Source: a virus
Lineage: Duplodnaviria > Caudoviricetes
Virus record (IMG/VR): IMGVR_UViG_3300022074_000061
Coordinates: 1 to 52,838 of that record
Length of the DNA: 52,838 nucleotides
Strand: one strand, 5' to 3'
The position numbers and the translations under genes are program-made. Shown here piece after piece: positions 1-52,838 of this stretch (within the stretch, counting starts at the first letter, position 1; the number at the start of each line of letters is the position of its first letter). The notes beneath the pieces are model-generated. The model was not told where the DNA came from and ran no database searches. It worked only from the letters and a program-made list of their open reading frames with translations.

Positions 1-2
1 AA

Positions 3-1850
3 TTTATATTTGGTAATATAACTAAAGTAGATAATGGTAAAATTAGACTACTTACTAGTAAAGAATACAATAGATCTAAGGCATCACTATCTAAAGAAGA
101 AAGAGATTACTATGAAATGTACAGAAACGTAACAGCTAGATTATTTCAAGGTCAACAAAGAGCTGGTAATGATGCGTTGTTTTCATATGTACATGGTGCG
201 AGCATGAGATCTTTAGAAGCTATGGACAAGAATGGCATGTTTGGCTTGTATGATATGATTATAGATTCATCCGATTATAATCGTGTTAAGGTAAGGGGTA
301 AAGATTTAGATGGTAAAATAAAACTAAAAACATTCTATGAATGGAAATATGATGTTTATAAAAACAAAAGTACATTCGGTGGATTACGAGAGCTAAATAA
401 ACTTAGAGCAAAAGCTAAAAGATTTAAAAAACAAGGCATTAATGAAGATGGATCAAAAATATTATTATCGGATGTGGAAGTAGATGCGTTGATAAATAAT
501 GGTCAGCTACTACAAAAGATGTTGGATAAAAACATCAGAGGAGCATCTGATATAGATCTTGAAATAATTAAAGAGTATGAAAGACGAAGAGGTGCAGCTA
601 TAGAATTTGCTACTATGGATATCAATACGGCTTTACTTGAGTTTGCCAGAGGTAGTTTATTTTCTAATGGTGATTCAGAGTTTGGGGGTATGAAACAAAC
701 CACTATATTAACTAATGCTGCAATAGCATATAATAAAAATCTTAACAATGAGAATGCAGTTAAGTATTTGACTGAGTGGTGGAAACAGGGTTTTTTAGGT
801 AAACAGCAACAAACAAGTATATTTGGAGAAACAGGCGACAAAGTTATAGATGGATTTGTTAGCCTTACATCATTAAGATTATTAGGATTTAATTTATCAG
901 TTGGTGTTGGTAACTTGTTAGCTGGTAAATATCAAGAACTACGTAAGCGTGGTGGTAGACAATTTATTACAGGAGAAGATAGATATTTTAGAAATAGAGG
1001 TAAGTCATTAGAAATACTTAAAAGGTATAGGGTTATACAGCATAGCTTTGATGACTTTGTTCATTTATCAGAAGGTAAAGGTTTGTGGGGTAAAATAGAA
1101 AAAGCGTCATTTATTTTTATGGATAAAACAGAACACTATATACAAGGTGCTGCATTTCTAGGGTTTCTTACAGATCAAGAGTTTAACACTGGTGAGATTA
1201 GTGAGTTAAGAGTTAGAGAAATAAATAACAAAGTAGCAACATTACATGGTGAGGGCTATACAGCTTTAGACGCATCACTATTATCTATGTATTCATATGG
1301 TAGATCTTTATTGCAGTTTAAGAAATGGTGGCTAACATTATTTGCTGATCGTTTTGGATCAGAGCAGATTAATAGATTTGGCGAGGTAACTATTGGAAGC
1401 TATACCGCAGCCACACAATACACAAGAGACATCTTTCAAAAATATTTTAGAGGTGAGATTACTATGGTAGACTTTTTTGAAGAGTATAAAAAACTATCAC
1501 CTGCACGTCAAGAAGAAATAAAAAGTTTTATGCGGGGTATTGGTATTACTGTAGCAATTTTATCTATGATAGCTATATTAGAAGATGATGATGATCCAGA
1601 TACAGAAGTAATCAAAGCGCTTAAAAAACTAGAAAATGATATATATGCAGCTACAGATATAGATAGATTTATTGGCTATACTGTAATACCCGCATCTATT
1701 GCTACTGGTGAAACGGCAGTTGATTTTATAGGTGAAGTTGCTTTAGATAAAAAAGATAGACTAGGTAGAAGTAAAGCTTTACGTACTCTAAAAACAGAAT
1801 TGATTCCTGGTTCTAGTTTAGTTGAAGGTATAGAAAACCTTATAGACTAA
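3..1850 (+). CDS. C-terminal part (5'-truncated) of a large virion cargo/ejected protein
   Basis: Frame is open from base 3, so the ATG at 117 is internal; helical protein with a LLQFKKWW motif and a late hydrophobic segment; crAss-like phages carry giant cargo/vRNAP-associated genes at this position. Confidence 0.6.
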   Translation, partial: FIFGNITKVDNGKIRLLTSKEYNRSKASLSKEERDYYEMYRNVTARLFQGQQRAGNDALFSYVHGASMRSLEAMDKNGMFGLYDMIIDSSDYNRVKVRGKDLDGKIKLKTFYEWKYDVYKNKSTFGGLRELNKLRAKAKRFKKQGINEDGSKILLSDVEVDALINNGQLLQKMLDKNIRGASDIDLEIIKEYERRRGAAIEFATMDINTALLEFARGSLFSNGDSEFGGMKQTTILTNAAIAYNKNLNNENAVKYLTEWWKQGFLGKQQQTSIFGETGDKVIDGFVSLTSLRLLGFNLSVGVGNLLAGKYQELRKRGGRQFITGEDRYFRNRGKSLEILKRYRVIQHSFDDFVHLSEGKGLWGKIEKASFIFMDKTEHYIQGAAFLGFLTDQEFNTGEISELRVREINNKVATLHGEGYTALDASLLSMYSYGRSLLQFKKWWLTLFADRFGSEQINRFGEVTIGSYTAATQYTRDIFQKYFRGEITMVDFFEEYKKLSPARQEEIKSFMRGIGITVAILSMIAILEDDDDPDTEVIKALKKLENDIYAATDIDRFIGYTVIPASIATGETAVDFIGEVALDKKDRLGRSKALRTLKTELIPGSSLVEGIENLID

Positions 1851-1870
1851 CAATATAAGAAGAAATTTAT

Positions 1871-1878
1871 TAACTTTG
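1871..1878 (+). promoter_or_regulatory. Bacteroidota sigma-A -7 element TAACTTTG
   Basis: Matches TAnnTTTG, 12 nt before ATG 1891. Confidence 0.7.
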
Positions 1879-1890
1879 TAAAAAATTCAA

Positions 1891-2298
1891 ATGGCAAATA
1901 TAGATGATTTATATAATAAAAGCTTTGGTCAGTTAGGATCAGTTTTTACATCTGGTAGTTCTGGAGTAATAACACCACCTTCAAATAAAGTATTTGTAGC
2001 TATACTTATATTAGATCAAAACACTACTTTTGATACACATGGTGGTTTAGTAGCAGATACAAATAAAGGAGATATGCAATATATTACTACAGAAGATGCA
2101 AGCGGTAATGACATATATTCAGGAGGTGCAAATGGAGGATCACATTCAATAGCAGTGGGTTCTGAAACATTAGAGTTTGGTGGTGGAGGTCAAGAGCTTA
2201 CAAACGCACAAACATTTCCTTTAGGAACAACAATAGTTGGAAGATACAAAAGAATAGCAATAAACTCGGGTGCAGTTATAGCGTATATTGGTGACTGA
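1891..2298 (+). CDS. Small beta-rich virion protein (putative fibre/decoration associated)
   Basis: G/T-rich 135 aa ORF translationally coupled to the LamG gene. Confidence 0.45.
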   Translation: MANIDDLYNKSFGQLGSVFTSGSSGVITPPSNKVFVAILILDQNTTFDTHGGLVADTNKGDMQYITTEDASGNDIYSGGANGGSHSIAVGSETLEFGGGGQELTNAQTFPLGTTIVGRYKRIAINSGAVIAYIGD

Positions 2299-3590
2299 TG
2301 TTAAGTTCAGTCAACTCATTAAGTTCAGCAAATTTTAAAAAATCATTTGCAACCACTACAAATAGAGTTCTTCAACTTGATGGAAGTGGTGATTATGTGG
2401 ACGCCTCTACATTAGCATCTTCAATAGGATTTGGACAAGGCTCTGTTAGTGTTTGGGTTAAGATAGACACAACTAGTGGTAATGAAGCATTTTTTAGCGT
2501 ATGTAAAGATGATGATGGAGATAATAAAATAGAATTACAATATATAACAGCTGACGCCCTTTTTAGAGCTATATACAAATCAGAGGGAACAACAAAAAAA
2601 GCTGTTTTAGTAAGATCTAATTCGCAAGTAGAAGCTGATGAGTTTAATCATTTAGGCTTAGTATATAATACTTCAACAGATCAAATTTCTTTATATTTTA
2701 ATGGAACTAGAATTGATCCAGCTACACCAAGTGCTATAACGATAATAGATGAAGGGACAGTAGGGACATTTAACAGGCTTCAATTTGGAAGAGCAGCTGA
2801 TGGAACAGGTGCGTCATCTCATCATGGAAAGCTTGGTGATATGGCTATTTATGATACAGCTCTTACAGATGATCAAATGACAGAAATATATAATGGTGGA
2901 AAAACTTTTAATCATAATGACGGATCTGCAAGTGGTAATTTATTAGCATGGTACAAATTTGGAACAGGTATAGTAGATGGTATACAAGATTCAACATCTG
3001 TTATTTTTAATTTAAAAAGTACAGGCTTGGGATCAGAGCTAGTAGAAAACTCTGATTTAAGTTCACACGGAACTTCTTCAGATCATGCAAGATTAGGATC
3101 TAATTTTAGTATAGATAACTGGATAATAGAAAAAAATAGTGGAGATTCTGGTGTTAGAACATTTACAGCTTTAGATGGGGGTGGTGTAAGGTGTACTATC
3201 AACACACAATGCACATCAGGCTTTCACCAAAGAATATATCATACTGTAAGTAGTGACTTAACTATTGGTGATTTTTATGTATTTAGAGCTGTTATACTTA
3301 CATCAGATGGTAGCAATGTGAGATGTTCTGTGCAAAAATTAACTTCCGCCTCTGATACTACAAATACAACTCATGGCTCTTTTACAACTACAGTAGCTAA
3401 TGTGCCTACAATAGTTGAAAGTGTATTTAAATGTATAGACAATACAGAACAAAGAATACATATATTTCCTTTAACTACAATAAGCGCAGGGGGGTTTTAT
3501 GAAGTTCATTCTGCAAGTTTAAAAAAATATAGTGGTTTTGCTGCTTTTGCAGTTGCTGATGGTAGCTTAGTTTCAACAGGTTTAAGATAA
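2298..3590 (+). CDS. LamG/concanavalin A-like lectin domain fibre protein
   Basis: LQLDGSGDYVD, SVSVWVK, FNHLGLVY, LYFNG, GKLGDMAIYDTALTDDQMTEIYN, LLAWYKF; followed by a CBM-like C-terminal domain. Confidence 0.8.
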   Translation: MLSSVNSLSSANFKKSFATTTNRVLQLDGSGDYVDASTLASSIGFGQGSVSVWVKIDTTSGNEAFFSVCKDDDGDNKIELQYITADALFRAIYKSEGTTKKAVLVRSNSQVEADEFNHLGLVYNTSTDQISLYFNGTRIDPATPSAITIIDEGTVGTFNRLQFGRAADGTGASSHHGKLGDMAIYDTALTDDQMTEIYNGGKTFNHNDGSASGNLLAWYKFGTGIVDGIQDSTSVIFNLKSTGLGSELVENSDLSSHGTSSDHARLGSNFSIDNWIIEKNSGDSGVRTFTALDGGGVRCTINTQCTSGFHQRIYHTVSSDLTIGDFYVFRAVILTSDGSNVRCSVQKLTSASDTTNTTHGSFTTTVANVPTIVESVFKCIDNTEQRIHIFPLTTISAGGFYEVHSASLKKYSGFAAFAVADGSLVSTGLR

Positions 3591-3874
3591 TGTATAATAA
3601 TTATACATATGTAATAGTAGAGTCATCAGAGGTTGATAGTTTAAATTTTGAATCTGATGAAAATGAAAACAGATATTTATTAAATTTAAATAAAAATTTT
3701 TTAAGATATAATGTATCTAAAAATAAAGCAATTGTTAAATATGAAGGTAATGATCCTATATGGCAAGATGAAAATGAAAATGATGTAGATTTTTTTAGTG
3801 GAAAAACAAAATACAATCATGAAGAAATACTTAATGTATTAAAAAGTTCTGAATGGTTACAAATTGATGAATAA
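3590..3874 (+). CDS. Hypothetical protein, LamG-fibre partner
   Basis: 94 aa ORF coupled by TAATG; ends YNHEEILNVLKSSEW. Confidence 0.55.
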   Translation: MYNNYTYVIVESSEVDSLNFESDENENRYLLNLNKNFLRYNVSKNKAIVKYEGNDPIWQDENENDVDFFSGKTKYNHEEILNVLKSSEWLQIDE

Positions 3875-4895
3875 GTTTGTATACATATTACTATTATTTA
3901 GTATCAGTACTAATGCACAAATAAATAAATATTTAAAATTTTCTACATTTTATGTAGCTGCAAATGGAGGGACATCAATATCTGATGTTGATGTATATTC
4001 AATTCAAGATGGGCTGCAAACATCTACAATACAAACACCGTATGATTATAATCTATCACTTGGGGTTAGAAAAATAGCTAGATTTGGTTATGAAAATAGA
4101 GCACAAACTTTTTATGATGGCACAGAAACATCATGGTCTGATGCTTCTACACTTGGAAAGGTTAGTGGCTTAGAGTTTTTATTTGAGTTTAATAAAAAAA
4201 GACAAGAAGGTGATGATTATCTAGATCAACACTATTTTATAAGATATGTTGATAATGATTGGTTAACAAAAGTAGAATATCTACAAGATGGATTTGCAGA
4301 CATACAATACTATGAAGCATCACAAAGATATAGGTATAAATACAACAAACATTTATCATTTAATATTGGTGCTGTTCAACGTATAGCAGAGCCTTATGGC
4401 TATGATCCGTTATCAGAATGGTTACTTGATAATGGCGATATACATTACACTTATCTTGCAATACAAGAGGGATATACAATAGATGTTCATAATAGTGAGT
4501 ATAAAGATCCAAATGGAAATATAGTAGCAACATCATCAGATGTTTGGAAAGAAATAATAATACCTAGAGTATTAAGAGATTATGTTGAAAGAAAAAGAGA
4601 TGAATTACCTGCACAATGGAATCACTCTTTAGTTGTTGGGTATGATTATTATTATTATACAAAAATGTTTTGGTTACATTCTTGGGCTAACTTATTACCA
4701 TGGCACTATGATGCGGGTAATGAATATAGCTATCATAAATATAATAATGGTCAGTGGTTAGATTATTCTGGTGGATTAATATTTGGTTATAAGTATAGTA
4801 AACAATTAGGATTATTTGCTGAAGGTAAGTATAATAAATACTGGAATAGAGAATGGTATGATTTTAAATTAGGTGTTAATTATATATTATTATGA
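3867..4895 (+). CDS. Putative outer-membrane beta-barrel protein
   Basis: Sec signal peptide MNKFVYILLLFSISTNAQ (A-Q cleavage), very Y/W/F-rich alternating strands, C-terminal beta-signal-like DFKLGVNYILL. Confidence 0.65.
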   Translation: MNKFVYILLLFSISTNAQINKYLKFSTFYVAANGGTSISDVDVYSIQDGLQTSTIQTPYDYNLSLGVRKIARFGYENRAQTFYDGTETSWSDASTLGKVSGLEFLFEFNKKRQEGDDYLDQHYFIRYVDNDWLTKVEYLQDGFADIQYYEASQRYRYKYNKHLSFNIGAVQRIAEPYGYDPLSEWLLDNGDIHYTYLAIQEGYTIDVHNSEYKDPNGNIVATSSDVWKEIIIPRVLRDYVERKRDELPAQWNHSLVVGYDYYYYTKMFWLHSWANLLPWHYDAGNEYSYHKYNNGQWLDYSGGLIFGYKYSKQLGLFAEGKYNKYWNREWYDFKLGVNYILL

Positions 4896-5062
4896 AAGCA
4901 AATTGGATAAATGGCTATAAAGCTAATAACAAAAAAGAAGTATACAGAATAGAATTTAGACTTGGTACAATGACATTATTTTATGTTCATTACTGTGCTT
5001 GTGTTGGTGGGACGTGTTCAAGATTTAGATTGATGTTGTTTAACTTTGGAATAGAATTGTAA
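4892..5062 (+). CDS. 56-aa hypothetical protein (not in ORF track), with a CACxxxxC motif
   Basis: MKANWINGYKANNKKEVYRIEFRLGTMTLFYVHYCACVGGTCSRFRLMLFNFGIEL; ATGA and TAATG overlaps with both neighbours. Confidence 0.7.
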   Translation: MKANWINGYKANNKKEVYRIEFRLGTMTLFYVHYCACVGGTCSRFRLMLFNFGIEL

Positions 5063-5343
5063 TGTCAAAAGAACTTAATGAAGATACTAGTTTTAAAGTA
5101 AGTGTAAAAACTCTTATAGCAATAGGGGCTGGATTATCAGCTTTAATAGGTATGTGGTTTACGTTACAGGCAGATATAGCTGAAGCTAAAGAACTACCTG
5201 TATCTACACCAGAAGTTACTCGCATGGAGTTTGATATGAAAGATCAAATGATTAGACAATCAATAATCAACACTGAAGCTAATGTTAAGAAACTTGAAGA
5301 AAGAATGATAAGAATGGAAGATAAAATAGATAAACTGAGATGA
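5062..5343 (+). CDS. Single-TM protein with C-terminal coiled coil
   Basis: TLIAIGAGLSALIGMWFTL followed by heptad-like NVKKLEERMIRMEDKIDKL. Confidence 0.6.
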   Translation: MSKELNEDTSFKVSVKTLIAIGAGLSALIGMWFTLQADIAEAKELPVSTPEVTRMEFDMKDQMIRQSIINTEANVKKLEERMIRMEDKIDKLR

Positions 5344-5678
5344 AAAAATGTTTGAAATTTTTATTTGTATTATTTTTATTTACGGTATATACAGAATGTT
5401 GTTTTTCACAGATAACAGCAATTTACTTTAATGCATCTTGGAACGCTGCGAATGAAGTTGTTTGGTTTGATAAATTAAATGATGTAGAAAAAGAAACTAT
5501 GGATATCGGTAAAGGTGATTGTCAAAAAAAATATAAAATAGCAGTAGTACCTACAATACTACTTATGAAAGATGGAGAAGAGGTTGAAAGATTTCAAGCT
5601 GATTTAAGTTTTAAATTAATGGCTACTAAAAAAGAAATACAAAATATAATTGATGAACTTTTGATGGAAGATTTTTAA
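5340..5678 (+). CDS. Exported thioredoxin-fold protein lacking CxxC
   Basis: Signal peptide; IYFNASWN replaces FxAxWCxxC; cis-Pro loop KYKIAVVPTILLMKDGEEVERF. Confidence 0.7.
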   Translation: MKKCLKFLFVLFLFTVYTECCFSQITAIYFNASWNAANEVVWFDKLNDVEKETMDIGKGDCQKKYKIAVVPTILLMKDGEEVERFQADLSFKLMATKKEIQNIIDELLMEDF

Positions 5679-8011
5679 TGAAAAAATTTATTTTTATATT
5701 ATTAATATTACAGGCTTGCATTGCACCAAAAGAATGTTGTGGTCAAAAACTTGCTGTTTTAAGCTTAACAACCGATCAGTATCCAACAGAAACATCGTGG
5801 TGTTTATTTGCAGATAGTTTATATGGTGATACTATTAGTTTTATTACTCCAGGAGATTTGACATTACCATATCATAATTATGTAGATACATTTTTTATAA
5901 ACGGACCTATTAACACTATTGTTTTTTTAATTAGAGATACTTATGGAGACGGTATGGATGGTAGTTATTATTTATCTGTATGTGGTGATACAATAATTAA
6001 TAAACCTAGTGTTTCGTTTCAAAGTGGTTTATTTTCTACTAGACCAGTGCCGCCATGTTTACCACAACCACCGCCACCTCAGTCAAATAATAACTGTGTG
6101 CCTACATTAATTAATATAAATTTAGATCAGTTTCCAGAAGAAACATCATGGGATATAGTAGATAGTTTAGGAAACACAATAATATCAGGAGGCACATACC
6201 CAAATGTACCAAACTATCAACCACAATTTATTATTAATTGTTTACCAGAAGGTGAGCTTACATTTACAATTTATGATACATATGGTGATGGTCTTCAAGG
6301 ATCACTATGGGGTGGACAAGACGGATCATATTATATAATGCAGTGTGAAGACACTCTTGTATATGGAACAATAGCTAACTTTGGCAATGACACAAGTCAT
6401 GTGTTTATAAGCGATACTTGCATACCACCACCACCTGTATATGGTTGTACAAATGATGACTACGTTGAATATAATCCACTTGCAACGATAGAAGATAGTA
6501 GTTGTGTTACTTTAAAGATATACGGATGTACAGATAGCACTATGTTTAATTATGATAGCTTAGCTAATACAATAGAAAATATAGATCGCTGTACATATGA
6601 TTTAATATTACATGATTTAGTAGGTAATGGTTGGGTTGGAACAAGATTAGAAATATATCAAGAAGATGATACATCTGTATTTTATATGTCAAATGGTTTT
6701 AATCAATATTTTACTATTGATTTATATGCCATAGAAGAAGTAAGCGCAAAACTATTTGTAAGTCAACAAGCGCAAAGCACTGCACTTGAATGTGGCTTTA
6801 CACTAATTAATCCATACGGAGATACTGCATTAAGCATAAGACCACCTTTTGTGGTGCCGTTTAAATTATATGAAGGTGAAACGTATTGCGGCAATAAATG
6901 TGAAGAAAAAATTTATGGGTGTATGGATTCTTTAGCATTTAATTATGTGGACACAGCAAACGTAGAAACTGTTTGTTATTATTATCCAGGATGTATATCA
7001 CCTGCGTATCTTGAATATCATGTGGATACAACAAATGGTTATTTTACAGATATTAATATACAAGATAGCTGTATAACATTAGCTGTATTTGGATGTATGG
7101 ATGATACTATGTCAAACTATAATGCATTAGCTAATGTAGATAATGGTGGATGTATACCTTATGTGTATGGATGTATGGACCCCTTGATGTTTAATTATAA
7201 TGCTTTAGCTACAGCACCAGATACATGTATACCATATTTATATGGGTGTACAGATCCAACTATGTACAATTATGATTTATTTGCAAATACAGATAATGGA
7301 TCATGTGAACCTTATGTATATGGTTGTACAGACAGTACAATGTTTAACTATAATCCTTTAGCCAATGCTGATAACAATACTTGCCTGCCTTATGTCTATG
7401 GTTGCACTGATCCTAGCATGCTCAACTACAACCCACAAGCGAATACAGAAGATTTCAGTTGCATACCTTACATTTACGGTTGTACTGATAGTACTGCCTT
7501 TAATTATGATTCAACAGCTAATACTGATAATGGCTCGTGTGAAGCTATTGTACAAGGATGTATGGACCAATCAGCATATAACTATGACGTTACGGCTAAT
7601 GTTAGTGACAGTACTAACTGCCTTTTTGATGCTGGTTGCGTCACTGGTCCTGGTTCCCCTTATTGGTTAAACGATCTTTGTTATGCTTGGGTAATAGATG
7701 TAGATGAGTATTGTTGTGAAAATGAATGGGATACTATTTGTCAAAGCACATATAATTATTGTTATAATAATTGGAGTGGTCCAATACTAACTAGACAAAT
7801 AGCAGATCTTGATATATATCCTAATCCAACAAAAGGTAAAATATATTTTAGTAAATTTGTAAATGTTGTATTATACAACATATCAGGACAAGAGCTCAAA
7901 AGAAAAAAGAAAGTACAGGAGTTAGATTTATCTAACATGGAAGAAGGACTATATTTAATTGAATTAAAATACAACGAAAGTGTATTTATAAACAAAATTA
8001 TTAAACGTTGA
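5678..8011 (+). CDS. Cys-rich repeat protein with type IX secretion (T9SS type A) C-terminal sorting domain
   Basis: Signal peptide; two DQ[YF]PxETSW...DTYGDG domains; about 11 GC[TM]D-xxxxNY-xxxAN repeats; C-terminus IYPNP...LYNISGQ...DLSNMEEGLYLIEL...KIIKR. Confidence 0.85.
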   Translation: MKKFIFILLILQACIAPKECCGQKLAVLSLTTDQYPTETSWCLFADSLYGDTISFITPGDLTLPYHNYVDTFFINGPINTIVFLIRDTYGDGMDGSYYLSVCGDTIINKPSVSFQSGLFSTRPVPPCLPQPPPPQSNNNCVPTLININLDQFPEETSWDIVDSLGNTIISGGTYPNVPNYQPQFIINCLPEGELTFTIYDTYGDGLQGSLWGGQDGSYYIMQCEDTLVYGTIANFGNDTSHVFISDTCIPPPPVYGCTNDDYVEYNPLATIEDSSCVTLKIYGCTDSTMFNYDSLANTIENIDRCTYDLILHDLVGNGWVGTRLEIYQEDDTSVFYMSNGFNQYFTIDLYAIEEVSAKLFVSQQAQSTALECGFTLINPYGDTALSIRPPFVVPFKLYEGETYCGNKCEEKIYGCMDSLAFNYVDTANVETVCYYYPGCISPAYLEYHVDTTNGYFTDINIQDSCITLAVFGCMDDTMSNYNALANVDNGGCIPYVYGCMDPLMFNYNALATAPDTCIPYLYGCTDPTMYNYDLFANTDNGSCEPYVYGCTDSTMFNYNPLANADNNTCLPYVYGCTDPSMLNYNPQANTEDFSCIPYIYGCTDSTAFNYDSTANTDNGSCEAIVQGCMDQSAYNYDVTANVSDSTNCLFDAGCVTGPGSPYWLNDLCYAWVIDVDEYCCENEWDTICQSTYNYCYNNWSGPILTRQIADLDIYPNPTKGKIYFSKFVNVVLYNISGQELKRKKKVQELDLSNMEEGLYLIELKYNESVFINKIIKR

Positions 8012-8229
8012 GTTTTCTAAACATCTTTAAAGACAATAACAATTATAATGAAAAAACTATAATTGGATTTATAGCTTTTCTAATAATGTGTGTTATTATG
8101 TTTGCTGATCTACTTACAGGTTGGTTTGGTAAAGACCTTATTATTAATGAATTTGTATATGATTCGTTTACTTTAATCGTATTAGGGTGTTTTGGAATAG
8201 CTGGACTAGAAAAATTTGCAAAAAAATAA
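8008..8229 (+). CDS. Small 2-TM membrane protein (holin-like/hypothetical)
   Basis: Two hydrophobic helices and a basic tail; TTG start overlapping the previous stop. Confidence 0.55.
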   Translation: MSFLNIFKDNNNYNEKTIIGFIAFLIMCVIMFADLLTGWFGKDLIINEFVYDSFTLIVLGCFGIAGLEKFAKK

Positions 8230-8390
8230 TGGCTAGAAAAACAGTTAAAGCACCTACAGGATTTCATTGGATGAAAAAAGGCAACAATAGTTATAAGTTA
8301 ATGAAACACACAGGTAAGTTTAAAGCACACAAAGGGGCTAGTTTAAGTGCTAGCTTTGATGTACAGAAAGTTCACAGAAAAAAAAGTTAA
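8229..8390 (+). CDS. Small basic protein (53 aa)
   Basis: Start re-assigned to ATG 8229 (TAATG coupling): MARKTVKAPTGFHWMKKG... Confidence 0.65.
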   Translation: MARKTVKAPTGFHWMKKGNNSYKLMKHTGKFKAHKGASLSASFDVQKVHRKKS

Positions 8391-8391
8391 T

Positions 8392-8556
8392 ATGCCAAAA
8401 GACGCTTGTTATCATAAAGTAGTAGCTAGATATGGTCCAAAGACTTCTGCATATAGAAGTGGTGCAATGGCTAAATGTAGAAAAGTTGGTGCAGCTAACT
8501 GGGGTAATAAATCCAAAAAGAAAGCATCACAGGGTATGAGATTCCAACACGATTAG
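8392..8556 (+). CDS. Small basic protein (54 aa), ends FQHD
   Basis: Start re-assigned to ATG 8392: MPKDACYHKV...SAYRSGAMAKCRKVGAANWG. Confidence 0.7.
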   Translation: MPKDACYHKVVARYGPKTSAYRSGAMAKCRKVGAANWGNKSKKKASQGMRFQHD

Positions 8557-8557
8557 T

Positions 8558-8815
8558 ATGGCTGTTAGAAAAACAAAAGCTGGACTAAGATTAAAGCGTT
8601 GGTTTAAAGAAGATTGGAGAACACCGTCAGGTGAAAAAGATTACAGTAAAGGAGAAAATACATTTAGACCTACTAAACGTATAAGTAAAGATACACCAAA
8701 AACTTGGAGTCAATTATCTCCAGGTGAAAAAAGAGCAGCAGCAAGAGAGAAAAAGAAAAAAGGTAGAGTTAGTAGATATAAAGGTGGAGGAAAATTTTTA
8801 AGACAACTAGATTAA
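8558..8815 (+). CDS. Small basic protein (KRWFKEDW type, DUF5872-like), ends RQLD
   Basis: LKRWFKEDWR...RPTKRISKDTPKTWSQLS; K/R-rich. Confidence 0.65.
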   Translation: MAVRKTKAGLRLKRWFKEDWRTPSGEKDYSKGENTFRPTKRISKDTPKTWSQLSPGEKRAAAREKKKKGRVSRYKGGGKFLRQLD

Positions 8816-8825
8816 ATTTAATATT

Positions 8826-9140
8826 ATGAAACATAAAATGAAAAAAAAGAAAATGTATAAAAAAGGCGGTATGCTAAAGCCAGTTGATTCCAAAAAGAAT
8901 CCAGGTTTAGCTAAACTTCCAAAAGATGTTAGAAATAACATGGGCTTTATGATGTATGGAGGTAAAGTTAAAAAAGCACCAGGCGGAATGATGATGAAAA
9001 AAAGAATGATGAACTATGCTGGTGGTGGTAAAATGCTTAACGGTATGTCTATGCAAAAAGCTGGTAAAGGTATGAAAATGGACTATGGTCACGGTGGTAT
9101 GATGAATAAGCCAGGAGAAGGCTTAAAGCAGCTTGACTAA
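8826..9140 (+). CDS. M/K/G-rich basic low-complexity protein, ends KQLD
   Basis: Repeated xxGG units; NPGLAKLPKDVRNNMGFM. Confidence 0.7.
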   Translation: MKHKMKKKKMYKKGGMLKPVDSKKNPGLAKLPKDVRNNMGFMMYGGKVKKAPGGMMMKKRMMNYAGGGKMLNGMSMQKAGKGMKMDYGHGGMMNKPGEGLKQLD

Positions 9141-9487
9141 TGTCAGAAAAACCTATTAGACGTACAGTAGGTAAAGGAGGTAACTATCGTAAAACAAAGT
9201 CTGGAGCTGGTATGACTCGTAAGGGTGTTGCTGCATATAGAAGAGCAAACCCTGGTAGCAAGCTTAAGACTGCAGTAACGGGCAAAGTTAAACGTGGTAG
9301 TAAAGCAGCCAAACGAAGAAAGTCTTATTGTGCTAGAAGTTTAGGGCAACTTAAACGAAGTAGTGCAAAGACTAGAAATAATCCAAACTCAAGAATAAGA
9401 CAAGCAAGACGTAGGTGGAAATGCGAACATGGGTGTGCAATGCCTGCGAGATCAGGATCTAGAGCTATGTATAGACAATTAGACTAA
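9140..9487 (+). CDS. Small basic protein (RRKSYCARS type), ends RQLD
   Basis: GAGMTRKGVAAYRRANPGSKLKTAVT...RRKSYCARSLGQ...RRRWKC. Confidence 0.7.
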   Translation: MSEKPIRRTVGKGGNYRKTKSGAGMTRKGVAAYRRANPGSKLKTAVTGKVKRGSKAAKRRKSYCARSLGQLKRSSAKTRNNPNSRIRQARRRWKCEHGCAMPARSGSRAMYRQLD

Positions 9488-9687
9488 TGGCAGTATTAAC
9501 AACAATAAATAATATTCCAGTCTATAGTACAGTACAAGAAGCTTTAAACTGGGCAGCATCTAATAATTTATCTGGATATCATACACATATGGTTAATGGT
9601 CAGATAGGATATATGGGTGGGCCAACACATGGGCAGGCCGCAGGATCATCACAAGGACTTAGAGGCAGTAATCAATCTAGTTACTAA
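9487..9687 (+). CDS. Hypothetical protein with GYHTH...YMGGPTH motif
   Basis: Coupled 66 aa ORF; His cluster may bind metal. Confidence 0.55.
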   Translation: MAVLTTINNIPVYSTVQEALNWAASNNLSGYHTHMVNGQIGYMGGPTHGQAAGSSQGLRGSNQSSY

Positions 9688-10079
9688 TGAGTATATTAGG
9701 TAAAATTTTTAGTTCAGGCGCTAGTGATTTAGTAAAAAATGTAGGTGGTGTAATAGATAATTTACACACATCTAAAGAAGAAAAACTAGAAGCACAACGT
9801 AAACTTCAAGAGTTAGTTGCTAACTATGAAGTTGAAATGGAAAAAAATGTAACTGACCGATGGAAGTCAGATATGAATAGTGATTCTTGGTTAAGTAAAA
9901 ATGTAAGACCATTAGTTTTAATATTTTTAGTAGTAAGCACAGTGCTTATGATATTTATAGATGCAGGGAGTATAAGTTTTTCCGTTGAAGAAAAATGGAC
10001 TGACTTATTACAAATAACTTTGATTACAGTAATTGGTGCGTATTTTGGTGGTAGATCATTGGAAAAACGTAAGAGATGA
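9687..10079 (+). CDS. Holin (3TM, GTA_holin-like)
   Basis: DSWLSKNVRP, two TM helices, YFGGRSLEKRKR C-terminus. Confidence 0.75.
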   Translation: MSILGKIFSSGASDLVKNVGGVIDNLHTSKEEKLEAQRKLQELVANYEVEMEKNVTDRWKSDMNSDSWLSKNVRPLVLIFLVVSTVLMIFIDAGSISFSVEEKWTDLLQITLITVIGAYFGGRSLEKRKR

Positions 10080-10348
10080 AATTCAAATGGTTAGTGAAAA
10101 CAGATGATGAAATATATCATGAGTCTATGCAAAATGCATACATATTACTAACACAACAAATTTCATTTGATGAGCTAATAGATTACAATGGTTGCAACCT
10201 TCCATTTCATCCAAGAAAAAAAATAACAAAAAAAATATATAGTTCACTTATTAATTATTTTTGTGAGCTAGAAGAATATGAAAAATGCGCTCAGCTAAAA
10301 AGCGTTATGGATTCAGATAACTATGATAAAAATTTATTAAATTTGTAA
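10076..10348 (+). CDS. Hypothetical protein with UvrB/UvrC-like motif
   Basis: LINYFCELEEYEKCAQLK. Confidence 0.5.
   Translation: MKFKWLVKTDDEIYHESMQNAYILLTQQISFDELIDYNGCNLPFHPRKKITKKIYSSLINYFCELEEYEKCAQLKSVMDSDNYDKNLLNL
10338..10345 (+). promoter_or_regulatory. -7 element TAAATTTG
   Basis: TAnnTTTG before ATG 10361; context nearly identical to 16130. Confidence 0.7.
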
Positions 10349-10360
10349 AAACTTAAAAAA

Positions 10361-10750
10361 ATGGCTAAAAACTATACATTGAATTGTTCTTTAAGCATGG
10401 CAGCTAATTCAGCTACTGGATATTCACAATCACAAAGTGGTAACTATCAACTTAATATTACTGGAGTAGATCAAATAGCTTCAGGCAGAATTGATGTTGC
10501 ACATGACGGTGATGCTACAATTATGGCGGCACCAGGACATGGAAGGGTAATTTACGTTAAAAACTTAGATGACACTAACTTTGTAAAAGTATATGATGGC
10601 GCATCATCTGCAAACGATTTAATTGGTATACTTGAACCAGGTCAATTTTTAATGACAATAATTAGAGGAACAGGAACTACAACAGCAAGAGCTGATACAG
10701 CAACTGTTACAGTAGAATACGCAGCAGTAGAAATAGATTCAAACGCATAA
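10361..10750 (+). CDS. Small virion beta-sandwich protein (paralogue A)
   Basis: IYVKNLD...LEPGQF; similar to 10761 and 42402 products. Confidence 0.55.
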   Translation: MAKNYTLNCSLSMAANSATGYSQSQSGNYQLNITGVDQIASGRIDVAHDGDATIMAAPGHGRVIYVKNLDDTNFVKVYDGASSANDLIGILEPGQFLMTIIRGTGTTTARADTATVTVEYAAVEIDSNA

Positions 10751-10760
10751 AAAATAAAAT

Positions 10761-11189
10761 ATGGCAACTCAATCATTATCAGTAACAGTATCAGGTACAC
10801 TTACATTAACAGATTCAGATGGTAATCAAGTGTTTACTTTTTCACCATCTTTTCAAACAGCATCTAGTACAGTAGATTCAGCATTAATATCAACTGGTGA
10901 AGTATTAACTAACGGAACTAGTGACACTACTATTAATTTAGCAAGACACAATAAAGATATGATATTTACATTTATCAAAAATGTAGATACAGACTATCCT
11001 GTAGCAGTAAAGCCAGATGGTGATGTAATTGCTGATCTTAAACCAGGTGAGTGTATGTTTTCACCAATACATGTTGATGGGGCAGGCGATGGATCAGCTA
11101 ACTTAGATTTAGCCGCTACTACAGCTGCACAAAAAGTTCAATATCTTATTTGTGATGGACCTGACACTGGAATAAGTTCAGATGACTAA
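10761..11189 (+). CDS. Small virion beta-sandwich protein (paralogue B)
   Basis: FIKNVD...LKPGECMF. Confidence 0.55.
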   Translation: MATQSLSVTVSGTLTLTDSDGNQVFTFSPSFQTASSTVDSALISTGEVLTNGTSDTTINLARHNKDMIFTFIKNVDTDYPVAVKPDGDVIADLKPGECMFSPIHVDGAGDGSANLDLAATTAAQKVQYLICDGPDTGISSDD

Positions 11190-11250
11190 AATATAGGGGG
11201 AAAGGCATATATGTAAAGGTTCTCTTAGTACCCCTTAAAAATGTAAAAAA

Positions 11251-11727
11251 ATGAAACTTAAGGTTTTAAGATTTAGTAGCCAGGAGGATAGCACTTCTGG
11301 CTTACTTTTTTTAGATCACAATGATGGTCTTAAATTTCTATGTTATACTCTTGAAGATGAACACAGATCAAAAAAAGTAAGAGGAGAAACAAGAGTACCT
11401 GCTGGTACATATAATTTATCACTTAGAAAAGTAGGAGGCTTTCATGAAAGATATAAAAAGAAATATGGTGCGTTTCATAAAGGAATGTTACAAGTTATGG
11501 ATGTACCAAACTTTGAATATATTCTTATACATACTGGTAACACTGATGAGCATACTGCTGGATGTTTACTTGTTGGTGACTCGCAAGAAAACAACATCAT
11601 TATCAAAGATGGATTTATTGGTAAATCAAATAATGCGTACAAAAGAATATATCCAGATATTGCAAAAGAGATTAAAAAAGGCAATAAAGTAACAATTCAG
11701 TATATTGATTTAGATAACAATGATTAG
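11251..11727 (+). CDS. DUF5675-type L,D-transpeptidase-like endolysin candidate
   Basis: CYTLED, TRVPAGTY, ILIHTGN...TAGCLLVG (His/Cys catalytic motif). Confidence 0.8.
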   Translation: MKLKVLRFSSQEDSTSGLLFLDHNDGLKFLCYTLEDEHRSKKVRGETRVPAGTYNLSLRKVGGFHERYKKKYGAFHKGMLQVMDVPNFEYILIHTGNTDEHTAGCLLVGDSQENNIIIKDGFIGKSNNAYKRIYPDIAKEIKKGNKVTIQYIDLDNND

Positions 11728-14700
11728 AAAACTTGGAATCAATCAATTTGAATATGATGTAGAGTTTAAGGGAGATGTAAGGTTTCCTGAAATTACAAGC
11801 ACATCAACATCTCTTGATACAATCGTTATTGATTCTACAGGTAAGCTTTTTAAAAGCACAGGATCAGAACCTGATGGTATAGGTTTTGATGGAAGTGGTG
11901 ATTTAATAATACAGCAACCAACTTCTGATAAAGATATAATATTTATAGCACCTGGAACATCTGATTTAGGAGACACCGTAACATATATTACTATTGATTC
12001 AAGTGTTGCTACAATACTATTTAGTCAAGAAGCAAGATTTACTGATAATGTTAATTTAAAGTTTGGGACTGGTGGTGACACGATGATTTATCATGATGGT
12101 AGTAATTCATATATAGATCATACTGGTACTGGGCATTTATATATAAGACAAGGTAGTGACGATAATGATATTATATTTCAAAGTGATGATCAGTCTGGTG
12201 GTTTAACAACATATTTAACTTTAGATGGAAGTAATGGTTATATTAGGCTAGAAGATGATAGAAGATTAACCATAGGTAGCGGTAATGATTTACAATTAAG
12301 ACATACATCGTCTGGAACATTTATAACTAACTTTACACATGACTTTAATATAGTTCAACAAGCAGCTGATAAAGATATAACTTTTCAATGCGATGATGGT
12401 AGTGGAGGTGTTGAAACATATTTCTTCTTAGATGGTAGCGCTAGTAGTGGTAATCCAATAACACAATTTCCTGATTTATCACAATTAGTTTTTGGTAATT
12501 CACAAGATTTACTTTTAAGGCATGATGGCACTGACAGTTTAATTCAAAACAATGGTGGTGATTTTATTATTAGTCAACATACAAACGACAAAGATTTAAT
12601 ATTTAAGTGTGACGATGGCAGTGGTAGTACTACTGAATATTTTAGACTAGATGGTGGTTCTGAAAAAACATTTTATAGTAAACCTATATTGCTTTTTGAT
12701 TCTGTTGCATTACAGTTAGGTACAGGTACTGATGCTACTTTATACCACTCTGGTGGTGAAGGTACTTTACAGAATTTTACTGGTAACTTTAGAATTATAC
12801 AAAGTGCAGACAATAGTGATATACAGTTTTTCTGCGATGACGGATCTGGAGGAACTACAGAGTATTTGAGAATTGATGGTGGTCAAGAAGTAAATATTTT
12901 TTCTAAAAACATAAAGCTTGAAGATAATGTAATGGGTATGTTTGGAGGTGGTAATGACCTAAAACTACGCCACAATGGAACAGATAGTTTTATTGAAAAT
13001 GAAACAGGTGATTTAACTATTAAAAATTCTGCAGACGATAAAGACATAATTTTTCAAAGCGACGACGGATCAGGGGGTACAACTACATATTTTTATTTAG
13101 ACGGTGACACAGTTCATAATAGATTTCCTAAAAGTATACTACTTGATGATAATGTTAATCTTGATTTTGGGGGTTCTGGAAATACTAGAATTAAAACTGA
13201 TGGTACAGATACTTTTATTCAGAATTATGTTGGTGATTTTTATATACAACAAGCTACTGACGACAAAGACATTATCTTCCAATCAGATGACGGTAGCGGC
13301 GGTAGTGAAACATATTTTAGATTAGACGGTAGCACTGGTTATGTTCAGTTTGCTGACAATAGAAGAATAACTATAGGTAGTAGTGATGACGCTAATATCA
13401 GACACGATGGAACAGATACATATATAGGTAATAGTACAGGTCATTTTTATATACAACAAGCTACTGACGATAAAGATCTAGTATTTCAGTGTGATGATGG
13501 AAGCGGAGGTTTAGCTACGTATTTTACGCTTGATGGTAGTTTAGCTAGTGGATCACAGTATTTTACTAAATGGGCTGATAATAGTATAGTTGCTTTAGGT
13601 AGCGCGCCTGACTTGTTTATATTTCATGACGGTTCTAATAGTTATATTAGACAATTTACAGCTCATGATTTAATAATAGAAAACATAAGTGATGATAAAG
13701 ACGTTATTTTTAGATGCGATGACGGTAGTGGCGGTGTGACCGCTTATTTAACTTTAGATGGTAGTGAAACTAATATAAAAGTAGAAAAAAACTTATATGC
13801 TACAGACGGTGTCTTGTTAAGTGTAGGTAGTGGTTTAGATTTAAGATTAAAGCATGATGGTACTGATAGTTTTATTTTTAATGAAACTGGACATTTATAC
13901 ATACAAAATAAAGCTGATGATAAAGATATTATCTTTCAATCAGATGATCAATCTGGTGGCGTAACAACATATTTTTTCTTAGATGGTAGTAATAGTAGCG
14001 GTAATCCAGTAACTATATTTCCTGATAACTCTAAACTTACTATTGGTACTTCTAGTCATGGTATTAGTTTATTACACGATGGTAGCAACTCTACTATAAC
14101 TAATGCTATAGGTAATTTAACAATTACTAACTTTCAAGATGACGGTGACATAATATTTAAATCAGATAATGGAAGTGGCGGTACAACTACTTATTTAACT
14201 TTAGATGGTGGTTTTTCAGTTCCTTACGTTGCTTTAGAAGACAGCACTATATTAGCTCTTGGTACACATAAAGATCTTTTACTTACTCATGATGGCACAG
14301 ATTCTAAGATTGACAACATGAATACTGGTGATATTAAAATTAGACAATTTGCTGATGATAAAGATATAGTTTTTTATAGTGATAACGGTGCGGGTGGAAC
14401 GGCAGAGTATTTTAAATTAGATGGTAGTTTAGCCGCACATGATGGTAGTTCATATACAGCTTTATACACAGCTTTTCCTGATAATAGCTTAGCTGCTTTT
14501 GGTGATAGTCAAGATTTAGTGATGTATCACAGTGGTAGCAATAGTTTTATAAGACATCTTGGTACTGGTCATTTATATATTGATAACACTACAGATGATG
14601 CTAATATATATTTTAGAAGTGATGATGGATCTGGTGGTTTAGCTACATATTTTAGGTTAAATGGTAGTGCTGCAGAAACTGTAGTAAGTAAAAACATGAG

Positions 14701-16120
14701 GTGGGAAGATAGTGTTGAGGCTCGTTTTGGTGATGGTAGTGATTTACAAATAGATCACGACGGAAGTAATAGTTATATAAAAAATGAAACTGGTAATTTA
14801 AACTTACAAAATAACGCTGACGACGCAGATATAGCTTTTTACTGTGACGATCAATCAGGAAGTGTTGCTGAATACTTTAGGTTAGACGGTAGTCTAGGTA
14901 TAAATAGATTTTTTAAAGATAGCAGACATAATGATAGCATTACAGCTAGTTTTGGTAGTAGTGACGATCTAAAAATACAGCATAATGGCACAGACAGCTA
15001 TATACAAAACTTTACTGGTAATTTAAATATAATACAACATTTAGATGACGGCCGTATTAATTTTCAATGCGATGATGGTAGCGGAGGTGTTACTACTTAT
15101 TTTTTCTTAGATGGTAGTTTAGCTAATGGTACAGATCAACTAGCAACTGTTTTTCCTGATACAAGTAAAATATTTTTTGGTACAGGACAAGATATGCAAA
15201 TTTACCATAGCGGAACACATAGTTTTATAAGACAAACAGGTGTTGGTAATTTATATATAGATCAAACTCAAGATGATGCAGATTTAATTTTTAGATGTGA
15301 CGATGGTAGTGGAGGTTTAGCTACATACTTTATGCTTGATGGTAGTTCTAAAAGAATTGATATTCCAGATGATATACGCTTAACGTTAGGTACTAGTGAT
15401 GATCTTCAAATTTACCACAACGCTACAAATTCTGTAATAGAAAATTATACTGGTGATTTTTTTATTAAAAACAATACTGACGATGGAGATATTAAGTTTC
15501 AGTCTGATGACGGAAGTGGAGGAACTACAGAGTATTTGAGAATTGATGGTGGCACTGAAACAGTTGAAGTAGCTAAACCAATTAATTTAGCAAGTGCAAG
15601 TTCTTCTACATCATCTGGTATATACGCTCAGTTTATAAATATAAAAGGTTTTTGTACATTAGCCGCTAATTATAAATATGCAGAAGATCAAGAAGATACA
15701 TTAGCGCCTTATGAAATGGCAGAAGATTATGGTAGCGCAACAATTAGTAGTAGTACAGAAGTTAATCAATCAAAAATGTTTAGATCATCTGGTTTTCACG
15801 TGCCAGTTGCTTGTAGTGTTAATGCTATAAACATGCAAGTAACTTGTAATAATACTGGTAACGTTACTATAGCTGTAGTTGAATATAGGCCTTCTGAATT
15901 AGCTGCAGATCAAGTAGATCATCCAAGAACAGTATATGAAGAAGTTGTAGTAGCTTCTAATGATAATAATAACAAAGTAAAAACAGTAACAGTAGCAACA
16001 GCAGACTTAGATAATACAGCAGTACCTGCTGGTAGTCATATAATGATTATGGCTAAAGGTGATAGTGATAGTATTGGTGGCAAAGCGTTTATAAGCGCTG
16101 CAATAGAAATCAAATGGTAA
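11720..16120 (+). CDS. Long tail fibre/spike with 16 tandem ~72-80 aa repeats
   Basis: Repeat core L-x-HDG[ST][DN]S[FY]I...DDKDIIFQ[SC]DDGSGGxxxYFxLDGS counted 16 times plus one degenerate copy; distinct C-terminal head domain. Confidence 0.8.
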   Translation: MIRKLGINQFEYDVEFKGDVRFPEITSTSTSLDTIVIDSTGKLFKSTGSEPDGIGFDGSGDLIIQQPTSDKDIIFIAPGTSDLGDTVTYITIDSSVATILFSQEARFTDNVNLKFGTGGDTMIYHDGSNSYIDHTGTGHLYIRQGSDDNDIIFQSDDQSGGLTTYLTLDGSNGYIRLEDDRRLTIGSGNDLQLRHTSSGTFITNFTHDFNIVQQAADKDITFQCDDGSGGVETYFFLDGSASSGNPITQFPDLSQLVFGNSQDLLLRHDGTDSLIQNNGGDFIISQHTNDKDLIFKCDDGSGSTTEYFRLDGGSEKTFYSKPILLFDSVALQLGTGTDATLYHSGGEGTLQNFTGNFRIIQSADNSDIQFFCDDGSGGTTEYLRIDGGQEVNIFSKNIKLEDNVMGMFGGGNDLKLRHNGTDSFIENETGDLTIKNSADDKDIIFQSDDGSGGTTTYFYLDGDTVHNRFPKSILLDDNVNLDFGGSGNTRIKTDGTDTFIQNYVGDFYIQQATDDKDIIFQSDDGSGGSETYFRLDGSTGYVQFADNRRITIGSSDDANIRHDGTDTYIGNSTGHFYIQQATDDKDLVFQCDDGSGGLATYFTLDGSLASGSQYFTKWADNSIVALGSAPDLFIFHDGSNSYIRQFTAHDLIIENISDDKDVIFRCDDGSGGVTAYLTLDGSETNIKVEKNLYATDGVLLSVGSGLDLRLKHDGTDSFIFNETGHLYIQNKADDKDIIFQSDDQSGGVTTYFFLDGSNSSGNPVTIFPDNSKLTIGTSSHGISLLHDGSNSTITNAIGNLTITNFQDDGDIIFKSDNGSGGTTTYLTLDGGFSVPYVALEDSTILALGTHKDLLLTHDGTDSKIDNMNTGDIKIRQFADDKDIVFYSDNGAGGTAEYFKLDGSLAAHDGSSYTALYTAFPDNSLAAFGDSQDLVMYHSGSNSFIRHLGTGHLYIDNTTDDANIYFRSDDGSGGLATYFRLNGSAAETVVSKNMRWEDSVEARFGDGSDLQIDHDGSNSYIKNETGNLNLQNNADDADIAFYCDDQSGSVAEYFRLDGSLGINRFFKDSRHNDSITASFGSSDDLKIQHNGTDSYIQNFTGNLNIIQHLDDGRINFQCDDGSGGVTTYFFLDGSLANGTDQLATVFPDTSKIFFGTGQDMQIYHSGTHSFIRQTGVGNLYIDQTQDDADLIFRCDDGSGGLATYFMLDGSSKRIDIPDDIRLTLGTSDDLQIYHNATNSVIENYTGDFFIKNNTDDGDIKFQSDDGSGGTTEYLRIDGGTETVEVAKPINLASASSSTSSGIYAQFINIKGFCTLAANYKYAEDQEDTLAPYEMAEDYGSATISSSTEVNQSKMFRSSGFHVPVACSVNAINMQVTCNNTGNVTIAVVEYRPSELAADQVDHPRTVYEEVVVASNDNNNKVKTVTVATADLDNTAVPAGSHIMIMAKGDSDSIGGKAFISAAIEIKW
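12847..12882 (+). repeat. 36-bp exact direct repeat (second copy 15517-15552)
   Basis: tggaggaactacagagtatttgagaattgatggtgg occurs in fibre repeats 4 and 16. Confidence 0.9.
13236..13263 (+). repeat. 28-bp exact direct repeat (second copy 13443-13470)
   Basis: atttttatatacaacaagctactgacga in adjacent fibre repeats. Confidence 0.85.
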
Positions 16121-16129
16121 AAATTTTAT

Positions 16130-16137
16130 TAAATTTG
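16130..16137 (+). promoter_or_regulatory. -7 element TAAATTTG
   Basis: TAnnTTTG 12 nt before ATG 16150. Confidence 0.7.
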
Positions 16138-16149
16138 TAAAAAAAAACA

Positions 16150-16404
16150 ATGACAAAAAAAGAACTTAAATCGGAAGATAAAGAAAAAATTATTGAACTT
16201 AGAAAAAAGTTTGCAATTCTTAACGGTCAATTTGGTGATTTAGAATTTGCAAAAATCAATATGAAAAAAAGAAAAGAAATGCTTGTAAATGAATATATAA
16301 ATTTACAAAATGAAGAAGTTGAAATTAGTAATTATTTAAAAGAAAACTACGGTGAAGGCACTATTAATTTAGATAATGGTGAGTTCATCCCAAAAGAAAA
16401 ATAA
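16150..16404 (+). CDS. Coiled-coil protein, likely fibre assembly chaperone
   Basis: Directly after the fibre gene; ends LKENYGEGTINLDNGEF. Confidence 0.55.
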   Translation: MTKKELKSEDKEKIIELRKKFAILNGQFGDLEFAKINMKKRKEMLVNEYINLQNEEVEISNYLKENYGEGTINLDNGEFIPKEK

Positions 16405-16728
16405 ATGGCATTAACAGGATCACTAACATATAAAGGATTAACAATATCTAACGCACATTTAAGAGTAATGCAAGCGCATCACAGGGTTGTAGATACATCT
16501 ACAGAAGCTGAAGATGGGTCAGTATCTTGGAGTAAAACGTTATATGCAGATTATTCAGCAAGAGTATATAAAGATGCTAGCTCTTATGCTGCAAATCCAG
16601 ATGAAGCTATATATACTATAAGCGGATCATTTACTCCATCTGTAGCTGAAGATGCAAAAGATATTGTAGAACAAACATATGTACATCTTAAGACATTGGA
16701 TACTTATAAAGATTTATCTGATGCATAA
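16405..16728 (+). CDS. Fibre-associated small protein
   Basis: GLTISNAHLRV...QTYVHLKTLDTYKDLSDA pattern typical of fibre-adjacent genes. Confidence 0.5.
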   Translation: MALTGSLTYKGLTISNAHLRVMQAHHRVVDTSTEAEDGSVSWSKTLYADYSARVYKDASSYAANPDEAIYTISGSFTPSVAEDAKDIVEQTYVHLKTLDTYKDLSDA

Positions 16729-17285
16729 TGGCAATAGGTAAAGTAGAGAAACTAAAGTATATTGAAAAATCAGATAGATCAAGATCTAGATTTTTAACTA
16801 GTGATACAGAAAATACACCACAAATTACACGTGAACCAACTGCAAGAAGAGGTTTACGTAGAGCTACAGCTAGAGATCAAGCTAGACAACAAAGTACAGT
16901 CATTCAAAAAGAACAACAGGGTAGTATATTTGTTGTTAAAACCAATACAGTAAATACATTATATTTTTTAACTGAATTAGAAAAAGGACAAAGTATAAGA
17001 GATATGATAATATCACACTGGAGTAGTTCTAGCACTGATGCAGTAATAAGTTTATATTGGAGTGTATCACCACCATCTGAAGTTGAGGTAACAGTTTTAG
17101 CGGGTAGAATAAGTGCGCAAACTAAAGGCAATTTTGCAAGACTACTTACAATAGACATGCCTCATTCAACAACATTATCATTAGCAGACAATCATATTAT
17201 TAATTCGTTTGGAAATTTAGATAGAAATATATATTTTTATGCTGTAAGTTCTCAACAATATACACAGTGGACGATAATAAAATAA
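16728..17285 (+). CDS. Hypothetical protein
   Basis: Coupled 185 aa ORF. Confidence 0.55.
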   Translation: MAIGKVEKLKYIEKSDRSRSRFLTSDTENTPQITREPTARRGLRRATARDQARQQSTVIQKEQQGSIFVVKTNTVNTLYFLTELEKGQSIRDMIISHWSSSSTDAVISLYWSVSPPSEVEVTVLAGRISAQTKGNFARLLTIDMPHSTTLSLADNHIINSFGNLDRNIYFYAVSSQQYTQWTIIK

Positions 17286-17515
17286 AGTTCTGTGTACCAA
17301 TTTGGATGTCAAATTGGGTTTTTGAGGACAAAAGAAAAAACAAATTTACTATTAGTGACGTTATAGTTAAAGGGCACAATAAAGATGAGATTATATCAAA
17401 TCCAGTAATTGTTAATAAAGTCGTTAGAAAAATAAACGGCAAGAGAAAGAACAAACAATTAAAGCCAATAAATTTAACACTAATCAAGCAGCATGGCTAT
17501 GGTGTTAAAGAGTAA
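17267..17515 (+). CDS. Hypothetical basic protein
   Basis: GTG-start ORF filling the operon gap. Confidence 0.5.
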   Translation: MDDNKIKFCVPIWMSNWVFEDKRKNKFTISDVIVKGHNKDEIISNPVIVNKVVRKINGKRKNKQLKPINLTLIKQHGYGVKE

Positions 17516-17529
17516 CTAATATAAAATGT

Positions 17530-18813
17530 ATGTCACTTAATGACGAAATAAAAGAATATTTATTAAACAATCCAAATCTTTTACGTAGTAAATATGCTGA
17601 CACAGCAAAAAAGTTTGGAACAAACTATGAGCAGATAAGAACTATAGCTCGTAGAATCAGAAAAGATAATCCTGATACAGCTCCTAAAGAAAAAGAAGTA
17701 TTACACTTTCAAGAAACAAAAGATCAAGCTATACTTTCCGCAGAAAATTGCACAAGAGTAAAGTCACTTGAAGATTTATTATCAGCATGTAGTGTTGATT
17801 TAGATACATGGGAAGTTGACAAATATGATATAGGTACATATGAGGTTACAGGTTTTGACGCAAAGCGTAAGCCTATTACAATTACAATGTATAGAACAAA
17901 AGCTTGGTTAAAAAAAATTAAAGCAGAACTTAATATTGCTCAAGTAAAAAAACAAATCATAGAAGATCTGTCAAGTCTTTCTCCTATAGTAAATAAAAAA
18001 GAAAGATGCAGACCAGATGATCGTAATGATTTGCACCTCTTAGAAATATCTGCATTTGATTTACATTTAGGTAAAATAGGTATTAAGGGTGATGAGTATA
18101 GTATGGATATAGCTTCAGAACGCCTTTTAAGCGCCATAGAGCACCTTTTATACAGAGCACAGGGGTATTACATAGATAAAATATTATTTATCGTAGGACA
18201 AGATCTATTGAACTCAGATGGTGATTGGCCAATACCAAGCACAACAAAAGGTACACCGCAGTTTAACAGTAATTATCATATAGATATGTACCGCACAGCA
18301 AGAAAACTTATGATTAAAGCGATTAATAGATTATCAGAAATAGCAGACGTACATGTTATGGTAATACCAGGTAATCATGATAGAGAATCTATTATGCACT
18401 TAGGTGATCTGTTAGAGTTGTATTATGAAAACAATAAGAATGTTAAAGTTGACAACTCTGATTGTTTAATGAAAGCAATACCATATGGTAATAATTTGAT
18501 TGTAAGTGATCATGGTGATGGTCCAAAAACAAATGATTTACCAGGCATTATTTCACAAAGGTTTAAAAATTTATGGAGTGATGTGACTTATGTAGAGGTG
18601 CATAGGGGTCACTATCATACTAATAAAGCAACAAAACTACAAGCAATAGAAGAGCTAAATGGTATTACAGTTAGAAACTTATCTTCTATGTCAGCCACAG
18701 ACTATTGGCATGATTCTAAAGGATTTATTGGCAATATAAAAAAAGCACAAGCTTTTATATATAGTCGCAATAACGGACTACAGGGTATCCTGAACTACAA
18801 CGTAAATATTTAG
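17530..18813 (+). CDS. Calcineurin-like metallophosphoesterase with N-terminal HTH-like domain
   Basis: DLHLG, GQDLLNSD, GNHD, DHGD, GHYH motifs; N-terminal YADTAKKFGTNYEQIRTIARR. Confidence 0.85.
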   Translation: MSLNDEIKEYLLNNPNLLRSKYADTAKKFGTNYEQIRTIARRIRKDNPDTAPKEKEVLHFQETKDQAILSAENCTRVKSLEDLLSACSVDLDTWEVDKYDIGTYEVTGFDAKRKPITITMYRTKAWLKKIKAELNIAQVKKQIIEDLSSLSPIVNKKERCRPDDRNDLHLLEISAFDLHLGKIGIKGDEYSMDIASERLLSAIEHLLYRAQGYYIDKILFIVGQDLLNSDGDWPIPSTTKGTPQFNSNYHIDMYRTARKLMIKAINRLSEIADVHVMVIPGNHDRESIMHLGDLLELYYENNKNVKVDNSDCLMKAIPYGNNLIVSDHGDGPKTNDLPGIISQRFKNLWSDVTYVEVHRGHYHTNKATKLQAIEELNGITVRNLSSMSATDYWHDSKGFIGNIKKAQAFIYSRNNGLQGILNYNVNI

Positions 18814-18814
18814 T

Positions 18815-18928
18815 TTATAGTTCAGTTTTTTTATCTGCTTCTCTTTTATATATTTCAAGTAACATAGATATAATAGAACAACCTATTATGTATATCATTA
18901 TTAGTGTAATTCCAAGTATTATTAGCAT
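18815..18928 (-). CDS. 37-aa single-TM peptide (not in ORF track)
   Basis: MLIILGITLIMIYIIGCSIISMLLEIYKREADKKTEL. Confidence 0.55.
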   Translation of the reverse strand: MLIILGITLIMIYIIGCSIISMLLEIYKREADKKTEL

Positions 18929-18933
18929 AGTTT

Positions 18934-19004
18934 AAAAAAATCCTACCCCATGATAGGGAGTTTAATCAGAAAAGTAATACGATCATGGATTATAGGGTAG
19001 GATT
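18934..19004 (-). terminator. Large-loop stem with U-tract (terminator or structured RNA)
   Basis: aatcctaccc/gggtaggatt outer stem, ccatgat/atcatgg inner stem, T7 run on the minus strand. Confidence 0.55.
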
Positions 19005-19275
19005 ATTCTTTTAGTTTGTCAAGCTCAAAACTAAGATGTGCTATAGCTTTCTTAATATCGGATATACCACCATCACTATGTTTACGTTTAGATCGCAAAC
19101 AATATGTAACGGCAGTTCCGACATTATATGATAGGTCAAAGTCTTCAATAACCTTTCTAGCTTCATAACGATATTTACTTCCAACATAGTATGTAGGTAT
19201 TCTATCATCACCAGTTGTGGTTGGATAAAAACCATTTCTACCAATCTCCCAGTAATATTTGTTATGTTCACTCAC
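19003..19275 (-). CDS. DUF3310/SaV-like protein
   Basis: PTYY...EARKVIEDFDLSYNVGTAVTYCLRSKRK...DIKKAIAHL. Confidence 0.7.
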   Translation of the reverse strand: MSEHNKYYWEIGRNGFYPTTTGDDRIPTYYVGSKYRYEARKVIEDFDLSYNVGTAVTYCLRSKRKHSDGGISDIKKAIAHLSFELDKLKE

Positions 19276-19667
19276 TAATCTAGTTTTGTTTTGTAGTGTT
19301 CAATTATTGTATTCATCTGTCTTCTGTAAAACAACTCAAAGTCAACATATTCCATTTCTCCAGAATCTCCATTTAGTTGCTTTGGCTGTGTTTTTTCCCA
19401 CAGCTTAAACATTACAGATCTTAATCTTTGACTTACAGTCTTTTCATTAAACTCTGTGTTAGCTGTTGCTTTTTCAACCGCATCTATTTGATCTTGCGAT
19501 ATAGAATTAGTTGATACTAAAACGTAACCAGGTTTTTTTATTAGTGAAAATACTTTAACCATAGTTTCGTTTGAAAGTTCAGGTGTACCGATATATATAC
19601 GCAGACTTCCGTCTGCTAATGTACTAACTTTATCAATACCACCTTCAAAAACTACTGAATTTTTCAT
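19275..19667 (-). CDS. Conserved phage hypothetical protein
   Basis: STLADGSLRIYIGTPEL...KTVSQRLRSVMFKLW...FELFYRRQM. Confidence 0.6.
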   Translation of the reverse strand: MKNSVVFEGGIDKVSTLADGSLRIYIGTPELSNETMVKVFSLIKKPGYVLVSTNSISQDQIDAVEKATANTEFNEKTVSQRLRSVMFKLWEKTQPKQLNGDSGEMEYVDFELFYRRQMNTIIEHYKTKLD

Positions 19668-20479
19668 AGTATGTCTTCAAAATTATTAATTTCAATAGGA
19701 TGCCTTTCAAGATCATCTACCCACAATGAAATAGATGGACCAGGCCATATATCTGCATCCATACATTTTTTGTATAAATACAATTCATTATTATATATTT
19801 CTCTACCCCTGTCTAGTATATCACCATTTAGTTCAAATACATTCAAACTATAAGGTGGACTCTTTTCAATAGCCAAAATATAATATGATACGGCTCTTAC
19901 AGCATCTGTATAAAATGCTGCTTGTTTATGATACATATACTTTCTAATTGATCTTGTAAATGGTTTTAAATTACAATCTTGTGTAGTTTTTAAGTCAACA
20001 ATAATATCATTTTTATTACAATGTATATCTAGCATACCTTTACAATTTACATCATACTCATGATTATTCCAGGCTATAATTTGTTCAGGTTTGCCAATTG
20101 TTAACAAATCTTTACACAATGAATCTTGCAGTAATTTATCTGACATCATTCGTATAGTTGCAAGTTCGTTTTCTGAAAGTAAAGTTTTGAACTGATTTTT
20201 CAACATAAAATCAGCGTAGTCAAGTTTACCCTGTTTGGTTCTTTTATCTATGTTTGGTGTTACAACATAGTGTTTATCAAACTCATCAGGCTGTAATACA
20301 TACATATGAAATGCTGATCCAAACTTCATAGCAGGACTAGGAGGTTGTGAGTTGTTTAGCATGTACTGAAAATATTCAGGTGATTTGTTTGTTAAATGGC
20401 TTAACATACTATTAGATACATAGTCTGTATCATTATAATAGTTTTCATACGTTAAGTTGTGATCTGTAATTAATTTCAT
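19664..20479 (-). CDS. PD-(D/E)xK exonuclease VIII/RecE-like (DUF3799)
   Basis: SNSML, AMKFGSAFH, DKRTKQGK, CKGMLD, DLKTT, YHKQAAFY, IEKSPPY; start moved to ATG 20479. Confidence 0.85.
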   Translation of the reverse strand: MKLITDHNLTYENYYNDTDYVSNSMLSHLTNKSPEYFQYMLNNSQPPSPAMKFGSAFHMYVLQPDEFDKHYVVTPNIDKRTKQGKLDYADFMLKNQFKTLLSENELATIRMMSDKLLQDSLCKDLLTIGKPEQIIAWNNHEYDVNCKGMLDIHCNKNDIIVDLKTTQDCNLKPFTRSIRKYMYHKQAAFYTDAVRAVSYYILAIEKSPPYSLNVFELNGDILDRGREIYNNELYLYKKCMDADIWPGPSISLWVDDLERHPIEINNFEDIL

Positions 20480-20490
20480 ATTCTGTTTGT

Positions 20491-20569
20491 AAAACACCAA
20501 GAGACTCCCAGAAGGGAGCTCTTAGTGCAAACAAAACAAAAACCATGGTGAACACGGAAAGAGAAAGTA
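20491..20569 (-). ncRNA. Candidate ~75-nt small RNA (own promoter, U-rich body, terminator hairpin)
   Basis: TACTTTTG at 20573-20580(-), then ...caccatggtttttgttttgttt..., then hairpin cactaagag-ctccc ttct gggag-t-ctcttggtg followed by TTTT. Confidence 0.5.
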
Positions 20570-20572
20570 CTA

Positions 20573-20580
20573 CAAAAGTA
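20573..20580 (-). promoter_or_regulatory. -7 element TACTTTTG
   Basis: TAnnTTTG on the minus strand, intergenic. Confidence 0.65.
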
Positions 20581-20586
20581 ATGATT

Positions 20587-20892
20587 TTATTCTTTGGTCT
20601 CTACTTTTTTCTCTGATTTGTTTTGCTTGTCTATATTAATCATTCTTTCTATAATTTGTTCTGCATTTGGTATCTGCATGCAGTATTTATAAAGAGTCTT
20701 TTTAAATTGATTAATCTCTTTAGTTGAAGCTGATTTATTATACACAACATGTGCCCATGAAAGCAGTGACACTTCATGATTTTGTAAAGCTTCTTTAAGT
20801 ATTTTCATAGTATCAGCTACTACAGGATTTACTTTAAAATTCCTTCCATCAATTTTGATTTCAGTTTTTTTTATTTTCATTTTACGTTTCAT
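20587..20892 (-). CDS. Hypothetical protein
   Basis: 101 aa ORF in the minus-strand operon. Confidence 0.55.
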   Translation of the reverse strand: MKRKMKIKKTEIKIDGRNFKVNPVVADTMKILKEALQNHEVSLLSWAHVVYNKSASTKEINQFKKTLYKYCMQIPNAEQIIERMINIDKQNKSEKKVETKE

Positions 20893-21094
20893 ATTTATAT
20901 TCTACTAGTAAGACTTCTTCTTTTATTGTCATTATGGCTTGTATTTTGCCAGTCAACAAAAAATATTGTTTACCATACTTAGGAACTTGATTAAGTTCTT
21001 TTTGGTATTGTTCTATTTTATAATCTAATTTTTTATGAATCCGCTCTATAAATTTATTGCGCGGTTCAAAATATATTTCATCTGATAATTTCAT
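20882..21094 (-). CDS. Hypothetical protein
   Basis: 70 aa ORF with ATGA coupling. Confidence 0.55.
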   Translation of the reverse strand: MKLSDEIYFEPRNKFIERIHKKLDYKIEQYQKELNQVPKYGKQYFLLTGKIQAIMTIKEEVLLVEYKYET

Positions 21095-21456
21095 AATACT
21101 GATATATATACTCCTGCATTATTTTTATCATAGCCATATTCTTCAAATATAGGTATGATAATATTGCAGTTATCATCTTCAAGATATTCATATTTTACCA
21201 TAAGATCATGGACAGTTTGACAAGGGTTTATGTAATCAAACCTACGTTTACTATTTCTAATAAACTTTAAACTAATCTTATAAGGTATATCCTTGTCTTT
21301 GATTATATTTTGAAATTTAAATTTATTTACTAACCACTGATCTTTAGTATTTTTAATATACTTTGATACAGTTTTTGAATTAACAAAATACTTTCCTGTC
21401 CATATTTTACTGTTTTTTGAGGATGGTACATTTCCTGCTATAAATATTTTATCCAT
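21091..21456 (-). CDS. RusA-like Holliday junction resolvase
   Basis: GNVPSSKNS, RRFDYIN, DLMVKYEYLEDDN; start moved to ATG 21456. Confidence 0.7.
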   Translation of the reverse strand: MDKIFIAGNVPSSKNSKIWTGKYFVNSKTVSKYIKNTKDQWLVNKFKFQNIIKDKDIPYKISLKFIRNSKRRFDYINPCQTVHDLMVKYEYLEDDNCNIIIPIFEEYGYDKNNAGVYISVL

Positions 21457-21460
21457 GCAG

Positions 21461-21468
21461 CAAATGTA
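21461..21468 (-). promoter_or_regulatory. -7 element TACATTTG (probably leaderless mRNA)
   Basis: Only 4 nt between the element and ATG 21456. Confidence 0.6.
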
Positions 21469-21488
21469 ATAAAAAACAAAGAGTTGCA

Positions 21489-21596
21489 CCCAAGGGGAAT
21501 TTGGCGCACTTAAGTCTTAAAGAATAAATAAAAGGGTTGTTTATCAATGTATGTTACCATACAATTTATTTATTTATTCTACCTGATACCCTTGGG
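21489..21596 (-). ncRNA. Candidate structured RNA with three nested stems
   Basis: cccaaggg/cccttggg (8 bp), agaataaataaa/tttatttattct (12 bp), tgtatg-GTAA-cataca (GNRA loop on the minus strand). Confidence 0.5.
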
Positions 21597-21607
21597 ATTT
21601 GTTATCT

Positions 21608-22189
21608 CTAGAATGGAAGATCATCATCTACTTCATGACCAACATAATCGCTGTTAGCATTAGATGACCAATCTTTATGTTTTTGTGAAAACTCAGATTT
21701 TTGATCTTGTGTTAGTTTTTTATTCATATCTGGTGTATATGTACAATTACCACCTTCTTTAGATGACCACCTATATCTGACTGATTCTCTTATCACGGGT
21801 TCATCAGTGTCTCTGTTTACACTAATATACTGTTCAGATATAAATGCTACCATCAAAGACTTACCAATAGAAGAATTCATAGCTGTGCTGTCATCAGAAA
21901 AATCTTTGACACCTGCATTGACTAAGAAGTCTTTTATTTGTTTGGTTTTCCATTCCATAGTGGATGGTTTGTCTGTTTCTTTTACAGCCCAAAATCTACA
22001 TCTACCAACTTTGTTATTACTACTAACATTGAAATCTATAAATGGAGATCCATTATAGTTATCTAAATTGTCAGAAGTAGATATACTAGTAATTGTACAT
22101 AAATGTGCACCAGGTTTTATATATTCAACTTTTTCACCTTTAGTATAGGTTTGTTTAGTTGTGTTTAAATTAAAGGGTAATACTTTCAT
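21608..22189 (-). CDS. Putative single-stranded DNA-binding protein
   Basis: OB-like beta N-terminus, acidic DDDLPF C-terminal tail, near the annealase gene. Confidence 0.65.
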   Translation of the reverse strand: MKVLPFNLNTTKQTYTKGEKVEYIKPGAHLCTITSISTSDNLDNYNGSPFIDFNVSSNNKVGRCRFWAVKETDKPSTMEWKTKQIKDFLVNAGVKDFSDDSTAMNSSIGKSLMVAFISEQYISVNRDTDEPVIRESVRYRWSSKEGGNCTYTPDMNKKLTQDQKSEFSQKHKDWSSNANSDYVGHEVDDDLPF

Positions 22190-22370
22190 TTATAATATTT
22201 TTTAAGTGTCCTAATTTTTCAATTAGTGCTATATACTTCAATTTATAAGTCTCATTGTTTTTTCGTAATCTTGCATTTTCTTGTTTTAAGGTTTGCAATT
22301 GTTCAATAAGTTCTTCTTTATTTTCTTCAACAGGTATGTTGATACTATTTTTTGGTATATAAGTTTCCAT
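22170..22370 (-). CDS. Coiled-coil hypothetical protein
   Basis: LIEQLQTLKQENARLRKNNE. Confidence 0.55.
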   Translation of the reverse strand: METYIPKNSINIPVEENKEELIEQLQTLKQENARLRKNNETYKLKYIALIEKLGHLKNIINESITL

Positions 22371-22372
22371 AA

Positions 22373-22834
22373 TTAATTATTTTTAATTTTCCAATTTATA
22401 TATTTTGTAAGTGTATCACCGTCAAAAATGATTTTATCTTTTTCAGGAGCATAGGGATATTCTTTTCCTTTCCATTGTTTTGTGGTAAGTGTTTGTATTG
22501 TTAGTCTATACAAAAATCTACCTATACCCCATGATACACATGCACGCTTAAATGCATCTGATACGTGACCTTTGTCTTTTTCTACATTAGACTCTGATCC
22601 TGTATCTGATTTCCATATCCAAATGTTTTCATTACAAAGAATACCTACTTTACAAAACAGTAAACCATTTTCTTCGTAGAATACACTTTGCCATTTGTCA
22701 GGACCTACCACTTCATCAAGTAGATCTTGACAGTCTCTTGCATCAATATATGCGACACAAGTAGCTTTACCAAATCTAATAGATTGTACTCTCCATTTAT
22801 ATGGTAATTCTTTTTTAAGATCGTTTAAATTCAT
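22373..22834 (-). CDS. Rad52/22-family (Sak-like) single-strand annealing protein
   Basis: WRVQ, AYIDAR, LLDEVVG, WKSDTG, EKDKGHVSDAFKRACVSWGIGRFLY. Confidence 0.85.
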   Translation of the reverse strand: MNLNDLKKELPYKWRVQSIRFGKATCVAYIDARDCQDLLDEVVGPDKWQSVFYEENGLLFCKVGILCNENIWIWKSDTGSESNVEKDKGHVSDAFKRACVSWGIGRFLYRLTIQTLTTKQWKGKEYPYAPEKDKIIFDGDTLTKYINWKIKNN

Positions 22835-23032
22835 TTAAATCTTTTTTTTTGCAATTACAAATTTGATAAACCTGCGTATCATTACAGGCTTACCCTTTAA
22901 CAATAGTAGTAAAGCAATCTCTTTGAACGCAATTACTAATATTTTTTTTACAAGTGTTTGATTTATATTAAGATCATGTGCTATCTCAGCAACAATATCT
23001 TTTAGCTTTGATACTTTCTTTTTCTCCTCCAT
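22835..23032 (-). CDS. Short HU/IHF-like protein
   Basis: KDIVAEIAHDLNINQTLVKKIL...LKGKPVMIRRFIKF; lacks the distal arm. Confidence 0.6.
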   Translation of the reverse strand: MEEKKKVSKLKDIVAEIAHDLNINQTLVKKILVIAFKEIALLLLLKGKPVMIRRFIKFVIAKKKI

Positions 23033-23039
23033 GTGGAGG

Positions 23040-23047
23040 CAAATATA
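23040..23047 (-). promoter_or_regulatory. -7 element TATATTTG
   Basis: 7 nt before ATG 23032. Confidence 0.65.
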
Positions 23048-23052
23048 GTAAA

Positions 23053-23208
23053 TTATTTTCTATTATCAAAATAGCAAACAGTTAAATACATTAGAACCAT
23101 TATGGTTGCAGTAAGTATAAAAGCAAATATGTAAGGCATAATAGTAATTACAATTACATATAATACAACAAAAACTGTAAACGGATAACGCGTTATTATA
23201 TTATGCAT
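23053..23208 (-). CDS. 51-aa hydrophobic membrane protein (not in ORF track)
   Basis: MHNIITRYPFTVFVVLYVIVITIMPYIFAFILTATIMVLMYLTVCYFDNRK; overlaps the dnaB stop. Confidence 0.55.
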   Translation of the reverse strand: MHNIITRYPFTVFVVLYVIVITIMPYIFAFILTATIMVLMYLTVCYFDNRK

Positions 23209-24484
23209 AGTCTATAAATTTTGTTATGTGGCTTTTGAATCTAAGTCTTACTTCACCAACACCAATATTTCTACCTTTTGCAAAAATAATATTTGCATTA
23301 CTTTTTGTAGTATTACCATCATCATCAAACTCAATACCATAATATTCAGGACGATATATTAACATAACAACATCAGCTGCTTGTTCTATTTCACCTGATT
23401 CACGTAAATCAGATAGTGTAGGCTTGCTGTTATTACGCATACCAACGCCACGATTAAGTTGACTAAGAGCAATAATTGTAATATCAAGTTCTTTAGCAAG
23501 ATTTTTTAGTGATCTTGCTACCTGACTTACTTCTTGCTCACGAGTTGTTGATTTAGTTTTATATGATACTAGTTGTAAGTAATCTACCAAAACTAATTTT
23601 ACTTGTTTATCTTTTACATAATCTTTGATTCTTGTGATAAGATATCCAAGAGATGTAATATTAGCTTCATCAATATGTAATGGTGTATTTTGTATAGTGC
23701 CTACAGCATGATGTATTTGTTTCATGTCATCATTACTAATTGTACCATTTGTGATATAGCTATTGTTTATTTCTGATTCCATAGATGTTAATCTACGTAT
23801 CAGTTGTATGGCACTCATTTCATATGAAAATATAACAGTGCTAGTGTTACTTTGTTTTGCTGCATTATATGCAAGTGCTAGTGCAAAACTAGTTTTACCC
23901 ATGGATGACGCACCACCTACAATTATTAAATCTGTAGATTGCCACCCACCAGTAAAAGTATCTATGTCTTTAAATCCTGAGGCTATACCAAGTAAACCAT
24001 CCGTATTCATTCTAGTTTCTGTATCTTGTAAGAAACCAGTAATTTGTTTTGATATACTTGGTAGTTGTTCAGGAGTTTTTATAGATAGTTTTGATACTTG
24101 TGTATTAACATAATCTACAAGTGGTTCAATATCTTCTCCTTCTGATAATTTATTATTAATATCATTTACCAGAGCTGCTAAAGTTTTTTTGTGATAATTT
24201 TCTGTTAGCGAAGCTATACAATTTGTAATCTTAACAGGAGAATATCCTACATCTAACATATGTGCTAGATTATAGGATATGTTTTCACCTTTAACAATTT
24301 TAGATAAAGATACAATATCAATATCTTTGTTGTTATCTTTAAGTTTACATATAGCTACGTAAGTAGAAATATTCAAAGGAAATGTAAATAAATCCTTGTG
24401 AATTAAATCACCATATTTATCTAATAGCTCTGGGCTAATAATTAATTTACCAAGGAGAATCTGTTCAATGTCATATAACTCCAT
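23201..24484 (-). CDS. dnaB: Replicative DNA helicase, DnaB family
   Basis: GGASSMGKT, FSYEMS, VDYLQL, LSQLNR, PTLSDLRESGEIEQAADVV, KGRNIG. Confidence 0.95.
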   Translation of the reverse strand: MELYDIEQILLGKLIISPELLDKYGDLIHKDLFTFPLNISTYVAICKLKDNNKDIDIVSLSKIVKGENISYNLAHMLDVGYSPVKITNCIASLTENYHKKTLAALVNDINNKLSEGEDIEPLVDYVNTQVSKLSIKTPEQLPSISKQITGFLQDTETRMNTDGLLGIASGFKDIDTFTGGWQSTDLIIVGGASSMGKTSFALALAYNAAKQSNTSTVIFSYEMSAIQLIRRLTSMESEINNSYITNGTISNDDMKQIHHAVGTIQNTPLHIDEANITSLGYLITRIKDYVKDKQVKLVLVDYLQLVSYKTKSTTREQEVSQVARSLKNLAKELDITIIALSQLNRGVGMRNNSKPTLSDLRESGEIEQAADVVMLIYRPEYYGIEFDDDGNTTKSNANIIFAKGRNIGVGEVRLRFKSHITKFIDYA

Positions 24485-24498
24485 GATCGTTGTTTTTG

Positions 24499-24506
24499 CA
24501 AATATA
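24499..24506 (-). promoter_or_regulatory. -7 element TATATTTG for dnaB
   Basis: 14 nt before ATG 24484. Confidence 0.7.
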
Positions 24507-24507
24507 A

Positions 24508-24699
24508 TTATTTAATTATAACTTCATTTTTTGTTAACATCCACTGACAACAGTTTAGTGAATGTCCATTATTACATATAAATACCTCTACTGTATCATT
24601 ACAATATTCATATGGCAAAGTATAGATAAATGTAATATTTTTACGAAAATCAAGTATAACTAATTTATTCACAGAAACATTTACATCACTGGAATGCAT
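24508..24699 (-). CDS. Hypothetical protein
   Basis: 63 aa ORF, start uncertain. Confidence 0.4.
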   Translation of the reverse strand: MHSSDVNVSVNKLVILDFRKNITFIYTLPYEYCNDTVEVFICNNGHSLNCCQWMLTKNEVIIK

Positions 24700-24926
24700 G
24701 GCAAATCTTTATAAGTTGTGAACATAGCGCCACCATCATTACCTTCATCATCCATAGTTGGATAAATCCAGTGACCATCATCTAGTTTTATTGCTAGTGG
24801 TGATTTATGCCACATAAACTCTTCTAATTCTGGATCAAGAAGATACTCTACATTTATAATTTTTCTGCCAATCAAATGATCTGCAGCTTTTTTTGTCCAA
24901 TATTTAGTTGGGTTTTTAATTTCCAT
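24681..24926 (-). CDS. Conserved phage hypothetical protein (DDEGNDGGA motif)
   Basis: LIGRKIINVEY...LDDG...PTMDDEGNDGGAMF; start moved to ATG 24926. Confidence 0.65.
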   Translation of the reverse strand: MEIKNPTKYWTKKAADHLIGRKIINVEYLLDPELEEFMWHKSPLAIKLDDGHWIYPTMDDEGNDGGAMFTTYKDLPCIPVM

Positions 24927-24927
24927 A

Positions 24928-25788
24928 TTAATTATTTTTAAGATATTCAAAAGCTTTATTATTCATTTTACTACATGCACCTACAAGTATAGATTCTTGT
25001 TGTCCATAGGTACGTTTGGGAGCTGATTTATGATGTGTTGTAAATTGTGTTACACCATTAAACAAGCCCCATTTGTTATGACCTATTCTGTACATTTCAA
25101 TTTGAATACACTGTTCAAGTTTTTCACGTTGATTTTTTAGTCTTGATGACATTTTATCTAAACGATCAGTGTTTATTAAGTAGTTTACTGTATCTTCTAT
25201 TAGTTGTTTTGTTACATTTTGTGTAGCAAAATCATGAAGATCAGCTATTTTACTATCATGATCTGTAAAATTGATCATTCCAGATAATAAACCTACTTTA
25301 TCTTGTATAGACTTAGTGTGTCTATAACTTGCAAAAGCATTGCTTGACATCCAAGCAAACTGATTTTGACAGAACATAACTTTATTCATAAATCCAAATT
25401 TTAATGAACAAGTACCATCATGACTATTCATAGCATATATATATTCTTGTGTTCTTTCACCACCAATAAGCGTAATGTTATTAGACCTTTGCATTTGAAC
25501 AACAATTTTTCTACCACCATGCAATGATAATGCTTTTACAATTTCAAGTTGATTGTCTTGTGCAATATTTCGCATAGTTTCTATAATAGTATAGTTTTGT
25601 GTAGGTGTATAAGATTTTGATACACTATTTAATACTTCACCATTGTCTGATCTAACAAGTGCATAGTATGGTGTATCGTGTAATCCATTGTTTGCTTGAG
25701 GAGTGCATTGTCCTGCGTACATTAATGGTTTTTTAACGACCTCCCAATCAAGATCGTTTTGTTGTAATATAGTTTCTGTATTAAGCAT
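24928..25788 (-). CDS. DUF932/DUF945-family protein
   Basis: LDWEVVKKPL, VRSDNGEVL, YTPTQN, NSHDGT, FCQNQ, RHT, WGLFNGVTQFTTH. Confidence 0.8.
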   Translation of the reverse strand: MLNTETILQQNDLDWEVVKKPLMYAGQCTPQANNGLHDTPYYALVRSDNGEVLNSVSKSYTPTQNYTIIETMRNIAQDNQLEIVKALSLHGGRKIVVQMQRSNNITLIGGERTQEYIYAMNSHDGTCSLKFGFMNKVMFCQNQFAWMSSNAFASYRHTKSIQDKVGLLSGMINFTDHDSKIADLHDFATQNVTKQLIEDTVNYLINTDRLDKMSSRLKNQREKLEQCIQIEMYRIGHNKWGLFNGVTQFTTHHKSAPKRTYGQQESILVGACSKMNNKAFEYLKNN

Positions 25789-26188
25789 ATTCTTTAGTAT
25801 TAATTTTTTCAATTAGTTCAGCTGATGTGCCATTAAATATAATTTTATCATTCCAATCTTTAACATCAATATTTAATTGATTGTCAATTAGTGATATTGT
25901 ATATATAAACTCTTCTCCAACATCTTTTGTATTAGTTGGATATAAATATATATTACCAATACCATCTTTAAAGTATGCAACTAGCTGTGCAGCTAAACAT
26001 GACATACCATTTGCAGAGCGAGCAGGAGTTATATTACTATAACCATTAACAACATTAAAGTCTTGTAAAAATTCTGCTAGTTCTTTACCATGACCACTTA
26101 AATAGCCATCATACTGACGATACATGCATATAATATTATTATTTTTATCGTATTCGTCTTTTATAAAGGTTAAACTTCTTGTACCCAT
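25781..26188 (-). CDS. Conserved phage hypothetical protein (MGTR...YRQYDGY)
   Basis: MGTRSLT, YRQYDGYLSGHG, NGMSCLAAQLVAYFK. Confidence 0.65.
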   Translation of the reverse strand: MGTRSLTFIKDEYDKNNNIICMYRQYDGYLSGHGKELAEFLQDFNVVNGYSNITPARSANGMSCLAAQLVAYFKDGIGNIYLYPTNTKDVGEEFIYTISLIDNQLNIDVKDWNDKIIFNGTSAELIEKINTKEYA

Positions 26189-26190
26189 AA

Positions 26191-26409
26191 TTATTTAATT
26201 TTATTTAGTATTAATTCGTTAATTTCCCATTGTTCATGATCTATGTCCATTTGTTCTAATTCTTTTTCTGCTATTAGATCCCAAATTGAATCATCTCCAG
26301 ATAATATTTTTTCATTTATTAATGTTTTATGATTTCTGCCATCATCTGGAAATTTTAATGTTACACGCGTAGTGTATTCTCTAATTACTTTAACTTCATA
26401 TTCTTTCAT
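26191..26409 (-). CDS. Hypothetical protein
   Basis: 72 aa coupled ORF. Confidence 0.55.
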   Translation of the reverse strand: MKEYEVKVIREYTTRVTLKFPDDGRNHKTLINEKILSGDDSIWDLIAEKELEQMDIDHEQWEINELILNKIK

Positions 26410-26669
26410 AGTTCTAATTTGATTTGTGTTTTATTAGGCATCCATTCGTAGTAGTAAAGAACATATGTTTTATTACGTCCAAATTTGTCTTGAAAAGACT
26501 TTTTACCTAATAAAGGTGTATTATTATTTATTATCATTTTTTCATCAGCGTACTGAACTTGTACACTGTTTTCTTTGACATTATGTGGTATACCAACCAG
26601 TGTCATCCCAGATAAACTGGGATTAATTTTATAACCACTGATTAGTTTTTTTATCAAATATTGTTTCAT
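26406..26669 (-). CDS. Hypothetical protein
   Basis: 87 aa coupled ORF. Confidence 0.55.
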   Translation of the reverse strand: MKQYLIKKLISGYKINPSLSGMTLVGIPHNVKENSVQVQYADEKMIINNNTPLLGKKSFQDKFGRNKTYVLYYYEWMPNKTQIKLEL

Positions 26670-26914
26670 CTTTGTATAACATTGATGTTTTTGTTTCTAT
26701 CAACATGTTGTATTGATTTTAATTTATCCCAATGAGATGTTTCTTGTTTGACAACATTATAACAGTCTTTTATTAATTCTTGTCTTTGCGTCTCAATATC
26801 TCTGCTAGGATCAACACTAACACTCTGACCATAATTGATTTTAATAGCTTCAAAGTTTCCGATGTTTATAGTTTTACTTACGTTAAATGATATAGTTTCA
26901 ATATTATTGTTCAT
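26666..26914 (-). CDS. Hypothetical protein (TINIGNFEAIKI motif)
   Basis: Start moved to ATG 26914 to avoid a long overlap. Confidence 0.6.
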   Translation of the reverse strand: MNNNIETISFNVSKTINIGNFEAIKINYGQSVSVDPSRDIETQRQELIKDCYNVVKQETSHWDKLKSIQHVDRNKNINVIQR

Positions 26915-27455
26915 AATTAGGTTTATAGTTAGGATTTTTTTTAATTTCATCTGCACGTACCGAAACAGTTTCTGTTTCACATCCACATATTGTGCAATAA
27001 TAATCGTATGTAGGATTATCCCAATCAATCTCTGCGTGACAACATTCAGATGCTGACTCAATCTGCCAAGATTGATTGTCCCGTACTTTATTGTGTTGTA
27101 TTTCTAAAATACCTGCAAAACACATACCTGTTTCTTCGTATTGTAATGTAAAATAAAGTTTAGGAAACATGTGTACAATATTTTCTAACCATGATATTGG
27201 TGGCGACCAAGCGCTATCAAAAGTTACAGCAAAATATTCTTTATTATTATTTTCAATATTTGGTTCACATGCATCCCATTTAGTACCCCAGTTTCCTAAA
27301 GACCAGTCGTACCAGTCTTTACGATCACCACGTGGTAGAGTACCTTCAAATGAAAACTCTGTTTCTTTACGAGCATTCATTGATTTTTCTACAAATTCTT
27401 GTAGTTCTTTTTCATCACCTGTTACTGTTAGGTTATTCCAGCACCAATTTGGCAT
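26904..27455 (-). CDS. DUF1281/YubB ferredoxin-like (Api92-like) protein with C-terminal Zn-ribbon
   Basis: MPNWCWN, WYDWSLGNWGTKWD, FDSAWSPP, YEETG; SECC...CTIC. Confidence 0.75.
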   Translation of the reverse strand: MPNWCWNNLTVTGDEKELQEFVEKSMNARKETEFSFEGTLPRGDRKDWYDWSLGNWGTKWDACEPNIENNNKEYFAVTFDSAWSPPISWLENIVHMFPKLYFTLQYEETGMCFAGILEIQHNKVRDNQSWQIESASECCHAEIDWDNPTYDYYCTICGCETETVSVRADEIKKNPNYKPNYEQ

Positions 27456-27457
27456 AA

Positions 27458-27715
27458 TTATTTATTTAAGTTTATATCTTTTGTTATACAGTACGAGTAT
27501 TTATCTCCACAATCTTCATCATATTCTACTTGTTCTGTTACTTTTATATACATGTCTTTTTCATGTATTGCTATAATATTATTTAATAGTTGATAATCTA
27601 TTTTATCCCAATATCCAAAACGAAACATTAGGTCATTATTACCATAAGTCTGAATTATAAAATTTTTATTGAATGCAAATCTGATGGTTGTAAGGGTGCT
27701 ATCGTGTATTTTCAT
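27458..27715 (-). CDS. Hypothetical protein
   Basis: 85 aa ORF. Confidence 0.55.
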   Translation of the reverse strand: MKIHDSTLTTIRFAFNKNFIIQTYGNNDLMFRFGYWDKIDYQLLNNIIAIHEKDMYIKVTEQVEYDEDCGDKYSYCITKDINLNK

Positions 27716-27729
27716 ATTTATAATTTTAG

Positions 27730-27770
27730 AAAAAAAAGGGCAGTGTTCGTACGACTAAGACCGCCCTTTT
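27730..27770 (-). terminator. Intrinsic terminator (possibly bidirectional)
   Basis: aaaagggc...gccctttt stem with T8 on the minus strand; second stem at 27774-27810. Confidence 0.65.
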
Positions 27771-27810
27771 AACTACTAAAGGTCCACTAAGAAGTTTTAT
27801 CCTTTTAGTA

Positions 27811-28149
27811 TTATGCAGACACAATAGAACCTATTGTATTCCTTTTGTGTCTTTTGTTAAACTTATTTACCACTACAAAATATCTTTTGATATAAGCTTT
27901 TTTGAAAACCTTGTAAGAAAAGTTTAGATTAGATATATACTTTTGAAATAGTTTATATTTACTTTTCTTAAATTTTTCTGATGTGCCATCCAGAAATGTA
28001 ATAACTAGATTTTTGTAGTCTACACTTTTAATAATACAATCAGCATTATTTTTTCTGAATGAAGCATGAGCCATGTCATATGGTGTAGCTTGTCTTTGTT
28101 TCATTTGCTTATGTAATTGTTTGAGGTATTGAGAAGATATTTCTTGCAT
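27811..28149 (-). CDS. Hypothetical basic early protein
   Basis: 112 aa ORF. Confidence 0.6.
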   Translation of the reverse strand: MQEISSQYLKQLHKQMKQRQATPYDMAHASFRKNNADCIIKSVDYKNLVITFLDGTSEKFKKSKYKLFQKYISNLNFSYKVFKKAYIKRYFVVVNKFNKRHKRNTIGSIVSA

Positions 28150-28161
28150 AGTAATAGTTTT

Positions 28162-28183
28162 TATTTATTGTTAGTGGTAAAAA
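28162..28183 (-). repeat. 22-bp leader motif (second copy 28721-28742, 21/22 identical)
   Basis: Minus-strand tttttac[c/t]actaacaataaata directly follows a hairpin in both places. Confidence 0.8.
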
Positions 28184-28200
28184 GGGGGAATTGCACCCCC
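28179..28200 (-). terminator. Hairpin + U-tract
   Basis: ggggg tgcaatt ccccc ttttt. Confidence 0.55.
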
Positions 28201-28204
28201 ATAT

Positions 28205-28426
28205 TTATTTCTTAGGTGTAAAATATGTGAATATTGAAAATATAACACCTGCCATAACAGCGGTGGCAACACCACTGAATGTGCCAATAAAGATAATTGG
28301 CAAAAGCAGAGTGAACAATATGTCCCAGAACACCTGTGTCTTGACCATTCTACGTCTGCCGAGAGCTTTATATACAATGATATAATAGCCCACAGCAGCG
28401 AAGATAGCAATGAAAAACAAGCTCAT
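28205..28426 (-). CDS. Small 3-TM membrane protein
   Basis: Hydrophobic; DILFTLLLPIIFIGTFSGVATAVMAG. Confidence 0.65.
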   Translation of the reverse strand: MSLFFIAIFAAVGYYIIVYKALGRRRMVKTQVFWDILFTLLLPIIFIGTFSGVATAVMAGVIFSIFTYFTPKK

Positions 28427-28701
28427 TAGAACGGTAAGTTAGTAGATTCTAACGCCTGTTTTGCAGCTTGTTTAGGACTGAATGTATTTAGTTTCATATA
28501 CATAGGTCTTGAAGCATCAGCTTTTTGAGACTTTTGTATAGTTGTAGTTACAAAGCCTTTATCGTTGACATGTTCTTTCATGAAGTTACAGAACTCTTTT
28601 GCGTTAAAGTCAATGTTTATAACACTTGATCCATTGTCAAATGTTTTTTCTCTGATGTATACACCTTCAGCGAAAGTGATAGGGTTTTTAGTTTTAGACA
28701 T
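28426..28701 (-). CDS. Small beta protein with SSB-like LPF tail
   Basis: Beta-rich body, ends ESTNLPF. Confidence 0.55.
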   Translation of the reverse strand: MSKTKNPITFAEGVYIREKTFDNGSSVINIDFNAKEFCNFMKEHVNDKGFVTTTIQKSQKADASRPMYMKLNTFSPKQAAKQALESTNLPF

Positions 28702-28737
28702 AATTAAATTTTTAGATTAATATTTATTGTTAGTAGT

Positions 28738-28767
28738 AAAAAAAAGAGTGACTATAGTGCCACTCTT
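28738..28767 (-). terminator. Hairpin + U-tract containing the upstream stop codon
   Basis: aagagtggc actata gtcactctt followed by a T-run. Confidence 0.65.
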
Positions 28768-29009
28768 ATGTTATCGTATTCAAACACTTTAGCCCAGTCA
28801 ATTATATCTGACTGACACATATCTATTAGAGCTTGCTCTTTGGCAATCTCGTCAAGAGATTTGATAGGATAGTTGCCTTGAATATTGTACTCTTCAATAG
28901 CGTCAATATTGTTAGGCGCAGAACATTCATAGCAGTTTGCTATGGTGTATGATACTGGACGCAATTTAGTGCATGAGCACGAATCGCATTGTTGAGAAAT
29001 TATTTCCAT
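28752..29009 (-). CDS. Zn-ribbon early protein
   Basis: CDSC...CYEC. Confidence 0.55.
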   Translation of the reverse strand: MEIISQQCDSCSCTKLRPVSYTIANCYECSAPNNIDAIEEYNIQGNYPIKSLDEIAKEQALIDMCQSDIIDWAKVFEYDNIRVAL

Positions 29010-29108
29010 GATAAATTATTTTTGATTAAACTTATGTATAGTTGTAAAACTGTGAACACATAAATAATAGAAGTCAAAGATTGTATGCATAAATCTGATA
29101 GTTGGTAC

Positions 29109-29139
29109 TTGACTTTATCAAAAAAAAACACTAACTTCG
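29109..29139 (+). promoter_or_regulatory. Candidate rightward promoter in the non-coding gap
   Basis: TTG (29109-11), 20-nt spacer, TAACTTCG (29132-39; one mismatch to TAnnTTTG). Confidence 0.4.
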
Positions 29140-29342
29140 CAAAGCAGTTGCGTAAGCATTACAATCAGTTAAATACAATAAGTATTTATTATATTTACAA
29201 TGTAAAGTAAAAAAAGTAGATAACTGTTTGATTATCAATACTTTAGATTATTTGCAATAGTATTTGTATAAAAAAAAGGGTATAAACTAAGGGATTAGAT
29301 TATATAACACAATCAGGGATAGTTATATTTTTTTCACAATAT

Positions 29343-29376
29343 AAAAAAAAAGAGAGACTAGTTTGCCTCTCTCTTT
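29343..29376 (-). terminator. Hairpin + U-tract containing the upstream stop codon
   Basis: agagaggc aaacta gtctctct followed by T8 on the minus strand. Confidence 0.65.
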
Positions 29377-29441
29377 GTATATCTGGTGTCCATATACCAC
29401 TCTAGTATAAGAACACCTATAATAATTTTAAGTATCATCAT
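29358..29441 (-). CDS. 27-aa hydrophobic peptide (not in ORF track)
   Basis: MMILKIIIGVLILEWYMDTRYTKREAN; ATGA-coupled to the upstream peptide. Confidence 0.45.
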   Translation of the reverse strand: MMILKIIIGVLILEWYMDTRYTKREAN

Positions 29442-29551
29442 TTCTTTTTAAATTTTTTAATGTTATCAATATCTTTATTAAGTTGTATAGTATTTACTGT
29501 GCAGTATTTTATGACAAGCACAGTGATGACCACTGTAAGTATGGTTTCCAT
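29438..29551 (-). CDS. 37-aa single-TM peptide (not in ORF track)
   Basis: METILTVVITVLVIKYCTVNTIQLNKDIDNIKKFKKK; start context attactATG identical to that of 28149. Confidence 0.5.
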   Translation of the reverse strand: METILTVVITVLVIKYCTVNTIQLNKDIDNIKKFKKK

Positions 29552-29700
29552 AGTAATTATTTAAATTAAACATATAATATCTATGTATAGTCTGTAAAAA
29601 AAACAACAGACAAAACAAAGGGTGGGTGTAAAAAAAAAGTAGAAGGGTAGGGGCGTAAAGAGACAAAGCATCTCTTCCTCACAAATACAAATAATTTTTT

Positions 29701-29708
29701 TACTTTTG
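29701..29708 (+). promoter_or_regulatory. -7 element TACTTTTG for the packaging operon
   Basis: 15 nt before ATG 29724. Confidence 0.65.
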
Positions 29709-29723
29709 TATAAAAATCTTACA

Positions 29724-30653
29724 ATGATTACAAATCCATATAATGAGCTTACAGAAAACCCAACAGGTGATGGACCAATTAAAACTTTTGATGATCCAGA
29801 TCTACCAGGAGGGCTTAATCCAGGATCTACAGGTGGAGGGGGCATTAATCCTTATGGTGGTAGTAATCCTACAGCCGCTAGTCAGCTTAATAGAATGGTA
29901 AGACCTAGTGCTAATATGATGATGACTGACAGATCTACGTCTAGTAGAATGGGTGGAGGCTTTTTACCTAGTCAAAGATTTGATCCAGAACTATATTTGA
30001 ATCAAGGAATGCTTGGAGATAATGTAAAGCAATACGGATTAGGTGGATTCTTTTCTTCTTTAGGTGAAGGTATTGTACAGCTTTATGAAGGAACCGCAGA
30101 TGTTCTTGATGATATATCTTCTTTTTTTACAGGTTATGATGATGACTATTATCAAGACAGAGGGGTTGTAAATGAAGAAGGAAATAAAACAGCTTCAATA
30201 AATCCAGATGGCTCACTGAATATGCAGACAGGACAAGAAGGTACAGTAGATCTTTCAGGTAGAAAACTCTCTGATGATGGTAGTGGTCTTCAGTTATTAA
30301 GAGCTGGAATGCTACGTAAAGATCCAAGTCCAGCTATAGATAGAAGCATAGACATGGGACAACAACAAGACATGATGCCTACAGGACAAAGAAGAGTAGT
30401 AAATCCTTTTGGATCAAGTGCCTTTACTGGTTCGGGTGATGCGACAGCAACAGAGTCTAATCCATATGGCAAACAAGATCTTGACAATCCATATATTAGA
30501 GAAAATGTAAATGTATTTAACAAAGGGGGTATGATTGATAAAGAAATGACATACGAGGGTAGCGGCAGCTTTAGTGAACTAGCGAACAGAGTCATTGCTA
30601 AAAACCAAATAAAAAAGATAAGACAAAGATTTACTAACGGAGGTATATTCTAA
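29724..30653 (+). CDS. Disordered G/P/M-rich protein with [FY]xxGG motifs (putative internal virion protein)
   Basis: YGLGG, FNKGG, FTNGG; repeated NPY; start moved to ATG 29724. Confidence 0.6.
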   Translation: MITNPYNELTENPTGDGPIKTFDDPDLPGGLNPGSTGGGGINPYGGSNPTAASQLNRMVRPSANMMMTDRSTSSRMGGGFLPSQRFDPELYLNQGMLGDNVKQYGLGGFFSSLGEGIVQLYEGTADVLDDISSFFTGYDDDYYQDRGVVNEEGNKTASINPDGSLNMQTGQEGTVDLSGRKLSDDGSGLQLLRAGMLRKDPSPAIDRSIDMGQQQDMMPTGQRRVVNPFGSSAFTGSGDATATESNPYGKQDLDNPYIRENVNVFNKGGMIDKEMTYEGSGSFSELANRVIAKNQIKKIRQRFTNGGIF

Positions 30654-30883
30654 TGAAAGAAATAGAAACAGTATTCACAACAGTCAATGCAACTGAAAGT
30701 ATTTATCAAATAGAAAGAACATATGTTGATATGTACGATCTAATAATGGATGAAGATAAAATCATAGCAAATATGATTAACTCAGGTTTTGATGTGACTG
30801 ATACTGCCTGGAGCATTGAAACTCATGACTTAGATGATAATTGTTTATACAAACTATCTTTGACTGTAGAATACAATGGCTAA
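30653..30883 (+). CDS. Acidic hypothetical protein
   Basis: 76 aa, TAATG-coupled on both sides. Confidence 0.6.
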   Translation: MKEIETVFTTVNATESIYQIERTYVDMYDLIMDEDKIIANMINSGFDVTDTAWSIETHDLDDNCLYKLSLTVEYNG

Positions 30884-31413
30884 TGTATTTATTAAAATTA
30901 AATCGTAAAGGTGATATATTCAAGGACGATGATGGGGTAACAGGAGTGCCAGAGTTCTTGGGTATTATCAAAAAAGAAAAATTCGGGCCTACGGCCCTCA
31001 AGTGGATTGCATTAGTCTACGACTATGAAAGTCCATACAGACATTACTCAGAACAAGAACGCAAGAAAGCAGTCAGTAAAGACTTGTATGATACGTACAA
31101 TTGGAAAGGACAGAATGATCCTACTTTACTTGCGGCTTGTGATAAATATATAAAGCTACAATTTGATCCCCTTGACGAACAACTTATAGCTTTCAACAAA
31201 AAAATAAATCAGTTCACTGAACTTATTGACGTAATGCAGCTCAATGAAGAGAATGCAGAGCTGTTACAAAAACTTATGATTGGTGTAGAAAAGATATTAA
31301 AGACTAGACAGACATTACTTGATGCTATAGAGAGAAGGGGGGAGCGACAAAAGATAGCGGGTAACAAGGGGCTTAGTTTTTTAGAAAGAAGAAAAGAGAT
31401 GCAAAGTGGCTAA
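30883..31413 (+). CDS. Conserved protein upstream of terL (putative small terminase subunit)
   Basis: Helical, YDYESPY motif, position; start moved to ATG 30883. Confidence 0.5.
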   Translation: MYLLKLNRKGDIFKDDDGVTGVPEFLGIIKKEKFGPTALKWIALVYDYESPYRHYSEQERKKAVSKDLYDTYNWKGQNDPTLLAACDKYIKLQFDPLDEQLIAFNKKINQFTELIDVMQLNEENAELLQKLMIGVEKILKTRQTLLDAIERRGERQKIAGNKGLSFLERRKEMQSG

Positions 31414-31624
31414 TGGCCCTGTATACAAATTAGATTATGTGTACAAGAGATACATTAAACATTACAAGCAAGGAAACTTGAAACGTGCACAAGAATATAA
31501 TAAGATAGCACAAAAGTTTCACGGTGTAGACTTAGATATAAGATATCACAATAAGTTGGCCAGCCAGGAACAAGCTAAAGGCTTGTATGGTATTGGTAAA
31601 GTCAAAAGAATAAAGTATGGGTAA
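31406..31624 (+). CDS. Hypothetical basic protein
   Basis: 72 aa ORF bridging to terL. Confidence 0.55.
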   Translation: MANGPVYKLDYVYKRYIKHYKQGNLKRAQEYNKIAQKFHGVDLDIRYHNKLASQEQAKGLYGIGKVKRIKYG

Positions 31625-33437
31625 GATAAAAAAAGATCCACAAAGATATAGACCTATTGCTAATAATGGGCATCCAGATCTGAATCCAGACTCTGTGCAA
31701 TATCAAGAGTACTGGGCACAAGAAATGGATAGGTGCGTCAATGGTTATAAACCAAAAAGCATGAAGAAAATATCAGGTAAATACTATTTCTACCTTAACT
31801 ACTATATGATTCTTGGTAATGACGGAACTAGTGGTAATCGTAAAACCTTAATACATCCATGGTATAGAGCTATGGATCATGAATACTTTGATACCATAGA
31901 AATCTGTAAAGATGAAGGTAAAGGTATGATTGTAATAAAAGCCAGAGATAAAGGTTTTTCTTATATGAACTCTGGTGCTGTGGCACACGAATATACATTC
32001 TTTCCATTTAATGATGTAGGGGTTGCAGCAGGATTACAAGCTACAGCAGATGCTTTCTTTGATAAAGTAAAAAAAGGATTGAATGGTATACATCCTAACT
32101 TTAAACACTCAGTTCTTAAAGACACAACAGACATTATGCGTAGTGGATACAAGCAAAAGAACAAAGACGGTAAGTGGGAAACAGGTGGCTACCAATCTAC
32201 AATTATCTGTCGTACTATGGATAATCCTGAAGTATTTAAAGGGGAACGTGTTAGTCTTATGGTGTTTGAAGAAGCGGGTGAATTTAAGAAACTAAAAAAC
32301 GCATACATGTCATCTAAAGCGTGTTTCATGGATGGAGATATACAGTTTGGTGTACCTATAGTTGGAGGAACTGGTGGTGATATAACCAAAGCATCTAAAG
32401 ACTTTATGGATATGTATTATAGCTACGATGCTTATAATCTTATACCTATGTTTATTCCAGCATCTAGGGCGTACTATGGATTCTTTGATATTAATACTGG
32501 TGTAGAAAATGAGAAAGCAGCAATAGAAAAGCTAACAGAAGAGCGAGACAACATACAAAAGTCTGGTGACAATGACGCTTATAATCTACACGTACAAAAC
32601 TATCCACTTACTGTTGAAGAAGCATTTCTTAATACCAAGTCATCACGATTTGACATATCATTACTCAATGCACAAAGGTCAAGAATATTGTCTAGTATTG
32701 ATTTCAGATCACAAATACAAAGAGGATATCTAGATTGGGAGCTAGGCAATGAAGAGTTTGCCGTAAAATGGAGACCACACCCAGAAGGGCCATACAGAAT
32801 ACTAACACATCCTATGACAGAGTATCGTTTCTTAGATATAGGCGGGGTAGACTCGTATGATCAGGATACTGCTGGCGCATCAGATTCTTTGGGTAGTGCA
32901 ATAATTTATCGTAGATTTGCAAATACAGATGTACCAAGCGATTATGTTATCGCAGAATACACTGATAGACCACCTAAAAAAGAAGACTTTTGGGATGGTG
33001 TGTTGAAGCTAGCAGTTTACTATAATGCAAAAATGCTAGTTGAATACACAAAGATAGGTATATTAGATTATTTCAAACGTATGAATGCATTGAAATATTT
33101 AAAAGAAAAGCCAGAGTCTGCACACAACCCTGGTACAAAAACTAGAAATAGATATGGTGTGCATATGAATAAGCAAGTCAAGTCTTTACTTGAAGATTTG
33201 ATTGATGATTATATAAGAGAAAATGTTGAAGACATATGGTTTATGGATCTGATAGATGAGCTAGCAGTATATGGCAGACAGAATACTGACCGTGCTATGG
33301 CTTTTGGATTATGTTTAATACACAACATAGATAATTATAGATTACAAGTAAGTGATTATGAAGAAGAAAAAGATTTAGGTTTTAGGTATTATAAAATGGG
33401 TTGGAACGGTATACCCACACAAATGAATAAAATATGA
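31617..33437 (+). CDS. terL: Terminase large subunit
   Basis: KARDKGFS (Walker A), VFEEAG (Walker B), GGTGG, nuclease GGVDSYD and DRAMA. Confidence 0.93.
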   Translation: MGKIKKDPQRYRPIANNGHPDLNPDSVQYQEYWAQEMDRCVNGYKPKSMKKISGKYYFYLNYYMILGNDGTSGNRKTLIHPWYRAMDHEYFDTIEICKDEGKGMIVIKARDKGFSYMNSGAVAHEYTFFPFNDVGVAAGLQATADAFFDKVKKGLNGIHPNFKHSVLKDTTDIMRSGYKQKNKDGKWETGGYQSTIICRTMDNPEVFKGERVSLMVFEEAGEFKKLKNAYMSSKACFMDGDIQFGVPIVGGTGGDITKASKDFMDMYYSYDAYNLIPMFIPASRAYYGFFDINTGVENEKAAIEKLTEERDNIQKSGDNDAYNLHVQNYPLTVEEAFLNTKSSRFDISLLNAQRSRILSSIDFRSQIQRGYLDWELGNEEFAVKWRPHPEGPYRILTHPMTEYRFLDIGGVDSYDQDTAGASDSLGSAIIYRRFANTDVPSDYVIAEYTDRPPKKEDFWDGVLKLAVYYNAKMLVEYTKIGILDYFKRMNALKYLKEKPESAHNPGTKTRNRYGVHMNKQVKSLLEDLIDDYIRENVEDIWFMDLIDELAVYGRQNTDRAMAFGLCLIHNIDNYRLQVSDYEEEKDLGFRYYKMGWNGIPTQMNKI

Positions 33438-35692
33438 AAAAAGATTACTCTCCAATGCCACCCCTGGTATTGTCTGAAGCAGAAAAGACTCCAGAGTGGT
33501 GTGAACAAGTTTTAGATTCTATTATAAGCTACATGTCATATGATGATGGTTTTTACCTGTCAGGTAGAACGAAAGATATTAGAAACTATTTGATATATAA
33601 CGGACAGGTTAATCAACAAGATTATAGCTATATAACAGAACAGTATGGATTAACATATCCTGCAAGACTTGTAAACTATCCAATCATTACGCCTAAAATT
33701 GATTTGTTAGTTGGAGAAGAAATCAGGCGACCGCTTGACATGAAAGTTACTACAATTAACAAAGATGCTATCATAAGAAAGCTAGATCATAAAGTAGCTA
33801 TTACAATGAGAGCTTTGTTGCAAGACATCCATGATGAGTTTGAACAACAACAAGGTGTAAGTATTATAGAGCAAGGAACAGGTATGCCTGTGCCAGAGGA
33901 TATTGAAACTTACATGAAATACAACTATCGTGAAATGGTAGAGGAAACTGCACAAGATGGTTTGGAGTATGTAATAAATAGATACAATGTAAAAGATATA
34001 TTTAAAGAAGGATTTAGAGATTTACTTGTAACAGGTAAAGAGTTTTACAAAGTTGAAATAAAAAATGGTGATCCATTTGTTAGGCGTGTAGATCCAAGAC
34101 AAATTGTATTTGATGCTTCTGCACACTCAGATTATATAGACGAAGCTAACTGGGTAGGTGAAGAAAGATATATGTCAGTCAATGAAATCAATGATGAATA
34201 CAAAGAAGAGCTTACAGAAGAAGATCTGTTAGAATTAGAAAACATGCGTAATGCATATTACAATTCAGATCAATATAGTGAGTACAATGCTAGTTTTGAT
34301 TGGATTGATGCGGGCTATGGTAAAGAAACTAGAATACGTGTAATACAGTGTGAGTGGAAATCACTTAGAGCTATTAAGTATAAAGTTTCTGAAAACAAAT
34401 ATGATCCTAACAGACCATTTAGAAAAATAGTAAAAGATACATACAAGGCAAGAAAAGGTGAAGTAGTTGAAGTAAAGTATGTAGATGATTTATGGGAAGC
34501 AACAAAGATTGGGGGCAAAATTTTAATTAGAGCTAGACGTAGAAGTAATCAAGTTCGTAGTGTGGATGATCCAGGAACAAGTCCTTTATCATATGTTGGC
34601 TGTATATATAATAACACTACAGGTAAAAGTGTATCTATGGTAGATTTACTAGATAATATACAGATGCTTTATAATATAGTCATTTATCAAATTGAGTTAG
34701 CTATGGCTAGATCAGGTGGTAAGGCTGTAGTATATGATGTATCGCAATTACCAACTAACGCTGGTATGGATATACAGACTGTATTGTATCATTTGAAAAC
34801 TGATGGTATTATACCAATCAATTCAAAAGATGAGGGTAATCAAGTTAGCTCATTTAATCAATTTCAGCAAATAGACTTTACATTATCTCAGTCAGTACAG
34901 CAGTTGATCAATCTTAAGATGATGTTAGAAGAAATGGCTGGTCAAATATCTGGAGTATCCAGACAAAGAGAAGGAGCAGTTGGTCAGTATGAGTATGTTG
35001 GTAATGTACAGAGAAGTGTGATCCAGTCAGCAACAATTACAGAAAGCTGGTTTAAATCACACGCTGAAGTAAAACAAAAAGTATTAGAAAGACTTTGTAA
35101 TTTAATGAAAGTATGTTGGGCTGGTGGTAAAAAAGCTGCAATGATATTAGGTGATGGGGCTTACAAGTTTTTGAATGTAATGCCAGATATAGCTTTACAA
35201 GACTTTGGATTATATGTAGGTGACAGCGGTAAAGACGATGCAATGAAACAGGTAGTTCAGCAATTATCACAAGCAGCCTTACAATCAGGCAACATTGATT
35301 TGCTTAATGTTATCAAAGTATTAAAAGCTGACACACTTACTGAAGCTGAAAAAGTTTTAGAAAAAGGTATGGATGTAATGAAGCAACAGCAAATGCAACA
35401 ACAGCAAGTGGCTATGCAGCAACAACAAGCCCTGCAACAAGCTCAACAATCTGATCTGCAGAAACAAGCACAGCTTAAAGAAATTGATAATCAAGCAAAA
35501 AGAGATGTAGCACAGATTGGCGCACGGTCAAGAGTTGATGTGGCTAAGTTGCAAACAGATGCACAGCGTGATATTAATGATGCAAAAGAATCATCAGACA
35601 GAACCAAAAAAGCTCTGGATGTTTCACTAAGTCAGGAAACACCACGTACATCAACAGTAAGGCAAGTAGAAGAGGCAAAAGAAAGAATATAA
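33434..35692 (+). CDS. Portal protein
   Basis: Follows terL; NYPIITPKIDLLVGEE, ISGVSRQREG, Q-rich C-terminal barrel helix. Confidence 0.88.
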   Translation: MKKDYSPMPPLVLSEAEKTPEWCEQVLDSIISYMSYDDGFYLSGRTKDIRNYLIYNGQVNQQDYSYITEQYGLTYPARLVNYPIITPKIDLLVGEEIRRPLDMKVTTINKDAIIRKLDHKVAITMRALLQDIHDEFEQQQGVSIIEQGTGMPVPEDIETYMKYNYREMVEETAQDGLEYVINRYNVKDIFKEGFRDLLVTGKEFYKVEIKNGDPFVRRVDPRQIVFDASAHSDYIDEANWVGEERYMSVNEINDEYKEELTEEDLLELENMRNAYYNSDQYSEYNASFDWIDAGYGKETRIRVIQCEWKSLRAIKYKVSENKYDPNRPFRKIVKDTYKARKGEVVEVKYVDDLWEATKIGGKILIRARRRSNQVRSVDDPGTSPLSYVGCIYNNTTGKSVSMVDLLDNIQMLYNIVIYQIELAMARSGGKAVVYDVSQLPTNAGMDIQTVLYHLKTDGIIPINSKDEGNQVSSFNQFQQIDFTLSQSVQQLINLKMMLEEMAGQISGVSRQREGAVGQYEYVGNVQRSVIQSATITESWFKSHAEVKQKVLERLCNLMKVCWAGGKKAAMILGDGAYKFLNVMPDIALQDFGLYVGDSGKDDAMKQVVQQLSQAALQSGNIDLLNVIKVLKADTLTEAEKVLEKGMDVMKQQQMQQQQVAMQQQQALQQAQQSDLQKQAQLKEIDNQAKRDVAQIGARSRVDVAKLQTDAQRDINDAKESSDRTKKALDVSLSQETPRTSTVRQVEEAKERI

Positions 35693-35699
35693 AATTTAT

Positions 35700-35707
35700 T
35701 ATATTTG
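35700..35707 (+). promoter_or_regulatory. -7 element TATATTTG
   Basis: Upstream of the scaffold ATG 35727. Confidence 0.7.
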
Positions 35708-35726
35708 CAAATAAAAATAAAACAAA

Positions 35727-36752
35727 ATGGCAGAAGAATCAAAATTAGTTGCAGAGACTACGGAGTCTACTGAAACACAAGAGAAATTTAATCCACTAGC
35801 ATTCACAACGGATAACTATGTGGAAGAAAAAGAAACAGAAGTAACAGAAGAATCAAATGAAAAAACTGAATCTGCTGAAGCTACTGAAACTGAAACTAAC
35901 GAAGAAAAAGAAACTACAGAAGAAAAGGAACAAGAAGAACAGGAAGAAGGGTTTTCTTGGGATTCTGTTAAAGTAGAAGAAGAAAATAAAGATGAAGAAG
36001 AGGTCTATAATTGGGATCAAGAAGATGTTGATGAGACCAAAGAGAAGATTGAAACTAATGAATTAGATTGGGAAAAAGTTTCTAAAGAACTTAATCTTGA
36101 GGCTAAATCAAAAGACGAGCTCCTTGAAATAATAAATGGTTTTGCAAACCAAACACCTGTTGCAGACACGTCACAGGTTTCAGAACTTAGACGATATTTA
36201 TCATTCAATGATAGAGATTTAGTTGCTGAAGAACTTAAAGCAGACGGTATGGATGCTGGAGAAATTGAAGAGTCTTTAGACAAACTAGAGGATGCGGGCA
36301 TGATTAAGATAAAAGCAAAAAGCATTAGAAGAGTAATTAATAATGCTATTGAATCGCAAACTGCACAAACAAAAAAACAAGTTGAAGCTGAACAAAAACA
36401 AAGAAAAGAGGGTGCAGCAAAAGCTAAAAAAGAATTACAAAACACAATCAAAAACATGAGTGAGTTCATGGGCGGGAAAGTAACTAAAAAACAGAAGGAA
36501 GAGGTATACAAATATGCCACAGGTAAAATGATGAATGACATTTACAACAGTCATGCCAATGTAGCTGACGTTGCAATGTTCATGCTTTACCGAAAGCAAA
36601 TTGAAAAAATTCTTCGTTCTCAAGGCTTGGAAGATGGCAAAGCCGCTATCATGGATAGCATTGTATCTCCAAGTTTGAATACTGGAAAAGGCAAACCGAA
36701 ATATAAAATAAAAGACGGTGCGTTTAATCCAAAAGCGTTCATGGGCAAGTAG
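35727..36752 (+). CDS. Scaffold-like acidic protein
   Basis: E/T-rich N-terminus and coiled coil, between portal and MCP. Confidence 0.7.
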   Translation: MAEESKLVAETTESTETQEKFNPLAFTTDNYVEEKETEVTEESNEKTESAEATETETNEEKETTEEKEQEEQEEGFSWDSVKVEEENKDEEEVYNWDQEDVDETKEKIETNELDWEKVSKELNLEAKSKDELLEIINGFANQTPVADTSQVSELRRYLSFNDRDLVAEELKADGMDAGEIEESLDKLEDAGMIKIKAKSIRRVINNAIESQTAQTKKQVEAEQKQRKEGAAKAKKELQNTIKNMSEFMGGKVTKKQKEEVYKYATGKMMNDIYNSHANVADVAMFMLYRKQIEKILRSQGLEDGKAAIMDSIVSPSLNTGKGKPKYKIKDGAFNPKAFMGK

Positions 36753-36836
36753 GCTTACATGAGATAGTCAAAGACTGCTTAGAGTTGAAAGTTAATTGGA
36801 CAAAGTAAAATGTTTAATTAATTTAAAAATAATAAA

Positions 36837-38426
36837 ATGGCTAGAGTTTATACAGGTACCTATGGTTCAGGTACTACGGCCGAGAATGCGTTGAACACAG
36901 CTCTAATGCAATACCCAGAGATTGCTAGAACTTTAATTCAACAGTATCCTCGTTATGCTGCTACATATCTATTAGAAAGAACTGGTAGATTTGCAGCTGA
37001 AAAAGTCCTTGGGGACAATTCGTTTGAATGGAAGGTTATGGGAAGATATAACACTCCTTCATTTTCTAATGGTTGGATTTCAACTGATGGTGTAACATTT
37101 GTAGGTAGTGCTGCTGGTTCAGGAGCTGCTACATTAAGTGGATCAGCTATTGCTGCTGCTGATGCAAATGGAAATCAATTCTTTTTATCATTTGATGGTG
37201 AAGGAATTTACACTACTGCTGGTTTTGCAAATGCAAGTTTTCTAAACAAATTTGACTTAGTAAGATTTCAATCAGGAGCTACTGCAATTGTAGTAGAAGA
37301 TCCTGTAACAGATGTTGCAAGAGCAGCAGCAAACAGTGGGCTTATTGTTACAAGCGCATCTGCTGTTGTTAAATTTGAAATGGTAGACGGTACTGCTAAT
37401 CCTTTACAACTAAGTGATATTCAAGCTGGAGCAATTGTTGCTTCTATTGGATCTGCATTTCCAAATGGATCTAACGGTGCAGATGTAGGTGAAAACTACG
37501 TATATCCTTCAACACATAAGAACTATTTAACTACAATGAGAAAGAAAGTTTCTGTTTCAGGTAAAGATTTAACAGATGTTTCTTGGATTGAAAATAATGG
37601 TTCTAGACTTTGGTACTTTACTAAAGAGCAAATGATGATGGATGAATTTATGTACCAACAAGAATTACAAAGATGGTATGGTAGAAAATCAATTACTAAT
37701 GAAGGTTCAGGTTCAGTTGCTAGACCAGGCGGTCTTGTCAGTTCTGCAACTGGATTATCAGGAACATTAGCAACTTCTATTGTTACTGGTGATGGTTTAT
37801 TAGCACAGATTGATTCATCTAACCAAGCATCTTATACTTTAGGATCTTTAACTGAAGATATCATTACTGAGTTTATCGCTAAGATATCTCTTAATGCAAC
37901 TTCTGCTGAAGGTAATGAGTATGTTGTGATGACTGGTACAGAAGGAAGATTAGCATTCCACAGAGCTATGAAAGACCTTATTGTTGCACCTGCTGGTTCG
38001 TTTACTGGAGGTTCAATGGAAGGTGTTGCTGGTGATGTAGAATTAGGTGCTAACTTCACTTCTTACAGCGCATTGGGTAATAAAATTACTATTGCACACT
38101 GCCCTGTATTTGATGATCCAAATTTACATTCTCTTGCTGGTGGAACTAACTCGTTTGGTGACAACAGATTAAAAGAGTCTGCTAAAATGGTATTCCTAGA
38201 CTTCGGAAGAACTTCTGGTGTTTCTAACATTGAGATGGTTACTAAAGGAGCTGAAGGAGTAAATAGAAGTATGATTAAGAAGTATGTGGCTGGTATGGTA
38301 AACCCATATGACCAACAAGCAATCTTGGCTGCTAACGCTGATGACAAATTTGAAGCACACGTGCTTTCAGAAACTGGAATCGTTGTTAGAAACCCATTAT
38401 CTTGTGGTATATTAAGTGCATCGTAA
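36837..38426 (+). CDS. Major capsid protein (crAss-like)
   Basis: 529 aa; FEWKVMG, NYLTTMRK, GDGLLAQI, VMTGTEG, HCPVFDD, HVLSETGIVVRNP; strong codon bias. Confidence 0.88.
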   Translation: MARVYTGTYGSGTTAENALNTALMQYPEIARTLIQQYPRYAATYLLERTGRFAAEKVLGDNSFEWKVMGRYNTPSFSNGWISTDGVTFVGSAAGSGAATLSGSAIAAADANGNQFFLSFDGEGIYTTAGFANASFLNKFDLVRFQSGATAIVVEDPVTDVARAAANSGLIVTSASAVVKFEMVDGTANPLQLSDIQAGAIVASIGSAFPNGSNGADVGENYVYPSTHKNYLTTMRKKVSVSGKDLTDVSWIENNGSRLWYFTKEQMMMDEFMYQQELQRWYGRKSITNEGSGSVARPGGLVSSATGLSGTLATSIVTGDGLLAQIDSSNQASYTLGSLTEDIITEFIAKISLNATSAEGNEYVVMTGTEGRLAFHRAMKDLIVAPAGSFTGGSMEGVAGDVELGANFTSYSALGNKITIAHCPVFDDPNLHSLAGGTNSFGDNRLKESAKMVFLDFGRTSGVSNIEMVTKGAEGVNRSMIKKYVAGMVNPYDQQAILAANADDKFEAHVLSETGIVVRNPLSCGILSAS

Positions 38427-38452
38427 TTATTAACTTTTAAATATATAAAAAA

Positions 38453-38770
38453 ATGGCAAAATATATTAAATTCCAAGATGTAGCATCTAGTGCTAATACA
38501 GCTAATGTAGTAAATTACATTGAGGCTGGAGAAATAAAATATGTTTCAACAACTTCAACTACAGTGATATTTCACTCTATTGGAGCTGGTGCAAACGTAT
38601 CTGCATTAGATACTACTACAATTACATGTGCTAGTGGAGAATCTGTCAAATTAGCTGATATTCTAATGAAAGCAATTGGAGGTATGCGTAACGGCAGTAT
38701 CATAACAATTGATGTAGATTCAGGACACTCAGCTGCAGCGATATCTGATATATCATATGCAACAGTATAA
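38453..38770 (+). CDS. Putative capsid decoration/auxiliary protein
   Basis: A/S/T-rich, immediately after MCP. Confidence 0.5.
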   Translation: MAKYIKFQDVASSANTANVVNYIEAGEIKYVSTTSTTVIFHSIGAGANVSALDTTTITCASGESVKLADILMKAIGGMRNGSIITIDVDSGHSAAAISDISYATV

Positions 38771-38785
38771 TAATTAACAACTAAC

Positions 38786-38828
38786 GGAGGTCTGTAGAAG
38801 ATCGTGCCTTTATGCAGGCCTCCTTTTT
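38786..38828 (+). terminator. Intrinsic terminator after the capsid genes
   Basis: ggaggtctgta...tgcaggcctcc followed by T5. Confidence 0.7.
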
Positions 38829-38852
38829 AATAACTTTAATAAATTTAGAAAA

Positions 38853-39353
38853 ATGGCAATAAAATTTGATTTTAACAGACTAAGAACTGCTGTAGATTCA
38901 TTCTATAAAGCTAAGGACACAGTCGGCGAAGAAGTAGTGCATTTACCTGCTTTAAAAAGTGTAAAGAAAGTAATTGCATTAGGTGACGCAAATGCAACTA
39001 TCATTGATGATGATAGCAACTCACTTTATGCTTTAACTGCTGCTACAACTGGTGATCGTACATATACTTTACCAGCTGCTGCAAAAGGATTGTGTTTTGA
39101 GTTTTTAGCTACTGTAGCGTCTAATGCACAAGCTTGTATTTTTGAAGTTCCATCTGGAGCTTTATTAGGCGGTGTATTAGCACAAAATGGTACTGGAACT
39201 ACAATTGTTCAGTCTGATCTTACAGATACCAAATTAACTCTTAATGATGATATAGAGCCAGGAACACACTTACAGTTTCGTTGCGTAGATGACACTAACT
39301 GGGTTGTTTCAGGTATTGTATTATCTGCAGATGCTAATCCAGCATTTAGTTAA
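38853..39353 (+). CDS. Putative head fibre/decoration protein
   Basis: TYTLPAAAKGLCFEF...DDTNWVVSG pattern. Confidence 0.55.
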   Translation: MAIKFDFNRLRTAVDSFYKAKDTVGEEVVHLPALKSVKKVIALGDANATIIDDDSNSLYALTAATTGDRTYTLPAAAKGLCFEFLATVASNAQACIFEVPSGALLGGVLAQNGTGTTIVQSDLTDTKLTLNDDIEPGTHLQFRCVDDTNWVVSGIVLSADANPAFS

Positions 39354-39400
39354 TAGATAATTAGAATTAAGGGGGAGCTTTATGCTCTCCCAAAATTCTT

Positions 39401-39408
39401 TATATTTG
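39401..39408 (+). promoter_or_regulatory. -7 element TATATTTG (probably leaderless mRNA)
   Basis: 4 nt before ATG 39413; preceded by a hairpin at about 39371-39391. Confidence 0.6.
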
Positions 39409-39412
39409 TGAT

Positions 39413-39619
39413 ATGAATTTAATACAATTTTTAAAAAGCATAGCTAAAGATCCAGAAGCCTGGGAAAAAAAACAAGTTGAAAATGCAAATAAAAATCAAG
39501 TTAGATTCAACATTGGTGGTCAATCAGGTTTTAAATGGAAGACTGAGTCTGCTAATAAAACTTGGGTAGAAAATGGAAAAGTAGTGAGAGATAGAAAAGG
39601 TAAAACAATAACAAAATAA
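39413..39619 (+). CDS. Hypothetical basic protein
   Basis: 68 aa ORF. Confidence 0.55.
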   Translation: MNLIQFLKSIAKDPEAWEKKQVENANKNQVRFNIGGQSGFKWKTESANKTWVENGKVVRDRKGKTITK

Positions 39620-39624
39620 ATAAA

Positions 39625-40347
39625 ATGAGACACGTAGTAATAATTAAATCAAACAATCCAAGCAAGTTTAATTACTGTAAGTTTGGAAACTATAAAGATA
39701 GAGAGGGTAAAATAAGAGAACTAGTAGACATTAATGGAATAACAGTATCAGGTTTTGAAATGTTTCAAGCTGTAGTATCTTTAGATATTAATAAAGATCA
39801 CGACAGAAGGCTATATAAATTTTTAAAAGATCATCCATTAATACAGGGTAAATTTACAATTGAAGACGTATCAAGTAAAGAACAAAGAATTGCTGAACAA
39901 TCTATAAGATCTGCAGAAGCAGTTACAACAGCATCTGATCTTAAAGAAAAAGATTTAAGAGATTTAGCTTTACTTATGGGTATAGATATTAACATGCAAG
40001 AAATGTTACTTAAAGCTAAAGTAATTCAGTTTGCTAACGAACAGCCTGAGAACTTTATGAAATCAATTGAAGATATAGATAAAGAGCACAGAGTGTTTTT
40101 GAAAAAAGCATTAGCTGAAGATGTTTTACAAAAAGTAAACGGAGTTTGGAAACATAACACACTTAATATTGGCCTTACAGATGATCAGGCTATTGTATGG
40201 TTAAAAGATAATGGAGATTCGTATGCTTTGTTAAAACATCAGCTTAGAACTGGCAAAAAAGAAGAGCCAAAGAAAGTAGAGTTAAGTGAAGTAGAAGAGC
40301 ATCCAATGAGAAAAGGATCAGTTATATCTGAAATAGAAAATAGCTAA
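39625..40347 (+). CDS. Conserved crAss-like protein downstream of MCP
   Basis: YKFLKDHP, LRDLALLMG, IGLTDDQAIVWLKD; synteny. Confidence 0.6.
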   Translation: MRHVVIIKSNNPSKFNYCKFGNYKDREGKIRELVDINGITVSGFEMFQAVVSLDINKDHDRRLYKFLKDHPLIQGKFTIEDVSSKEQRIAEQSIRSAEAVTTASDLKEKDLRDLALLMGIDINMQEMLLKAKVIQFANEQPENFMKSIEDIDKEHRVFLKKALAEDVLQKVNGVWKHNTLNIGLTDDQAIVWLKDNGDSYALLKHQLRTGKKEEPKKVELSEVEEHPMRKGSVISEIENS

Positions 40348-40946
40348 TGACACAACAAGAAGCATTTGATTATATGGATTTGCTTTTAGATAAAGCAGAT
40401 CAACCTTACTTTTTAGATACAGAAAAAGAAAAGTTTTTATTACTTGCTTCTTACGAATATGTCAATATCTATTATCCAACATTTGGTGTTAATCAAAGTA
40501 GTAGAGATAAGTTAAGAAGTTTTATTAAAACAGATGAGATAGAAGATGTTTCTGATGAGGTAGGCGGAACGTCTATTTCTGATTATTATCATTTGATATC
40601 TGTGAATCATTCAGAAGATTCAACTAATTTTTATAAGGCTGAAATATTAAGCTCAGAAGAATTTATGAGTCGTATTAATAATACAGATCCATTTAAAAAA
40701 ACTGATGTTAATAATCCTGTTGCTACTATAGAGGATGATGAATTATTAGTTTCACCACCAACGACAGCAAATGGAAAGGTAGAAGTGAAATATATAGGAG
40801 ATCCAAAATCAATTATTAATACTTTTAATAATTTAAACGAAGGGCAGGCACTTGAGATAATCAAGATAGCAATTAGAATCATGGGTGCAAGTATTGAAAG
40901 CTCCAATTACGAAGTTTTTGATAACGAAGTAAAAACAAACATGTAA
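40347..40946 (+). CDS. Putative tail ring/adaptor protein
   Basis: DLLLDK...EKEKFL...KYIGDP...EIIKIAI; synteny. Confidence 0.6.
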   Translation: MTQQEAFDYMDLLLDKADQPYFLDTEKEKFLLLASYEYVNIYYPTFGVNQSSRDKLRSFIKTDEIEDVSDEVGGTSISDYYHLISVNHSEDSTNFYKAEILSSEEFMSRINNTDPFKKTDVNNPVATIEDDELLVSPPTTANGKVEVKYIGDPKSIINTFNNLNEGQALEIIKIAIRIMGASIESSNYEVFDNEVKTNM

Positions 40947-40972
40947 GATTTTCTTTTGCTCCCTGCTTCAAG

Positions 40973-41009
40973 AATAGGCGGAAACTAGAAATAGTAGATG
41001 CCTATTTTT
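40973..41009 (+). terminator. Intrinsic terminator
   Basis: aataggc...acta GAAA tagt...gcctatt followed by a T-run. Confidence 0.65.
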
Positions 41010-41029
41010 GTTTACTAGAGAAATTTAAT

Positions 41030-41037
41030 TAATTTTG
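41030..41037 (+). promoter_or_regulatory. -7 element TAATTTTG
   Basis: Upstream of ATG 41059, right after a terminator. Confidence 0.65.
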
Positions 41038-41058
41038 CAAGAAGCATAAATATACCCT

Positions 41059-42018
41059 ATGGCAACATTAAATGAAATAGCATATAATATAAAAAATTTA
41101 GCTTACGGGGGCAGCCACTCTATAGAGGAGTCTATGGATATTAGACAGATAAAGTTTTGGATAAATTATCATAGAGCAAATATTATTACAGAAAACGTAG
41201 ATAGAGGTATATTAAATCATCATAATTTATATCAAGAACAAGAACTAAGCTTGTATAATATATTTAATGATAGTATTATAGAGTTTGTTAATAGTTATAT
41301 TGATAGCGGTTATACCCAACTTACATCAACGACTATACAATCGTATCTTGATAATATAATAATTCCAGACGGTAAATTTAGTCCATTATCACCTATTACG
41401 CTTACAACAATAAATCAAAGCTTTAATCTAGATCCTTATGGTAGAAGCTATGAAACTCAACAAGCTACAGACTATTGGAGAAACAATGGTTATGCAGATT
41501 TTAGTATACCACAAATATTATCAATAGATAATCACAAAGCTGTAAAATATGTTAGATTAAATAGATCTGTATATGATGGAGCAATTGAAGGAAATCAAAC
41601 TAATGTAATTAATGTTGCAATAAATACAGGAGCAGGATCAAAGTACAATAAAGCACCACTGGCTGAAATAAATAGAAAGAAAGGAACAGATTTACTTGAC
41701 AGAGAGCAAAGCATATTATCTGTATATAATCTACAAGTAAAGCCACTATTAGAACAAGATGCTTATTGGCTATATAAAGGAACAATAAAGGCTATATTTA
41801 ATGATCCTACTAAGGTTGTTCACTTAAGAAATTCTCAAATATATAATACTATACAATGGGATGATGATAAAGATTATTATCCATTACCTGACCAGTATAT
41901 TAAAGAGCTTATAGAAAGAGTGTTGAATGTTGAAGTAAGAACATCAATGGGTATGCCGTCTGATATAGTAGATGATGCGGCTGACACAACTAAAATGATG
42001 AAGCAAAGTGGGGCTTAA
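41059..42018 (+). CDS. Putative tail ring protein
   Basis: TLNEIAYNI, RQIKFWINYHRA, AIFNDP, DYYPLP; synteny. Confidence 0.65.
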   Translation: MATLNEIAYNIKNLAYGGSHSIEESMDIRQIKFWINYHRANIITENVDRGILNHHNLYQEQELSLYNIFNDSIIEFVNSYIDSGYTQLTSTTIQSYLDNIIIPDGKFSPLSPITLTTINQSFNLDPYGRSYETQQATDYWRNNGYADFSIPQILSIDNHKAVKYVRLNRSVYDGAIEGNQTNVINVAINTGAGSKYNKAPLAEINRKKGTDLLDREQSILSVYNLQVKPLLEQDAYWLYKGTIKAIFNDPTKVVHLRNSQIYNTIQWDDDKDYYPLPDQYIKELIERVLNVEVRTSMGMPSDIVDDAADTTKMMKQSGA

Positions 42019-42400
42019 ATATAAAAATAGATATGTATCTGTAAAAGACATTTACAGTAATGTAAATCATAATTTTAATAGAAAAATTAATTACAGTATA
42101 TTTTATAAAGTAATAAAAAAATTTTTTGAAATAGTAGTTAGAGATATTGTTGAAAGAAATAGAAGGGTGTTTCTACCTAATAGTATGGGATATATTTATT
42201 TGGCAGAAAAGCCACACAAAAGAGCGTTCCACACAAGAGTAGATCATAAGGCATCTAAAGAAACTGGAAAGTTGGTAACATTTAAAGTACCAATACTAAG
42301 TGACTTTTATAAGAAAATAGTTTGGGTAAGACCAAACAAATATAATACCTGCAAAATATTACCGCTAGGGTATTCAAAAAAAATAATTAAAAATAATTAA
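42008..42400 (+). CDS. IHF-like protein of the crAss-like tail block
   Basis: FYKVIKKFF...VFLPNSMGYIY...VDHKASK; lies before the tail tubular gene. Confidence 0.65.
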   Translation: MGLKYKNRYVSVKDIYSNVNHNFNRKINYSIFYKVIKKFFEIVVRDIVERNRRVFLPNSMGYIYLAEKPHKRAFHTRVDHKASKETGKLVTFKVPILSDFYKKIVWVRPNKYNTCKILPLGYSKKIIKNN

Positions 42401-42401
42401 T

Positions 42402-42863
42402 ATGGGTACAGAACTAACAGCACAAACCTTAACAGTAACAGTAACAGAAGCGCTAGCTGTAGATCATGCAAATGGATCAACAAACGATATTGACTTTGCA
42501 CAAACATACACACATACATATGGCAGTATTGCAAATGTAAGTAAAAGAATCATTAAGCTAGCTAACACTAATTTAACAGAAATAGCTACACTAGGATCTG
42601 ACACGGCAGACGGCGCTTTTGTAAGAGCTGACATAAAATATATTAGAGTAACTAATTTAGATTCCTCAGATACGTTACAAGTTGGATTAGATGATGAGGC
42701 ATCAGATGCAGCTTATGTAGAAGTAGCTGCGGATAGCAGTATAATATTTACAGGCACAAAATGCGAAGGAGATAATGGTGGCTCAACTTTAGATAATGCA
42801 ACAGCATTAAAAGTAAAAGGTAGTGCAAATCAACAATTAGAATTGTTCATAGCTTCAGTTTAA
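42402..42863 (+). CDS. Small virion beta-sandwich protein (paralogue C)
   Basis: TLTVTVTE...KYIRVTNLD...LELFIAS. Confidence 0.55.
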   Translation: MGTELTAQTLTVTVTEALAVDHANGSTNDIDFAQTYTHTYGSIANVSKRIIKLANTNLTEIATLGSDTADGAFVRADIKYIRVTNLDSSDTLQVGLDDEASDAAYVEVAADSSIIFTGTKCEGDNGGSTLDNATALKVKGSANQQLELFIASV

Positions 42864-43936
42864 TGTATATAGAATTAGAAAACGTTTTTCAGTCGGTAAG
42901 CAGAAACTTAGGTATAAAAAACTATGATCATCATATAGATGAGTGGATTGAATGGTCTTTTGAGGCAGAAAAATACATAGGCAGTTTAGATACTTTTAGA
43001 ATGATAGAGGCTACTTATACAACCACAGGTGAACAAGCTACAGGTACACTTACGTTTGCGGCAAATCCTTCCGATGGCGACTGGATTGAATTAAATGGTA
43101 CTAGATTATATTTCAAAGACTCAAGTAGTATAGGTGGTGCTCAGGCATCAAATGAAATAGTTATTGGAACTACATTAGCACTTACTCTAAGCAATGGAAC
43201 TGTAGGATTAGAACAAAATTTATCTACAACTGTAAATTCTAACGCAGCTTTATTTAATTATCCAGAAACTCTTAACGTTGCTACATACGCTGTTGATACT
43301 ACTGCAGGAACTCTTACTATAACATATAAAGATATTGGACCAGAAGGTAATAATTATACCATTTCATCTAGTTCATCTAATGTTACGTTCAGCAATACCA
43401 CATTAACTGGCGGTAAACATATGTTTAGAAATCAACAATTAACTTTACCTAAAAATATGATAAAGTTATTAGCGGTTAGAGCAGGTGGTAACGATCTACA
43501 AAATAAACATGCTGAATTTAGACCAACATCTACAACACATAGATCAAGAGTTGGACAAAGCGATGATGGTACACAACAAAGACATTTTAGATACTATGTT
43601 GATGGTAATAGATTAAACATTACGCATGATCAAGTAACTGAAATTACTATAACATATTATGAGTATCCTACAGACGTAAGAGGATGGCCAATGATCAAAG
43701 ATAGTCATATTACGGCAGTAGCTCAGTATATAATGTGGCAACACAAACTGGTAGGCTACTATAATGCTGAAGTACCCCAATACATTATTAAAGATTTAGA
43801 AAAAAGATGGTACTATTTATGTGCAAAAGCAAGGGGTGATGACAGTATGCCATCATCAGATGATATAAAACAAATTGGTAAAATGTGGAATAATTTAGTT
43901 CCTATACGTAGTGGTAATGATTTATTAGACTTCTAA
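42863..43936 (+). CDS. Tail tubular/ring protein with an inserted beta domain
   Basis: IEWSFEAEKYIG, PTDVRGWPMI, WYYLCAKARG; T/G-rich insert ATGTLTF...TLTGG. Confidence 0.65.
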   Translation: MYIELENVFQSVSRNLGIKNYDHHIDEWIEWSFEAEKYIGSLDTFRMIEATYTTTGEQATGTLTFAANPSDGDWIELNGTRLYFKDSSSIGGAQASNEIVIGTTLALTLSNGTVGLEQNLSTTVNSNAALFNYPETLNVATYAVDTTAGTLTITYKDIGPEGNNYTISSSSSNVTFSNTTLTGGKHMFRNQQLTLPKNMIKLLAVRAGGNDLQNKHAEFRPTSTTHRSRVGQSDDGTQQRHFRYYVDGNRLNITHDQVTEITITYYEYPTDVRGWPMIKDSHITAVAQYIMWQHKLVGYYNAEVPQYIIKDLEKRWYYLCAKARGDDSMPSSDDIKQIGKMWNNLVPIRSGNDLLDF

Positions 43937-43937
43937 T

Positions 43938-46900
43938 ATGGCGCAGAAAAAACAAGTAAGCAAGCCACAAGGATTTACACATGGATTAGTATCAGATCCA
44001 GATCCAAGATTTCAAATCAAAGGTAGTTATACTGATGCGCTTAATATACGATTAACTAATGATACAGGTGATACGTTTACTGTAGAAAACATTAAAGGTA
44101 ATACTTTGCTTATAGATTTATTTGGATTGCAGTTTCAGTCATATATTGATGCTGCTGAAGTTTCATCAGGAATACTTGGAACAAGACCTGATATACAAAA
44201 TAATTCAAATACTACTGGAGCAAGTAATTTAATATTTTCTGAAATATATGCAGATCCAAAAACTATCATAAATAATCAAGAGGTTGGATCTAATTTTCCA
44301 AGTCCACAAAATCCAGAACCAGGATCTGGCCCAAATCTAAATGCAACTAATCAAACAGGTTATCAAGGTTTGTTTCCTTTTTTTGAGCCAGGAACATTAC
44401 CACAAACTACAACAAATGTAGATTCATTTGAATCTATTGCTAGAAAAAATCATTCTAATATAGTTGGATATGTTTCTGTTGGTAAGGAATTAATTTTAAT
44501 TATTGTAGTAGCTACAGTAAAAGAAATAAAACCTGATGGAACAGATATTGATAACCCCACAACAAGAACAGTATTTTTAAGACTTACTATTGATGATGAA
44601 AATAAAGTTGAATCTGTAGAGGATTTACTTGTAAGTTATAGTTTTTTAAATGGTAATTATCCAGATTTAAACATGAATATTGATAATCCTGTTCGTGTAG
44701 AAGCTATAGTTGAAAATGAAAGTATAACGAGAATATATTGGACAGATAACAAAAATCCGCTTAGAACATTAAACACAAGACAGTCTGGTAAAAATCTATT
44801 ACCACCGTCTAGTTTAAATTTAACACCACTTGTAAATGCATCACAACCTGTATTAGATTTAACACTAAATGGATCTTTACCTGTAGGAACATATCAGTAT
44901 GTATATAAATATATATCTGCAAATGGAGGAGAATCTTCATATTCACCACTTAGTAACTTTTACCATGTAAGTGAAGAGGGTTTTGCTACATCAACTGATT
45001 ATGGAGGATCTCCAAAAGGTGAAATAGGATCACAAGGTTTTAGAATAGTAGTAGAAGATTTAGATACAAACTTTTCATATATAGAGCTATATGCTCTATT
45101 GTACGAAGATCTTAATATACCACCTAGAGTCGGCTTAGTAGACAGAAAGCTAATAACAGATGGCGCTACAAATGTTGTTTTTAATCATCTAGAATTTAGT
45201 AATGAAATATCAAATGGATTAGAAGAGGTTTTAATTGAAACTAATACGTGGGACGTTTGTAAAGATATTGCAATAAAAGATAATATATTATTTGCAGGTA
45301 ATTTAAGACAAAAAAGAAACTTTATATCTGAAAAAGAATGGAATGTAAAAATTTTAAGATATAATATAAATTCATCATACACCCCGCCAATAACAGATCA
45401 AACAGCGATGCTTACATCAACTGATCCAGAAATACCTGTGTATTTTAAAGAGTCAAGTAATTCTGCAACTGTAAAATTAGCACCAGACGATGATTATCTT
45501 TTGGGTAGGTTAAATAATGGTGATCCAGCAGAACCACAATATGCAACAAGATATTTGCAGAGAAAAATGAATGGTAATGCATTTTCTTTAGCTACTAAAA
45601 CACAAGATGAGTATAGGTTTTTAAATGATGGCATGACGCTTGGTGGTCAGAGTTATAAGTTTGGTCAGAATTATTTAGGTGGATGCAGGGTAACTTTTGG
45701 TATTAAAGAAAAAGTTGCTGACATAACCACTAATGATGGAAATGTGCCATATATAGAAAGTGTTTCTAATTCAATAGATAATTTTCAAACAGATAATATA
45801 GCAGGTGAAATAGTGGAAGTTGCAGGCGTGCTAACCACACAAACACTAATAAATAATAATACTGAAGTAACATATAGTGCTTCAATGAATTTAGGGGGTA
45901 GTAAAGATCCACATCTTGCAGGAGATCAAAGAGGTTATCAAAGAGGCGAAATATATAGATTTGGAGTACAGGTGTATGATTTAAATGGTAGCCCTGGTAA
46001 TGTACTTTGGATTGGTGATATACAAACACCAGAAATGTACGATTTATTAAGAATGATGAATGTAGACTCATTAGCTTATGATCCATTACAACTTGATTCA
46101 ACATATATAAATGGCGAGTATAAAATAATTAGTTTTGATAAAATTAAAGATCATAGAATATCTACAGTTTGGGGACATTCTGTACCGCCAGTGGCCTGTT
46201 CATGGTTTAATGAAACAACTAGCGTACAAGATAGTCAACCAAAACCAGAAGCTTACATCAATGCTGATGGGACACAAGTAGATTTAAATACAGATAATTT
46301 AAATCCTGGACAACCAACAAATGCAACAAGAAAAAATAAATGGTATCCTGGATATATAGCTAATTCATTACCCTTATATCCTGATAGCCTTAATAACTAC
46401 GATAGCAGGCATTATCTTTTTGATTTGTTTGTAAACTTTGAGTTTTTAATACCTCAAGAAGTGTGTGAAAAAATATCAGGATTTAGAGTAGTAAGAGCAG
46501 AAAGAAAAGAAATAGATCGTAGAGTTTTACAACAAGGTTTGCTAAATCAAACAATGAAGTATGGTAGAATTGATCAAGGGTTACAAAGGGGTTATTATCA
46601 AGATGCTAAATTTTCTGTAGATGATAATGAAAACTATTCTGGATCTACAGATTTTCCATTTTCAAATGCAACAAACACTGATCCACAATTCTTAGAATAT
46701 GACACATTTTTAAATGGATATGTTGGTTTAGCAGAAAACTCACATATTGCTAGATATGAAAATGGACTGACAACAGGTAAACTAACGGTTGGAGGTATTA
46801 CAGAGGGAGAAGTTTATGTAATGCAAGAGAATGAAAATCAAATTGGTTTTTACGGAATAAATTATCCATATAGAGATAATTTAGCAGGATCAAGATCTGC

Positions 46901-49637
46901 TAACAGTCTTCATGTGGGTATGGGTGCTCCTGGAGAAAAAGGCATGCATAGTGCATATTTTGGATCATATGAAAAATGTCAAAATGGTCAAGTTCAGAAT
47001 GGTGGTAATGCAAAGCTTAATAGACACGCGTGGATAACTGACAACATATTTACTTTAGATTGCCCTGACAGTTCTTTTGGTACATATAGGTATTCTACAA
47101 AAGAAGGTGATATGTTAAGAATAGATAGTTTATTAAAACTAACAGATGAATTAAGATATACGTCAGATTTAAACCAATCCAACTATCCTTCAGGTTGGTA
47201 TAGAAACGGAGTTGGAAAACCAAGTACAAATAATAGCACAAGCTGGCAATCACCTGATAAGGCAATAGATTTGTCACAAGCTTTAAGATTTAGTAGTAAA
47301 AGACAAACAGAGTTAAATGAAAAAAATGGAATTTTAATTGGTAAATATTATGTTTACGATCCATCATGGGGTATTGATTTTGAAATATCTGGAGGTAATA
47401 CTTTTGTAACAAGAGATTTTAGTAATTCTGTAGTTAATGTTGCAAACCCTAATAGAGATTACAGGCAAATGGGCACTATAGTTGCAGCAAAAGAAATTAT
47501 TGCAGGCGAAATATTATCAAGCACATTTTTTGAAAATGATGATTCAATGACAAGTGGACAATATTCAGGTTTTTCTAATAACACATTAGGATTTGTCGGA
47601 GACTATGTTTGGTATGCTCAATTTTCAAGTGTAACAAATAATATACAGGCAGGATATCAAACGGCTAATGCTGATGATTTTAACTATGATACAATTTCTA
47701 CAATGCAACAAGGTTTAAGGTCTATAGTGGTTGAGGTAGGCAGAGATCTTAATGGTAATACACTTAGTATGTATAACTTTCATCCAAGAAATTTAAGTAT
47801 GATTTTACAAAATCAATCATTTCTTTCAAGACAAAATAATGGGACTTTTTATTCAGATGCAGCTCAACAATATGATTATTATTTAGGTAATAGTAAAAGT
47901 GCAGAAACAATAAAATCTTACATACCATTTAAGTATCTATGTTCTATAGTTAGAAAATCTGTAGCATATGGCGGAAGTTCAAAGTCATCTATTGAATCAA
48001 CTAGATTTATACCCTGTGGTAATTTTCATCCAGTTGTATTCACAGCTGGACCAGAAACTGTTATGCAGTTTCATAATTCTAAAGTGTTTGGTGGTGATAC
48101 ATTTGTAAATTTATATTCACATCAAAAAACAAACATACCTTACTCAAGAATTTCATTTGCAAGATGGCAAGTGTTTCCTGTAGAATCATTTACTAATACA
48201 GATATGCGTGGTTTATTATCATTAAACGCAGGTGACACTACACTAGGTACAGATAAAAACTTACCACCATTTAGTAATGATTGGGTATACAACTATGTGT
48301 ACTCACAAGAAAATAATATTAAGTCAGGATTGATGATAGATGAGGAAAGAACAAATGATCCGCTTGACTTACCTTATGAGTTGGCGTATTCAAGAACAAA
48401 AATATTAGGTGAGCTAGGTGATGCATTTAGAGTGTTTCCTATCAATCAATTCCATGATATGGAAGGTAAGTATGGACAAATCAATAGAGTCATAAACTTT
48501 AAAAATGATATTTATGTATTACAGGATGAAGCATTTGCAAAAGTTTTAGTTAATCCAGTATCTATGATTACCGACGATACAGGTTCAAGTTTATTTACTG
48601 GTACAGGTGAAACTTTAGAAAATCATCTTTACATAACAACAAAGTTTGGTACACGTCACATGCATAGTGTAACTACTAGTGAACAGGCTATATACTATGT
48701 TGATAGCAGATATGGTAAAATATATAAATACGATACAGAAACACTAATGTCATTGGGAGATACTTTAGGGTTAAGGGCGGCTTTAAGATCTACAATTAAA
48801 GAGGAAGGTCGTTTGGATTCATATAATCAAACAGCTATTGGTGATCTATCTGAAGTCCCATTTCAAGTAGGCGCAAGCAGAAACTACGTATCTGATAATT
48901 ATTTAGATTTTATAGGCATACAAAGTACATTTGATCATATGAATAAAGAGTTAATTGTTACTTTTCATAATTCAACTTTATTAAATAACACAAGATCTAG
49001 ACCTAGAATATCTACTGATATTATTAGCACAACAGTAGCATACAATGAAGGTGTCAATGCTTTTACTTCATATTATAGCGCATCACCAAGCCAATGGCTT
49101 TTACATGATCCAGCTTTAATACATGTAGGAGATCAACAGCCTGTAAGTTCATACTTACATAATGAAGCAATTGATGGTACATATAGATACAATCCGTTAC
49201 AATTATGGTTATGGGACAGTAACCCTTTAAGAAATGTATACTATCAAGACTCATCAACCGACGAATTGCCAACTGCAGATAATACAGTATTAGAAAAAGT
49301 TATTAATGAGCAGGCGCAGGACACAAAAGTTTTTGACAACTCATTAATTCCTATGACAAGTGATGGTGATGGGGGTATGGATCAATTTTCTAATGATGTC
49401 AAACTATCTTTTCAAACTGAAAATATGATAACACCACAAACAATAGATAATACTCTTGTAAAATATAGAGAAAATATATTAAGATATCCGATTCGTGGAA
49501 GTGTAGAAACAGAAGCTGGTAATCAGTTTTTTGGAAGAGCAAGAGGTACATATTGTAAGCTTAGATTGGAAATAGAAACATCAGAAAAATTTAATATCTT
49601 TGCAATAATGGCGAAGTATCGCAAATCTTATAATTAA
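43938..49637 (+). CDS. Tail stabilisation/muzzle protein (1899 aa)
   Basis: GLVSDPDP...YTDALNIR, IYWTDNKNP, IKDNILFAGN, GYQRGEIYRFG, FGGDTFV, FHDMEGKYGQI, ARGTY. Confidence 0.8.
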   Translation: MAQKKQVSKPQGFTHGLVSDPDPRFQIKGSYTDALNIRLTNDTGDTFTVENIKGNTLLIDLFGLQFQSYIDAAEVSSGILGTRPDIQNNSNTTGASNLIFSEIYADPKTIINNQEVGSNFPSPQNPEPGSGPNLNATNQTGYQGLFPFFEPGTLPQTTTNVDSFESIARKNHSNIVGYVSVGKELILIIVVATVKEIKPDGTDIDNPTTRTVFLRLTIDDENKVESVEDLLVSYSFLNGNYPDLNMNIDNPVRVEAIVENESITRIYWTDNKNPLRTLNTRQSGKNLLPPSSLNLTPLVNASQPVLDLTLNGSLPVGTYQYVYKYISANGGESSYSPLSNFYHVSEEGFATSTDYGGSPKGEIGSQGFRIVVEDLDTNFSYIELYALLYEDLNIPPRVGLVDRKLITDGATNVVFNHLEFSNEISNGLEEVLIETNTWDVCKDIAIKDNILFAGNLRQKRNFISEKEWNVKILRYNINSSYTPPITDQTAMLTSTDPEIPVYFKESSNSATVKLAPDDDYLLGRLNNGDPAEPQYATRYLQRKMNGNAFSLATKTQDEYRFLNDGMTLGGQSYKFGQNYLGGCRVTFGIKEKVADITTNDGNVPYIESVSNSIDNFQTDNIAGEIVEVAGVLTTQTLINNNTEVTYSASMNLGGSKDPHLAGDQRGYQRGEIYRFGVQVYDLNGSPGNVLWIGDIQTPEMYDLLRMMNVDSLAYDPLQLDSTYINGEYKIISFDKIKDHRISTVWGHSVPPVACSWFNETTSVQDSQPKPEAYINADGTQVDLNTDNLNPGQPTNATRKNKWYPGYIANSLPLYPDSLNNYDSRHYLFDLFVNFEFLIPQEVCEKISGFRVVRAERKEIDRRVLQQGLLNQTMKYGRIDQGLQRGYYQDAKFSVDDNENYSGSTDFPFSNATNTDPQFLEYDTFLNGYVGLAENSHIARYENGLTTGKLTVGGITEGEVYVMQENENQIGFYGINYPYRDNLAGSRSANSLHVGMGAPGEKGMHSAYFGSYEKCQNGQVQNGGNAKLNRHAWITDNIFTLDCPDSSFGTYRYSTKEGDMLRIDSLLKLTDELRYTSDLNQSNYPSGWYRNGVGKPSTNNSTSWQSPDKAIDLSQALRFSSKRQTELNEKNGILIGKYYVYDPSWGIDFEISGGNTFVTRDFSNSVVNVANPNRDYRQMGTIVAAKEIIAGEILSSTFFENDDSMTSGQYSGFSNNTLGFVGDYVWYAQFSSVTNNIQAGYQTANADDFNYDTISTMQQGLRSIVVEVGRDLNGNTLSMYNFHPRNLSMILQNQSFLSRQNNGTFYSDAAQQYDYYLGNSKSAETIKSYIPFKYLCSIVRKSVAYGGSSKSSIESTRFIPCGNFHPVVFTAGPETVMQFHNSKVFGGDTFVNLYSHQKTNIPYSRISFARWQVFPVESFTNTDMRGLLSLNAGDTTLGTDKNLPPFSNDWVYNYVYSQENNIKSGLMIDEERTNDPLDLPYELAYSRTKILGELGDAFRVFPINQFHDMEGKYGQINRVINFKNDIYVLQDEAFAKVLVNPVSMITDDTGSSLFTGTGETLENHLYITTKFGTRHMHSVTTSEQAIYYVDSRYGKIYKYDTETLMSLGDTLGLRAALRSTIKEEGRLDSYNQTAIGDLSEVPFQVGASRNYVSDNYLDFIGIQSTFDHMNKELIVTFHNSTLLNNTRSRPRISTDIISTTVAYNEGVNAFTSYYSASPSQWLLHDPALIHVGDQQPVSSYLHNEAIDGTYRYNPLQLWLWDSNPLRNVYYQDSSTDELPTADNTVLEKVINEQAQDTKVFDNSLIPMTSDGDGGMDQFSNDVKLSFQTENMITPQTIDNTLVKYRENILRYPIRGSVETEAGNQFFGRARGTYCKLRLEIETSEKFNIFAIMAKYRKSYN
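49595..49602 (+). promoter_or_regulatory. -7 element TATCTTTG inside the muzzle 3' end
   Basis: Preceded by AAAATTTAA like the other promoters; 34 nt before ATG 49637. Confidence 0.55.
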
Positions 49638-51205
49638 TGGCATATTCTGATATTATAAAAGCAATAAATACTTACGGTGGTTTTTACAATCAAGGTAAAG
49701 AATATGAAGCTACAAATCCATATTCAAGCTTAGCTTTTCAGCCTTCATTAGAAAATGTATTTGCACAAAATCCACAACCAATAAATCCTGTAACACAAGC
49801 TAGAGAAATGCAAGATGAAATGACTGGGACCGATAAAACACTTATGGGTTTGAGTCAGTTTGGAGTAGGAGCTGGTGTAGGTAAAGGCCTTGCGTACGCT
49901 AAAGGTAAAGCACCAGAGTTTCTTACAAAAATATTCGGTAAAGCAACACCTGCATCATTTAATCCTGCAGCAGCATTAGGAGTATATACAGCAACAAGAG
50001 ATCAAAACCCTTATGAATATAGCGATGTAGAGTTTGGGGGTGATATAGCTAGTGGGGCATTGCTTGGTTCACAAATAGTACCTGGAGCGGGAACAATTAT
50101 AGGTGGTTTAGTTGGTTTAGGCAAGGGTTTGTTTGGTCAAGCTCAAGCTAAGAAAAAAAGAGAAAAAGCAGAAACTAAGTTTCAAAAACAATTAGAAAAA
50201 AGACAAGACGCGATAAATGAAGCTGTGATTGATCAAAGAGAAAAAATAGCTAACATGAATACAGCTTTAGCATATAGTGATGAAGCTGGTAAATATCAAA
50301 ATATATATGGTGGTAATTTATCATTTGAAAATGGTGGTATTTTACAAGCAGCTGGTATGCCTATGGATAGCATTATGAATAGACAAATGTTTGTAGAGTC
50401 TAGTTTTAACCCTTTGGCTGAAAGCAGTCAAGGAGCATTAGGCTTGACACAGATTACTCCATTAACATTTAAAGATATGCAAAATCGTGGTTTTGTTCCA
50501 GAAGGTAAAACTTTTGAAGATTTAAAAACTGATACAAATCTATCTATGAATTTGCAAAATAAATATATGGACGCATTATTAGATAGAAGTTGGAATCAAA
50601 CAGGTAGTGAAGAGGTAAGAGTTGCAAAAGCATTAGCAGCATATAATCTTGGACCAACTAAATTAGTTGATAGATTAAATAAAATAAAAGATCAAGGTGT
50701 TGATATATATGGTGGTTTGTCATGGGTGGATAAGCTACCTGACGAAACAAAGAATTATGTAAATAAAATACTGGGAATGGCAGGTGAAGAGTTTGAGCAA
50801 GATTATAAAAAAGGGTTCAAAGAAAAAGGTTCAAAGTTTAATGAGGGTGGTAGAAAAAATATTGTAGCAGAATTTACTGGAAATGAATTGATAGTAAATG
50901 ATCAAAATGAAGTAGAAGCTGGACTAAAGTCTGGTGATTTTAAAAGAGCTGCTGCACCTATTAGAAGAGCAATGCAGGGCGGTATGATTACACCAGGCAA
51001 AGAAACCCATGTAAAGAATCCTATGCCTGTAGATGCAGATGGTAATATTTTTACAAAAAAAGGACAATTGAGCTTTCGCGTGCGCGGGGGCGCGGGCGTG
51101 TATGACCATGCAACAGATCAGTTCAAATCTAATATGGATGATAAAGAAATTGCTATGGTTGCACAAAAGAATATGAATAAGTGGAAAAAAAATAATATGG
51201 CATAA
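49637..51205 (+). CDS. Cargo/ejection protein with lytic transglycosylase (SLT, GH23-like) domain
   Basis: Glycine-zipper TM segment; VESSFNPLAES..GALGLTQI, ALAAYNLG, ETKNYVNKI. Confidence 0.8.
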   Translation: MAYSDIIKAINTYGGFYNQGKEYEATNPYSSLAFQPSLENVFAQNPQPINPVTQAREMQDEMTGTDKTLMGLSQFGVGAGVGKGLAYAKGKAPEFLTKIFGKATPASFNPAAALGVYTATRDQNPYEYSDVEFGGDIASGALLGSQIVPGAGTIIGGLVGLGKGLFGQAQAKKKREKAETKFQKQLEKRQDAINEAVIDQREKIANMNTALAYSDEAGKYQNIYGGNLSFENGGILQAAGMPMDSIMNRQMFVESSFNPLAESSQGALGLTQITPLTFKDMQNRGFVPEGKTFEDLKTDTNLSMNLQNKYMDALLDRSWNQTGSEEVRVAKALAAYNLGPTKLVDRLNKIKDQGVDIYGGLSWVDKLPDETKNYVNKILGMAGEEFEQDYKKGFKEKGSKFNEGGRKNIVAEFTGNELIVNDQNEVEAGLKSGDFKRAAAPIRRAMQGGMITPGKETHVKNPMPVDADGNIFTKKGQLSFRVRGGAGVYDHATDQFKSNMDDKEIAMVAQKNMNKWKKNNMA

Positions 51206-52838
51206 TGGCATTACCTGGAAAAAATTTAATATCAGAAAAAGAAATATTTGATTATTTAATGACTAAGCCTGGAATGACTGATGTCAAGGCGGCAGGCATA
51301 GTTGCAAATATTGCAAAAGAATCCTTATACTATGCTGATGCTGTTCAAATGGGTGATGTTGAAAATCCAGGTATTGGATTATTTCAATATACATTTAAAG
51401 CAAGAAAAGATGCTTTTCTTAAAGCAGTGCCAGATTGGAAAACAAATTGGAAAGGCCAAATAGATTTTGCGTTTGAAGAAAATGAATTTAAAGCTTTTAT
51501 GAAAGAGCCTTACGAAACAGTACAAGACTCTACAAGAGGTTTTATGACAACCTTTGAAAAGCCAAAAGATCAATCAGAAGAAGAAGTACAGGATAGAGTA
51601 AATAGACTTTATAACTCTCCCAATATTAAAGATGATCTTAAAAATTTACCAAAAGATAAAAGCATTGACACTGAAGATGAGCAAAATATATTACCTGAGG
51701 TAACTATTGAAATTGATAAAGAATCAGACAAAAGTATAAAAGCGCCAACAATAGGAGTTCAGCCTTTACCAGTAGATAAGAACGAAGAATTAAATAAACC
51801 AGATTTATATCAACAACGTATTATTGCTGGTTTAGATGGAGATGCAGCGGAAAAAAAATATGGTACACCTGCTGGACCCAAAGGAGGTGTTGAAGGGACA
51901 GTTGAAAATCCTTACAAAAAATTAGTTCCAATAGATAACGCAATAGAGGATTCTTTTTATCAAGATGTAAATGGTGAAATATATCATTTTATTGAAGGAG
52001 ATTATAGGCCTATTGAAAGCGAAACATATAAAGAAAGGTTTGGAAAAAAACTAGAAAAAAAACTAGATGAAATTAATAAAAATAGAGATAGAATTGAACA
52101 AATTCAAACTCCAGAACCCGACAAACGAAAAGGGGAGTTGATTCCAAAATCACCAGAACTTGAACAAATACAAAAAAATCTAGATCAAGAAAGATTAGAA
52201 AAAGAAAGACAGCAACAATTAAATAATATGGAATTTGTAGATGTACCTGAAGAAGATGATCCAGATGATTTTTTAAAACCTCAAACAAAAACTACAGAAA
52301 CAACAGATCCAACAGAAGATACGCAAGAAAAAAAATCTCTTACAGACACTTTAGGTGGGGCAGCATCATTTGCAGATTCAGCATTTACTGCTGCATCAAA
52401 AGTGTTAGACGGTATTGGAGGTCCAGGAGCATTGGTTTCGTATGTATTGGGTAAAAGAGCACTAAAAGATGCTATGCAAGAAGTGCAGCCACAAAAAAGA
52501 GCTGATCTATCTCCATTGTTTTATGAGCAATATAGACAATCAAAAGAACTTGCTAAACAAGGCTTTGCTCCTAATGAAGAAAGAGCAATCAGAGAGCGTA
52601 TTGATGATGCATATCAACTAGGATTAGAAAATGCAGTAAGAGGTACTGCAGGTAACAGAGCTAGATTTTTAGCACAGTCAGGAGTATTAGATTCTGCTAG
52701 ATCTTCAGCGTTATTAAACTTTGCAGCACAAGATGATCAATTACGTAGACAGAATCAAAAAGAGTTTACTGATCTTATGATGTTTAAAGAAAATTTTGAT
52801 CAACAAAGATCGGAACAACAAAGAGCAGAAGATATGAG
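51205..52838 (+). CDS. 3'-truncated cargo protein with N-terminal phage tail lysozyme domain (not in ORF track)
   Basis: ATG 51205, open to the window end: AAGIVANIAKES...GIGLFQYT...R...WKGQIDFA...FEKP, then an acidic linker and a helical region. Confidence 0.8.
   Translation, partial: MALPGKNLISEKEIFDYLMTKPGMTDVKAAGIVANIAKESLYYADAVQMGDVENPGIGLFQYTFKARKDAFLKAVPDWKTNWKGQIDFAFEENEFKAFMKEPYETVQDSTRGFMTTFEKPKDQSEEEVQDRVNRLYNSPNIKDDLKNLPKDKSIDTEDEQNILPEVTIEIDKESDKSIKAPTIGVQPLPVDKNEELNKPDLYQQRIIAGLDGDAAEKKYGTPAGPKGGVEGTVENPYKKLVPIDNAIEDSFYQDVNGEIYHFIEGDYRPIESETYKERFGKKLEKKLDEINKNRDRIEQIQTPEPDKRKGELIPKSPELEQIQKNLDQERLEKERQQQLNNMEFVDVPEEDDPDDFLKPQTKTTETTDPTEDTQEKKSLTDTLGGAASFADSAFTAASKVLDGIGGPGALVSYVLGKRALKDAMQEVQPQKRADLSPLFYEQYRQSKELAKQGFAPNEERAIRERIDDAYQLGLENAVRGTAGNRARFLAQSGVLDSARSSALLNFAAQDDQLRRQNQKEFTDLMMFKENFDQQRSEQQRAEDM

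What the first reader, a model, noticed from the sequence alone, without database searches (positions are those of the whole stretch)
3867..8229. Phage-encoded envelope cassette: OM barrel, Cys peptide, TM coiled coil, CxxC-less thioredoxin, T9SS cargo and 2-TM protein
Seen: six genes, each overlapping the next (ATGA/TAATG/TTGA); five carry a signal peptide or TM helices. They sit between a fibre gene and the basic-protein/holin genes of an apparently lytic phage. The predicted locations span inner membrane, periplasm, outer membrane and cell surface. Inference: a dedicated host-surface remodelling system (superinfection exclusion, receptor masking, adhesion or aggregation of infected cells, grazer evasion) that uses host Sec, BAM and T9SS. 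I know of no characterised equivalent.
Basis: partly seen in the sequence, partly recalled or inferred. Interest (0 to 1): 0.8.

Follow-up and report, generated by a model that had tools for sequence, protein, structure and literature searches.

The report
Phage module of exported envelope proteins
A marine phage of Bacteroidota carries a tightly packed set of genes for an outer-membrane barrel, an inner-membrane helix, a cysteine-less thioredoxin and a surface protein exported by the host's type IX secretion system, and this set is kept nearly unchanged in hundreds of otherwise very different uncultured phages, so it probably alters the surface of the infected cell.

Summary
Six same-strand genes (3867-8229) overlap start-to-stop, and five have a signal peptide or TM helices.

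- **Core set.** Four genes form a conserved core:
  - G1, a 12-strand outer-membrane barrel.
  - G3, a bitopic inner-membrane protein.
  - G4, a thioredoxin homologue with WNxxN in place of the CxxC site.
  - G5, a Cys-rich modular protein with a type-A T9SS C-terminal domain.
- **Co-occurrence.** All four are present in 35 of 35 related viral loci with at least 5 kb on both sides of G1.
- **Conservation.** G1 stays 64-73% identical where terminase, portal and capsid fall to 22-31%.
- **Export signals.** Signal peptides follow the Bacteroidota Q-rule in 74/75, 60/61 and 42/45 distinct sequences.
- **Domain swap.** In the closest relative, G5's first domain is swapped together with the fibre genes.

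Best reading: an exported, horizontally shared host-envelope module that displays or releases a lectin-like protein. Its function is inferred, not shown. G2 and G6 are facultative. I found no cultured-phage relative and no published description.

The parts
3867..4895 (+). G1: exported 12-strand outer-membrane beta-barrel, 342 aa. Signal peptide residues 1-18. Conserved 75-aa insert between strands 7 and 8 (residues 175-249, nt 4389-4613). Conserved but low-confidence segment at residues 71-99.
   Evidence: AF2 model pLDDT 73.3, pTM 0.68, 12 strands. Foldseek: top hits are NanC, NalP and invasin barrels, and the hits I read down the list are outer-membrane barrels, with 49 at E<=0.001. VIA: Tsx Z 11.9, EstA 11.6, NanC and KdgM 10.9. 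Q-rule-like signal in 74 of 75 distinct homologues. Last residue is F in 47, R in 19 and L in 9 of 75. No Pfam, PHROG or NCBIfam match.
4892..5062 (+). G2: 56-aa protein with no signal peptide or TM segment and a small Cys cluster. Facultative member, probably cytoplasmic.
   Evidence: Found in 25 of 88 loci. 17-sequence alignment with 13 invariant columns. KD19 maximum 1.1.
5062..5343 (+). G3: bitopic inner-membrane protein, 93 aa. Short N-terminal part, TM at about residues 17-35 (nt 5110-5166), Pro-rich linker, then a helical tail of about 50 aa with an invariant R-M-E-x-x-M-K-D stretch (part of the TRMEFDMKD consensus). N-in/C-out topology is inferred.
   Evidence: Alignment of 27 sequences, mean column identity 58%. 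Hydropathy. phrog_12220, function unknown, E 6.5e-5. Nothing in PDB sequences at E<=0.1.
5340..5678 (+). G4: exported thioredoxin-fold protein, 112 aa. WNxxN replaces the WCxxC active site (nt 5427-5453). The cis-Pro 'VVPT' is kept. Conserved C-terminal ...MxDF.
   Evidence: Profile against PDB: 82 thioredoxins, best 2vim_A E 3.6e-9, with Trx's 'cgpc' as an insertion relative to G4. W-NxxN in 54 of 61 distinct sequences and CxxC in 0 of 61. P71 invariant. Q-rule-like signal in 60 of 61. At least 7,994 clusters at E<=0.001, with candidates capped at 8,000.
5678..8011 (+). G5: exported modular Cys-rich protein, 777 aa. Signal peptide with a lipobox-like LQAC followed by CCGQ.
   Evidence: AF2 model pLDDT 67.3. 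38 Cys in the mature part. Q-rule-like signal in 42 of 45 distinct homologues.
5747..6094 (+). G5 domain D1 (residues 24-139): beta-sandwich. This is the part replaced in the closest relative.
   Evidence: The blastn break against L001 falls at window 5749-6094, while the flanks are 93-94% identical. G5[21-140] is 32% identical against 97% for the last 300 aa. Weak fold match to a Ca-dependent carbohydrate-binding module, 2xhh_A, Z 7.6, rmsd 2.8, 92 aligned.
6095..6889 (+). G5 domains D2 (residues 140-250) and D3 (residues 303-404): two further beta-sandwiches joined by a low-confidence linker.
   Evidence: pLDDT about 80-90 in the sandwiches. Foldseek matches multi-C2-domain proteins (ferlins) at very low TM. 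D3 matches the 5-lipoxygenase PLAT domain at Z 6.2. Both are weak.
6890..7801 (+). G5 stalk: nine copies in all of a GC[TM]D...NY...AN...C repeat of about 26 aa, eight of them here (residues 405-640) and one at residue 283 in the D2-D3 linker. This is followed by a highly conserved Cys-rich helical module (residues 641-708).
   Evidence: Repeat list and Cys counts. Invariant C668 W671 D676 C679 C680 W684 D685 C688 C695. The repeats also occur in S-CAM3 cyanophage 'virion structural protein' and in non-secreted proteins of about 1,500 aa in L032 and L053.
7802..8011 (+). G5 C-terminal domain: T9SS type-A sorting domain (residues 709-777) plus the stop codon.
   Evidence: PF18962 at 38.3 bits against 27. 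TIGR04183 at 37 against 23. 43.4 bits in the six-frame search. Fold: FspA CTD 8glj_D Z 7.9, rmsd 2.1, 68 aligned, 31% identity; NucA, RemA, RgpB and PorZ CTDs at Z 7.2-7.8. Foldseek 8glk_D TMt 0.73.
8008..8229 (+). G6: 73-aa protein with two hydrophobic segments and a basic C-terminus, TTG start. Facultative member with a variable position.
   Evidence: Hydropathy peaks 2.76 and 1.79. Found in 10 of 88 loci, after G5 or between G3/G4 or G4/G5. No family above threshold.

Best explanation
The string encodes a phage module of exported proteins that acts on the envelope of a Bacteroidota host.

**Shown by sequence, fold and comparison.**
- G1 is an outer-membrane barrel.
- G3 is a single-pass membrane protein.
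- G4 is a redox-dead thioredoxin-fold protein.
- G5 is a Cys-rich modular protein ending in a type-A T9SS sorting domain.
- G1, G4 and G5 carry Sec signal peptides of the Bacteroidota type, with Q at +1.
- The four genes always travel together and are exchanged between, or held constant across, very different phage lineages.

**Inferred mechanism.**
1. Late in infection the products cross the inner membrane by Sec.
2. G1 is inserted by BAM.
3. G5 folds and forms disulfides in the periplasm, possibly with help from G3 and G4 as a membrane-tethered, non-catalytic chaperone.
4. G5 leaves through the host T9SS.
5. G5's invariant Cys-rich module next to the sorting domain docks on the invariant 75-aa insert of G1, which would face outward if the barrel termini are periplasmic.
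6. A stalk of 26-aa repeats then presents variable lectin-like beta-sandwich domains on the cell surface.
7. The outermost domain is swapped together with the tail-fibre genes. I therefore think it binds the same host-surface structure as the fibres. It would occupy or mask that structure, which gives exclusion of further phages and less loss of progeny on infected cells and debris.

G2 and G6 are facultative extras.
For: **Co-occurrence.**
- G1 has 407 confirmed relatives in IMG/VR, of which the best 80 were kept.
- 35 of 35 loci with at least 5 kb on both sides of G1 hold G1, G3, G4 and G5, all on one strand, spanning a median of 4,345 bp.
- Only two orders occur, G1-[G2]-G3-G4-G5 or [G2]-G3-G4-G5-G1.

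**Decoupling from the phage core.** Ten records were tested.
- Terminase was 80% identical in 1 record, 24-31% in 7, and not found in 2.
- Capsid was tested in 5 records: 78% in 1, 29-31% in 2, none in 2.
- Portal was tested in 5 records: 22-30% in 4, none in 1.
- G1 in those same ten loci is 64-73% identical.

**Export.**
- Q-rule-like signal peptides occur in 74 of 75 G1, 60 of 61 G4 and 42 of 45 G5 distinct sequences, against 5 of 64 window ORFs.
- The Q-rule is specific to Bacteroidetes SPase I substrates (abstracts of PMC5837995 and PMC10653852).

**Folds.** G1 barrel; G5 C-terminal domain against translocon-bound CTDs; G4 thioredoxin without CxxC.

**Host.** The 194 GenBank phage records that match the terminase (about 29% identity in the rows listed) are, where a host is named in the tally, mainly phages of Bacteroidota: Flavobacterium 97, Bacteroides 30, Cellulophaga, Tenacibaculum and crAss-like.

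**Specificity.** Against the closest relative, DNA is 89-94% identical except at the fibre genes (2396-3807), G5 domain D1 (5749-6094) and the distal long fibre (beyond 12229). A second pair (L034/L044, G1 91%) also differs in the G5 N-terminus, at 24%.

**Not a host gene.** Only 6 contigs among 185,579 species genomes match. All are in MAGs, carrying five unrelated taxonomic labels.
Against: - No step of localisation, secretion, binding or phenotype was tested. The host is unknown.
- The genes sit in the late structural and lysis block. Classical exclusion genes are usually expressed early or from prophages.
- Only 14 of 39 G5 homologues reach Pfam's T9SS domain at E<=0.001. The other 25 end in a short tail of about 45 aa whose competence for T9SS is unknown.
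- The domain swap rests on 2 of 25 locus pairs with G1 at 88% or more. The other 23 pairs show no swap.
- The G5 N-terminal fold matches are weak (Z 6-7.6).
- G1's orientation, and therefore the side on which its insert lies, is inferred from strand parity in a model of pLDDT 73.
- G5 shares no domain with the window's own fibre proteins.
Confidence: 0.45

Rival explanations
1. Lysis accessory. The module is the outer-membrane step of lysis in Bacteroidota hosts. An inner-membrane protein (G3), a periplasmic link (G4) and an outer-membrane barrel (G1) would do the job of spanins or a disruptin. G5 would be an added passenger.
For: - No recognisable spanin pair was seen among the proteins scanned around the holin.
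- The module lies in the same overlapping late block as the holin (phrog_3427) and a DUF5675 protein.
- A holin homologue lies within 6 kb downstream in 11 of 24 informative loci and within 1.5 kb in 4 of 24.
- Like the module, the holin stays 73-84% identical across lineages, which is the usual behaviour of host-specific lysis genes.
- 12-strand barrels include the membrane-active enzymes OMPLA and LpxR, both at Z 8.8.
Against: - G3's periplasmic part is only about 58 aa, far shorter than i-spanins (lengths recalled, not measured here).
- There is no small lipoprotein partner.
- A conserved secreted protein of 630-1,130 aa with lectin-like domains and a T9SS tail has no role in any known lysis scheme.
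- 13 of 24 informative loci show no holin homologue within 6 kb.
- The OMPLA and LpxR matches do not stand above other 12-strand barrels.
Confidence: 0.17
2. Adhesion or substrate binding rather than receptor masking. G5 is a secreted or surface lectin that binds algal or particle polysaccharide, or neighbouring host cells. Infected cells would then stay on particles or in aggregates where new hosts are dense. Alternatively it helps nutrient capture late in infection, with G1 acting as a channel.
For: - G5's first domain resembles a Ca-dependent carbohydrate-binding module (2xhh_A, Z 7.6), and D1-D3 resemble C2/PLAT sandwiches.
- The G1 barrel class includes the solute channels Tsx, NanC and KdgM, which are its best matches.
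- Marine Flavobacteriia secrete many polysaccharide-binding proteins by T9SS (search listings).
Against: - The fold matches are weak, and no CAZyme or CBM family was hit by sequence.
- The swap of D1 together with the fibre genes fits host-surface specificity better than substrate binding.
- The strong conservation of G1, G3 and G4 is not explained.
Confidence: 0.18
3. Virion parts. G5, and perhaps G1, are fibre or decoration proteins of the particle. The N-terminal hydrophobic stretches and the Ig-like C-terminal domain would be structural, not export signals.
For: - The module lies among fibre-like genes.
- G5's repeats occur in a cyanophage protein annotated 'virion structural protein' and in non-secreted proteins of about 1,500 aa in related phages.
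- D1 is swapped like a receptor-binding domain.
Against: - Signal peptides with Q at +1 are conserved in nearly all homologues of three different proteins.
- G1 folds as a membrane barrel with an aromatic C-terminus in 47 of 75 sequences.
- The C-terminal domain matches secretion-competent CTDs seen inside the T9SS translocon, at 31% identity to the FspA CTD.
- There is no PHROG structural family for any of the six.
- Tailed phages assemble in the cytoplasm (established knowledge).
Confidence: 0.07

Closest known systems
T9SS type-A cargo proteins of Bacteroidota (e.g. F. johnsoniae FspA, NucA, RemA; P. gingivalis RgpB)
   Same: G5 has a Sec signal peptide, a modular extracellular body, and a C-terminal Ig-like sorting domain of about 70 aa above the Pfam and TIGRFAM cut-offs. 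That domain superposes on CTDs solved inside the translocon.
   Different: It is encoded by a lytic-looking phage, not a cell. Its body has no known family. Most phage homologues carry a shortened tail. Secretion was not tested.
PorP/SprF-type barrels encoded next to T9SS cargo genes (SprF-SprB pairing; the pairing is recalled, not from a call)
   Same: An outer-membrane barrel of 310-350 aa encoded beside a T9SS cargo gene. It would work alike if G1 anchors G5.
   Different: There is no sequence relationship. PF11751 is absent at E<=0.1, and the profile-profile probability is 1.1% against six PorP/SprF proteins from two Bacteroidota MAGs. PorP/SprF partners serve type-B CTDs (recalled), whereas G5 has type A.
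Lambda Lom, and outer-membrane barrels of huge phages
   Same: These are phage-encoded, signal-peptide-bearing outer-membrane barrels proposed or shown to change the receptor landscape. Lom binds LamB and blocks superinfection. 1,603 OMPs were reported in 1,303 huge phages (passages of preprint 10.64898/2026.10.24.761521). BFVD also lists phage porins, autotransporter beta-domains and OmpA-like proteins.
   Different: G1 has 12 strands with a conserved insert and belongs to no named family. It is one part of a fixed four-gene set that includes a secretion-system cargo. The phage is about 53-68 kb, not huge. The preprint does not mention T9SS (0 occurrences).
Sortase B plus substrate modules of huge gut phages
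   Same: This is a phage-borne cassette that uses a host-type sorting route to display phage proteins on the cell surface (abstract and discussion passages).
   Different: The hosts are Gram-positive and anchoring is covalent to the cell wall by a phage-encoded enzyme. Here the phage brings only cargo and accessory proteins and relies on the host's T9SS.
Q-rule signal-peptide proteins of Porphyromonas gingivalis prophages
   Same: These are phage genes of unknown function whose signal peptides expose an N-terminal Gln. The authors take this as adaptation to the host's secretion system and as potential to modify the outer membrane (passage of PMC10367356).
   Different: They are from temperate oral phages and are single genes. 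That paper's text has no mention of T9SS or CTD (0 occurrences).
Thioredoxin (PF00085)
   Same: G4 is a true sequence homologue, with the fold's cis-Pro retained.
   Different: The catalytic CxxC is absent in 0 of 61 cases. G4 is exported to the periplasm and has a conserved C-terminal helix ending in F. It therefore cannot be an oxidoreductase of the usual kind.

Membership tests
T9SS type-A cargo (G5) | C-terminal domain matching PF18962 / TIGR04183 above the curated cut-off | tested here: met
   38.3 bits against 27; 37 against 23; 43.4 bits in the six-frame search. For the wider family, only 14 of 39 homologues match at E<=0.001.
T9SS type-A cargo (G5) | Ig-like beta-sandwich fold of the C-terminal domain like solved CTDs | tested here: met
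   8glj_D FspA CTD at Z 7.9, rmsd 2.1, 68 of 75 aligned, 31% identity. NucA, RemA, RemZ, RgpB and PorZ CTDs at Z 7.2-7.8. Foldseek 8glk_D TMt 0.73, rmsd 2.3. Generic FN3 domains score Z 6-7 as well.
T9SS type-A cargo (G5) | N-terminal Sec signal peptide | tested here: met
   My own heuristic (hydrophobic stretch, then a small residue, then Q) is met in the window and in 42 of 45 distinct homologues. SignalP was not available.
T9SS type-A cargo (G5) | Secretion dependent on a host T9SS, with CTD removal | not testable with these tools
   The host is unknown. A Bacteroidota host is inferred from terminase relatives and the Q-rule.
PorP/SprF (PF11751) (G1) | Sequence match to the family | tested here: not met
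   No Pfam family at E<=0.1. hhalign of the G1 profile against six PorP/SprF proteins gives probability 1.1%.
PorP/SprF (PF11751) (G1) | Same barrel fold | tested here: inconclusive
   No PorP/SprF chain appeared among the fold-search rows. Absence from a list does not exclude it.
Outer-membrane beta-barrel protein (G1) | Signal peptide plus a closed antiparallel barrel with an even number of strands | tested here: met
   12 strands in the AF2 model, pLDDT 73.3. 49 Foldseek hits at E<=0.001, led by outer-membrane barrels. Tsx at Z 11.9 over 196 residues.
Outer-membrane beta-barrel protein (G1) | C-terminal aromatic residue (BAM beta-signal) | tested here: inconclusive
   The window protein ends in L. 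Among 75 distinct family members, 47 end in F, 19 in R and 9 in L.
Thioredoxin (G4) | Sequence homology to the thioredoxin fold, including the cis-Pro | tested here: met
   The profile hits 82 PDB thioredoxins, best E 3.6e-9. P71 is invariant. The single window sequence is below Pfam's cut-off, 17.6 against 23.5.
Thioredoxin (G4) | CxxC active site | tested here: not met
   0 of 61 distinct sequences have CxxC in the mature part. 54 of 61 have W-NxxN at the aligned site.
Two-component spanins (G3 plus a partner) | i-spanin with an N-terminal TM and a long periplasmic coiled coil, plus an outer-membrane lipoprotein o-spanin encoded within or beside it | tested here: not met
   G3 has the TM but only about 58 periplasmic residues. 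No small lipobox protein lies in or next to it. No spanin PHROG was hit.
Ail/Lom family (G1) | Eight-strand barrel matching the Pfam family | tested here: not met
   No Pfam match. The model has 12 strands.

The most novel reading that the evidence does not exclude
The module is a phage-built surface-display device. The infected cell is made to export, through its own T9SS, a 'cell-borne fibre mimic' (G5). G5 would be held on a dedicated phage barrel (G1). Its tip domain would co-evolve with the virion's fibres and bind the phage's own receptor, shutting the infected cell and its debris to further adsorption. Because it works through conserved host machinery, the same device would be passed between unrelated phage families that share hosts.
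Probability: 0.22. Interest if true: 0.85.

Novelty: new variant of a known kind. Interest (0 to 1): 0.66.

Why it matters
**What would be new.** Phage genes that re-dress the host surface are known one at a time: Lom, Llp and Cor (the latter two recalled), and the outer-membrane barrels of huge phages. This would instead be a fixed multi-protein set that spans all envelope layers. It would also be the first I could find in which a phage supplies cargo for the type IX secretion system. My full-text searches found no such description. The huge-phage envelope preprint does not mention T9SS.

**How common it is.**
- G1 has 407 confirmed relatives in IMG/VR.
- The G1 profile hits 413 cluster representatives.
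- G4 has at least 7,994 clusters.
- The stretch occurs in virus-fraction metagenomes of at least eight studies besides the likely source.

**Why the conservation is notable.** The module is better conserved than capsid and terminase across lineages.

**What it opens up.** The module is a direct, testable handle on three questions: how marine Flavobacteriia phages manage the infected cell's surface, what their receptors are, and how T9SS selects cargo, including the shortened tail.

Tried and rejected
- **Misread coordinates.** The DNA hits were given in query coordinates (query = window 3000-9000). I first read them as G3/G4 matches to pelagiphage and cyanophage genes. Translation, BLASTP and alignment showed that they lie at window 8224-8369 and 8378-8527, in the basic-protein genes. 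They say nothing about the cassette.
- **Complex prediction.** I submitted G1 (19-342), the G3 tail (36-93) and mature G4. The score was 0.00 against a mark of 0.32, with no verdict. This is no evidence either way.
- **PorP/SprF kinship of G1.** Rejected by sequence.
- **Family scans of G1 and G2.** Pfam, PHROG and NCBIfam gave nothing.
- **tblastn against 50,697 GenBank phage records.** G1, G3 and G4 gave no match. G5 matched only through its repeats.
- **ESM Atlas for G5 residues 20-420.** Only unnamed viral clusters came back. MAM at 0.80 is below the lead threshold.
- **PDB sequence searches.** G5 gave only its CTD at E 0.077. G3 gave nothing better than E 0.48.
- **Promoter and terminator scan of 1-17500.** There were fewer sigma-70-like sites than in shuffles (79 against 100.5). 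The terminator-like sites were mostly inside genes. Bacteroidota promoters are not covered by this tool.
- **RNA-library contigs.** Runs X17 and X18 (one sample) and X19 hold near-identical pieces of about 150-340 nt of G1, G3, G5 and the basic-protein genes. Contigs in RNA libraries do not prove transcription, so I do not count this as evidence of expression.
- **The CxxPKxCCxQ motif after the signal peptide.** It occurs in G1 in 19 loci, in G5 in 4, in both in 0 and in neither in 24, out of 47. I could not interpret it; it may be a lipobox.
- **G5 against the window's own ORFs.** No paralogue was found in the fibre genes.
- **Supplementary tables.** Those of the cited papers were not seen. 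Supplementary Tables 7 and 10 of the huge-phage preprint could list related barrels.

Full report
**1. What is there**

The window is a phage. It encodes a large terminase (phrog_6681, E 2.1e-94), a portal (phrog_6547), a major head protein (phrog_11589), a 1,899-aa virion protein and a lytic tail protein. It also encodes a holin (phrog_3427, E 1.2e-32), a 1,466-aa fibre and an exonuclease. It is itself an IMG/VR virus record, classed linear and 78% complete. No tyrosine integrase was found. That is the only lysogeny marker I tested, and the record is incomplete.

From about 29.7 kb through the record's end to about 17.3 kb, all long ORFs are on the + strand. The six genes of the finding lie in this block.

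| Gene | Coordinates | Length |
|---|---|---|
| G1 | 3867-4895 | 342 aa |
| G2 | 4892-5062 | 56 aa |
| G3 | 5062-5343 | 93 aa |
| G4 | 5340-5678 | 112 aa |
| G5 | 5678-8011 | 777 aa |
| G6 | 8008-8229 | 73 aa |

The junctions are ATGA, TAATG, ATGA, TAATG and TTGA. The overlaps continue on both sides. The upstream 94-aa ORF ends inside G1, and the next gene starts with TAATG at 8229. Overlap alone therefore does not delimit a unit.

**2. The parts**

*G1.* No Pfam, PHROG or NCBIfam family matches.
- With a 44-sequence alignment, AlphaFold2 gives a 12-strand barrel (pLDDT 73.3, pTM 0.68). It has a 75-residue alpha/beta insert between strands 7 and 8 and a low-confidence segment at residues 71-99.
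- Foldseek returns 49 PDB hits at E<=0.001, led by NanC, the NalP translocator and the invasin beta-domain; the rows I read down the list are outer-membrane barrels.
- The Foldseek-independent search gives Tsx at Z 11.9 (196 aligned), EstA at 11.6, NanC and KdgM at 10.9, and OMPLA and LpxR at 8.8. This fixes the class, a 12-strand outer-membrane barrel, but no family.
- Both the insert and the 71-99 segment are among the most conserved stretches (invariant E175 P176 Y177 G178 Y179 ... H193 Y194 T195; R68 K69 R72 E76).
- If both termini are periplasmic, as in BAM substrates, strand parity puts the insert outside the cell and the 71-99 segment in the periplasm. This is inference from a moderate model.
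- BFVD holds one unnamed viral protein of the same length and fold (A0A516LKJ4, TM 0.67, 22% identity). It also holds other phage-encoded porins, autotransporter beta-domains and OmpA-like proteins.

*G3.* It has a short polar N-terminus, one TM segment (about residues 17-35), a Pro-rich linker and a helical tail of about 50 residues with an invariant R-M-E-x-x-M-K-D stretch (part of the TRMEFDMKD consensus). It hits only an unannotated PHROG (phrog_12220, E 6.5e-5) and nothing in PDB sequences.

*G4.* It is a thioredoxin homologue.
- The family profile hits 82 solved thioredoxins, the best being 2vim_A at E 3.6e-9. In that alignment Trx's 'cgpc' appears as an insertion relative to G4.
- The cis-Pro is invariant.
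- None of 61 distinct sequences has CxxC in the mature part, and 54 of 61 have W-NxxN at the site.
- It has a signal peptide and a conserved C-terminal helix ending in F.

*G5.* The model (pLDDT 67.3) and the sequence analyses show these regions in order:
- a signal peptide;
- three beta-sandwich domains (residues 24-139, 140-250 and 303-404);
- nine copies in all of a Cys-containing repeat of about 26 aa (eight between residues 405 and 640, one at residue 283);
- a Cys-rich helical module (residues 641-708) with many invariant residues;
- a C-terminal domain (residues 709-777).

The C-terminal domain is a type-A T9SS sorting domain by sequence. It is one by fold as well: FspA CTD in the F. 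johnsoniae translocon at Z 7.9, rmsd 2.1 and 31% identity, and NucA, RemA, RemZ, RgpB and PorZ CTDs at Z 7.2-7.8; Foldseek gives 8glk_D at TMt 0.73.

The N-terminal sandwiches match only weakly. D1 matches a Ca-dependent carbohydrate-binding module at Z 7.6. The others match C2/PLAT domains at Z 6-7 or at very low TM. 'Lectin-like' is therefore a lead, not a finding.

*G2.* It is conserved (13 invariant columns in 17 sequences) but has no export signal.

*G6.* It has two hydrophobic segments.

**3. Is it a unit?**

*Co-occurrence.* A scan of IMG/VR with G1 found 419 candidate stretches. Of these, 407 were confirmed, and the best 80 were kept as loci at 61-97% identity. A scan with G4 added 8 further loci.

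tblastn of the window's proteins against all 88 loci gave these counts. The 88 include four second fetches of contigs already held and one weak G4-only locus.

| Protein | Loci with a match (of 88) |
|---|---|
| G1 | 86 |
| G3 | 77 |
| G4 | 75 |
| G5 | 70 |
| G2 | 25 |
| G6 | 10 |
| Each flanking window gene | 7-23 |

*Misses.* The misses for G3, G4 and G5 are loci cut close to G1. Among the 83 loci left after dropping those five, 35 have at least 5 kb on both sides of G1. All 35 have all four genes on one strand, and across the 63 loci that hold all four genes they span a median of 4,345 bp.

*Gene order.* G3-G4-G5 is a constant triad. G1 stands before it or after it, and G2 follows G1 or precedes G3.

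*Near-absence from cellular genomes.* Only 6 contigs among 185,579 species genomes match. All are in MAGs labelled Parvibaculum, Sphingobacteriales, Nitrosopelagicus, Flavobacteriales, Rickettsiales or 'uncultured bacterium', which looks like mis-binned phage DNA.

*Wider family.* The G1 profile finds 413 cluster representatives at E<=0.001, of which 55 are at <=1e-30. The ten clusters I looked up are unnamed marine metagenome proteins on contigs of at most 45 kb. No GenBank phage record has G1, G3 or G4.

**4. The module is decoupled from the phage backbone**

I searched ten of the related virus records (43-120 kb) for the window's core proteins.

| Core protein | Records tested | Result |
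|---|---|---|
| Terminase | 10 | 80% identical in 1, 24-31% in 7, not found in 2 |
| Capsid | 5 | 78% in 1, 29-31% in 2, none in 2 |
| Portal | 5 | 22-30% in 4, none in 1 |

In the same ten loci G1 is 64-73% identical, and G3 and G4 are about 45-75%. In the one record of the same lineage (terminase 80%), G1 is only 67%.

G1 divergence is thus nearly flat while the backbone ranges from close to barely recognisable. This is what exchange of a host-directed module between phage lineages would give, or else very strong constraint. The holin (73-84%) and two small proteins downstream behave the same way.

**5. Host and export**

*Terminase relatives.* The GenBank phages nearest by terminase (about 29% identity in the rows listed) are crAss-like, Flavobacterium, Bacteroides, Cellulophaga and Tenacibaculum phages.

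*The Q-rule.* In Bacteroidetes, but not in related phyla, signal peptidase I cleavage exposes an N-terminal glutamine in most substrates (abstracts of PMC5837995 and PMC10653852). My heuristic for this looks for a hydrophobic stretch followed by a small residue and then Q.
- It is met by 74 of 75 G1, 60 of 61 G4 and 42 of 45 G5 distinct sequences.
- The failures are one wrong start call, one divergent sequence, and three with T at position -1.
- In the window, 5 of 64 ORFs of 80 aa or more meet it, and three of those are G1, G4 and G5.

A host-phylum-specific signal conserved on three unrelated proteins is hard to square with decayed or structural N-termini.

*Other observations.*
- Forty-seven of 75 G1 sequences end in F, the usual barrel C-terminus. 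The window's own G1 ends in L.
- P. gingivalis prophages were reported to carry Q-rule proteins of unknown function (passage of PMC10367356). That text does not mention T9SS.

*A caveat on 'T9SS cargo' for the whole family.* Only 14 of 39 G5 homologues match Por_Secre_tail at E<=0.001. The other 25 end in a conserved tail of about 45 aa that resembles the last strands of the domain but lacks its first half. By locus, 19 have the full domain and 28 the short tail, out of 47.

**6. A pointer to function**

The closest relative (L001; G1 97%, G3 100%, G4 98%) is 89-94% identical in DNA over window 1-2395, 3808-5748 and 6095-12228. Similarity breaks at three places only:
- 2396-3807, the Laminin_G_3 lectin-type fibre gene and its small neighbour;
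- 5749-6094, which is exactly G5 domain D1;
- beyond 12229, the distal part of the long fibre.

G5 residues 21-140 are 32% identical against 97% for the last 300 residues. A second pair (L034/L044, G1 91%) also differs in the G5 N-terminus, at 24% identity and lengths of 686 against 1,070 aa. The other 23 pairs with G1 at 88% or more show no swap.

D1 therefore behaves like a specificity determinant exchanged together with receptor-binding genes. The sample is small. G5 has no paralogue among the window's own fibre genes. Its repeats occur in fibre-like virion proteins of other phages.

**7. Reading**

*What I take as shown.* This is a conserved, mobile, four-gene module of exported proteins. 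Their sequence signals and folds point to the inner membrane, periplasm, outer membrane and T9SS of a Bacteroidota host.

*What I infer.* G5 is displayed on, or released from, the infected cell. G1 may be its anchor, because the invariant G1 insert and the invariant G5 module next to the sorting domain are natural partner sites. G3 and G4 may be a tethered, redox-dead helper for the 38-Cys cargo. The tip may bind the structure that the fibres recognise, which would give exclusion and protect progeny from readsorption. I give this 0.45.

*Rivals.*
- A lysis role (0.17): the module is near a holin in 11 of 24 informative loci, and no spanin was seen. But G5 is then unexplained, and G3 is too short.
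- Adhesion or substrate binding (0.18).
- Virion parts (0.07), against which stand the conserved export signals.

*Related background.* Phage resistance in Flavobacterium maps to gliding and T9SS genes (titles and abstracts only). This makes T9SS-delivered surface proteins plausible receptors, but it does not bear directly on this module.

**8. Occurrence in nature**

The 4.7-kb stretch is held at half or more of its sampled words by 16 runs. Most are labelled viral metagenomes. Apart from the likely source, they come from at least eight studies. A non-source run covers the region in pieces with 0-2 differences. Short near-identical pieces occur in contigs of three RNA libraries from two studies. 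This does not prove transcription.

**9. Novelty**

Phage-encoded outer-membrane barrels and surface-display cassettes are known kinds: Lom, and the huge-phage OMPs and sortase B modules (passages of preprint 10.64898/2026.10.24.761521). My full-text searches found no description of a phage-borne T9SS cargo or of this gene set. Supplementary tables were not available to me. I therefore file it as a new variant of a known kind, of above-average interest because of its abundance, its fixed architecture and its conservation across phage lineages.

Noticed in passing
window 8229-9487 (five small basic-protein genes): The first gene (from 8229) is 79-81% identical in DNA over about 132-146 nt to hypothetical genes of Pelagibacter phages HTVC103P and HTVC104P. 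The next gene (8378-8527) is 70-81% identical to genes of T4-like cyanophages, one of them annotated 'virion protein'. The fifth carries DUF6321 (44.6 bits). These are small basic proteins shared at the DNA level by phages of three host phyla.
   Followed up: partly
N-termini of G1 and G5 homologues (window 5678-5746; loci L007, L029 and others): A conserved C-x(2,3)-P-K-x-C-C-x-Q motif sits between the hydrophobic core and the Q. It begins with a lipobox-like L-x-[AS]-C. It occurs in G1 in 19 loci, in G5 in 4, never in both, and in neither in 24, out of 47 loci. It could mark lipoprotein versions of the barrel or the cargo.
   Followed up: partly
C-termini of G5 homologues in 25 of 39 aligned sequences (e.g. 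L018, L029, L033): A short conserved tail of about 45 aa replaces the full T9SS sorting domain. It keeps what look like the domain's last strands. It could be a minimal T9SS signal or a different sorting device.
   Followed up: partly
window 11251-11727: A DUF5675 protein (97.2 bits; phrog_1501, function unknown) lies just downstream of the holin region. It has a conserved H...G-C stretch. It may be the endolysin, but I did not test this.
   Followed up: no
window 10361-11189 and related loci: Two small proteins (129 and 142 aa, with no family) are 62-100% identical across phages whose terminase is only 24-31% identical. They are conserved like the cassette and the holin.
   Followed up: no
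window 1-1850 and 51205-52836: ORFs run off both ends of the record. In the closest relative (L001), the 6.3 kb upstream of the point matching window position 1 has no blastn match anywhere in the window. This agrees with the 78% completeness estimate.
   Followed up: no
loci L047 and L076 (G5 homologues): The G5 reading frames contain 1 and 2 internal stop codons. These could be sequencing errors or decaying copies. I left them out of the alignments.
   Followed up: no
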